In this document: in pieces, positions 1-32,000 of the stretch
How positions within the stretch are numbered: the first letter of the stretch is position 1
Layout: every line of letters starts with the position of its first letter
Assembly: GCA_030603885.1 (NCBI GenBank)
Contig: JAUVWW010000004.1
Span: 70,464-102,463, forward strand
Reading direction: 5' to 3'
Length of the DNA: 32,000 nucleotides
Source of the DNA: a bacterium
Lineage (GTDB): Bacteria > Patescibacteriota > JABMPQ01 > JAUVWW01
Notes under the pieces: generated by a model
Databases searched by the model: none
Seen by the model: only the letters and a program-made list of their open reading frames with translations
What the model was told of the DNA's origin: nothing
Made by a program: the position numbers and the translations under genes

Positions 1-1
1 T

Positions 2-1162
2 GGACAGCTTAAAGAAAAAATAGAAGCTCCTGGACCTCTTCGTCTTGTAAGCCCCCGTTGGTATATGAGGGATGCCAATTGGTTTTTAGATTTCCCTCAG
101 TCCGCTGAAAAGATAATGTGGTTTTATGAAAGATCAGGAGGGGCTACCGTGGATGGAATTATTGCTTTACCAGCTACTTTAATACCAAAGATGTTGGAAA
201 TTACTGGGCCTATTGAAATGCCAGAATATAATGTAACTATTACCCCGGAGAACTTTTTTGAAAATACCCAGTACCAAGTAGAAGTAGCTTATGACAAAGA
301 AGAAAATAAACCTAAGAAATTTATTGCTGATCTTTTTCCCAAGCTGCTTGAAAGATTAACCAATTTAGATCAAGAGAGGAAAATAAAATTGGGTGATACT
401 TTCATTAGCATGCTTGATCAGAAAGATATTCTACTTTATTTTAAAGATCCTAAATTAGAGAAACTGATTTTAGATTTAGGCTTTGGAGGAGAGGTCAAGC
501 ATCCTCAAGGAGATTATTTAGCTGTGGTTACTTTGAACATTGGAGGAGGAAAAACAGATCATGTGGTTAAGCAAGAGATATTTCACCGGGCTGAGATTAA
601 GCCAGATGGTACTATCATAGTGACTCTAGATATATCTAGAGATCATCAAGGAGATCCCAATAATATGTGGGAAAAAATTAAAAATACTTCTTATATTAAA
701 GTTTATGTGCCTAAAGGATCTAAGTTACTTGAAGCAGATGGCTTTGATTCCTGGTATTATGATGCTATTCCTCAATTTGCTGATCTTGAGGTAGATAAAG
801 ATTTGGCTGAAATTTATTCTTCTAGAATGATTCATGGGTCTTCAAATACAGAAATATTCGAAGAACAAAATAAGACAGTTTTTGCTAATTGGCTGGGAGT
901 CGAGGCAGGACAGAAAAAAATAGTTCAGCTAAAGTATGAATTACCTTTTAAACTAAATCAAAATATATCTACTTATTCTCTCTTTATTCAAAAACAGCCA
1001 GGGACAACTTCTGAGGTCACAAGTTCCTTGTTTTATTCTCCTAATTTGAAAGTAGTTTGGCATTATTCCACAGATAATTTGGTCAAGATGAGAAGTGGAA
1101 ATGTGGAATATGAGGCTATTTTAGAAAAGGATAGGATGTATGCTGTGGTACTTACCAAATAG
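2..1162 (+). CDS. DUF4012-family envelope protein, C-terminal part (5' end outside window)
   Basis: The frame of the 65..1162 ORF stays open back to nt 2 (GQLKEKIEAPGPLRLVSPRWY precedes the listed Met), so the window edge cuts the gene. The RDANWFLDFPQSAEK...VDGIIALPATLIPKMLEITGPIEMPEY block matches my memory of DUF4012 proteins. Confidence 0.6.
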   Translation, partial: GQLKEKIEAPGPLRLVSPRWYMRDANWFLDFPQSAEKIMWFYERSGGATVDGIIALPATLIPKMLEITGPIEMPEYNVTITPENFFENTQYQVEVAYDKEENKPKKFIADLFPKLLERLTNLDQERKIKLGDTFISMLDQKDILLYFKDPKLEKLILDLGFGGEVKHPQGDYLAVVTLNIGGGKTDHVVKQEIFHRAEIKPDGTIIVTLDISRDHQGDPNNMWEKIKNTSYIKVYVPKGSKLLEADGFDSWYYDAIPQFADLEVDKDLAEIYSSRMIHGSSNTEIFEEQNKTVFANWLGVEAGQKKIVQLKYELPFKLNQNISTYSLFIQKQPGTTSEVTSSLFYSPNLKVVWHYSTDNLVKMRSGNVEYEAILEKDRMYAVVLTK

Positions 1163-2733
1163 TGATGCTCAAATCTTTTTTCTCAGATCACAAAAAAACT
1201 ATCTTTTCTGCCGCAGTGACTGTGGGCTTTTTTTCTTTGGCATCTAGAGCCTTGGGTCTTTTCCGTGATAGGCTTCTTGCCTCTACTTTTGGGGCAGGGG
1301 AGACTTTAGATACATATTACGCTGCCTTTAGAATTCCAGATTTGATTTTTAATTTATTGGTTTTGGGAGCTTTGTCTGCTGCTTTTATTCCTGTCTTTTG
1401 TGAATATTTAACCAAATACAAAAAAGAAGGAGCTTTTAGGCTAGCTAATTCCATGCTAAATTTGTTAGCTCTGGCTATTCTATTTGCGTCATGTGCCATT
1501 TTTATTTTTGCTAAACCTTTAATGTCCGCTATTGCCCCTGGGTTTTCAGACAGCCAAAAACAATTAACCGCGCAGCTTACTAGAATAATGCTTATTTCTC
1601 CTTTATTTTTCGGTATCTCTAATATATTTTCTGGAATTCTTAATTCTTTTAAAAGATTTTTAGTATATTCAATAGCCCCTTGTCTGTATAATTTTGGAAT
1701 TATTTTGGGAGTGATAGTTTTTGCTCCTTGGTTAGGAATAAAAGGCGTAGCTTTAGGTGTGGTTTTAGGCGCCTTTTTACATATGGCTATTCAAGCTCCT
1801 AATGTTTTTAGGTTAGGCTTTAGATATAAACCCATCCTTTCTTTAAAAGAAAAGGGGATAAGAACTGTAGCCAAATTAATGGTCCCAAGAACGATAGGCT
1901 TGGCAGCTCAGCAAATAAATCTTTGGGTTATAACTATTATTGCTTCTATGCTGACTGTTGGCTCTGTAGCTGTTTTTAACTTAGCTAATAACCTTCAGTA
2001 TTTTCCCATTGGGATCTTTGGCGTTGCTTTTGCTACGGCTGCTTTTCCTCATCTCTCTTTGGCTGCCTCAAGAAATAATATAAAGGAGTTCAAAATTAGA
2101 TTTTCTCAGACATTTAGACAGATTTTATTTTTCATTGTTCCAGTATCCGGCGCCATGCTTTTGCTTCGAGCTCAAATTGTCAGGTTGATTTTAGGAACAG
2201 GAAAATTTGATTGGGAAGATACAGTTTTGACTTATAAATGCCTTGGTTATTTTTGTTTAGGCATTTTTGCCTTGGGCTTGGTTCCTCTTTTGGCTAAAGC
2301 TTTTTATTCTCTAAAAGATACAAGGACCCCAGTTGTAATAAGTCTTTTGACTATGGGAGTTAATGTGGGGCTGAGTATATGGCTATCTAGGGTTTTAGAA
2401 GTGGCTGGTCTGGCTTTGGCCTTTGCCCTGGCAGGTATTTTAAATTTGCTTTTACTTCTTTTAATTTTAAGAAAGAGGATGGGAGATCTTGAGGACCAAA
2501 AAACGCTTTCCACCACTTTAAAAATAATAGGAGCTACTGTAGTTATGGGATTAGCCATTCAAGGTTCAAAATATCTAATTGCTCCCTGGGTGAATATGCA
2601 GACAGGAGTCGGAGTTCTAGCTCAAACTCTGGGAGCAGCTTTGGCTGGGCTTTTGGTTTATTTAGGATTAGGATTTTTACTGAAAGTTGATGAAGTAAAA
2701 GTGGTTAAAAAGTTTTTGCCGTGGAGAAGATAG
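1162..2733 (+). CDS. murJ: Lipid II flippase MurJ (MviN family)
   Basis: 523 aa and polytopic. N-terminus SRALGLFRDRLLASTFGAGETLDTYYAAFRIPDLIFNLLVLGALSAAFIPVF is the classic MurJ signature. GTG at 1162 overlaps the upstream stop; ATG at 1165 is an alternative start. Confidence 0.9.
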   Translation: MMLKSFFSDHKKTIFSAAVTVGFFSLASRALGLFRDRLLASTFGAGETLDTYYAAFRIPDLIFNLLVLGALSAAFIPVFCEYLTKYKKEGAFRLANSMLNLLALAILFASCAIFIFAKPLMSAIAPGFSDSQKQLTAQLTRIMLISPLFFGISNIFSGILNSFKRFLVYSIAPCLYNFGIILGVIVFAPWLGIKGVALGVVLGAFLHMAIQAPNVFRLGFRYKPILSLKEKGIRTVAKLMVPRTIGLAAQQINLWVITIIASMLTVGSVAVFNLANNLQYFPIGIFGVAFATAAFPHLSLAASRNNIKEFKIRFSQTFRQILFFIVPVSGAMLLLRAQIVRLILGTGKFDWEDTVLTYKCLGYFCLGIFALGLVPLLAKAFYSLKDTRTPVVISLLTMGVNVGLSIWLSRVLEVAGLALAFALAGILNLLLLLLILRKRMGDLEDQKTLSTTLKIIGATVVMGLAIQGSKYLIAPWVNMQTGVGVLAQTLGAALAGLLVYLGLGFLLKVDEVKVVKKFLPWRR

Positions 2734-2754
2734 TTAGTTTCTTACCTAAAAATC

Positions 2755-2958
2755 ATGGCTAGACAAACAAGAGAAGCTGAAATTCGCAGGCGACGGAAAA
2801 GAAAAGAAAAACTTGAAAAGCTTAGAAAAAAATACCAAGAAGCAAAAGCTGAAGAAGAAAAGAGAAAAATTCTGGAGAAGGTTTCCAAAATTGCTCCTTG
2901 GCTTTCCCAAGAGGAGTTTTTAGCTACCATAAGGAAAGTCGAGGAGAAAAAATCTTGA
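2755..2958 (+). CDS. Small Lys/Arg/Glu-rich hypothetical protein (67 aa)
   Basis: ORF MARQTREAEIRRRRKRKEKLEKLRKKYQEAK...KIAPWLSQEEF resembles small basic proteins seen in Actinobacteria and CPR. No clear SD. The antisense ORF looks like a low-complexity shadow. Confidence 0.45.
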   Translation: MARQTREAEIRRRRKRKEKLEKLRKKYQEAKAEEEKRKILEKVSKIAPWLSQEEFLATIRKVEEKKS

Positions 2959-3050
2959 TATCACCGTGGGTAAACTTTCTTGATTTTGGAAATGTAATAT
3001 TATGTAGTGATATTTTGCTTATTTTAAGATAAATAACAGTTAAATTAGAA

Positions 3051-3076
3051 AAGCAGACCTTTTATTAGGCCTGCTT
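3051..3076 (-). terminator. Hairpin terminator at the distal end of the minus-strand cassette block
   Basis: aagcagacc/ggcctgctt stem with one mismatch and an 8-nt loop. Read on the minus strand it is followed by ttttct. The stem arms match those of the plus-strand terminator at 30282-30307. Confidence 0.45.
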
Positions 3077-3089
3077 GTTAAATTAGTTC

Positions 3090-3177
3090 GTCTAACATTG
3101 GGCTTATGAGAGGTTTGGCGTAGCCAAATTTGGGAAAATGCCGAGTTGAGGCATTTTCCTCATAAGCCCTGTTATGT
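3090..3177 (-). repeat. attC-like recombination site A (downstream of the nucleotidyltransferase ORF)
   Basis: Plus strand: GTCTAAC(3090-3096)-att-gggcttatgag(3100-3110)...ctcataagccc(3159-3169)-t-GTTATGT(3171-3177). On the minus strand this reads ACATAAC...GTTAGAC, matching RYYYAAC...GTTRRRY. Asymmetric unpaired spacer, branched centre, conserved aatttggg at 3127-3134. Confidence 0.6.
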
Positions 3178-3254
3178 GCCCTGACGACTGAAAGGAGGAA
3201 AGCGCAGCGTGGTTCGAACGACTGAAAGGAGTGAGGAAGTCGGGCGGAGGTGGT
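3178..3254. repeat. GC-rich conserved module, copy 1 (between ORF stop and attC-like site A)
   Basis: Shares gaaagcgcagcgt (3198-3210 = 5096-5108), agtgagKgaag and gcRgaggtg blocks with 5077-5163. Contains the internal direct repeat acgactgaaaggag at 3184-3197 and 3218-3231. Much more GC-rich than its surroundings. Confidence 0.5.
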
Positions 3255-4046
3255 CTATCTAATCTTGTTTATTAGATCCATCATATATTTAGAAAATTTC
3301 AAAAGCACTTTTTTATTCCAACTAGTTTCTTTAATTTCTCTCCTCTGAGAAGCTAAAGCATTTTGAATCAGTTCATTAAAATCTGGAATTTTTTTTAATC
3401 CCCAAACCCCTGCTTCATCTTTTGAAGAAACAACTTTCTCTTTTAAATAATAAAAAACTCTGCAAAGATTGAGAATAGCATAAACGGAATCTTTTTGGAT
3501 TGTTTCTTCAATATCTTCTAAATCATAAAGAATGGAGCGGATGTAATACTTTTCTGGAATTTTGTAAAAAACTTCTTTGGTTGGTTTACCATAAATACAA
3601 ATTCCTCTATGAATAGTCACGGTAATGTGAGCCGCTAAATCGGGATCTCTATTTTCTTTTGTATAATCAACTTTGTCTGTTTCATAATCCTGTTTCCAGT
3701 CTTTTGAGTAGTGTAATTCAAAAGGTGTTGGATAAACAAAATCTTTAAGGTATTTTTGTAGAATCACGCTGAATTCAAATTCTTTGCCAGGCAAATGTTC
3801 AGATTTTGAAATATCTAAAATTATTTTAATCAATTTCTTTTTTGTTTCAACTTCTAGTTTATTTTGAACAACCACTAGAAAATCAATATCCCCGGTTTGG
3901 GGATTAAAGCAATCCATTGCTAATGATCCATGTAAATAAATTCCTACTAAATTATCCTGTAGAATGCTTCTGAAATTTTCCACAATCTTGTCTAACAGTT
4001 CTTTGATTTCTTTTGGACAATTCTTATAGCCATAATTTGATATCAT
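3255..4046 (-). CDS. Aminoglycoside nucleotidyltransferase-like protein (AadA/ANT(3'')-ANT(9) type, NTase domain plus DUF4111-like C-terminus)
   Basis: 263 aa, the same size as AadA. NTase motif GIYLHGSLAMDCFNPQTGDIDFLVVV (GS...DxD). The C-terminal helical region is typical of adenylyltransferases. Confidence 0.7.
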   Translation of the reverse strand: MISNYGYKNCPKEIKELLDKIVENFRSILQDNLVGIYLHGSLAMDCFNPQTGDIDFLVVVQNKLEVETKKKLIKIILDISKSEHLPGKEFEFSVILQKYLKDFVYPTPFELHYSKDWKQDYETDKVDYTKENRDPDLAAHITVTIHRGICIYGKPTKEVFYKIPEKYYIRSILYDLEDIEETIQKDSVYAILNLCRVFYYLKEKVVSSKDEAGVWGLKKIPDFNELIQNALASQRREIKETSWNKKVLLKFSKYMMDLINKIR

Positions 4047-4110
4047 AATTCTAAGTTAATCTTTAGAGATAATAAATGTTTTGGATTTAAAGCCCGCCGT
4101 AGCCCAATTG

Positions 4111-4189
4111 CACATAATGTATCCGAATATCTGAAGTTGCGATAGCAATTTGGGTGGAGCGTAGCGGAACCAGATATTCGGTGTTATGT
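4111..4189 (-). repeat. attC-like recombination site B (downstream of the HAD ORF)
   Basis: cACATAAT(4112-4118)-gtat-ccgaatatctg(4123-4133)...cagatattcgg(4171-4181)-t-GTTATGT(4183-4189). The centre carries the ttgc-gata-gcaa hairpin and conserved aatttgggt (4147-4155). Confidence 0.55.
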
Positions 4190-4227
4190 GATGTAAATTT
4201 TTTATCTTTAATTTTTTCTCAAGCTAT

Positions 4228-4896
4228 TTAAATATTTTTTTGCAACTCCTTGATAATTTCATCTGGATTGTTTCCTAAAAACCACCCTTTTTTCTTTGCG
4301 AATTTTTCGATTTCTTCATTATAGCTCCTGACTAAGAAGGCCTTGTCTACTGAATCAAGCATTGGCGCATCGCCCACACTATCTCCAAACGCGATTGAAA
4401 ATACCTGATTATTTGAAATTTCACTTTTTATAACTTCTACTTTTTTATCCTCGTTAAGCAGTAGTTTGATTTTACCGGTGAACCTTTTATCTTTCAGCGC
4501 AAAGGTTGAACAGTATATCTTATCGATTTCCAATACTTCTAATGAGTCAGCAATCATTTCTTCAAACGAGGCCGAAACAACAATGTTTTTAAAATTCATT
4601 GATTTAAGATAACTTGTGACAGGTTTTACCCAACCAGAGATTTTTTTCTTATTACAGGAGATTTTAGCAAACTTCTCAAATTTTTTTTGTGGCCAGCCGA
4701 CAATAATTTCTCCGACTATTTCTGCTATCCCAGATGCAATATCATTATAGTCGGTTGTAGTTTGAAGAATATTTTTGACTTGGTTTTGAAATCTGTCGGT
4801 CTTTAAAACATTTCTTGAGACAAATTCAATAAAGTCTTCGAACGTGTAACCGTCATAAATAGTATTATCGAAATCGAAAAAAGCAATTTTTTGCAT
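4228..4896 (-). CDS. HAD-superfamily hydrolase (subfamily IB / phosphoserine-phosphatase-like)
   Basis: Motif I FFDFDNTIYDG (DxDxT) at the N-terminus and motif IV GDSVGDAPML near the C-terminus. 222 aa. Confidence 0.75.
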   Translation of the reverse strand: MQKIAFFDFDNTIYDGYTFEDFIEFVSRNVLKTDRFQNQVKNILQTTTDYNDIASGIAEIVGEIIVGWPQKKFEKFAKISCNKKKISGWVKPVTSYLKSMNFKNIVVSASFEEMIADSLEVLEIDKIYCSTFALKDKRFTGKIKLLLNEDKKVEVIKSEISNNQVFSIAFGDSVGDAPMLDSVDKAFLVRSYNEEIEKFAKKKGWFLGNNPDEIIKELQKNI

Positions 4897-4982
4897 TTAT
4901 AGTTTTGATAAAAATTATGATTAAATATATCCCTCTTATAGAAAAAACTATCTTGAGAAAAAATCTAACAAAAAATTTATTT

Positions 4983-5076
4983 CATATAACATATCGGGCT
5001 ATGAGATGTTGCGAGCGTTAGCGAGTAATTTGGGTGAGGGCGCTGCAAGGCCCGAACCTCATAGCCCGTGTTATGC
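4983..5076 (-). repeat. attC-like recombination site C (downstream of the APH-like ORF)
   Basis: cATATAAC(4984-4990)-atat-cgggctatgag(4995-5005)...ctcatagcccg(5058-5068)-t-GTTATGC(5070-5076). Conserved aatttgggt at 5027-5035. Confidence 0.55.
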
Positions 5077-5163
5077 GAGGGTGAGGACGAAATCCGAAAG
5101 CGCAGCGTCCCCAAGTGAGTGAAGCGAACGCGGCGTATGACGCAGAGGTGCCGTTCATCAATT
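5077..5163. repeat. GC-rich conserved module, copy 2 (between ORF stop and attC-like site C)
   Basis: Homologous blocks to 3178-3254: gaaagcgcagcgt at 5096-5108, agtgagtgaagcg at 5114-5126, gcagaggtgc at 5142-5151. Confidence 0.5.
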
Positions 5164-6102
5164 TTAAAAAGTGGGGCTACTATAATTTACTGTCTTTGCA
5201 ATCATTTGTTTAACTTCGTTAGAATTTGGCCATCCTAATAAGGTGTCTAAATCATGTTCAAGAGCATACAAATCTAACCTCTTATCTAAATTTTTAAATT
5301 CAAATAGTTCTGGGTAAAATTCCTGAAACCATATTAAAAGTTGAGAGTAATCTTTTTTCTTAGCAAATTTTTCAAATTCTTCAGACATATATTTTTTAGG
5401 ATAATCGACCATTCTTTTGATGATGTCTAAAATAAAATCTATAGATGACAATTCTGTCCTCTCAAAATCTAAAATTCCAACAATTTTATTTTCTTTAACA
5501 AGAATGTTATCAAAATGGGCATCCCAATAAACTAAAGCAATTTTTTGTTCAGTTAAAACATTATGATTAGCCTCTACAAAATTCTTGATTGTTTGTATAA
5601 ACTCAGGTGAAATTATTTTCTTTTCTTCAATTTTTTTTAGTGAATTTTGGATTTGTGAAAGTATTTTGTCATGCCAGTTGACTGAAGAATTTAATTTGAA
5701 CCGTTTTACAAATTTTTCATAGGATGATTTGTTTATTTTTCTTAGAATATCGCAAAGCTGTTTGATTATGTTCTTTCTTTCAGAATTGCTCATGAGGTGC
5801 CATTTTGAATACAAATTATCCCCCTGAATTTTGGGATATATCATGAAAAATTTGTCATAAATCTTTTTTGAATTGTCATATAAGATTATTTTAGGAACAG
5901 GAATTTTATCCTTAAAAAAATCATAAAAAAATACTTCTCTTTCAAATTTTTCTTCATTATCTTCGTCTTCACAGACTTTAAGAATAAACTCATCGTTAAC
6001 TGAATAAACTTCGTTTGTGAACCCAATTCCAATCTTTTTGAAAGATTTAACTTTTCCTAAATTATGCTGAATAAAAATTTGCTCTACAATTTTTTTGTCC
6101 AT
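5164..6102 (-). CDS. Aminoglycoside/choline-kinase-type phosphotransferase (APH family)
   Basis: 312 aa. Catalytic-loop-like YWDAHFDNILV followed by GILDFE (metal-binding D), comparable to HGDxHxGNIL...IDFE of APH-family kinases. The leading His is replaced by Trp. Confidence 0.65.
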   Translation of the reverse strand: MDKKIVEQIFIQHNLGKVKSFKKIGIGFTNEVYSVNDEFILKVCEDEDNEEKFEREVFFYDFFKDKIPVPKIILYDNSKKIYDKFFMIYPKIQGDNLYSKWHLMSNSERKNIIKQLCDILRKINKSSYEKFVKRFKLNSSVNWHDKILSQIQNSLKKIEEKKIISPEFIQTIKNFVEANHNVLTEQKIALVYWDAHFDNILVKENKIVGILDFERTELSSIDFILDIIKRMVDYPKKYMSEEFEKFAKKKDYSQLLIWFQEFYPELFEFKNLDKRLDLYALEHDLDTLLGWPNSNEVKQMIAKTVNYSSPTF

Positions 6103-6132
6103 ATCAAATGATAAGAGGTTAGATTGTTTATA

Positions 6133-6161
6133 AATTTAGCCCCACTTTTTGCTATCGTAAA
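6133..6161 (-). promoter_or_regulatory. Candidate promoter for the cassette block (Pc-like position)
   Basis: The minus strand reads TTTACG-17 nt-TAAATT about 30 nt upstream of the APH start codon. No SD is visible. Weak call. Confidence 0.3.
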
Positions 6162-6262
6162 GGCACACTCTCAAATGTCGTACAACAAGTATATACGAAC
6201 TTGTTGATTTTTTATTTTTAACAAGCTATTATTAATATATTAGTATGTAATCAAAGCAGTTT

Positions 6263-6424
6263 ATGAATACATCTTATAGAAGAACAACTGTTAATAGTCG
6301 AGACCCGTTGATTAATCTAAGGAGAGAATTAAGAATCAGGGGTTTTAGTAATAAAACTATTAAATCCTACCTTCTTTATAATACCAATTTCTTAAGATTT
6401 GTAAAGAAAAGTCCCGAGTTTTAA
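6263..6424 (+). pseudogene. Truncated tyrosine recombinase (N-terminal SAM-like domain only, 53 codons)
   Basis: My own translation gives MNTSYRRTTVNSRDPLINLRRELRIRGFSNKTIKSYLLYNTNFLRFVKKSPEF*. The LxxELRxRxxSxxTIKxYxxxxxxFLxF pattern is the N-terminal core-binding helix bundle of Xer/IntI-type integrases. No catalytic domain follows. It is divergent from the cassette block. Confidence 0.6.
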
Positions 6425-6510
6425 TAGATATTTTTTAAGAGAGCAATTTTTGAGAGCCTTATTAAAAGAGCTCTTTTTTGGACTAAAATTGGATTTTGAG
6501 GTAGAATAAA

Positions 6511-8322
6511 GTGAAAACTATGTTAGAAAATTTATCTACAATTCGAAATTTCTGTATTATCTCCCACATTGACCATGGAAAGTCTACTTTGGCCGATCGT
6601 CTTTTGGAATTGACAAAAACAGTAGAGAAGAGAAAGATGAGGGAGCAAGTGTTGGATCAGATGGATATTGAGAGGGAAAGAGGAATCACTATAAAGCTAC
6701 AGCCAGTGAGAATGGACTATAATCTAAACTCCAAACCCTATACCCTAAATCTAATTGATACTCCTGGTCATGTGGATTTTACTTATGAAGTCTCGAGGAG
6801 CCTGGCTGCTTGTGAGGGAGCTATTCTGCTTGTGGATGCAGCTCAAGGAATTCAGGCTCAGACCTTGTCTAATTATTATTTAGCTAAGGAAGAAGGTTTG
6901 GCTATTATACCAGTGGTTAACAAAATAGATCTGCCCAATGCTCAGCCTGATAAAGTAGCAAAAGATTTAGCTAAGCTTGTAGGGGCAGATGAAAAAGAGG
7001 TAATAAAAATCTCTGCTAAACTAGGAACCAACGTGGAAAAAGTTTTAGAAGCTATTGTGGAGAGAATTCCAGCTCCTAAAGGGAACCTAGAAAAACCTTT
7101 GCAAGCTTTGATTTTCGACTCAATATACGATGAGCACAGAGGTGTAATTGCCTTTGTTAGACTATTTGATGGTCAAATAAAGAAAGAAGAAGAGATAACT
7201 TTGCTTGGCACTAAAAGAGAATCTAAAGTTTTAGAAGTGGGAATATTCAAGCCAGAGCTTCTATCTAAAGATAGTCTAAGCGCTGGTGAGGTAGGCTATA
7301 TTGTGACTGGATTGAAAGAAGTTAAAGATTGTCGAGTTGGAGACACAATTACAATTTCAAACCTCGAGCCTCAAACCTCAGCTCTGCCTGGGTATAAACC
7401 AATCAAACCCATGGTCTTTGCTAGTTTCTTTTGTGCTGAGGGAGAAAATTATCCAAAACTAAAAGAAGGATTAGAAAAACTTTCTTTGAACGATGCTGCT
7501 CTAGGTTTTGAACCAGAGTCATCTAAAGCTTTAGGATTTGGTTTTCGATGTGGATTTTTAGGAGTACTACACATGGAAGTAGTGCAGGAAAGATTAGAAA
7601 GAGAGTACGATTTAGATTTGGTTATTACTGCACCTAGTGTATCCTACAGAGTAAGACCTAAAACTAAGAAACTAGAACTAGAAACTATCCATTCGCCGAC
7701 TGAGCTTCCAGAACCAAGCCAGATTGAAGAGATTCAAGAACCTTGGATAAAAATAGAAATTTTTTCCCCAAATCAATACCTTGGTCCAATAATGCAATTA
7801 GTCGAGAAATCGCGAGGCATATATAAAACAACAGAGTATCTTTCAGAAAGAGTAGCCCTGGTTTATGAAATGCCCCTAGCTTCCCTTATTCGTGATTTTT
7901 ATGATAAACTAAAAAGTGTTTCATCTGGTTATGCCTCTTTAAATTATCAATTTGTTGGATATAGGCCTGCTGATTTAGTTAAACTAGATATCCTGGTTGC
8001 TGGAGAAAAAGTAGAAGCCTTATCTTCGATTGTTCCAAAAGAAGAAGCTTATCGAGAAGGAAGAAGCTTGGTTAAACGCCTAAAAGAAATTATTCCAAGG
8101 CAACTTTTTGAAGTGGCTCTGCAGGCAGCTATTGGTTCTAAAATTATTGCTCGAGAAACCATTTCTGCCTTGAAAAAAGATGTAACAGCTAAACTTTATG
8201 GCGGAGATAGGACCAGAAAAGATAAACTGCTGGCCAAGCAAAGAAAAGGCAAAAAGAGGCTAAAGAGAATTGGGAAAGTAGATATTCCACAGGAAGCGTT
8301 TTTGGCCATATTAAAGAGATAA
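6511..8322 (+). CDS. lepA: Translation elongation factor 4 (LepA)
   Basis: IRNFCIISHIDHGKSTLADRLL, DTPGHVDFTYEVSRSL and NKIDL GTPase motifs. The C-terminal LepA-specific region ends in LYGGDRTRKDKLLAKQRKGKKRLKRIGKVDIPQEAF. GTG start with gaggt 9 nt upstream. Confidence 0.95.
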   Translation: MKTMLENLSTIRNFCIISHIDHGKSTLADRLLELTKTVEKRKMREQVLDQMDIERERGITIKLQPVRMDYNLNSKPYTLNLIDTPGHVDFTYEVSRSLAACEGAILLVDAAQGIQAQTLSNYYLAKEEGLAIIPVVNKIDLPNAQPDKVAKDLAKLVGADEKEVIKISAKLGTNVEKVLEAIVERIPAPKGNLEKPLQALIFDSIYDEHRGVIAFVRLFDGQIKKEEEITLLGTKRESKVLEVGIFKPELLSKDSLSAGEVGYIVTGLKEVKDCRVGDTITISNLEPQTSALPGYKPIKPMVFASFFCAEGENYPKLKEGLEKLSLNDAALGFEPESSKALGFGFRCGFLGVLHMEVVQERLEREYDLDLVITAPSVSYRVRPKTKKLELETIHSPTELPEPSQIEEIQEPWIKIEIFSPNQYLGPIMQLVEKSRGIYKTTEYLSERVALVYEMPLASLIRDFYDKLKSVSSGYASLNYQFVGYRPADLVKLDILVAGEKVEALSSIVPKEEAYREGRSLVKRLKEIIPRQLFEVALQAAIGSKIIARETISALKKDVTAKLYGGDRTRKDKLLAKQRKGKKRLKRIGKVDIPQEAFLAILKR

Positions 8323-8895
8323 ATGAAAAAACTTTCTAAAAAATTTTATGCCCGAGATCCGGCTCAAGTAGCTCAGGAGCTTTTAGGATATATCTTGGTA
8401 AGAAAGCTAAATAAGAAAGCTTTAAAAGGAAGGATAGTGGAAACAGAAGCTTATTATGGTAAAAAAGATCCTGCCTCCCGGGCTTATAAAGGTAAAACAA
8501 AGCTAGCTGAGTTAATGTGGAGCTCGCCAGGGACCATTTTTATTTATATGGTCCATAATAATTGGCTATTTAACATTGTTACTGGCAAGAAAGACCAACC
8601 TTCGGCTGTTTTAATTAGAGCTCTGGAGCCTTTTTGTGGAATAGAACATATGAAAAGAAAAAGAGGGCTAGGTGAAATAAAAAAACTTACCTCTGGACCA
8701 GGCAAGTTTACCCAAGCTTTTGGCTTAACTAAAGCAAAATATCATGGATTAGATATTACAAACATTAAAGATTTATATGTTGTAAGTGGTATAAAGAAAT
8801 TCGAGGTCAGAAGAAGTAAAAGAATAGGAGTAAGCCGAGATTTATCTCGAAATTTGAGATTTTATATAAAAGGAAATGAATTTGTATCTAGATAA
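8323..8895 (+). CDS. DNA-3-methyladenine glycosylase (Mpg/AAG family)
   Basis: FYARDPAQVAQELLGYILV...GRIVETEAYYGKKDPASRAY...SAVLIRALEP matches the MPG-family pattern. The ATG directly follows the lepA stop. Confidence 0.85.
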   Translation: MKKLSKKFYARDPAQVAQELLGYILVRKLNKKALKGRIVETEAYYGKKDPASRAYKGKTKLAELMWSSPGTIFIYMVHNNWLFNIVTGKKDQPSAVLIRALEPFCGIEHMKRKRGLGEIKKLTSGPGKFTQAFGLTKAKYHGLDITNIKDLYVVSGIKKFEVRRSKRIGVSRDLSRNLRFYIKGNEFVSR

Positions 8896-8905
8896 TTAGT
8901 AATAA

Positions 8906-8934
8906 TTGACTTTTAGAAAAAATTCTGTTACAAT
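8906..8934 (+). promoter_or_regulatory. Sigma70-type promoter
   Basis: TTGACT(8906-8911)-17 nt-TACAAT(8929-8934). It lies about 112 nt upstream of the 9047 ORF. Confidence 0.5.
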
Positions 8935-9046
8935 AGATTAGCGGAGTAGAGGAGCCAGGAGCCAAGCAATCATTCCAAAACAGATCAAAATGGTGAGTAT
9001 AATTAATATAATCCTTTTAATTGTTCCTTTTTTCATAGTTTAAGTT

Positions 9047-9637
9047 ATGTTTAAAGAATATTTTAGTCAAGAGCTAAAAGAAGGCGAAAAAGTAATAACT
9101 GTCATCAGAAAGCATTGGGCAAGCTTCCTTGGGCCTGTGATTAAAATTATAATTCTGCTTGTTATTCCTTTATTCTTCATGGGTTTCCTCTTTGCTCATG
9201 CCTTAGGAGTGCTTATATTTTTCGTTTGGGAGGCCGTAGCTTTAGCCTATGCCATTCATTCTTGGATCACTTGGTATTTTGATTGTTTTGTTATCACCGA
9301 TCAAAGGATTATTGATATTGATCAAAGAAGTACTTTTTCTAGAGAAGTGTCTGAGACTGCTTTAGCCAATATTCAAGATGTAACTTATAAAGTAGAAGGA
9401 GTATTGGCGACTATATTTAATTATGGAACAGTGGAAGTTCAAACAGCAGGGGCAAATCAGAAAATAGAAATAGATTGTGTTTTTGATCCAAAGGGTATCC
9501 AGGATTTAGTAGTTGGTGTACAAAAAGCTTCTGGAGCTGGTAAACTTGGCGGAGAAATGACAGCCAAAGAGCTAATTGAATTTATTGCTAAAGTAAAGAA
9601 AGAAGTGGAACAGGCGAAGGTTAAAGGAGAACAATAA
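9047..9637 (+). CDS. Membrane protein with bacterial PH (bPH_2/YdbT-like) domain
   Basis: EGEKVITVIRKHWASFLGPVIK followed by two TM helices, then ITDQRIIDIDQRS...VEVQTAG, as in YdbS/YdbT-type PH-domain proteins. Confidence 0.6.
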   Translation: MFKEYFSQELKEGEKVITVIRKHWASFLGPVIKIIILLVIPLFFMGFLFAHALGVLIFFVWEAVALAYAIHSWITWYFDCFVITDQRIIDIDQRSTFSREVSETALANIQDVTYKVEGVLATIFNYGTVEVQTAGANQKIEIDCVFDPKGIQDLVVGVQKASGAGKLGGEMTAKELIEFIAKVKKEVEQAKVKGEQ

Positions 9638-9703
9638 TATGAACGAAGTGAATATTTCAAGGTTCTCCAAAAGAGGTTCTTATAATATATTAGCATATAT
9701 ATC

Positions 9704-10102
9704 ATGTTATACAAGAGGAAAAGAACATTTTTAGAGAGATTAAGCTCCATGAGATTTCTTCTGATTGGTGGTTTAATATTTTTGATCTTTATTTCTATTG
9801 GGCTTTCAAAGGAAGTTCTAAGAAGGCATCAAATTAACAAAGAGATTGAAAGAGTTAAAAAAGAGATTGAAGACCTAGAAAAGAAAAATCAGGAACTTTC
9901 TTCTTTAGTAGATTATCTTTCCACAGAATCTTTTAAAGAAATACAAGCGAGAAGAGAACTTGGTTTTCAAAAAGAAGGGGAAACTGCTATTTCTATTCAG
10001 TCTAAAGAAGAGGAAGGAGAGGAAGTGAAAGAAGGAGAACAAAAAGAGGAGATATCTAGTTCTAAAAAATGGTGGAATTATTTCTTTGCTTCTAGGAGAT
10101 AG
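9704..10102 (+). CDS. Septum formation initiator (FtsB/DivIC-like)
   Basis: Single N-terminal TM helix, a coiled coil INKEIERVKKEIEDLEKKNQELSSLVDYL, then ESFKEIQARRELGFQKEGE, typical of FtsB/DivIC. Confidence 0.7.
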   Translation: MLYKRKRTFLERLSSMRFLLIGGLIFLIFISIGLSKEVLRRHQINKEIERVKKEIEDLEKKNQELSSLVDYLSTESFKEIQARRELGFQKEGETAISIQSKEEEGEEVKEGEQKEEISSSKKWWNYFFASRR

Positions 10103-10158
10103 ATAATAAAAGCTATTATAACAAAAAAGAGACCCTTTTAGGCACCCTCTTTTTTATT

Positions 10159-10233
10159 TGGAGCCGGCGACAGGATTCGAACCTGTGACTTGCTCTTTAC
10201 GAAAGAGCCACTCTACCACTGAGTTACGCCGGC
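10159..10233 (-). tRNA. tRNA-Thr (anticodon CGU), CCA encoded
   Basis: The reverse complement folds as gccggcg-ta-actc-agtggta-gagt-g-gctct-ttCGTaa-agagc-aagtc-acagg-ttcgaat-cctgt-cgccggc-t-cca. Confidence 0.9.
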
Positions 10234-10703
10234 AAATTTTTCGTAATTTTAATTTTATAATTTAGAAAATTTTTCTCTTCTTTGTCGAACCAAAAATCTC
10301 CTTTAAATTTTTTATTTTTTAAAAGTAAAGGAAGCCAATATTGATCATCAGGCCACATATAATCATAAGGTATCTGATCAATGGTTACCCATTTTAGCAT
10401 GCCTTCCTGGTTTGCTTTTGGTGAGCCGGAAAAAGAGTCAGTGGAAAAAATATAGACAATCCAGTCTGGCTTGGCTTTGTTGATGAAATGAAAATTCAAT
10501 TGGCCATGGCTGGCAATGCTTTTAATTATTAATCCAGTTTCCTCAGAAACCTCTCTCTTGGCAGCTTCTTCTGGTGTCTCATTACCTTTTATTTTTCCTC
10601 CGGGAGCATTCCATTTTCCACCACCAAAAAGTTTTTTCTTTTTTCTCTGAAGTAGGATCTTATTTCTTTTTCTTACATGGCAAAGAATGGCACGAACTGG
10701 CAT
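10224..10703 (-). CDS. Nudix hydrolase (MutT-like)
   Basis: Nudix box GGKIKGNETPEEAAKREVSEETGL (GX5EX7REUXEEXGU). The last 3 codons and the stop overlap the 5' acceptor arm of tRNA-Thr. Confidence 0.85.
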   Translation of the reverse strand: MPVRAILCHVRKRNKILLQRKKKKLFGGGKWNAPGGKIKGNETPEEAAKREVSEETGLIIKSIASHGQLNFHFINKAKPDWIVYIFSTDSFSGSPKANQEGMLKWVTIDQIPYDYMWPDDQYWLPLLLKNKKFKGDFWFDKEEKNFLNYKIKITKNLPA

Positions 10704-10721
10704 AATTATAAAATAAATTTT

Positions 10722-10796
10722 TGGAGCGGGAGACGGGGATCGAACCCGCGATCTCTTCCTTGGGAAGGAAGCATTCTACCACTGAACTACTCCCGC
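10722..10796 (-). tRNA. tRNA-Gly (anticodon CCC), CCA encoded
   Basis: The reverse complement folds as gcgggag-ta-gttc-agtggta-gaat-g-cttcc-ttCCCaa-ggaag-agatc-gcggg-ttcgatc-cccgt-ctcccgc-t-cca. Confidence 0.9.
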
Positions 10797-10839
10797 AAAT
10801 CGTTTTTATTATATTACTATTTGTTTCATTTGTAAAGCC

Positions 10840-10868
10840 TTGAATTATTGCTAAATAGATGTTAAAAT
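10840..10868 (+). promoter_or_regulatory. Sigma70-type promoter ahead of the baeRF-to-tRNA-Gln gene string
   Basis: TTGAAT(10840-10845)-17 nt-TAAAAT(10863-10868), 27 nt before the ATG at 10895. Confidence 0.45.
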
Positions 10869-10894
10869 GGATATATAAGTTCTTAATTTAAATT

Positions 10895-11989
10895 ATGCTC
10901 AACATCCAGGAGATCAAAACTCTTGAAGAAATCAAAACAAAAACTCCATCTATCATCAGTCTTTATCTAAACTGTGATCAAAGAGTCAGGACACCAGAGC
11001 AGATAAGGATTACCTTAAAGAATTTGTCAAAAGAGATTGAAGCTAAAGCAGACAAGAGAACATTGTCTAAGATTAAAGATTACATCAAGTTGAGACTTAA
11101 GCCAGGGACAAGAGGGCTGGCTTTTTTTGTTTGTCCCAAGATAGATCTTTGGAAAATTTATGAAGTGCCCCGGGCTTTTTTCAATCAAGTAGTTTGCGAT
11201 ACCTCACCCTATACAAGACCTCTTATAAAACTCTTAGATGAATTTGAAAGATATTGCGTAGTGGTATTAGACAAAGAAAAAGCCAGAGTGTTTACTGTTT
11301 ATCTTGGAGAAATTGAGGAACGCAAAGATGTATTTAGCCTTCCTAAATTTCCAGGAAAGCACGATCAAGGAGGATGGCGTCAGGCTAGGATGCAAAGACA
11401 TACAGAAGTTCACATAACGAGACTTATTAATAGCATAGCCAAGCAAATATTTTCATTTTTTAGAAAGAACAATTTTGATCGTCTTATTATAGCTGGCTCA
11501 AAAGAAGTGCTGCCTGAATTTGAGAAGAATATTCATTCTTACCTAAAGCAGCGTCTGGCTGGTAAATTTCTTACGGAAATGTTTATGCCCTTGAAACACT
11601 TCTTGGATCAATCTTTAAAAATAGAAGAGCAAGTGGAGAGGCAGAAGGAGAGTGAGTTAGTTAGTAAATTGAAAGAGAGCATAGGCAGAGCAAAGGGTGT
11701 GACTGGACTTGGCAAAGTTTTGTCTGCCGCTCAAAGAAAAGAGCTTCAAACTTTGCTTGTATTAATTGGATTTAGAAGAAAAGGCAAAGTTTGTGATGAT
11801 TGTGGTTTTATTAGTATCATCCCTCAACTAAAAGTCTGTCCTTATTGTAAAGAAAAGATGAAGGAGGCTGAGGATGTTATTGAAAGGCTACTTGAAGTAG
11901 CTTTAGAACAAGATGCTAAGGTAGAGTTTGTGAAAGATAACAAGGATTTAGAGAAGATGGGAAATATAGGAGCAATTTTAAGATTTTAA
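10895..11989 (+). CDS. Bacterial eRF1/Pelota-like protein (baeRF / Vms1-like release-factor fold) with inserted zinc ribbon
   Basis: 364 aa. GG-containing loop KHDQGGWRQARMQRH where eRF1-fold hydrolases carry GGQ or GxxQ. CDDCG...CPYC zinc ribbon. The C-terminal KMGNIGAILRF resembles the end of eRF1 domain 3. Assigned from memory of the baeRF/VLRF1 literature. Confidence 0.6.
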   Translation: MLNIQEIKTLEEIKTKTPSIISLYLNCDQRVRTPEQIRITLKNLSKEIEAKADKRTLSKIKDYIKLRLKPGTRGLAFFVCPKIDLWKIYEVPRAFFNQVVCDTSPYTRPLIKLLDEFERYCVVVLDKEKARVFTVYLGEIEERKDVFSLPKFPGKHDQGGWRQARMQRHTEVHITRLINSIAKQIFSFFRKNNFDRLIIAGSKEVLPEFEKNIHSYLKQRLAGKFLTEMFMPLKHFLDQSLKIEEQVERQKESELVSKLKESIGRAKGVTGLGKVLSAAQRKELQTLLVLIGFRRKGKVCDDCGFISIIPQLKVCPYCKEKMKEAEDVIERLLEVALEQDAKVEFVKDNKDLEKMGNIGAILRF

Positions 11990-11993
11990 TAGT

Positions 11994-12632
11994 ATGATTT
12001 TTAAAGATCGCATTGAGGCTGGTCAAAAGCTGGCCAAGGCTTTAGAAAAATACAAAGGACAAAAAGATACTATTATTTTAGGCTTGCCTCGAGGAGGAGT
12101 AGTGACTGGATTTGAAATAGCCAAGACCTTAGAGCTACCCTTAGATTTAGTTGTGCCTCGAAAAATCGGAGCTCCAGGTAATCCAGAATTTGCTATTGGA
12201 GCTATTACCGAAGAAGGGGAAGGGATTTTTAATGAGGGAGTGATAAGAGATTATGAAATTTCAAAAGAATATATTACAGGGACTGTGGAAGAGGAGAAAA
12301 AAGAAGCCCAAAGAAGACTTAAGACTTACCGAGGTGATCGATCACCTCTAGATTTAAAAGATAAAACAGTTATCCTAGTCGATGATGGCATTGCTACTGG
12401 TCTGACCATGCGAGTAGCTATTAAATCTGTAAAAAATAAAGATCCTAAGAAAATTGTAGTAGCTGTTCCTTGTGGAGCCAAAGACTCTATAGATCAGATA
12501 AAAAAAGACGTAGACGAAGTAATCTGCCTCCACGCTCCTATATTTTTTGGAGCAGTTGGTGCCTTTTATCGAGAATTTCCCCAGACCACAGATGAAGAGG
12601 TGATAGAGTTAATGAAGGAAAGCAAAAAGTAA
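11994..12632 (+). CDS. Phosphoribosyltransferase-family protein, paralogue 1
   Basis: FKDRIEAGQKLAKAL...ILGLPRGGVVTG and PRPP loop VILVDDGIATGLTM. 212 aa. Confidence 0.8.
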   Translation: MIFKDRIEAGQKLAKALEKYKGQKDTIILGLPRGGVVTGFEIAKTLELPLDLVVPRKIGAPGNPEFAIGAITEEGEGIFNEGVIRDYEISKEYITGTVEEEKKEAQRRLKTYRGDRSPLDLKDKTVILVDDGIATGLTMRVAIKSVKNKDPKKIVVAVPCGAKDSIDQIKKDVDEVICLHAPIFFGAVGAFYREFPQTTDEEVIELMKESKK

Positions 12633-12642
12633 ATCATTTTAT

Positions 12643-13281
12643 ATGATTTATAAAGACAGAACCGAAGCCGGACAAAAACTGGCAAAAGAGTTAGAAAAAT
12701 ATAAAGATAAAAATGTCATCGTCTTTGCTATTCCCAATGGGGGAGTACCAGTAGGATTTGAAATAGCTAAGAAGTTGGAATGTTCTTTGGATGTGATGAT
12801 AGTTCGAAAAATTCTTTACCCTTGGACCACCGAGGCTGGTTTTGGAGCAGTGGATCCAGAAGGAGGGGTTATTTTGGAGAAAGGTATACTTACCCAGTTA
12901 GGTATTACTAAGAGAATTATAGATGCTCAAGTAGAAAAAGCCAAGCAACAACTTAAAGGAAAAATTAAAAAATTTAGAAAAGAAAAAACTTATCCTGAAC
13001 TGAGAGGAAAAACAGCAATATTAGTAGATGATGGTCTGGCCACAGGATACTCTATGTTAGTATCTCTTAGATTTCTAAAAAAGAAGAAGCCAGATAAAAT
13101 TATTGTGGCTGTTCCCACTGCATCTCAAGGTGCATATGAAAAAATAAAGAAAGAAACAGATGAAATAGTTTGTCCAGATGTCAGAAGCGGCTTTCCTTTT
13201 GCCGTAGCTGATGCTTACAAAAAGTGGCATGATGTACCTGATGAGGAAGTTCTAGAATATTTAAAGAGAGTAAAAAAGTAA
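12643..13281 (+). CDS. Phosphoribosyltransferase-family protein, paralogue 2
   Basis: YKDRTEAGQKLAKEL...AIPNGGVPVG and AILVDDGLATGYSM. The same length (212 aa) as its neighbour and colinear with it. Confidence 0.8.
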   Translation: MIYKDRTEAGQKLAKELEKYKDKNVIVFAIPNGGVPVGFEIAKKLECSLDVMIVRKILYPWTTEAGFGAVDPEGGVILEKGILTQLGITKRIIDAQVEKAKQQLKGKIKKFRKEKTYPELRGKTAILVDDGLATGYSMLVSLRFLKKKKPDKIIVAVPTASQGAYEKIKKETDEIVCPDVRSGFPFAVADAYKKWHDVPDEEVLEYLKRVKK

Positions 13282-13282
13282 A

Positions 13283-14008
13283 ATGTCTAAGGTTTATATT
13301 GGTACATCAGGTTGGGCATATAACCATTGGATAGATGTATTTTACCCAGAAGATCTAAAACAAAAGGATTGGCTTGATTTTTATACCAAGCATTTTTCAA
13401 CTGTAGAACTTAATACCTCTTTTTATCACTTGCCTAAACCAAAGACTTTTTCTAATTGGAGAGCTCAAACGTCAAAAGATTTTATTTTTGCCGTCAAAAC
13501 CTCAAGATTCATCACCCACGTAAAGAAAATAAGAAATTGTAAGGAGCCTTGGAAGAGATTTATTGATTCTGCTAAAAATTTAAAAGAAAATTTAGGTCCA
13601 ATTTTATTTCAGCTTCCTCCTTTTCTGAAAGCTAATCCAAAAGTACTGGAAGATTTTTTAAAGATATTACCCAAGAAAAAATATTTATATGTTTTAGAAC
13701 CTCGGCATAAATCTTGGTTTGCAGATGATATTTACAAAATTTTAAAAAAGTATAACGTTGCTTTATGTATTGCTGACTCTCCTCAATGGCCTACTGAAGA
13801 AGTAATTACTTCAGATTTTATCTATATCCGTTTTCATGGAGGACAGATTCTTTACGGAAGTGAATATTCTTTGAATGAACTTAAAGTCTGGGCCAGGAAA
13901 ATTAAAAAATGGTTAAAACAAAAATTGGATGTTTATGTTTATTTCAACAACGATGCTGGCGGGTACGCAGTGAAGAATGCGAAACAACTAATAAAACTTG
14001 TTAAATGA
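13283..14008 (+). CDS. DUF72 (UPF0759/YecE-like) protein
   Basis: YIGTSGWAYNHWIDVFYP...FSTVELNTSFY...ILFQLPP matches the DUF72 family pattern. Confidence 0.8.
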   Translation: MSKVYIGTSGWAYNHWIDVFYPEDLKQKDWLDFYTKHFSTVELNTSFYHLPKPKTFSNWRAQTSKDFIFAVKTSRFITHVKKIRNCKEPWKRFIDSAKNLKENLGPILFQLPPFLKANPKVLEDFLKILPKKKYLYVLEPRHKSWFADDIYKILKKYNVALCIADSPQWPTEEVITSDFIYIRFHGGQILYGSEYSLNELKVWARKIKKWLKQKLDVYVYFNNDAGGYAVKNAKQLIKLVK

Positions 14009-14880
14009 AAAAACAAATACAGACCAAACTTCTTTTTCCTCAAATCCTCAAAAAACGTTCTCCGGAGGTTCATAAAAAAGCCTTGGCTAAGGTTTTGGTT
14101 GTGGCTGGATCAAAAGGAATGACTGGGGCCGCTGTTTTAGTATGTAAAACGGCCTATAGAGCTGGAGCAGGTATGGTTTGTCTTGCTTTTCCTGAAAGTC
14201 TCAAAGAGATTTATAAAGATCTTTTGCCTGAAGCCTTGACTTTGCCTTGTCCGACAACAAAGCAGGGAACTTTATCTAAAAGAGCCCTAAAGCCGATTTT
14301 AGAAAAATCAAAAGAATACGATGTGGTAGCCATTGGTCCTGGACTTTCTCAAAATCCAGAAACACAGCTGTTAATAAGGAACCTACTACCAAAGCTAGAA
14401 AAACCTGTTATACTAGATGCAGATGGATTGAATGCCATAAAAGAGGCTAGGATTTTACGCCAGAGAAAAATTCCTACTGTTATCACTCCTCATCCAGGAG
14501 AGATGGCCAGATTGCTTGGTATTAGGGTTGAGGCAGTGCAAAAAGACAGAGAGCATATTGCAGTTGGAGCAGCTAAGAAATTTAGAGCTATAGTCGTTTT
14601 AAAAGGTTACAACACTGTTGTTGCTTCCAAGCAGGGTAATGTAGTAGTTAATAAAACCGGTGGTCCAGCTTTGGCCACTGCAGGAACTGGGGATGTACTT
14701 TTAGGAATTATGTCTGTCCTTTGGGCAGAGAACCTAGCTTATCCTTTTGAGTCAGCAGCCACAGCAGTTTATCTTCATGGTCTGGCTGGAGATTTAGCAG
14801 CCAAAGAATTAGGCGAGCGAGCAGTGATAGCTTCAGATGTGATTAAATATTTACCAGTGACTTTTAAGATTTCTATATGA
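14005..14880 (+). CDS. nnrD: ADP-dependent NAD(P)H-hydrate dehydratase (YjeF C-terminal domain)
   Basis: VLVVAGSKGMTGAAVL, GPGLSQN, TPHPGEMARL and GGPALATAGTGDVLLG motifs. 4-nt ATGA overlap with DUF72. Confidence 0.85.
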   Translation: MKKQIQTKLLFPQILKKRSPEVHKKALAKVLVVAGSKGMTGAAVLVCKTAYRAGAGMVCLAFPESLKEIYKDLLPEALTLPCPTTKQGTLSKRALKPILEKSKEYDVVAIGPGLSQNPETQLLIRNLLPKLEKPVILDADGLNAIKEARILRQRKIPTVITPHPGEMARLLGIRVEAVQKDREHIAVGAAKKFRAIVVLKGYNTVVASKQGNVVVNKTGGPALATAGTGDVLLGIMSVLWAENLAYPFESAATAVYLHGLAGDLAAKELGERAVIASDVIKYLPVTFKISI

Positions 14881-15293
14881 AAAAATACGAAATCCTCGAA
14901 CATACCGCCGATCTAGAAATAAAAGCTTATGGAAAAGATCTAAAAGAGCTCTTTTGTAATATTGCCGAAGGAATGTTTTATAGTATCAGCCCTAAAACTG
15001 TAAAGGCTAAAATGATAAAGCCGCAAAAGAGAGAAAAGATTAGTATTAGCTCTTCAGACAGAGAAGCTTTACTTGTAGATTGGCTTAATGAACTTTTATA
15101 TCTTTATAATATCTCAAGACAGATATATATTGATTTCAAAATATCTAAACTTACTGACACAGAACTCGAAGCAGAGGTTTTAGGTGTTACTCCGGAGGAA
15201 GAAGAGGTATTAATCAAAGCAGCTACCTATCATGGTTTAAAGATAGAAAAGAAAGACGAAGTGTGGCAAGCAACTGTGGTATTCGATATATAA
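14877..15293 (+). CDS. Archease (RtcB activator)
   Basis: YEILEHTADLEIKAYGKDLKELF...IKAATYHGLKI...VVFDI is the archease signature. It overlaps nnrD by 4 nt. Confidence 0.9.
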   Translation: MKKYEILEHTADLEIKAYGKDLKELFCNIAEGMFYSISPKTVKAKMIKPQKREKISISSSDREALLVDWLNELLYLYNISRQIYIDFKISKLTDTELEAEVLGVTPEEEEVLIKAATYHGLKIEKKDEVWQATVVFDI

Positions 15294-15320
15294 AATAATA
15301 GTAATCTAGTAATAAAAATT

Positions 15321-16790
15321 GTGTCCAATCAAAAAGAGATTACAAAAAAGGATCTTAAAAAAATTGAAGATTATCTTTATGAAATTCCTAAAACTTTTAG
15401 ATCTGATATGAGAGTTCCAGCCAGAGTCTATACTGATGAGAAAATGTTAGATCAGATTTTTAGAGATAGATCTTTAGGACAGACAGTCAATGTTACTACC
15501 TTGCCGGGCATAGTAAAGTATAGTTTAGCCATGCCCGATGTTCACGAGGGCTATGGTTTTCCTATTGGTGGAGTAGCTGCCACTAATATTGCCAAAGGAG
15601 GAGTGATATCTCCTGGTGGAATTGGCTATGATATAAATTGCGGCATAAGACTAATTACTTCTCAAATAAATTACGATGAGATCAAGCCTTACTTAGAAGA
15701 AGTTATGAATCAGCTTTATAGAGATGTGCCCTGCGGAGTAGGCAGGGGAGGAGAGCTAAAGCTTGATTTTGCTGAATTAAATAAAGTCTTAGAAGAAGGG
15801 GTGAGCTGGGCAGTGAAGAAAGGTTATGCTACTAAAGAAGATCAGGAACATACAGAGCATAATGGACAGATGCTTGAGGCTAATCCAGACAATGTTTCTA
15901 AGAGAGCTAAAGAAAGAGGCCGAGGGCAACTTGGATCTTTGGGATCGGGAAATCATTTTTTAGAAGTACAAAGAGTGGCTAAGATTTTTGATGAAGAGAT
16001 TGCCAAAGTCTTTGGCTTATACAAAGATCAAGTGATAGTTATGATTCATTGTGGCTCACGAGGCTTAGGTCATCAAGTTTGCACTGATTATATTAAAACA
16101 ATGATGCCTGCTTTAGAAAAATATAAAATTACTCTTCCCGACAGAGAACTTGTTTGTGTTCCCTTTTCATCAGCCGAAGGAAAAAAATATTTCGGAGCCA
16201 TGGCAGCAGCAGCTAACTACGCTTGGACTAATAGACAGATAATTTTAAACACAGTTCGACAATCTTGGGAAAGAGTACTTAAAGGAAAAGTTAAAGATAC
16301 TGGCCTTAAAATGGTATATGATATTACCCACAATATAGGAAAGAGAGAAAAACACATCGTTGATGGAAAAGAGATGGATTTATGTGTTCACAGAAAAGGA
16401 GCCACCAGAGCCTTTGCTCCAGGAAGACCTGAGGTACCTTCTGATTATCAAAAAGTTGGACAGCCGGTTCTAATTCCTGGCTGCATGGGAACTTCATCTT
16501 TTATATTAGTAGGCACAGAGAAAGCTATGGAAACTACCTGGGGTTCAGTCTGTCATGGGGCAGGAAGAGCCATGTCTAGATCAGCTGCCAAAAGAAAAGT
16601 TTGGGGAGCAACCTTAAGGCAAGAGTTAGAGAAGAAAGGAATCGTGATTAGATGTAGAAGTAACGCTGGTTTGGCAGAAGAAGCCCCTATTGCTTATAAA
16701 AATATTGATGTTGTAGTAAATATAGTCTGTAAAGCTGGGCTAGCTAAGAAAGTAGCCCAGATGGTGCCCATTGGGGTGGTCAAGGGATAA
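15321..16790 (+). CDS. rtcB: RNA 3'-phosphate/2',3'-cyclic-phosphate ligase RtcB
   Basis: MPDVHEGYGFPIGGV, GIGYDINCG, GSGNHFLEVQ, HCGSRGLGHQV and SVCHGAGR motifs. GTG start. Confidence 0.95.
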   Translation: MSNQKEITKKDLKKIEDYLYEIPKTFRSDMRVPARVYTDEKMLDQIFRDRSLGQTVNVTTLPGIVKYSLAMPDVHEGYGFPIGGVAATNIAKGGVISPGGIGYDINCGIRLITSQINYDEIKPYLEEVMNQLYRDVPCGVGRGGELKLDFAELNKVLEEGVSWAVKKGYATKEDQEHTEHNGQMLEANPDNVSKRAKERGRGQLGSLGSGNHFLEVQRVAKIFDEEIAKVFGLYKDQVIVMIHCGSRGLGHQVCTDYIKTMMPALEKYKITLPDRELVCVPFSSAEGKKYFGAMAAAANYAWTNRQIILNTVRQSWERVLKGKVKDTGLKMVYDITHNIGKREKHIVDGKEMDLCVHRKGATRAFAPGRPEVPSDYQKVGQPVLIPGCMGTSSFILVGTEKAMETTWGSVCHGAGRAMSRSAAKRKVWGATLRQELEKKGIVIRCRSNAGLAEEAPIAYKNIDVVVNIVCKAGLAKKVAQMVPIGVVKG

Positions 16791-17107
16791 TGAAAATTCA
16801 AAATCTTACTAAATTTCAAAAACGAGTACTTGGTTTGGTTAGACAGATTCCAAAGGGTAAAGTAACGACTTATAAAATGATAGCTAAAGTTTTAAGGAGG
16901 CCCAAGGCTCAGAGAGCAGTGGGAAATGCTCTAAATAAAAATCCAAAGCCAATCAAGATCCCTTGTCATCGAGTAGTTAGATCCAACGGTCAAATTGGTA
17001 GCTATAAACTTGGGCAAAGAAAAAAGATTAAACTTTTAGAGAGAGAAGAAATTATTATTAAAAATAAGAGAGTTCAAGAGCTAGACAAATATCTCTTTAG
17101 ATGGTAA
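16790..17107 (+). CDS. ogt: Methylated-DNA-protein-cysteine methyltransferase, C-terminal (DNA-binding/active-site) domain only
   Basis: IPKGKVTTYKMIA...AVGNALNKNPKPIKIPCHRVVRSNG with the PCHRV active-site cysteine. 105 aa, with no N-terminal domain. Confidence 0.8.
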   Translation: MKIQNLTKFQKRVLGLVRQIPKGKVTTYKMIAKVLRRPKAQRAVGNALNKNPKPIKIPCHRVVRSNGQIGSYKLGQRKKIKLLEREEIIIKNKRVQELDKYLFRW

Positions 17108-17118
17108 AATAATAATAT

Positions 17119-17192
17119 TCCGGGGTCGTCTAATGGTAGGACGTCAGGTTTTGATCCTGAAAATTTTGGTTCGAATCCAAGCCCCGGAGCCA
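17119..17192 (+). tRNA. tRNA-Gln (anticodon UUG), CCA encoded
   Basis: tccgggg-tc-gtct-aatggta-ggac-g-tcagg-ttTTGat-cctga-aaat-tttgg-ttcgaat-ccaag-ccccgga-g-cca. Confidence 0.9.
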
Positions 17193-17196
17193 TTTT

Positions 17197-17223
17197 TGGC
17201 TTAAATAAGCCATTTTTTATTTT
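17197..17223 (+). terminator. Palindrome TGGCTTAAATAAGCCA plus T-run (terminator of the long operon)
   Basis: 16-nt perfect palindrome at 17197-17212 followed by ttttttatttt. Confidence 0.5.
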
Positions 17224-17300
17224 AAGTTATACACATTTATTTTTAGGTTATTTTGTTCTATAATAAGCTTAGATTAATTAATAATTAACTTAACAAAGCT

Positions 17301-17471
17301 ATGGCAGAAGAAATCACAGCCTATTGCGTTAAATGCAAGGCTAAAAAAGTGATGAAAGACCCTCAAGAGGTGACCATGAAAGGAAAGGGTGGTACGACAA
17401 GAAGAGCTATGAAGGGCACCTGTCCTGACTGTGGAACCACCATGTTCAGAATCATGGGCAAGAAGGATTAA
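17301..17471 (+). CDS. DUF5679-like zinc-ribbon protein (56 aa)
   Basis: Below the ORF-track size cutoff. My own translation is MAEEITAYCVKCKAKKVMKDPQEVTMKGKGGTTRRAMKGTCPDCGTTMFRIMGKKD*. It has CxxC...CxxC, matching the short DUF5679 proteins of Actinobacteria and CPR. Confidence 0.65.
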   Translation: MAEEITAYCVKCKAKKVMKDPQEVTMKGKGGTTRRAMKGTCPDCGTTMFRIMGKKD

Positions 17472-17542
17472 TTCTCCTTAAAAACCGGTCTTGTAAGATT
17501 CTCTAGTCGGGCTTAGAGGGATTTTATATTAAGTTCAGAGAG

Positions 17543-18307
17543 ATGAATAAATTAAAGGCAATTTTTGTATCCTTGCTAGTTTTTGTTGGTTTAGAAGTGC
17601 TAATAAAAAAGCAGGAATTTTTCTGGTGGATCATTTTATGTTTAATAGCTCTAGTTTTTAGTGCTTCTTTAAGCGTCGTTGGATTTAGATTCAGATATAA
17701 GAGAAGACTAAACTTTGTAATTTTACCTACCTTGTATATTGCTGGAGTCATCAGCATTTTTATTTTTTTACAAAAAGGAGGGATTAGACAAATCTATATT
17801 CTAGGCTCGTCTATATTTTTAGGATTGCTTTTATATAACATTGCTAAAACGACCCAAAAAACTGTAGAATTTTCTGAGGACAAATCTAAAAGAATTTTAG
17901 CTAATTATGTAGTTACTTTAATTTGTACTTTTTTTATTTACTCAGGCATAACCGGCCTTTCTGTCTTTCTAAACTGGCCAGCTTGGGTTACAATCTTAAT
18001 TATTTCAAGTATAACTTTTATCTTAGCCTATCAATCGTTTTGGTTCGCTGGACTTTTGTCCAAAGAAGCGTGGTTTTATATTTTGATTCTGGCCTTAATG
18101 GTGGCTGAGATCTATTGGTGCGTAGTCATCTTGCCTGTAGGATTTATTGCTTTGGGATGTGTACTTTTTTCTATATACTTTGTATTTTTAGGAATAACCC
18201 AAGCCTACCTAAAGCAGGAGTTGACTAAAAAAATTGTATGGCAACATCTGATTTTGAGTGCTATATTATTAATAGCTAGTCTTTCGACAGCTAGGTGGAT
18301 GTACTGA
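17543..18307 (+). CDS. Polytopic membrane protein, unknown function
   Basis: 254 aa with about 7-8 hydrophobic helices. No recognisable motif. Confidence 0.6.
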   Translation: MNKLKAIFVSLLVFVGLEVLIKKQEFFWWIILCLIALVFSASLSVVGFRFRYKRRLNFVILPTLYIAGVISIFIFLQKGGIRQIYILGSSIFLGLLLYNIAKTTQKTVEFSEDKSKRILANYVVTLICTFFIYSGITGLSVFLNWPAWVTILIISSITFILAYQSFWFAGLLSKEAWFYILILALMVAEIYWCVVILPVGFIALGCVLFSIYFVFLGITQAYLKQELTKKIVWQHLILSAILLIASLSTARWMY

Positions 18308-18323
18308 CGTAACTTATAACTCA

Positions 18324-19472
18324 ATGGAAAATACTCAAACTAGATCGAGAAGGCGAGGATATTGGATTTTGGTTATTATAGTTAGTATTATCTTTGGAGG
18401 TATAGCTGGGATCTTGGCTGATAAACTTCTTTTTCCTTATCTTTCGACTATTCCCTGGCTATCCAGATATGAAATTTTTAAAAGTAAAGGCAAAGAGATC
18501 ACTATTGAAAGGACTATAGAGAAAACAGTATCTGTAAAAGAAGAGGAAGCTATTTTAGAGGCAGCTAAGAAAGTTATGCCAAGCTTGGTTACTATCCAAA
18601 AGGTTCAAACTTGTCCTCCAAAAACTTTATGCAAACCTGAGGTTAAAGCCTCTGGTTTTATTTTATCTTCGGACGGATTGATAACATCAAGCAAAGCCAA
18701 TTTATCCAAAAAAGAAAAATATCAAATTGTAGACTCTGGCGGCAAGTCTTATCCTGTTGAAGAAATTATTTTCGATCCATTATCTTCATTAGCTTTTTTG
18801 AAAATTAAAGCAGAAAATCTGCCAGTGGTAGAATTGGGTTGGCCAGAAGATATAAGATTGGGAAGAAAGATCATTGCACTGAGCAAGAACCAAAATTTAG
18901 AAAATGTACTTGAGGCTGGGATTATAAAAGATGTAGATTTTTCTATTTTAGATTCTTATACTTCTCATGGAGAAGAACTAGAAAAGGCTTTTATACTCGA
19001 TAAGGATTTGGACAAGGATTTTTCTGGTGGACCAGCCATTAGTTTAGAAGGAAAAGTGATTGGACTCAATATCGTCTCTAAAGAACAGTCATATATTCTT
19101 CCTCCTGATATAATCAGATCTGCTTTTGAATCCCAGGCTGAATTAGGAAAGATTAGTCGTGCCTTTTTGGGTATTTTGTATATTGATCTTAGGCCGCGCT
19201 TTTCTCAGTTAAATAATTTATCCAAGGATTATGGAGCTTTGATTGTATCATCTGATCCAAAAGTTAAACCTGTCATAACAAACAGTCCAGCTGAAAAAGC
19301 AGGGCTTGAATCTCAAGATATAATTTTAGCTTTGGATGAAAATAAAATTGACCAAGAAAAAAGTTTAGGTCAGATTTTAAGACAATATAAAGCTGGGGAT
19401 GAGGTAGAATTGACCGTACTAAGAGAAGGGCAGGAATTGAAAATCAAAGTGAGACTAAGTGAGATGAAATAG
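18324..19472 (+). CDS. HtrA-like trypsin-fold protein with C-terminal PDZ domain; catalytic His apparently replaced
   Basis: N-terminal TM helix. SGFILSSDGLITSSKAN aligns with GSGFII..G.ILTNNHVV. DPLSSLAFLKI supplies the Asp and DFSGGPAI aligns with GNSGGPL. The PDZ-like tail contains PAEKAGLESQDIILALD. Confidence 0.7.
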   Translation: MENTQTRSRRRGYWILVIIVSIIFGGIAGILADKLLFPYLSTIPWLSRYEIFKSKGKEITIERTIEKTVSVKEEEAILEAAKKVMPSLVTIQKVQTCPPKTLCKPEVKASGFILSSDGLITSSKANLSKKEKYQIVDSGGKSYPVEEIIFDPLSSLAFLKIKAENLPVVELGWPEDIRLGRKIIALSKNQNLENVLEAGIIKDVDFSILDSYTSHGEELEKAFILDKDLDKDFSGGPAISLEGKVIGLNIVSKEQSYILPPDIIRSAFESQAELGKISRAFLGILYIDLRPRFSQLNNLSKDYGALIVSSDPKVKPVITNSPAEKAGLESQDIILALDENKIDQEKSLGQILRQYKAGDEVELTVLREGQELKIKVRLSEMK

Positions 19473-19492
19473 AAAAATAATTGTTGGATAGT

Positions 19493-19521
19493 TTGACTTT
19501 TAATTTTTGATATGATATACT
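19493..19521 (+). promoter_or_regulatory. Sigma70-type promoter
   Basis: TTGACT(19493-19498)-17 nt-TATACT(19516-19521), 20 nt before the ATG at 19541. Confidence 0.5.
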
Positions 19522-19540
19522 AGAAGTAGAGGATAAATTT

Positions 19541-20395
19541 ATGTCTCCATATCTAAAAGTCTTAAGTAGATATTGGTATGTAGTGGTTGTTATCTTTGTA
19601 ATAACTACGCTTTTAGGTTTTGTTATTAGTATCTTTCAGACTCCTAAATACAGGTCAACGGTTGAAGTTTTAATTATTCAAAGACATGGCACGGCTTTTT
19701 CTGCTGTGACCGCAGCTCAATCTGCCGAAGCCATTGCCAAGGTTTTAACCAAAGTAGTTTATACAAATACTTTTTTAGATGATGTTTTAGATTCAGGATT
19801 TGATGTAAAGAAGGAATTCCCTGTAGATCCAGAGGAAAGAAATAAGGAATGGGAAAAAACTGTGGATGTAGATCTTACTGATGTAAGTGGTATCTTAGAA
19901 ATAAATGCTTACGCTGAAGATAGATACCAGGCAGAACAAATTGCTTTAGCAGTAGCTTATGTGTTTACAACTAAAGGTAAACAATACCATGGTGGAGGAG
20001 AAGCCATTGGGATTAAGATGATTGAATCTCCTATCACTACAGATAAACCTGCTGTTCCCAATTTTCCAAGAAATATAGCTATTGGGTTTGTTCTGGGACT
20101 GGTTGCTGGTCTTGGGGTTGTATATCTTATTAGGCCACCTGAGGAAGAAAAGGTAGAATATCCAAGACCACCAAAAGCGGAAGAAAAAAAAGTTGCTCTT
20201 CCAAAGGTTCCTCCAGGGTTAGCTAAACCAGTCAAACCAAAGGAGTTTAGACCTAAAGAAATTCCGCGCCCTAAACCCAAAGAAGAGAAAAAAGAGATTC
20301 CCAAGGTGCCAAAACCTCCTACACCAGAACCAGAAGAGGAAGCCTATACTCCAGAAAAAGTGGATAGATGGATTAAGACAGGAAAGTTTGAATAA
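19541..20395 (+). CDS. Wzz/YveK-like polysaccharide chain-length-determinant domain protein with Pro/Lys/Glu-rich tail
   Basis: LSRYWYVVVVIFVITTLLGFVISIFQTPKYRSTVEVLI is Wzz-N-like. There is a second TM helix near residue 190. The C-terminal PKPKEEKKEIPKVPKPPTPEPEEE is low complexity. Confidence 0.6.
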   Translation: MSPYLKVLSRYWYVVVVIFVITTLLGFVISIFQTPKYRSTVEVLIIQRHGTAFSAVTAAQSAEAIAKVLTKVVYTNTFLDDVLDSGFDVKKEFPVDPEERNKEWEKTVDVDLTDVSGILEINAYAEDRYQAEQIALAVAYVFTTKGKQYHGGGEAIGIKMIESPITTDKPAVPNFPRNIAIGFVLGLVAGLGVVYLIRPPEEEKVEYPRPPKAEEKKVALPKVPPGLAKPVKPKEFRPKEIPRPKPKEEKKEIPKVPKPPTPEPEEEAYTPEKVDRWIKTGKFE

Positions 20396-20441
20396 TACTC
20401 TAATGTTACGCTAATAGACAGCGCTATTTTACCCTAATAGA

Positions 20442-20457
20442 TGGCTTAAATAAGCCA
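20442..20457. repeat. Second perfect copy of the palindrome TGGCTTAAATAAGCCA
   Basis: Identical to 17197-17212. Degenerate copies lie at 27871-27885 (tgcttaaacaagcca) and 30321-30336 (tgctttatttaagccg). Confidence 0.6.
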
Positions 20458-20494
20458 AAAAGTTTTAAGAAAATGTCGAGATCTTTCAAAACTC

Positions 20495-20523
20495 TTGACA
20501 TTTTTTTTATTTTATGCTAGGAT
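20495..20523 (+). promoter_or_regulatory. Extended -10 sigma70-type promoter of island 1
   Basis: TTGACA(20495-20500)-17 nt ending in atgc-TAGGAT(20518-20523). Confidence 0.55.
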
Positions 20524-20600
20524 ACTAAGATATCATTGTGGTATCTCTTGAGACATATTGTCTTAAGAAGGTTTGAAAATACAAAAAGAAGGAGGTAGAG

Positions 20601-21500
20601 ATGAAAAGAATGTTTCTCGTAGTACTGGTGGTAGTGGTACTGATGCCAGTGGTTGTATTTGCTGGAAATTTTCAGTACTATTCTCTTAAGGGAGCAAGGC
20701 TCCTTGAGGAGAAAAAGTCCACCGATCCGTTTGTCTCTGTGTTCAGGTTTGAAGTAGGTTACACCTACATTAAAACCGATTATGTTATTGAAAATCGGTT
20801 CGGTGTAGGTCTTAACCACATCCGACTCCCGGAAAGATTCAAACTCCTCAGAGGAATTCGAAAGTTTGTATTTTTCGATCTTGAAGGAGAAGTTGGACTT
20901 CGAAACATAGAGTTCTTCGAGTATGATACGGTTCAATCAGAGATGGTATTGAATCAGGCCGATATGATGGTGACCATTCTAAGGCCTACAATCAACGTGG
21001 AGACTAATTTTATGAAATTGATGCTGACAGATGAATTCGTACTCGATGGGATAAAGTATATGGATGCAAATACAGTAATAGGGAGAGTATTGCTTTATCC
21101 GACAAAGCACATTCGATCAGAACTTGTTGGCTCTTACACGTACATGGACAGAATTGAGAGGATAAACAGATTGAAGTCCGAATACTATACTGGAAAGTTC
21201 CGAGTTGGTTGGGAATTCACTAATGTAAAATTACTCAGACGGAAACTGCCTGGCTTCGAGCTCGGAGCAGAAATGTTCCTGGGCGAGAAGTACGAAAGCG
21301 AAATCTGGAAAACAGTTTCAACGGGCGCAGTTGGTCCGTACTTGAAAACTGGGTTTCACCTTGGCAATATGTTCTTCTGGGCAGATGTCTCATACCAACC
21401 AAGCATTGAGATGGTAGATATAGATAAGAGTCTCGGAACTGAGATTTCTCGTAAGGATAATCGATTCGATATCAGATTAGGGATGTACATCTTTGATTAG
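20601..21500 (+). CDS. Secreted protein with outer-membrane-beta-barrel-like pattern, unknown family
   Basis: Signal peptide MKRMFLVVLVVVVLMPVVVFAG. About 12 amphipathic alternating segments (FRFEVGYTYIK, KFVFFDLEGEVGL, FRVGWEFTN, GFELGAEMFLG, GPYLKTGFHLG, FFWADVSYQP, RFDIRLGMYIF). Strong RBS aaggagg. Confidence 0.6.
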   Translation: MKRMFLVVLVVVVLMPVVVFAGNFQYYSLKGARLLEEKKSTDPFVSVFRFEVGYTYIKTDYVIENRFGVGLNHIRLPERFKLLRGIRKFVFFDLEGEVGLRNIEFFEYDTVQSEMVLNQADMMVTILRPTINVETNFMKLMLTDEFVLDGIKYMDANTVIGRVLLYPTKHIRSELVGSYTYMDRIERINRLKSEYYTGKFRVGWEFTNVKLLRRKLPGFELGAEMFLGEKYESEIWKTVSTGAVGPYLKTGFHLGNMFFWADVSYQPSIEMVDIDKSLGTEISRKDNRFDIRLGMYIFD

Positions 21501-21563
21501 ATTATTAACCGAATAAACAATGTAGATTCCCTAAGTGGAATTTACTAAGAAAAGGAGGTTGTC

Positions 21564-22328
21564 ATGAAAAAAGCAAGGGGAGCATTCTCCTTCTGGGGCA
21601 AAATCGGAATCGTTGTTGTGCTCATCATTCTGGTGCTCCTAGTCTGCTTTTTCTTCGGAAGAGGAGGCTGTATAAAGACACCAGGACCGGAAGTTGCAGA
21701 AAAGAATACAACCGATGCGACTGCAGAACTGATAGAGAAAGTAGACAGCTTGAGAGCTGAGATCGAAGAACTAAAAAAGAAAGAGCCAGCTGCTCCAATT
21801 GTGGTGGTGAAGAACTATCCCAGGGTTGTAATCAGAGAAGAAATCAGAGAAGAACCCCCGGTTGAGGAGCATGAGCCTATCGTTCCACCTGATTCTGATA
21901 CCACTGAGACTGAGGTAGTAGATACAAACATCTACAAGGTGATGAGGACGAATGTTATTAGAGTTACAGGTGAGGTGGTCTATCTCTCAAGTGCGAAAAG
22001 GTTCTTTGATAAGCCTATGGACGGTGATATTGATATTCTACACGACGCGAATGGTTGGGGTTATTCAGCGGAACCAGAAAGTAAAGACCGGTTGACCAAA
22101 AACAATGGCTATTTCTCGATCCCGCTTTCTACTATCAGAGACAGAATTCCAATTACCACGAGAACTGATTTACAAAAAAGAGAGCTGAAAGGATACTTCT
22201 TCAACTTCGGTTTTTACCGGGGTATAGGAAATGTGTCCTGGGCTCAAGTTCACCTCGATCCGAAAAATTCAAACGTGGTTATTCTCCCCAACACCGGTGG
22301 ATGTTTGTACATCCCGGCTGGGGAATAA
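21564..22328 (+). CDS. N-terminally membrane-anchored protein with coiled coil and acidic/Pro linker, unknown C-terminal domain
   Basis: TM helix IGIVVVLIILVLLVCFFF, coiled coil AELIEKVDSLRAEIEELKKKE and a PPVEEHEPIVPPDSD linker. RBS aaaggagg. Confidence 0.6.
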   Translation: MKKARGAFSFWGKIGIVVVLIILVLLVCFFFGRGGCIKTPGPEVAEKNTTDATAELIEKVDSLRAEIEELKKKEPAAPIVVVKNYPRVVIREEIREEPPVEEHEPIVPPDSDTTETEVVDTNIYKVMRTNVIRVTGEVVYLSSAKRFFDKPMDGDIDILHDANGWGYSAEPESKDRLTKNNGYFSIPLSTIRDRIPITTRTDLQKRELKGYFFNFGFYRGIGNVSWAQVHLDPKNSNVVILPNTGGCLYIPAGE

Positions 22329-22345
22329 CTCAACAACAGGAAACA

Positions 22346-22388
22346 AAAGGGTGTTGGCATGATGTCGACACCCTTTATTTTTTTATTT
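22346..22388 (+). terminator. Rho-independent terminator of island 1
   Basis: aaagggtgttg / cgacacccttt stem (22346-22356 with 22366-22376) followed by attttttttattt. Confidence 0.65.
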
Positions 22389-22415
22389 GATTTTAAGGTA
22401 AAAATATGCTACAAT
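22387..22415 (+). promoter_or_regulatory. Extended -10 sigma70-type promoter
   Basis: TTGATT(22387-22392)-17 nt ending in atgc-TACAAT(22410-22415). Confidence 0.5.
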
Positions 22416-22442
22416 TAAAGAGATCAGGACCTAGAAATTACA

Positions 22443-23828
22443 ATGTTAAATTTTAAAACAAAAAGAAACAAAATTATTTTCTCTGTCATAGTAGCTGCTT
22501 TTATTCTAGCAGGACTTATTCCTGTTATTAGCTATTGGGTGCCTTTAGATACCATACTTTTTGTCTTGAAAAGTATAGCTATTATAGCTGGGGCTATTGG
22601 CCTGTTTTTGATTTATAGAAAATGGCCAGGTATAGCTTTGATTGTTATTCCAGTATCAATCATAGTTGGTACTGTTTGGATTTGGAGAATTAGAGAATTT
22701 ACTTATGAAGTCAGCCTTACGGAAATCCTTATTGTAGCTTTGGGCCTTATTTTTCTTTTTGATAAATTCTTAAAAAAAGATTTTAAGCTTAAACTATATC
22801 CAGTAGGCTTTTTCTTTTTACTTTATATTGCTCTTTGTATTGTCTCGCTTCTTTGGGTTCAAAGCATTCCCAAATATTTAATTACCACTAGAATGTTTCT
22901 TTATCATTTTGCTGTATTTTTCATAGTGATCAATGTCATAGAAAATATTAAAAATTTTAAATATGCTCTTTGGGCTATTTCCCTTACTGGATTAGCAGTC
23001 TCGGCTCAGCTCACCTGGAAAGTATATGATCTAGGAGGATTCCTTACCTATGCCGTGCCTGAGAGAACCCAAATCATTACCCAAGTTGGTTCTTGGGTAT
23101 TTATTGCTGCTATTATAATTTTATGTGTGCCCTTAACTTATACCTTGGCTTTAATAAGTAAAAGAATCTGGCAAAAAATAATTCTTTTTGGAAGTACAAT
23201 ATTTATCTCTATTGCCAGCTTATTTCCTTTGGGAAAGGGTGAAGTTTTTAGCTTGTTTTTAGGAATGACTTATTTGGGGAGCAGATTAAAACGAAAAAGA
23301 GTAGTAACTATATTTATTGCGATAGCCATTATACTTATCATTGCTGTTCCTATGGCTACTTTTTCTGGAAAATTCATAGAACGGGTGAAGAATACTTTTA
23401 GAGACCCTAATGTTCAATACCGCGTCATAGAATATAGTACAGGATCAAAGATATTTTCAGAGAATCTTCTTTTTGGTGTGGGAGCAGGAAATCTAAAAGT
23501 GATGTATAAAGAAAGACTACCCTATCGAGTGGAAACAGATTCCAATAATTTTATCTTACAAACTGCAGTAGAAACAGGGATAGTTGGACTTATAATTTTA
23601 TTCCTTATTATGCGAAGTATAATCTATTCTCTAACTGACATAAGAAAAAAGATATCTTCGAATAGTTCAAGAATGTTATTCTTTGGATTTGTTGCTACTT
23701 TAATTATTGCTTTTGTAAATGGAATGCTTGAAGCTACATTTATTGGTCTAAATTATGGCATTGTTTTTTGGTATGTCATAGGATTACTCATTGCTTGGCA
23801 GAGTCTACTCACAAAGGCCAAATCATGA
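22443..23828 (+). CDS. O-antigen ligase/polymerase-family membrane protein (Wzy_C-like)
   Basis: 461 aa with about 10-12 TM helices and a periplasmic-loop region. LLFGVGAGNLKVMY is typical of O-antigen-ligase-like proteins. Confidence 0.7.
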   Translation: MLNFKTKRNKIIFSVIVAAFILAGLIPVISYWVPLDTILFVLKSIAIIAGAIGLFLIYRKWPGIALIVIPVSIIVGTVWIWRIREFTYEVSLTEILIVALGLIFLFDKFLKKDFKLKLYPVGFFFLLYIALCIVSLLWVQSIPKYLITTRMFLYHFAVFFIVINVIENIKNFKYALWAISLTGLAVSAQLTWKVYDLGGFLTYAVPERTQIITQVGSWVFIAAIIILCVPLTYTLALISKRIWQKIILFGSTIFISIASLFPLGKGEVFSLFLGMTYLGSRLKRKRVVTIFIAIAIILIIAVPMATFSGKFIERVKNTFRDPNVQYRVIEYSTGSKIFSENLLFGVGAGNLKVMYKERLPYRVETDSNNFILQTAVETGIVGLIILFLIMRSIIYSLTDIRKKISSNSSRMLFFGFVATLIIAFVNGMLEATFIGLNYGIVFWYVIGLLIAWQSLLTKAKS

Positions 23829-24727
23829 AAGATCTATCTATCATTATCGTAACCTATAATTCTGAAAAGTATATTGAAGATTGTTTATCATCTGTTTTTA
23901 AGACTATAAAAGATTTAGATTCCGAAGTGGTTGTAGTTGATAACAATTCCCAGGACAAGACAAAAGATATTGTAAAAAAGTTCCCAAAAGTTAGCCTAAT
24001 TTTGAATTCTGAAAATTTAGGTTTTGCTAGAGCCTCAAACCAAGGAATAAAACAAAGTCAAGGTCAATATATTCTTTTACTTAATCCAGATACAAAAGTC
24101 ACTCAAGGAGCAATAAATAATTTATATTCTTTTTTAAAGAGTCAGCCAAAAGCGGGTATAGCAGGATGTCAGCTTAGATATCCAAGTGGTAAGATCCAGG
24201 CTCGGGGTCAATTTCCAAACTTAACCTCTGCCTTTTTCTATCAAACCTATCTAGGTAAGATATTCCCTTTTGGAATTTTGGTCTATCCAAATATTTTTAC
24301 AGGAGTCGGATTTAAAAGAATCCACCGAGTAGACTGGCTTCCTGGAGCCTGTTTGTTAATAAGAAGAGAAGTAATAGATAAAATAGGCGCTTTAGATCCT
24401 AAATATTTTATGTTCTGGGAAGATATGGATTTTTGCTACAGAGCTAAAAAGGCTGGCTTTTTAACTTACTATTATCCAAAATGCCATATTGTTCATTATT
24501 CTGGGGTAAGTCTTGCTATGAATCAGTCTAGAGTAATTCATGCTTCGGCTGAAAGCCTGGTTTATTTTTTTAAGAAATTTAGACCCACCGATGTAAAAAG
24601 ACTAAAAAAATTAATTATCCTAAGATGCTTTATTCAAATATTGCGATGGTTTTTAGTTTCTTTAGTTATTCCTCGAAGAAAACGATTAATTTCTGTCTAT
24701 AGAGAACTAATCTCTAGGATGAAATAA
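23825..24727 (+). CDS. Family 2 glycosyltransferase
   Basis: MKDLSIIIVTYNSEKYIEDCL...VVVDNNSQD...GFARASNQG...LLLNPD...WEDMDFCYRA. I chose the start at the ATG with ATGA overlap to the upstream stop rather than the track's 23768. Confidence 0.85.
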   Translation: MKDLSIIIVTYNSEKYIEDCLSSVFKTIKDLDSEVVVVDNNSQDKTKDIVKKFPKVSLILNSENLGFARASNQGIKQSQGQYILLLNPDTKVTQGAINNLYSFLKSQPKAGIAGCQLRYPSGKIQARGQFPNLTSAFFYQTYLGKIFPFGILVYPNIFTGVGFKRIHRVDWLPGACLLIRREVIDKIGALDPKYFMFWEDMDFCYRAKKAGFLTYYYPKCHIVHYSGVSLAMNQSRVIHASAESLVYFFKKFRPTDVKRLKKLIILRCFIQILRWFLVSLVIPRRKRLISVYRELISRMK

Positions 24728-25614
24728 TGAAGATAGAAAAAGTAAAATGTAATCTTTGTGGCCAAGATAATTTTAAAATTTTATTCAAAGACACGCCTCC
24801 CGGGAGAATCGTTCAGTGCAAGAATTGTGGCTTAGTTTATGCCAATCCAAGAAAGACTAAAGCTTTGATAGAGAAAATAGTAACTAAGAAAGAAGAACCA
24901 AGAGAAGTAGAAAAAAAATGGCTACCTGAATATATAAGAGAAAAGAAATGGATCCAAAGAAATTTTGATGTGAGATTGAAATTACTTTTAAAATTTGCAC
25001 CTAAAAGAGGAAAACTTTTAGATATTGGTTCACATTTAGGATTTTTTCTTGAGCTAGCATTGAGGCGAGGTTTTGATGTTGTTGGCCTTGAGCCTTCTGA
25101 AATGGCTGTCGAGTATGCTATCAAGAAGCTGGGCATAGAAACTAAGATTGGAACGTTAGATAGCATTAAATTCCCTCAAGATCATTTTGATGTGGTTACA
25201 CTTTTTCACACCATAGAACATTTACCTGATCCATCTAAGATAGTTTATCAAATAAATCAGATCATTAGGCCAGGTGGCATTTTAGTTATTGAAACACCTA
25301 ATATTAAAAATGTCTGGGTTAAGATATTTAGAAGGAAATGGAGACAATTTCTTCCTAATCATTTTTACTTCTTTTCCAGAGAAACTTTATCTAAGCTTTT
25401 AGAAAAGAACGGATTCAAAGTTTTAGATACTAGAACTATAGGCAAGAGCCTAAGTCTTGACCTGTTGGCAATACGCATAGAAGAGCATGTTTCAAGAACT
25501 TTGGGTTTTGTGTTGCGAAAAATTTTTAAATTTTTATTTTTAGACAAATTGGCCATTACATTAAATCTTGGGGATATAATTATAGTTCATGCCAAAAAGG
25601 TAAGAAGTATATGA
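24727..25614 (+). CDS. Class I SAM-dependent methyltransferase with N-terminal zinc ribbon
   Basis: CNLCG...CKNCGLVYANP, then the SAM motif LLDIGSHLGFFLE and DVVTLFHTIEHLPDP. Confidence 0.8.
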   Translation: MKIEKVKCNLCGQDNFKILFKDTPPGRIVQCKNCGLVYANPRKTKALIEKIVTKKEEPREVEKKWLPEYIREKKWIQRNFDVRLKLLLKFAPKRGKLLDIGSHLGFFLELALRRGFDVVGLEPSEMAVEYAIKKLGIETKIGTLDSIKFPQDHFDVVTLFHTIEHLPDPSKIVYQINQIIRPGGILVIETPNIKNVWVKIFRRKWRQFLPNHFYFFSRETLSKLLEKNGFKVLDTRTIGKSLSLDLLAIRIEEHVSRTLGFVLRKIFKFLFLDKLAITLNLGDIIIVHAKKVRSI

Positions 25615-26873
25615 AGATTTTACAAGTTAACAAATTTTTTCATACTCATGGAAAAGCTGGTGGAGCCGGTACCTATCTTTTTAGGTTAATTGAACTTCTT
25701 GAATCAAAGGGACATACAATTATTCCCTTTGCTACCAAGGAAAAGTATACTAGAGCCACACCTTATGCTAGGTATTTTGCAAGAGGCTTTGATTTAGGAC
25801 AAGTTAGATTTGGTTTGGAAGGCTTAGGGATAGCAGGTAGAATAATCTATTCCATTGAAGCAAAGAGAAAAATAAAGCAACTTATCAAAGATACCAAGCC
25901 AGATATTGCCCATCTTCACAATGTCTATCATCATATCTCACCTTCCATTTTATCTGTTTTAAAGAAATATAATATTCCCATTGTGCATACCCTCCATGAC
26001 TATAAACTTATTTGTCCTAATTATAGATTGTTTACCCAAGGTGCGGTTTGTGAAAGATGCAATACTTACCGTTTTTATCAAGCTATAATACATAAATGTT
26101 TAAATAAGTCTCTTTTTGCAAGTAGCTTGGCTTGTCTTGAAATGTATTTACATCGCGGATTTCATATTTATGAAAAAAATGTAGATGCCTTTATTGTGAC
26201 AAGCAAATTTGTTAAAGATGAGATGATAAAATTTAAAGTTAGTCCAAAAAAACTGAATCTCATTCCCTATTTTTTAAATTTAGATGAGTTTAAACCAAAT
26301 TATTCTCATGAGCCCTATTTTATCTATCTGGGCAGACTGATTGAGGAAAAAGGAGTTAAAGTATTAATTAATGCAATGCAGATTCTAAATTCAAAAAAAT
26401 TCTCTTTTGATTTTAAGCTTTATATTGTTGGTACTGGACCACAAGAGAAGGAACTTAAAAGATATGTAAAAGATAATAAGATAAATAATATTGAGTTCTT
26501 AGGTCATAAATCAGGCAATGAGTTAAAAGATATAGTTCAAAAAGCTATGTTTTGTGTTGTTCCATCTGTTTGGTATGAACCTTTTGGTCAAGTTGTCATA
26601 GAGAGCTATGCTTATGGAAAACCAGTTATAGCATCAAACTTGGGTGGTATAACAGAACTAGTTATAGATGGTCAGACTGGGCTTTTATTTAAACCAAGAG
26701 ATGTAAATGATCTGGCTAATAAAATAGGATTTCTTATAAATAATAAAGAAAGGATATTAGAGATGGGAAGACAGGGTAGAGAAATGGCAGAATCAAAGTT
26801 TGGAAAAGAAAAACATTACACTAAATTAATGGAGGTTTATCAGCGAGCTTTAAGCCAACACTTGTCCACTTGA
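25611..26873 (+). CDS. Family 4 glycosyltransferase (GT-B)
   Basis: EPFGQVVIESYAYGKPVIASNLGGITELVIDGQTGLL is the E-x7-E region of GT4. ATGA overlap with the methyltransferase gene. Confidence 0.85.
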   Translation: MKILQVNKFFHTHGKAGGAGTYLFRLIELLESKGHTIIPFATKEKYTRATPYARYFARGFDLGQVRFGLEGLGIAGRIIYSIEAKRKIKQLIKDTKPDIAHLHNVYHHISPSILSVLKKYNIPIVHTLHDYKLICPNYRLFTQGAVCERCNTYRFYQAIIHKCLNKSLFASSLACLEMYLHRGFHIYEKNVDAFIVTSKFVKDEMIKFKVSPKKLNLIPYFLNLDEFKPNYSHEPYFIYLGRLIEEKGVKVLINAMQILNSKKFSFDFKLYIVGTGPQEKELKRYVKDNKINNIEFLGHKSGNELKDIVQKAMFCVVPSVWYEPFGQVVIESYAYGKPVIASNLGGITELVIDGQTGLLFKPRDVNDLANKIGFLINNKERILEMGRQGREMAESKFGKEKHYTKLMEVYQRALSQHLST

Positions 26874-26898
26874 AAACTTAGCCTAGATATGCTACAAT
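26870..26898 (+). promoter_or_regulatory. Extended -10 sigma70-type promoter
   Basis: TTGAAA(26870-26875)-17 nt ending in atgc-TACAAT(26893-26898). Confidence 0.5.
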
Positions 26899-26941
26899 TA
26901 ATATATTGGTATACAGAAGAAGAATAAAAAAATAAACAAAA

Positions 26942-27877
26942 ATGAAAACAATTTTGATTACTGGCGGAGCTGGTTTTATTGGTTCCCATCTTTGTGATGC
27001 TCTAATTAAAGAGAATAGAGTTATTTGTGTAGACAATTTTATAACTGGCAAGAAAGAGAATTTTGCGCACCTATTAGATAAGAAAAACTTTGAGTTAGTA
27101 GTTCATAATGTGGTTCAGCCAATTGAGATAAAAGAGAAAATTGATGAGATATACCATTTAGCTTCACCAGCTTCTCCTTTAGACTACAGCCAGATTCCTA
27201 TAGAGACGCTTTTAGCTAACTCTTATGGTACTAAAAATCTTTTAGATTTAGCCAGGCAAAAGAAGGCCAGATTTCTTTTCACCTCCACTTCTGAGGTGTA
27301 TGGCGATCCTTTAGTTCACCCCCAAAAAGAAAGCTATTGGGGGAATGTAGATCCGATTGGTCCAAGATCTTGTTATGATGAGAGTAAAAGATTTGCTGAG
27401 AGTTTAATTGTCAATTACAAAGAGAAATATAATCTAAATACTAAAATAGCTCGGCTTTTTAATGTCTATGGTCCAAGAATGCGGCCTAAAGATGGTCGAG
27501 TAATTCCTAATTTTATTGGTCAGGCTTTACAAAAAAAAGATGTGACCGTTTATGGTAAAGGAACCCAAACTAGATCTTTTTGTTATATCTTAGATATGAT
27601 CCCAGCTTTAATTAAACTAATGGCAAGTCTTGAGCCTGGACCAATGAACTTGGGTGATCCAACAGAGATTACTATTTTAGAATTAGCCAGAAAGATCATT
27701 GAATTAACAAAATCAGAGTCAAAAATAATATACAAGCCTCTTCCTAAAGAAGATCCCAAAAGAAGAAAACCAGATATAACTTTAGCTAAAACAAAATTTG
27801 GCTGGCAGCCTAAAGTATACCTTGACGAGGGATTAAAGAAGACTATTGAGTATTTTAAATCAAAATATTTTGCTTAA
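26942..27877 (+). CDS. UDP-glucuronate decarboxylase (UDP-xylose synthase), SDR family
   Basis: ILITGGAGFIGSHLCD, STSEVYGDP and YDESKRFAE (YxxxK). Its length and overall pattern match UXS-type enzymes. Confidence 0.8.
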   Translation: MKTILITGGAGFIGSHLCDALIKENRVICVDNFITGKKENFAHLLDKKNFELVVHNVVQPIEIKEKIDEIYHLASPASPLDYSQIPIETLLANSYGTKNLLDLARQKKARFLFTSTSEVYGDPLVHPQKESYWGNVDPIGPRSCYDESKRFAESLIVNYKEKYNLNTKIARLFNVYGPRMRPKDGRVIPNFIGQALQKKDVTVYGKGTQTRSFCYILDMIPALIKLMASLEPGPMNLGDPTEITILELARKIIELTKSESKIIYKPLPKEDPKRRKPDITLAKTKFGWQPKVYLDEGLKKTIEYFKSKYFA

Positions 27878-27901
27878 ACAAGCCAAAAACTCTAATAAAC
27901 C

Positions 27902-27930
27902 TTGACTTTTTTTTAAAAGTATGCTAGTAT
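27902..27930 (+). promoter_or_regulatory. Extended -10 sigma70-type promoter of island 2, embedded in a 13-bp perfect inverted repeat
   Basis: TTGACT(27902-27907)-17 nt ending in atgc-TAGTAT(27925-27930). The inverted-repeat arms are aaaccttgacttt (27897-27909) and aaagtcaaggttt (27933-27945). Confidence 0.55.
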
Positions 27931-27999
27931 TTAAAGTCAAGGTTTTTGTATTTGTAAGTAAGGTTTTGAACATATAACAATTTAAATAAGGAGGGCAAG

Positions 28000-28809
28000 G
28001 TGAAAACAGGAGACAAGATTGTTTTTAGCATTCTAGCTGTTCTTGTACTTTTTATTGCAGGAATAGTCGGAAGGGGGGTCGGGAGATACGAGAGAGTAAA
28101 GGAGGTACGGAGGTTAAAATTGGGATTAGAGATAGAATTGAAAATTAAAGAAGCGGAGATTGCGGCAAAAAAAGCGGAGATTGATTCTCTAAAGAAGATA
28201 ACTAAGAAGAACACGGCTAAGAAGAACAAAACTAAGAAGGTTGGAACTACGGGGAGTGGTTCAGTCTATGCGGGTGATTTGCCTTCGGATGTACCGCCCG
28301 AATGCAGAAACATTGTTCGGTACATACCGAAACCGCCAGAAGGTTATAAGGCGGCAACTCCCTGGATCCATGCAATCTGTGAAGGAGGAGGAAACCTCAG
28401 CATTGATTGGATGAGACTATACGTACGGATTAATGGTAAAGATTCGTTAGTTCTCTGTGAAAACTACAACGGAAAGATTGCTGGAGGCCTTTTCAACAGG
28501 TTTCCAAGATGGTATCACAATGCTCAGAAATATGATCCTATTCCTGCTGAATTCACAGGGGGTTGTGCTGTTCTCCGCCTCCATAAACACCCAGATAAGA
28601 TATGGCATTTGTGGGGCTCACCAGTTGCTTCATTACCAACGGGGATTGATAAGGTATGGATGGAAGCCCGGGTCTACATTCGAGGAGGGAGGACTTTCGT
28701 GCAAGCTGGATTTGATTACTGGGATACAGCGAAGAGCAAGCATCGGGAAGGAGGAATTGGCAAATGGAAATCCGGATCGGGATGGCAGATAATCAGAGTC
28801 CCCGGATAA
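28000..28809 (+). CDS. N-terminally membrane-anchored coiled-coil protein with Cys/Trp-rich C-terminal domain, unknown function
   Basis: GTG start 6 nt after aaggagg. TM helix IVFSILAVLVLFIAGIV, coiled coil LEIELKIKEAEIAAKKAEIDSLKK and a Lys-rich linker. No motif recognised in the C-terminal 170 aa. Confidence 0.6.
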   Translation: MKTGDKIVFSILAVLVLFIAGIVGRGVGRYERVKEVRRLKLGLEIELKIKEAEIAAKKAEIDSLKKITKKNTAKKNKTKKVGTTGSGSVYAGDLPSDVPPECRNIVRYIPKPPEGYKAATPWIHAICEGGGNLSIDWMRLYVRINGKDSLVLCENYNGKIAGGLFNRFPRWYHNAQKYDPIPAEFTGGCAVLRLHKHPDKIWHLWGSPVASLPTGIDKVWMEARVYIRGGRTFVQAGFDYWDTAKSKHREGGIGKWKSGSGWQIIRVPG

Positions 28810-28825
28810 ATTGGAATGAAAAACC

Positions 28826-28859
28826 TGGCTTGCCTCGTCTTCCAAGATAAGGCAAGCCA
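28826..28859 (+). terminator. Hairpin (possible terminator)
   Basis: tggcttgcct (28826-28835) pairs with aggcaagcca (28850-28859). It has a 14-nt loop and a poor T-run. Confidence 0.35.
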
Positions 28860-28879
28860 TCCTTTGAAAGGAGGTAGCG

Positions 28880-29377
28880 ATGAAAAGATTTATTTTCTTC
28901 GCAGTTATTTTAACAGTTATTGTCTGTTTACTCGGTTGTCAACATCCGGGATTCACTCCGACTCAGCCTGGAGACGGAGATGAAAATCCGCCGGATAGCT
29001 CAGAAGTAAAAGGGGAATTCTCCTACACACTGGCCCCAGACAGTTTAGGAGTTCTGATTATCATCGAAAATAAGGAACAGAATGATATCGGATCCAAACT
29101 GGTAGAACCGGCAGACTCAGATAGTATTACTGACATAGGTTTCTGCTCGGATGTGTATGGGTGGGAACCGGATTCGAGTTCCTGTAGGACTAGCTACTCT
29201 GGTTTGCCCTGCACTTTGTATGTGCAACCCAATCTGGATAAGCTCGTGTACGGAGCACCATTCGCTGTTTTGAAAGACTCCCTCTCCTTCTCGTGGTTCA
29301 ATCTTTCTGAATGGGAAGGTGGAGTGATTCCAGCAGGTGAAGGATACATTATTTCCGTTCACGCTGATTCCCTGTAA
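28880..29377 (+). CDS. Lipoprotein, unknown function
   Basis: MKRFIFFAVILTVIVCLLGC carries a lipobox LLGC. RBS aaaggagg. 165 aa. Confidence 0.65.
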   Translation: MKRFIFFAVILTVIVCLLGCQHPGFTPTQPGDGDENPPDSSEVKGEFSYTLAPDSLGVLIIIENKEQNDIGSKLVEPADSDSITDIGFCSDVYGWEPDSSSCRTSYSGLPCTLYVQPNLDKLVYGAPFAVLKDSLSFSWFNLSEWEGGVIPAGEGYIISVHADSL

Positions 29378-29398
29378 ACCCAAATTGAAAAGTAACTG

Positions 29399-29432
29399 GG
29401 TCTCTGGTCATTTTGGTCAGAGACCTTTTTTT
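29399..29432 (+). terminator. Rho-independent terminator
   Basis: ggtctctggtc / ggtcagagacc stem (29399-29409 with 29415-29425), loop atttt, followed by ttttttt. Confidence 0.7.
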
Positions 29433-29442
29433 ATACAAAAGC

Positions 29443-29470
29443 TTGACTTTTTATTTGGTTATGCTAAGAT
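29443..29470 (+). promoter_or_regulatory. Extended -10 sigma70-type promoter
   Basis: TTGACT(29443-29448)-16 nt ending in atgc-TAAGAT(29465-29470). Confidence 0.5.
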
Positions 29471-29552
29471 AGAATGTTTCAGGATTGTATACTTTTTTGA
29501 ACAAAATTTGAGTTCAAACTTTAACCGCTCCAAGAGAGCAAAGGAGGGTAAG

Positions 29553-30263
29553 ATGAAAAGACTTTCTTTTTTCTTGGTTTTGGTGATTTGTCTTTCTGGC
29601 TGTTTGCATTCAAGGAAAGATGGGTCAGGAAATGGAACCTCTACTCCAGATATAACCAAAGTGTCAGCCCAGGATTTAGTAAAAATCTACCAGAAGGGAA
29701 AGATAAATAGAGACGGGTTTAAAAAGGAATATCTCATGCGAGTTCTTGGCCTTGGAGGCAGACCAGTTATTATAGATGATGAAAATGCCGATACTACAGA
29801 ATATGGAATTATAGTTCCCAATATTGATGTGGAGCCAATTGTGAAGATTAATAAGACAAAGAGAGTAGTCCTGTTTAACGACCTTTATTTGCCTTCCGAT
29901 GGTAATCCAAGAAATCTTCCAGGTACTTATGATGGAACCTACTTATTGGATCATAAGAATACCTGGGGAATCCATATGCAGCCAACAGCAAATGACAAGA
30001 TGACAGAATATATAGATGGGAATGGAAAAAAGTGGTGGTCATTTCCCATCAGTAATCTTAAGTTAAGGCCGGTGGTATCTGAAATGACAGCAAATAAGGG
30101 TTACGTTACGGGTCATGTTCTGACCTATGGAGGTGTTTATCTTCATAGTGGCTCATATGCAGGTCCAGAATGGGCTACAGGTTATACACCAGTTAAAGAT
30201 AATCATAAGTTGGTTATGAGTAATGGTGACGCCTGTATATTGATTACAGAAGATGAACTATAA
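29553..30263 (+). CDS. Lipoprotein, unknown function
   Basis: I chose the internal start of the 29337..30263 ORF. ATG at 29553 lies 5 nt after aaggaggg and gives MKRLSFFLVLVICLSGC with a lipobox LSGC. Confidence 0.65.
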   Translation: MKRLSFFLVLVICLSGCLHSRKDGSGNGTSTPDITKVSAQDLVKIYQKGKINRDGFKKEYLMRVLGLGGRPVIIDDENADTTEYGIIVPNIDVEPIVKINKTKRVVLFNDLYLPSDGNPRNLPGTYDGTYLLDHKNTWGIHMQPTANDKMTEYIDGNGKKWWSFPISNLKLRPVVSEMTANKGYVTGHVLTYGGVYLHSGSYAGPEWATGYTPVKDNHKLVMSNGDACILITEDEL

Positions 30264-30281
30264 TTTTAGGCATCTTTAATA

Positions 30282-30307
30282 AGCAGGCCTTCGGGTCTGC
30301 TTTTTTT
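30282..30307 (+). terminator. Rho-independent terminator
   Basis: agcaggcc-ttcg-ggtctgct followed by tttttt. Confidence 0.75.
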
Positions 30308-30438
30308 GTTGAAAAAATGCTTTATTTAAGCCGATTGAAGAAAATTACCCTTATCCGGTAATCTTTCTTCCACGCACCCCATTCTTGCAAGAGAACGGGG
30401 TGTCTTTATTTATTAAAATGTGTTAAAATATAATTGTC

Positions 30439-32000
30439 ATGAGAAAAACATTTAGAAAAATTTCTCTAATTATATTAATAATTGCTTTTGCTTTTTGTTT
30501 TTATCCCAAAGATCGAATTTCTAAGGCTGATAGTTCAGTAAACTGGAAATATAAAGGTGGGGTAATTACCACCTATTGGGATACAATGTATTATGACCAG
30601 GAAGCCAGGGATTTGGTTGATTATATGAAAAATATTGGGGTAAATACTGTAGCTTTTGGAGTAACCTGGTATCAAGATTCTTTGACTTCAAACTCAATTC
30701 ATCGACACGCTATAACAGGCCATGTAAAAACTCCAACCGATGGAAGCCTAACTTCTATTATAGACTATGCTCATTCAAAAGGATTAAAAGTAATGCTGAT
30801 TCCTTATTTGGATGTTGTGACCAAGACAAAAGAAGAGCCATGGAGGGGGAATATTAATCCTCAAGATAAGCAAAAATGGTTTGAAAATTATAAAAATTTT
30901 ATATCACATTATGCCTCTCTAGCTAGATCACGTAATATAGAAATATTTTGTATTGGAGCCGAATTAAGGCTGATGACCGTGGACAATAGCAACCTTTCTC
31001 TTTGGCAGGATATTCAGACTGCAATCAAAAGCCAATATTCTGGTCTGATTACTTATGCTGCTTCTTGGGGAGAAGGAGCGAATACTGAATATTTCAATAT
31101 CCCAAAGAAATTTTGGCAGAAACTAGACTTTTTGGGTCTTAATATTTATCCCACTATATCTAGGAACCGGATTCCGAGTATATCAGAGCTAAAGTTAGCT
31201 TGGCAACCAATACTGAGAGATATCCAAGGATGGCAGAGGAGTATTGGAAAATCTGTTATGTTTACAGAGATTGGTTTTAGAAGTACTGAATACACAGCTC
31301 TACATCCAGGTTATTGGAATAAAACTTACAACAGCCTAGGACAATTTAATTGTTATAAAGCTACTTTTGAAGTATTAGAAAATAAAAATTGGCTTTTTGG
31401 GGTTCTTTGGTTCGAGTTTACTTTTGACTACCATGTATATGGCAGAGGAAAAGGTGTGGGAGACGTAGGGTTTAATCCACAAGGAAAGTCAGCCGAAAAT
31501 GTATTAAAATGGGAATATGGAAAAATGAGAAACGAAATCATAACTGCAGCCGGCCCCACAGGAGGACCGCATGTAAGATATTTTAATACCAAGGGAAATC
31601 CTACCCCAACTAATTTCTTTTCCTATCATCCGAATTTTTCTGGGGGCGTCCGAATTGCCACCGGAGACATAGACGGCGATGGAGTTGATGAGATCGTTAC
31701 TGGAGCCGGTCCAGGAGGTTCAGCCCATGTTCGAGTTTTTGAAAAGAACGGAGCTTGGACTGGATTAGACTTTTGGCCTTTTGGTCCAGATTTCCTTGGT
31801 GGAGTAGACGTAGCTTGCGGAGACGTGGACGGAGATGGAATTGATGAAATAGCCATGTCTCAGTTTTCTCAAGGCCAAGCCTGGATAAAGGTATATAAAT
31901 TCAATACTCAACGGACTATCCTTGGAGAATGGAATGCCTATGGAAACTTTGAAGGAGGAGCTCAAGTTGCCTTAGGAGATGTAGATGGAGACGGAAAAGC
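30439..32000 (+). CDS. Secreted clan GH-A (TIM-barrel, GH113/GH5-like) glycoside hydrolase fused to FG-GAP/VCBS repeats; 3' end outside window
   Basis: Absent from the ORF track, and I translated it by hand. MRKTFRKISLIILIIAFAFCF is the signal or anchor. FCIGAELR and MFTEIGFRS are candidate acid/base and nucleophile Glu motifs. Repeats GDIDGDGVDEIVTGAGPGGSAHVRVF, GDVDGDGIDEIA and GDVDGDGK follow. No stop occurs before nt 32000. Confidence 0.75.
   Translation, partial: MRKTFRKISLIILIIAFAFCFYPKDRISKADSSVNWKYKGGVITTYWDTMYYDQEARDLVDYMKNIGVNTVAFGVTWYQDSLTSNSIHRHAITGHVKTPTDGSLTSIIDYAHSKGLKVMLIPYLDVVTKTKEEPWRGNINPQDKQKWFENYKNFISHYASLARSRNIEIFCIGAELRLMTVDNSNLSLWQDIQTAIKSQYSGLITYAASWGEGANTEYFNIPKKFWQKLDFLGLNIYPTISRNRIPSISELKLAWQPILRDIQGWQRSIGKSVMFTEIGFRSTEYTALHPGYWNKTYNSLGQFNCYKATFEVLENKNWLFGVLWFEFTFDYHVYGRGKGVGDVGFNPQGKSAENVLKWEYGKMRNEIITAAGPTGGPHVRYFNTKGNPTPTNFFSYHPNFSGGVRIATGDIDGDGVDEIVTGAGPGGSAHVRVFEKNGAWTGLDFWPFGPDFLGGVDVACGDVDGDGIDEIAMSQFSQGQAWIKVYKFNTQRTILGEWNAYGNFEGGAQVALGDVDGDGK

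Follow-up and report, generated by a model that had tools for sequence, protein, structure and literature searches.

Genes, cassettes and palindromic sites at the locus

The stretch of DNA analysed here, referred to throughout as the window, is 32 kb from a small, CPR-like (Patescibacteria-like) genome, and the region of interest is the block 3051–6424. This contains three minus-strand ORFs, encoding an AadA-like, a HAD-IB and an APH-like protein, each of which is followed by a folded palindrome of 84–99 nt, with 77, 38 and 87 nt between stop codon and palindrome. A divergent 53-codon recombinase stump lies beyond them, and the other end of the array is closed by an intrinsic terminator on the minus strand (3051–3076), identified by a terminator scan and having 10 pairs (5 G–C) and a TTCTAATTT tail. 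A preliminary description, made from sequence alone, had listed the three ORF–palindrome units, the stump and the terminator, all of which were confirmed with unchanged coordinates; it had missed two GC-rich tail modules and an attI-like half-site, which are described below.

The first cassette (4990–6185, minus strand, 1196 bp) adjoins the attI-like site and carries the gene for an APH-fold kinase of 312 aa (5164–6102, minus strand; Pfam APH, 2e-19). The second (4118–4989, minus strand, 872 bp) carries that of a HAD-IB family phosphatase of 222 aa (4228–4896, minus strand; Pfam HAD, 2e-16), which scores 64 bits against TIGR01488, where the cutoff is 45. The boundaries of both are inferred from box positions, and neither was traced to other loci, the AadA-like cassette being the only one that was. 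This third cassette (3096–4117, minus strand, 1022 bp) starts with TTATGTGCAAT at 4117 and has as its last base the G complementary to C3096, and its product is an AadA/ANT(9)-like nucleotidyltransferase of 263 aa (3255–4046, minus strand) with Pfam matches to AadA_C (4e-24) and NTP_transf_2. The preliminary reading of the cargo as resistance-type held only in part: the fold families match, but the kinase is far under the cutoff for all NCBIfam APH models and the nucleotidyltransferase reaches 109 bits against ANT_9, with a cutoff of 340. The cargo enzymes are distant, below-cutoff relatives of resistance enzymes and no more.

On the minus strand, all three palindromes show CATAAC/GTTAT as outer boxes and CCCAAATT at the centre, and their 11-bp inner arms are perfectly complementary (3100–3110/3159–3169, 4123–4133/4171–4181 and 4995–5005/5058–5068). 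A covariance model of the repeat family (R1) matches only these three sites in the 32-kb window, at 75–81 bits and E about 1e-14, and the repeats are therefore not dispersed within it. Site 1, the last in the array (3087–3180, minus strand; 75.4 bits, E 1e-13; 11-bp arms), reads R'' GCACATAAC ... R' G|TTAGAC on the ORF strand, the plus strand being the one modelled as folded. Site 2 (4109–4192, minus strand; 79.1 bits) has the boxes TCACATAAC/ATTATGT; it is 95–98% identical over 59–68 nt to elements in loci L082 and L095, and its identity to site A of locus L003 is about 80%. Site 3 (4981–5079, minus strand; 81.3 bits) has the boxes CGCATAAC/GTTATAT. Folding of the bottom strands, proposed in the preliminary description as a check, gave stable DNA folds with z-scores of -3.1 to -7.8 against dinucleotide shuffles (-7.8 for site 1, -3.8 for site 3), in which the boxes are present and the bulge is one-sided. 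As counter-evidence to the interpretation favoured below, it should be recorded that the R' box of site 2 reads A|TTATGT, with A in place of the G expected at the crossover base.

The GC-rich tail module of site 1 (3178–3254, minus strand) sits between stop codon and R'' box and includes, on the plus strand, CCCTGACGACTGAAAGGAGGAAAGCGCAGCGTGG. It is also found in many loci of different phyla and contains the GNA mini-hairpins CTGAAAG and GCGCAGC; no function has been assigned to it. A variant of this module, AGGGTGAGG...GAAAGCGCAGCGTCCCC, occupies 5077–5163 (minus strand), has ACGCTGCGCTTTC in common with the tail of site 1, and recurs in three other loci (L011, L012 and L064).

The palindrome family in other genomes

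A strict pattern scan recovered 111 genome loci, where about 14 would be expected (an estimate under uniform composition), and 89 of 119 pattern matches also have the complementary arm. The family is found in CPR bacteria, in DPANN and other archaea, and in several other bacterial phyla, with the caveat that most of the loci are MAG contigs, whose taxonomic labels may be wrong. Two or more sites are present at 49 loci, in all but one of which they are co-oriented; the median spacing over the 95 array intervals is 956 bp, one ORF per interval being usual, and the strand of the longest ORF is such that the site lies downstream of it in 81 of 88 intervals. The stem is variable in sequence and is maintained by covariation, with double compensatory changes in 24–33 of 54 sequences per pair. 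The consensus fold comprises a paired, covarying spacer stem, a one-sided bulge of 2–4 nt, and a conserved three-way junction (GAAG / TTTG) with GNA mini-hairpins. These mini-hairpins are enriched on the complement of the ORF strand (574, compared with 194 +/- 15 in shuffles) and not on the ORF strand itself (147 versus 142). That the fold forms in single-stranded DNA, probably of the strand complementary to the ORFs, is an inference, supported only indirectly by the stem covariation and by this strand-specific enrichment.

Comparison of shared cassettes shows where the units begin and end. Homology breaks off at G|TT in the outer box; it ends within 20 nt of the R' junction in 21 of 58 cases and near R'' in none. 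In L035, L037 and L081 a block of 890 nt, 91–96% identical, ends at T|AAC and at CACATAAC|. The AadA-like cassette of the window recurs with identical boundaries in five metagenomes (L122–L126), where it encodes relatives of 81–86% amino acid identity; DNA homology starts exactly after G|TT, and the sequences upstream are all different. Sites also display the circular-permutation signature of the R box, the R'' box matching the flank of the next site at 4.35 of 6 positions, its own flank at 3.10 and a random flank at 3.04 (next versus own flank, 67 versus 14, p = 2e-9). The cassettes are thus discrete mobile units bounded at G|TT, with an R'' box that matches the cassette's own 5' end.

These palindromes might alternatively be RNA elements, acting as 3'-UTR stabilisers or terminators, or REP/MITE-type repeats without a part in recombination, the stump then being a coincidence. 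They do lie just downstream of ORFs and form stable folds, and covariation alone cannot separate RNA from DNA. Against this, homology breaks exactly at the boxes with a circular-permutation signature, a recombinase and a half-site accompany the sites, and the GNA mini-hairpins are enriched on the template strand and not on the mRNA strand. No T-run follows the palindromes on their 3' side, and no Rfam match was obtained for them even at E<=1. Copies of the palindromes throughout a genome in non-cassette contexts would, according to the preliminary description, have refuted the cassette reading; this was not seen in the 32 kb, where the three copies all lie in the array (a statement about the window and not the rest of the source genome), and copies in other genomes are clustered. 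The alternative is contradicted by the boundary, recurring AadA-like cassette and circular-permutation results, and we regard it as highly improbable. The palindromes are, in all likelihood, recombination sites of one conserved family, and the attC-like cassette reading held, on the strength of the co-oriented arrays elsewhere, the G|TT boundaries, the R-box permutation and the AadA-like cassette in other contexts.

The recombinase stump and its intact relatives

The stump (6263–6424, plus strand) is what remains of a gene for an IntI/XerA-like tyrosine recombinase, a pseudogene of 53 N-terminal codons; it diverges from the cassettes, with 160 nt to the first cassette ORF. Its match to Phage_int_SAM_4 is weak (E 1e-4, 23 bits, under the cutoff of 27), and a product of only 53 aa that falls below the Pfam cutoff is itself counter-evidence. 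The N-terminus is 64% identical to a full-length protein, P0005, and 40–55% identical to array-associated recombinases. At the end of 15 arrays lies an intact recombinase gene, for a protein of about 270 aa (40–48% identity to P0005); its side and strand are in every case those of the window stump, and no site lies beyond it, so that the divergent intI-like geometry noted in the preliminary description held. Two loci, L044 and L072, contain recombinase fragments in the opposite orientation, which is a further item of counter-evidence.

The search for a full-length intI carrying the IntI-specific insertion did find full-length relatives, but without the insertion, and the identification as a canonical IntI therefore failed. 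About 42 aa are absent at the position of the IntI-specific additional domain in P0005 and all 15 array-linked relatives. Relatives align with VchIntIA (2a3v) in two stretches, residues 184–244 being skipped, and the match to TIGR02249 is likewise split in two and scores 197–243 bits, with a cutoff of 265. Most full-length relatives pass NCBIfam NF040815 (XerA; 203–253 bits, cutoff 220), a model whose name covers 'tyrosine recombinase/integron integrase', and for which the 53-aa stump is too short to score. The N-terminal domain scores best against VchIntIA, and the alignments to the structures 4a8e and 5hxy are full-length; the family appears to be related about equally to IntI and XerA. Integron recombination is reported to require the additional domain (Messier & Roy 2001, cited in PMC9668308), and the lack of this domain in array-linked recombinases is counter-evidence also.

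Between the stump and the first cassette lies an attI-like half-site, GTACAAC-AAGTATATACGAACTTGTTG (6180–6206, plus strand), made up of a box, one arm and a GAAsTT motif. Loci L001 and L117 have a conserved copy upstream of their stump relatives, and analogous half-sites occur 60–130 nt upstream of the intact array-associated recombinases wherever this could be read (an assembly gap prevents it in L108). The box of the half-site is also the exact point at which cassette homology ends in L037 and L081. A promoter-like site within the stump faces the array (6378–6405, minus strand; TTTACA-16-TGnTATTAT, 10/12 in a consensus scan). It could be an analogue of Pc, although this is a consensus match in AT-rich DNA and expression from it is inferred.

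Relationship to integrons and to Xer systems

Taken together, the block 3051–6424 is most likely a sedentary chromosomal integron-type cassette platform whose recombinase has been destroyed, made up of the recombinase pseudogene, the attI-like half-site, the three cassettes and the terminator. In the proposed mechanism the ORF of each cassette has a structured recombination site behind it, which would fold as a single strand into an outer R box, one-sided bulge, variable stem and three-way junction. Cassettes would be excised and inserted as circles, through an integron-like strand exchange within the R' box, at G|TT, catalysed by the tyrosine recombinase of about 270 aa that lacks the IntI-specific additional domain. 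The linkage and fixed geometry of this enzyme are shown; catalysis is inferred from the linkage alone, and neither it nor the single-stranded substrate is supported by experiment.

In common with sedentary chromosomal integrons and CALINs (Cury et al. 2016; IntegronFinder), the platform has a divergent recombinase gene with an adjacent primary site, seen in the window geometry and in the 15 intact cases (the primary site in all but L108), and co-oriented sites that mostly have single ORFs of the same orientation between them (three such units in the window). RYYYAAC ... GTTRRRY boxes end the imperfect palindromes (box composition, 211 sites), crossover is at G|TT, and structure is kept as stem sequence varies, sites being more alike within than between arrays. 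Unlike in these systems, the recombinase lacks the additional domain, and the sites have invariant junction motifs GAAG/AATTTGGG, GNA mini-hairpins and often a GC-rich tail. Canonical attC sites have an unpaired central spacer and extrahelical L-box bases; family sites do not meet this description, the spacer being paired and the bulge one-sided. The family sites also went undetected by a proxy canonical attC model (R2), which was trained on aadA7 together with nine archaeal attCs (Ghaly 2022) and two sites of L003. Run without filters and at E<=10, R2 gave no match on the three window sites, and on 98 loci it found only its own two training sites and one weak match. The absence of attC-model hits had been named in the preliminary description as a refutation, and the label 'canonical integron' fails for this reason, with the qualification that R2 is not IntegronFinder attC_4; 'integron-like' stands. 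The region behaves as an integron but fails two defining tests of canonical integron membership.

Could the array nevertheless be an ordinary integron remnant (CALIN), with unusual but true attCs, a canonical IntI encoded elsewhere, and the short recombinase a bystander or housekeeping Xer? The fit of the R boxes and the G|TT crossover are consistent with this, array L003 mixes one family member with two sites of canonical attC layout, Ghaly et al. (2022) recorded 539 attC sites in archaea against just 6 IntI genes, and canonical attC was tested by proxy only. On the other side, about 770 kb of array-bearing loci yielded no canonical IntI, R2 recovers essentially no canonical sites in 98 loci, the paired spacer and a one-sided bulge on the other arm replace the unpaired spacer and extrahelical bases, and the 15 short recombinases are in fixed geometry with an upstream half-site resembling half of the repeat. 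We consider this explanation unlikely. The archaeal integrons of Ghaly et al. (2022; PMC9668308) resemble the present family in having cassette arrays in DPANN, Methanosarcinales/ANME, Thermoplasmatota and Halobacteria MAGs, in cross-domain site sharing and in having most arrays without detectable IntI, but their IntIs have the additional domain and the attCs tested are of canonical layout. CPR bacteria are unmentioned in that work, the motifs CCCAAATT and AATTTGGG were not found in the supplementary text searched, and no description of such an integron-like variant was found in the searchable literature.

A third possibility is that these are Xer/dif-type modules with double-stranded Xer sites, moved by host XerC/D-like enzymes. 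The pdif modules of Acinetobacter plasmids are discrete gene modules between tyrosine-recombinase sites, in their case short XerC/XerD duplex sites that alternate in orientation. Most of the full-length relatives score over the XerA cutoff, XerA structures are close sequence matches, and protein size and fold family are shared with XerA and XerC–XerD. Set against this, the palindromes are 80–130 nt long and co-oriented; the recombinase gene is linked to arrays of them, as opposed to a single 28-bp dif; the freely covarying stems of the palindromes argue for folding and not duplex sequence recognition; and the N-terminal domain scores best against VchIntIA. The recombinase is moreover dispensable here, and not housekeeping, because it has decayed in three related lineages, with separate decay products in L001 and L118. 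There is very little to recommend this view over the integron-type platform.

The preliminary claim of an integron-like array with a decayed tyrosine-recombinase stump in a CPR-like genome is supported by the comparative evidence, which points to an integron-like system that is widespread and departs from classical integrons in both its recombinase and its recombination sites. Since only the first 53 codons of the recombinase are left, the window array would be frozen unless a recombinase copy acts in trans. The locus itself is variable: the synteny check at the lepA junction showed that at the same MurJ/LepA junction the closest relative, L117 (86% LepA identity), carries different genes, with the half-site alone, and L118 has kept a C-terminal remnant of the recombinase.

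The array beside lepA and its site family

The window has a G+C content of about 35 % and its genes lie on the plus strand, with the exception of three ORFs that have genes for MurJ and a DUF6800 protein to their left and the LepA gene to their right. These minus-strand ORFs encode an AadA-like protein with AadA_C and nucleotidyltransferase domains (3255–4046), a protein with a HAD domain (4228–4896) and a protein with an APH fold (5164–6102). In this order, their stops are followed after 77, 38 and 87 nt by an imperfect palindrome (3087–3180, 4109–4192 and 4981–5079), characterised by perfect inner arms of 11 bp, CATAAC/GTTAT outer boxes and a central CCCAAATT; folding of the palindromes as DNA gave z-scores of -3.1 to -7.8 against shuffles. 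A terminator was found by a terminator scan at 3076–3051 on the minus strand. Divergent from the array is a plus-strand ORF of 53 codons (6263–6424) with a weak match to the N-terminal SAM-like domain of phage-type integrases, which we refer to as the stump. All of the features in the preliminary description are thus present, and its interpretation as an integron-like array proved essentially right; we consider it very likely that the window holds a frozen three-cassette array. Within the stump there is also a sigma-70-like match directed into the array (TTTACA, 16 nt, TG-TATTAT; 6378–6405, minus strand), whose position is analogous to that of Pc inside intI1, although the evidence is no more than a consensus match in AT-rich DNA.

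The palindromes belong to a wider family. A strict pattern taken from the three window copies (AATTTGGG, a gap of 15–40 nt, then ATAnnCnnTGTTATGYG) matched one IMG/VR contig and 111 stretches in species-representative genomes, against a chance estimate of about 14, and the complementary arm was present at the right distance in 89 of 119 matches (including the three of the window). Patescibacteria/CPR form the largest host-label group among the matched genomes, and there are archaeal labels (Woesearchaeota, Methanophagales, Methanosarcinales, Halobacteria and Thermoplasmatota) as well as other bacterial ones, including Gammaproteobacteria, Bacteroidota, Spirochaetota, Chloroflexota and further groups. 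On the plus strand of the window the site consensus starts with RYYYAAC and a bulge of 2–4 nt, followed by a stem of five variable pairs, TAT/ATA and two variable pairs, and then by GAAG, a hairpin (P2), TTTG, a second hairpin (P3), the returning stem, T and GTTATGYG. Since the stem pairs show 24–33 double compensatory changes among 54 sequences, selection here acts on base pairing and not on sequence.

Given the three-way junction, a known structured RNA or ribozyme was considered. Rfam at gathering thresholds returned only tRNAs, and at E<=1 there was no family match in 2950–6300, by which this candidate was ruled out. Readings of the palindromes as REP/MITE elements, terminators or pdif sites were also rejected: breaks in cassette homology coincide with the boxes, the only copies in the window are the three of the array, no T-run follows the palindromes, and the long sites are co-oriented and covary in their stems.

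Two further elements accompany the sites. Between the stop codon of the cassette ORF and the R'' box, which is the box on the ORF side of the site, there is a conserved, GC-rich tail module of 60–80 nt (3178–3254 and 5077–5163 in the window). It reads, on the plus strand, CCCCGA, a mini-hairpin, GAGAGCGCAGCGTGG, a second mini-hairpin and GTC, with GCGCAGC alternating with GTGCAAC in a compensatory manner, and it recurs across phyla (loci L008, L025, L035, L037, L053, L074, L077, L078, L081 and others). In locus L110 (1199–1906), hairpin P2 of a family site contains a 199-aa HEAT-repeat-like ORF with two copies of the palindrome GCGAGCTCGC flanking it, and the same is seen in L020, L028, L030 and L109; this could be an insertion nested in the site or a second point of exchange.

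Cassette boundaries and the probable folding strand

A covariance model of the family (R1) finds about 250 copies in the loci examined. At least two copies are present in 49 loci and are co-oriented in 48 of these, with a median site-to-site spacing of 956 bp, and in 81 of 88 intervals the longest ORF is oriented so that the site follows shortly after it. Homologous blocks common to unrelated contigs stop at the outer, ORF-distal box (R'). One 890-nt cassette, 91–96 % identical in L035, L037 and L081, has the limits T^AAC and CACATAAC^ (^ marking the cut), and overall 21 of 58 block ends fall <=20 nt from the outer-box junction and none near the other box. The R'' box gives a further signature, as the six bases beyond its GTT agree at 4.35/6 positions with the flank of the neighbouring site on the recombinase side, whereas they match the site's own outer box at 3.10/6, no better than random boxes (3.04); the count in favour of the next flank over the own box is 67 to 14 (p = 2e-9). 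This is the expectation for cassettes that form circles and integrate through an exchange between G and TT. Array structure, cassette boundaries and this circular-permutation signature together make it very likely that the palindromes are cassette recombination sites, in the absence of any recombination data.

Which strand of the site folds can only be inferred. The strand complementary to the ORFs carries 574 mini-hairpins of 7 nt with a GNA loop (GCGAAGC, GCGTAGC, GCGCAGC, CTGCAAG and similar), where shuffles give 194 +/- 15, a three-fold enrichment; the ORF strand is at background (147 against 142). Hairpins of the d(GCGAAGC) type are unusually stable in DNA. Because the mini-hairpins are both strand-specific and stable in DNA, an integron-like folding of the bottom DNA strand is favoured over a role in mRNA and is likely, but neither a single-stranded substrate nor its strand has been shown.

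The recombinase and its relation to integron integrases

A word-indexed homology search with the stump returned two proteins, and one with a reconstructed pseudogene from locus L001 returned a single protein. Full-length relatives, of 285–290 aa, were reached only by an exhaustive search, which gave 211 relatives. The nearest relative of the stump, in L001 (74 % identity), is also frameshifted and truncated; its surroundings differ, but the small palindrome upstream is the same as at the window stump. By tblastn, 15 intact recombinase genes were found in array loci (262–283 aa by aligned spans), 40–48 % identical to P0005, the closest full-length relative of the stump, and 40–55 % identical to the stump itself over about 35 aa. 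In strand and in side of the array all 15 agree with the stump, and no site lies beyond them. Inverse-orientation fragments occur next to family sites in L044 (3132–3392) and L072 (2884–3575), and no other recombinase types were detected in the array loci. A half-site, TTCACATAAC-TCGTTTnTATnCGAAnT, resembling the box-proximal half of the repeat, is found 60–130 nt upstream of the intact recombinases where readable (an assembly gap obscures it in L108), and its window counterpart is at 6180–6206.

Many database relatives of the stump (P0004, P0006–P0009, P0011–P0013 and others) are short fragments or in-frame fusions, with the stump-like N-terminal domain of P0007 and P0011 being fused to unrelated membrane-like sequence. 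They suggest frequent decay of the gene family, or else truncated contigs.

Integrons are the textbook gene-capture system, defined by an IntI integrase with an additional domain and by attC sites. In sequence, the array-linked enzymes resemble the integron integrase VchIntIA (161 bits) and archaeal XerA (152 bits) to about the same degree, but their alignment to VchIntIA is split in two and leaves out residues 184–244. In a multiple alignment, all 15 recombinases and P0005 lack about 42 aa at the position of the IntI1 additional domain; the result with the VchIntIA PDB entry does not depend on the IntI1 sequence used there. With NCBIfam models they mostly score over the XerA cutoff, and under that for integron integrases. 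The palindromes had been described as sharing the layout of integron attCs. Their recognition by an attC covariance model was checked only with a proxy for canonical attCs, trained on aadA7, two sites of L003 and nine attCs from archaea that Ghaly et al. had tested; even with filters off it did not detect the window sites, and it found almost nothing in 98 array loci. Beside the R box, the family sites have a paired spacer and a bulge on one side only, whereas canonical attCs have an unpaired central spacer and extrahelical bases. The working of the system is therefore integron-like, but it fails two defining canonical features, and, with the caveat of the proxy attC test, the window array is probably one instance of an integron-like system that is widespread and whose recombinase and site type are non-canonical.

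Only one locus holds both site types together. This is L003 (1–1572; IMGVR_UViG_3300029288_000832), a mixed array that lies at one end of a contig classified as viral and in which two cassettes with canonical-layout attCs are followed by a peptide-deformylase-like cassette with a family site and then by small phage-like ORFs.

Archaeal integrons have been described with 539 attCs and six IntIs, every one of the latter with the additional domain, and with attCs shared across domains (Ghaly et al. 2022, PMC9668308), and the IntegronFinder 2.0 paper does not mention CPR (PMC9024848). The full-text literature searched, with subscription journals outside its scope, held no report of integrons in CPR/Patescibacteria, nor of cassette/attC arrays with an integrase lacking the additional domain. 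As far as this search goes, an integron-like system with a short recombinase appears to be undescribed.

A bolder reading, which we would neither favour nor dismiss, is that of a second lineage of integron-type gene-capture platforms. Its enzyme would be a short IntI/XerA-like tyrosine recombinase that lacks the IntI additional domain, and its substrate a three-way-junction attC that is distinct, conserved in sequence and furnished with DNA GNA mini-hairpins; the lineage would be widespread in CPR bacteria, DPANN, methanogen-related archaea and several other phyla, with cassettes exchanged across domains; and it would explain many arrays now seen as integrase-less and make the additional domain dispensable for folded-site cassette recombination. 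Should a shorter recombinase indeed do the work of IntI on another kind of folded site, the integron definition and current search tools miss much CPR and archaeal cassette biology, a descent of IntI from Xer-like enzymes can be tested directly, and a new and compact recombinase/site pair is available for study and engineering.

Cargo and the MurJ/LepA junction

The cargo proteins are related only distantly to resistance enzymes, and a resistance function should not be assumed, as the AadA-like protein scores 109 bits against an ANT(9) model with a cutoff of 340 and every APH model is far under its cutoff for the APH-fold protein; the HAD protein exceeds the cutoff of the HAD-IB subfamily. None of the three matched by tblastn in 110 loci, where only sites and tails are held in common, and exact-protein look-ups of the AadA-like protein and the stump returned no contig on record. 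Proteins 81–86 % identical to the AadA-like protein are encoded on five JGI metagenome contigs. In the four that extend beyond the gene (L122–L125) a family site lies about 50 nt past the stop, and the fifth (L126) ends within the gene. DNA homology to the window starts exactly after G^TTATGTGCAAT, with the upstream sequences all differing, and the downstream ends are G^TTAGAC, TTATAT, TTAGGC and TTATAA. A different site precedes the cassette in L123 (150–240) and L124 (1070–1160), with two direct repeats GTATATnCGAACAGTTCGGnTAT before G^TTA, an arrangement that recalls the accessory direct repeats of attI sites.

The LepA proteins nearest to that of the window come from Patescibacteria/Paceibacterota. 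The closest LepA relative (L117, 86 % identity) keeps DUF4012–MurJ and LepA–Pur_DNA_glyco and lacks the DUF6800 gene; between MurJ and LepA (4989–5790) it has two different minus-strand genes, bPH_2 and DUF1653. No family site or recombinase was found at this junction, only an orphan half-site 38 nt before lepA. In L118 (83 %; 1–190), a 44-codon ORF ending ...IESPLDNL, five bases before lepA, is a C-terminal recombinase remnant, and in more distant relatives other genes neighbour the locus. The preliminary description would have been refuted by close relatives carrying the three genes without repeats as conserved core genome; this was not the case, and since relatives carry other genes at the junction, the cargo genes are not conserved core genome. 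A recombinase beside lepA was probably ancestral and decayed independently in each lineage. The source genome can accordingly be seen as a streamlined episymbiont-type genome with horizontally acquired cassettes adjoining lepA, and the MurJ/LepA junction is a variable hotspot in its lineage.

Follow-up and report, generated by a model that had tools for sequence, protein, structure and literature searches.

A Balon-related aeRF1-fold factor in an operon-like gene string with archease and RtcB in Patescibacteria

An eight-gene string behind a conserved promoter

In the window analyzed here, a 32,000-nt stretch of DNA from the Patescibacteria (candidate phyla), eight genes stand in a tight row on the forward strand with one conserved promoter ahead of them. 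The first gene (10895..11989) encodes a 364-aa protein of baeRF-1 family 10, hereafter protein 1, which is followed by two phosphoribosyltransferases: PRT1 (11994..12632), of the TT1426 type (PF00156, 76 bits; PDB 1wd5, E 3e-42), and its divergent paralogue PRT2 (12643..13281; PF00156, 73 bits). Next come a DUF72 protein with a TM1631-like TIM barrel (13283..14008; PF01904, 263 bits; PDB 1vpq, E 4e-28) and the ADP/ATP-dependent NAD(P)H-hydrate dehydratase NnrD, a metabolite-repair enzyme (14005..14880; PF01256 [Carb_kinase], 195 bits; TIGR00196, 224 against a cutoff of 129.85). Archease (14877..15293; PF01951, 124 bits; PDB matches 1jw3 and 4n2p) and the 3′-phosphate/5′-OH RNA ligase RtcB, with a GTG start (15321..16790; PF01139, 585 bits), precede the last gene, a minimal Ogt (16790..17107; PF01035, 108 bits; TIGR00589, 94 against a cutoff of 46.4), which aligns to 2g7h and consists of the C-terminal alkyltransferase domain alone, with its PCHR active-site cysteine present. 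A theme of damage control is seen among several neighbors: within the string it is represented by NnrD, RtcB, and Ogt, and immediately upstream of it by Mpg and a NUDIX hydrolase.

Successive genes are spaced by 4, 10, 1, −4, −4, 27, and −1 nt, with another 11 nt to a tRNA-Gln(UUG). A preliminary description of this DNA had listed the same eight reading frames and spacings, which we reproduced exactly, as we did its domain calls (baeRF_family10, Pribosyltran twice, DUF72, NnrD, Archease, RtcB, and Ogt), all of which exceed Pfam gathering scores. Since overlaps and tight spacing are normal across the window, where unrelated genes are separated by −61, −4, −1, 0, or 16 nt, packing alone is a weak sign of shared function.

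The promoter (10840..10868, plus strand) combines TTGAAT, a 17-nt spacer, and the extended −10 element TGtTAAAAT. While its earlier assignment to this site gained nothing from a generic sigma-70 scan, which returned 28 sites versus 24.4 ± 5.1 expected and thus no excess over chance, phylogenetic footprinting bore it out: the signature TTGAAw-17-TGnTAnAAT precedes the orthologue at 8 of the 9 Patescibacteria loci compared, with diverging flanks. The window holds four copies versus 0.18 expected, all of them intergenic and on the plus strand, and none inside the string. Nor was any internal promoter or terminator recognizable that would split the string into unrelated units. A terminator was found only after the tRNA, where the preliminary description had placed it, in the form of a hairpin, TGGCTTAAATAAGCCA, that resembles an intrinsic terminator and leads into a T-run (17197..17222, plus strand), with an equivalent site after the tRNA in the closest relative, locus L081. 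The string is a genuine operon-like unit that is probably transcribed from a single promoter, and we infer that its genes are cotranscribed.

The tRNA-Gln(UUG) itself (17119..17192, plus strand; ARAGORN; Rfam, 62.6 bits) also follows Ogt in L081. It has a promoter-like site of its own (17082..17110, plus strand; TAGACA, 17 nt, TGgTAAAAT) which overlaps the Ogt stop codon, its extended −10 element (17102 to 17110) lying 9 nt before the tRNA 5′ end; the identical element precedes tRNA-Gln in L081. Although this tRNA had been counted as part of the proposed system, we found no evidence for its functional membership. On the other side, the divergent tRNA-Gly(CCC) (10722..10796, minus strand) bounds the promoter region, with tRNA-Thr(CGU) (10159..10233, minus strand) farther out as context outside the operon, both called by ARAGORN and Rfam. 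This divergent pair is a syntenic anchor, which is also present upstream of the baeRF orthologue in six other loci.

Protein 1 and its relation to Balon

Protein 1 scores 101 bits against PF18854 (baeRF_family10; cutoff, 27.1), the same Pfam family to which the mycobacterial Balon Msmeg1130 belongs (124.6 bits). Msmeg1130 is its best match both in a PDB sequence search (8v9j, full length, E 9.7e-10) and in a Foldseek search with an AF2 model (pLDDT, 87.6), where it ranked at the top (2e-25), followed by aRF1 (4e-21), Balon of P. urativorans (2e-19), and Pelota (∼1e-10). These results agree with the earlier view of a baeRF-type protein with an eRF1 fold and a zinc ribbon, the model showing an aeRF1 fold of three domains where an eRF1/Pelota fold had been predicted. 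Msmeg1130 is in fact nearer to protein 1 than to the remaining pair of solved Balons, neither of which it recovers at E < 0.01. At the same time, none of the three NCBIfam models for ribosome hibernation factors gives protein 1 a score anywhere near its curated cutoff (82 versus 330, 68 versus 480, and 48 versus 320), and the aRF1 model scores it equally well (84 versus 235).

Like the Balon-type factors (P. urativorans Balon, Msmeg1130, and Rv2629), protein 1 has a bacterial aeRF1 fold of three domains without the NIKS motif, and its gene, like theirs, lies in an operon with stress and repair genes that include RtcB. It differs from Balon in keeping a four-cysteine zinc ribbon (C300/C303/C315/C318, invariant in close homologues) in place of a beta-hairpin and in falling under the NCBIfam hibernation cutoffs. 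Moreover, no gene for HPF/RaiA, the commonest Balon neighbor, was found in the window.

A further difference concerns the loop PGKHDQGGWRQARMQRH (residues 153 to 169), which takes the place of the GGQ of eRF1. Whereas Balon, Msmeg1130, and Rv2629 are without a GGxxQ loop, the subfamily of protein 1 keeps an invariant HxQGGW(S)Q loop whose length is fixed, at 20 residues for 78/86 homologues compared to 20 to 60 where the motif is absent. To our knowledge, no member of family 10 with the glutamine loop has been characterized. Burroughs and Aravind (2019, PMC6514570) take a fixed-length GGxxQ pattern to indicate peptidyl-hydrolase activity and mention family 10 by name; protein 1 shares with that family both the loop glutamine and the zinc-ribbon site. 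The same study gives HPF as the recurrent neighbor of family 10, leaves phosphoribosyltransferases ("phosphoribosyltransferase" occurs 0 times), DUF72, and ArfB unmentioned as neighbors, and reports a GGxSQ pattern for the aVLRF1 and acVLRF1 families. The GGW(S/R)Q of protein 1 fits the GGxSQ/GxxQ pattern of the Vms1/ANKZF1 and VLRF1 clade, with its peptidyl-tRNA hydrolase/nuclease of ribosome quality control, and some of its homologues are named "Vms1/Ankzf1 family" by NCBI; protein 1 is set apart from this clade by its full three-domain aeRF1 architecture and by a weak acVLRF1 match, just short of the Pfam cutoff (26.4 versus 27.1).

The preliminary description had an eRF1-like factor release stalled ribosomes and RtcB religate the damaged RNA. 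The characterized proteins nearest to protein 1 do otherwise: Msmeg1130, Rv2629, and Balon keep peptidyl-tRNA on the ribosome without release, and all characterized bacterial aeRF1 homologues are nonhydrolytic (PMC10901736). Because protein 1 keeps a GGxxQ-type loop, unlike Balon, it might either park ribosomes or release peptides.

RtcB type and conservation of the locus

RtcB of the string matches P. horikoshii RtcB with 600 bits and human RTCB with 452 bits, and its adjacent archease gene, which overlaps nnrD by 4 nt, likewise recalls the archaeal/eukaryotic RtcB-archease tRNA ligase. Against the PrfH-linked model TIGR03073 it scores 145.7 bits, under the cutoff of 271.8, which together with the P. 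horikoshii match rules out an assignment as PrfH-linked RtcB2. Judged by its sequence, the enzyme is the widespread archaeal/eukaryotic-type ligase partnered with archease. As we know of no splicing-endonuclease substrates in the bacterial host, its role is presumably RNA repair. RtcB identity across CPR is ∼60%, and other Patescibacteria (Parcubacteria, Uhrbacteria) have a conserved SPP-archease-RtcB-DnaE order; baeRF genes are absent from the 8 kb around it.

PrfH, with which the preliminary description had compared protein 1, is a bacterial class I release factor homologue of a fold unrelated to aeRF1. The PrfH-RtcB2 system (PMC9304027, PMC9223846) resembles the string in joining a release-factor-like gene and RtcB in one codirectional arrangement, and in the concept of rescue plus RNA ligation. 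The string, in contrast, does not form a mobile two-gene cassette with a sporadic distribution, and its RtcB fails the PrfH-linked model, works with archease, and lies four genes away (PRT1, PRT2, DUF72, and NnrD intervene before archease), which speaks against a nonorthologous replacement in the equivalent position.

How widely does the linkage extend? Contrary to the concern that it might be confined to this genome, protein 1 and archease-RtcB remain linked in L081 (82% identity) and L129 (53%), and L103, a high-GC metagenome contig, has an independent, divergent baeRF/archease-RtcB pair, directly adjacent with 84 nt between them. Nonetheless, RtcB was found near baeRF in only 2/41 metagenome loci, both of one lineage, and within 10 kb of family 10 genes in 0/80 species-level loci. 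In Patescibacteria the pairing is only loosely conserved. Upstream, Patescibacteria share the syntenic order LepA, bPH, DivIC, tRNAs, and baeRF, but the downstream genes are shuffled, orthologous loci carrying ArfB, NnrD, PEP-utilizer proteins, or an ABC transporter.

What is conserved beside protein 1 in this clade is the TT1426-type phosphoribosyltransferase, not RtcB. PRT1 lies directly downstream of baeRF in six loci besides the window, at 38 to 82% identity, and the kept spacing of 1 to 8 nt suggests selection for cotranslation. Its identity across CPR classes is 65 to 72%, and it also occurs near archease-RtcB in loci without a baeRF gene; PRT2 was found only in the window and three of the loci with PRT1. 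In sister lineages, ArfB, a true rescue hydrolase, occupies the phosphoribosyltransferase position after baeRF. The preliminary description had missed this partnership, giving the phosphoribosyltransferases unknown accessory roles. DUF72 is also tied to baeRF genes, at 17 loci of Anaerolineae; its link to an Endo IV-like nuclease is a computational prediction only (PMC3828134).

Possible functions of the string

The combination had been thought uncharacterized, yet adjacency of Balon and RtcB is already published, Balon genes being described from operons of stress genes with RtcB among them (Helena-Bueno et al., Nature 2024, PMC10901736), and in M. tuberculosis the aeRF1-like Rv2629 and the RtcB Rv2631 belong to one coregulated DosR block, Rv2623-Rv2631 (PMC5309233). 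The DosR regulon also holds a putative phosphoribosyltransferase, Rv0571c (PMC5309233), although it belongs to another phylum and Rv2629 to a different branch of baeRF relatives. What we describe is therefore an already-described baeRF/RtcB pairing, now in Patescibacteria.

We give a probability of about 0.5 to the following reading. A conserved core of the family 10, Balon-like A-site factor and the TT1426-type phosphoribosyltransferase would have been joined in this lineage by a general maintenance and repair block (DUF72, NnrD, archease-RtcB, the minimal Ogt, and tRNA-Gln), the genes of which sit elsewhere in other Patescibacteria. Under stress, protein 1 would enter the A site without reading the mRNA, given that the NIKS motif is absent, and would probably, by analogy with Balon, be delivered by EF-Tu. 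Its HxQGGW(S/R)Q loop, placed at the peptidyl-transferase center, would take the ribosome out of elongation and either retain the nascent chain in the manner of Balon or release it, while RtcB and archease would mend broken tRNA and rRNA as a general RNA ligase of the cell. Coupling would consist in coexpression within a maintenance and recovery operon, like Rv2629-Rv2631, rather than in a dedicated two-step machine of the PrfH-RtcB2 type. Weighing against this reading are the low NCBIfam hibernation scores of protein 1, the invariant GGxxQ loop of its subfamily, and the lack of an HPF/RaiA gene in the window.

Such a dedicated machine, in which protein 1 hydrolyzes peptidyl-tRNA on nuclease-damaged stalled ribosomes and RtcB-archease religates the rRNA or tRNA, we consider quite unlikely. 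The invariant, fixed-length loop at the GGQ position, its match to GGxSQ of aVLRF1/acVLRF1, and the singling out of family 10 as potentially active (PMC6514570) would suit it, as would the string's retention at 82% and 53% identity and the L103 pair; yet the characterized bacterial aeRF1 homologues are all nonhydrolytic (PMC10901736), four unrelated genes separate protein 1 from archease, and RtcB is of the archaeal rather than the PrfH type, occurs without baeRF in other Patescibacteria, and is missing near baeRF in most loci. ArfB cuts both ways: its place after baeRF in sister lineages indicates a locus with a stalled-ribosome theme, but it would be redundant if protein 1 were itself a rescue hydrolase. 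Furthermore, two independent colocalizations in ∼120 loci come, by our rough estimate, near the ∼0.5 to 1 expected by chance. We also regard as unlikely an adjacency without functional meaning, in which the string would be a housekeeping superoperon of a streamlined, strand-biased CPR genome with unrelated genes packed behind few promoters. The equally tight spacing among unrelated genes of the window, the syntenic upstream and shuffled downstream genes, the core-gene-like conservation of PRT1 and RtcB, and the presence of PRT1 near archease-RtcB even without baeRF all fit; they are set against the baeRF-PRTase spacing held across 38 to 82% identity, the damage-control theme of the neighbors, and the recurrence of aeRF1-like genes near RtcB in three unrelated settings, namely, this clade, L103, and Rv2629-Rv2631 (PMC5309233, PMC10901736). 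As to the coexpression that we favor, the direct adjacency in L103 hints at a functional link tighter than that.

Gene string and transcription signals

The string of eight ORFs and a tRNA set out in the preliminary description was reproduced throughout, in its ORFs, spacings, tRNA, hairpin and domain calls. The ORFs occupy 10895-17107 on the plus strand with spacings of 4, 10, 1, -4, -4, 27 and -1 nt; tRNA-Gln(UUG) (17119-17192) lies 11 nt after the last of them and is followed by a hairpin with a T-run (17197-17222). All domain calls on the string proteins exceeded the curated Pfam or NCBIfam thresholds, matching baeRF_family10 in the first product (364 aa, 10895-11989; hereafter protein 1), then two Pribosyltran proteins (the phosphoribosyltransferases, or PRTases, PRT1 and PRT2), DUF72, NAD(P)H-hydrate dehydratase (NnrD), archease, RtcB and Ogt. 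The Ogt protein, of 105 aa, comprises the C-terminal domain only, with the PCHR cysteine present. Since overlaps and near-zero gaps are frequent elsewhere in the window, too, packing alone is no argument for shared function. An Rfam search of the window returned three tRNAs and no leader, riboswitch or tmRNA, and the 32 kb encode none of HPF/RaiA, ArfB or SmpB.

Generic sigma-70 and terminator scans performed no better in this AT-rich window than in shuffles (28 promoter-like sites versus 24.4 expected), and were replaced by a signature derived from the clade itself. In eight of nine aligned Patescibacteria loci, TTGAAw-17-TGnTAnAAT is kept upstream of the baeRF orthologue while the flanks have diverged. 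The window holds four copies of the signature (TTGA-N15-17-TGnTAnAAT; 8906-8934, 10840-10868, 22387-22415 and 26870-26898) a count that none of 100 shuffles reached, against 0.18 expected. All four are on the plus strand, intergenic and just 5′ of a gene, making the signature a serviceable marker of operon starts in the source genome. Given the conserved promoter at its head and no signature copy inside it, the string of eight ORFs looks like a single transcription unit and is probably co-transcribed. The extended -10 element alone occurs just twice on the plus strand between 10.8 and 17.2 kb, once at the head of the string and once at 17102-17110, 9 nt 5′ of tRNA-Gln. In both the window and L081, the closest relative among the genome and metagenome loci compared with it (L-handles), TAGACA-17-TGgTAAAAT precedes this tRNA, which probably has its own promoter besides that of the string and shares the terminator. 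We also considered tRNA-Gln as a component of the system and rejected this: a conserved promoter-like element of its own precedes it, and in other lineages it is absent beside RtcB.

Fold and family of protein 1

Protein 1 scores above the gathering threshold of PF18854 (baeRF_family10; 101 bits, cutoff 27.1), with weaker Pfam matches to eRF1 domains 2 and 3. Its NCBIfam matches to aRF1 and to the three curated hibernation-factor families, which are named for Balon, MSMEG_1130 and Rv2629, are full-length but far below threshold (NF052287, NF052288 and NF052289: 82.2, 68.3 and 48.6 bits against 330, 480 and 320). Among solved structures, the best sequence match is the Balon of Mycobacterium smegmatis (8v9j, residues 14-363, E 9.7e-10), with eRF1 ranking behind it in the same search (E about 1e-5).

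An AlphaFold (AF2) model built from 41 homologues (pLDDT 87.6, pTM 0.74) shows a loop at residues 153-161 as its sole disordered part, followed by a long helix. Searching the PDB with this model, Foldseek ranked Msmeg1130 first (2e-25), followed by aRF1 (4e-21) and the Balon of P. urativorans (2e-19), and lower down by eRF1, Rv2629 (1e-15) and Pelota (about 1e-10); the matches to Msmeg1130, aRF1, eRF1 and Balon are full-length, with E values of 1e-25 to 1e-15. The aeRF1 superfamily (the eRF1/aRF1/Pelota/Balon fold) is recognized by an N domain, an RNase-H-like M domain with a PTC-directed loop, and a Pelota-type C domain, and by its predicted structure protein 1 is a member with all three. The eRF1-type fold initially proposed for it thus stood, with structure prediction and Foldseek in agreement.

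Identity as Pelota/Dom34 was rejected because these fold matches are 10 to 15 orders of magnitude weaker than those to aRF1 or Balon. Protein 1 also falls outside the classical aRF1/eRF1 proteins (TIGR03676, 83.6 bits against a cutoff of 234.7; both NIKS and GGQ absent) and outside the VLRF1/Vms1 clade (acVLRF1 PF18859, 26.4 bits against 27.1). Msmeg1130, whose sequence could be reconstructed exactly from the alignment, scores 124.6 bits on PF18854, and in a sequence search it failed to pick up the two remaining solved Balons, so that the confirmed factors span a range of sequences that includes protein 1. Taken with its modelled structure, protein 1 is best described as a Balon-related, putative A-site factor of predicted aeRF1 fold.

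A glutamine loop and zinc ribbon kept in a subfamily of family 10

Balon factors are defined in part by missing both NIKS and GGQ, and have a lasso loop and bL27 trap in place of the GGQ-type loop (PMC10901736). Jointly with EF-Tu(GDP), they occupy the A site of 70S ribosomes, whether vacant or translating. Protein 1 likewise has no NIKS upon inspection of its N domain, where the conserved residues are SLYLNxDQ and PYxxPL. At the second site, a literal GGQ is missing, but an invariant, GGQ-like HxQGGW(S/R)Q loop of fixed length takes its place, where Msmeg1130 reads ERAGQMREQ. The HP motif in the N domain of Balon contacts A1492 and A1913 (PMC10901736). The 'IHPL' position of Msmeg1130 aligns to 'TRPL' in protein 1, but the solved Balons do not themselves align by sequence, and an attempt to place the HP motif by aligning the three gave no mutual detection.

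Because the genome scan used the loop motif itself as its pattern, so that its 80 loci are biased to motif-bearing proteins, motif frequency was measured only on 120 homologues found by similarity. Of these, 87 carry GGxxQ at the loop site, 79 HxQGG[WLFY]xQ, and 70 a CxxC...CxxC zinc ribbon. H156, G159, G160 and Q163 are essentially invariant among the motif-bearing homologues. Their loop measures exactly 20 residues from anchor to anchor in 78 of 86 cases (sd 1.7); in the 32 homologues without the motif, lengths run from 20 to 60 residues (sd 7.9). Fixed length of this kind is the pattern that Burroughs & Aravind (PMC6514570) link to catalytically constrained loops, and the motif-bearing loop matches the GGxSQ of the aVLRF1 and acVLRF1 families (PMC6514570). 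Among these 86, protein 1 alone has Arg (GGWRQ at residues 159-163; window 11369-11383) at a position otherwise occupied by Ser (in 69) or Ala (in 15).

The catalytic glutamine is gone from most baeRF-1 families, but it is retained in family 10, whose members might therefore be hydrolytically active (PMC6514570). The subfamily of family 10 that keeps both the glutamine loop and the zinc ribbon is new, and it is large, with at least 567 confirmed genomic motif matches. The role of bacterial aeRF1-like proteins in ribosome hibernation was demonstrated only recently, and the members studied are all without the glutamine. The branch of protein 1, in the same Pfam family, has lost neither the release-factor-like loop nor the ancestral zinc ribbon, making it an obvious place to ask if peptide release survives in some bacterial aeRF1 homologues. 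We consider it conceivable, if improbable, that this subfamily would be a catalytically active aeRF1-type factor that acts on stalled ribosomes, as a peptidyl-tRNA hydrolase or as a Vms1-like nuclease of tRNA 3′ ends, and not a Balon-like parking factor. A TT1426-type PRTase would then be its partner, and the lineage-specific links to RtcB-archease or ArfB would mark a ribosome-rescue pathway of archaeal origin so far undescribed in bacteria.

Gene neighbourhoods and the link to RtcB

The 41-sequence alignment proved too diverse for a genome scan, and a 23-sequence subset was used instead. This gave 80 species-level loci, mostly from Chloroflexota and Actinomycetota with four from Patescibacteria; a metagenome scan yielded few close relatives of protein 1. 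Within 10 kb on either side of the baeRF gene, none of the 80 genome loci has RtcB, archease or Ogt, two have a PRTase, two have NnrD, and 17 have DUF72; in 16 of the 17, from Anaerolineae, its gene precedes baeRF on the same strand, the order there being DUF72, AmmeMemoRadiSam radical SAM gene, baeRF. This same-strand trio is seen at L028 (about 7700-11116) and at 16 other Anaerolineae loci (L013-L064); the radical SAM gene (TIGR04337, 347 bits against 220) ends about 18 nt before the baeRF start.

Patescibacteria loci conserve throughout the upstream order LepA, bPH, DivIC, and divergent tRNA-Thr and tRNA-Gly. A mobile or defence island was rejected, flanking synteny being kept across the phylum and GC content (35.8% for the window) being uniform. 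Downstream of baeRF, L081 (82% identical to protein 1) has the identical eight-gene string and tRNA-Gln, with gaps of 4, 88, 9, -4, 132, 17 and 25 nt; L129 (53%) has PRT, PRT, an alpha/beta-hydrolase, DUF72, NnrD, archease and RtcB; and L082 (49%) has PRT, 6.7 kb of unknown genes, PRT, DUF72 and NnrD. Only a PRTase follows in L140 (47%, 6-nt gap), L130 (42%, 1-nt gap) and L004 (38%, 8-nt gap), whereas baeRF is followed by NnrD in L083 (43%), by PEP-utilizer paralogues in L001 (43%), by an ABC transporter in L002 (41%), and by ArfB in L086, L131 and L132 (42-44%; 131.5 bits against 100). The conserved core in the clade is therefore baeRF plus PRTase, a pair mentioned neither by Burroughs & Aravind (PMC6514570) nor in the Balon paper (PMC10901736); this conserved pairing of the glutamine-loop subfamily with a TT1426-type PRTase is new. 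New, too, is the pairing with ArfB in sister lineages, which appears not to have been described before. Both pairings supply concrete partners that can be tested.

ArfB is an alternative ribosome-rescue hydrolase. Its gene (NF006718) lies directly 3′ of baeRF in place of the PRTase gene, with gaps of about 38-97 nt (L086 10001-11534, L131 10001-11591, L132 10001-11532, and L090). Other loci carry two to four tandem paralogues of roughly 470-520 aa after baeRF or baeRF-PRTase (L001 11124-16976, L004 12696-15643, L130 10956-13825), in which a C-terminal PEP-utilizers mobile domain is the only recognizable part. The stretch of about 6.7 kb in L082 (3054-9309), which parts the two PRTase genes of a string that is syntenic elsewhere, consists of five co-directional genes without a Pfam match. 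The NnrD and archease genes overlap by 4 nt in the window; in L081, they are separated by a GC-rich insert of 132 nt (14097-14228) flanked by the inverted repeats GGCCTCGGGTACACC...GGTGTACCACTCGGCC, possibly a small element that is mobile or structured.

The ligase genes of the window form an RtcB-archease pair (PF01139 585 bits, PF01951 124 bits, 27-nt gap), which is also adjacent in L081, L129, L137, L138 and L103. RtcB shares about 60% identity with thousands of homologues, its closest structural relatives being P. horikoshii RtcB (600 bits), T. thermophilus TTHA1785 and human RTCB. Viewed from this side, archease-RtcB occurs without baeRF in L135 and L137-L139, and baeRF without RtcB in all 80 genome loci and most Patescibacteria loci. 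One Parcubacteria and one Uhrbacteria contig have the order SPP, archease, RtcB, DnaE, with no baeRF gene within 8 kb; on the opposite strand, a PRT1-type PRTase (290-310 bits) is encoded at a distance of 2-3 kb. PRT1, which resembles the T. thermophilus TT1426 PRTase, is conserved at 65-72% identity across many CPR classes, and the matches listed for it in a protein search were all single-domain CPR proteins. The string of the window thus joins two separately conserved Patescibacteria neighbourhoods.

Outside this clade, baeRF and RtcB meet in L103, a metagenome locus of 68% GC (7930-11116), where archease-RtcB on the minus strand and baeRF on the plus strand diverge 84 nt apart, and in L125, a fragment with the same arrangement; the L103 baeRF is 30% identical to protein 1 and retains GGWSQ. 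In M. tuberculosis, the Balon homologue Rv2629 and the RtcB Rv2631 belong to one DosR block, and the putative PRTase Rv0571c to the same regulon (PMC5309233). RtcB is also among the recurrent neighbours of Balon genes (PMC10901736), such that this link had already been described. Linkage to rtcB beyond this genome holds in L081, L129 and L103 but in none of the 80 genome loci, and is loose and lineage-specific. The association is real but rare: by a rough estimate, two independent clades among about 120 loci are near the 0.5-1 that we infer would be expected by chance within 10 kb on either side, while chance is a poorer explanation of the direct adjacency in L103 (about 0.1 expected).

The string had been proposed as a non-orthologous replacement of PrfH, with protein 1 rescuing ribosomes and RtcB-archease repairing RNA. 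In the PrfH-RtcB2 pair, however, the release factor is a bacterial class-I homologue (RF-1 domain, PF00472), whereas protein 1 has no RF-1 match and an aeRF1-type fold; the ligase belongs to the TIGR03073 (release_rtcB) clade, outside of which the RtcB of the window falls (145.7 bits against 271.8); and the two genes are an adjacent, co-inherited cassette, whereas four genes separate protein 1 from archease-RtcB here. Moreover, the nearest characterized relatives of protein 1 hold peptidyl-tRNA and do not release it (PMC10901736). Given this ligase type, the loose linkage confined to one lineage, the peptidyl-tRNA-holding relatives and the published adjacency, replacement of PrfH is unsupported, and whether the string is a new rescue-plus-repair system in its stead is answered mostly in the negative. 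A dedicated rescue-repair machine of some kind, for which the L081 and L129 strings and the L103 adjacency would speak and the separate conservation of the two neighbourhoods would not, seems unlikely to us. That the genes are merely packed together without functional meaning would fit the tight spacing seen across the window, less so the adjacency in L103; we give this possibility some, limited weight. The reading we favour, at a probability of about one half, is co-expression: a ribosome A-site stress factor would be expressed along with general maintenance and repair genes.

Several further features flank the string. Between MurJ and LepA, the minus strand carries three genes (3255-6102) for an AadA_C/nucleotidyltransferase, a HAD hydrolase and an APH-family phosphotransferase; the block resembles a set of aminoglycoside-modifying enzymes, and L081 does not have it at the matching position. 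A minus-strand NUDIX hydrolase gene (10224-10703) is inserted between tRNA-Thr(CGU) and tRNA-Gly(CCC), which are directly adjacent in L081, L083, L002 and L132. Together with LepA/EF4 and a methylpurine-DNA glycosylase, it forms a damage-control/translation-stress cluster just 5′ of the string (6511-10703), which, with NnrD, RtcB and Ogt in the string, lends the region a 'repair' flavour, perhaps by coincidence. Just 3′ of the terminator, a plus-strand ORF for a 56-aa zinc-ribbon protein (17301-17471; DUF5679, 46.6 bits) occupies its own intergenic island.
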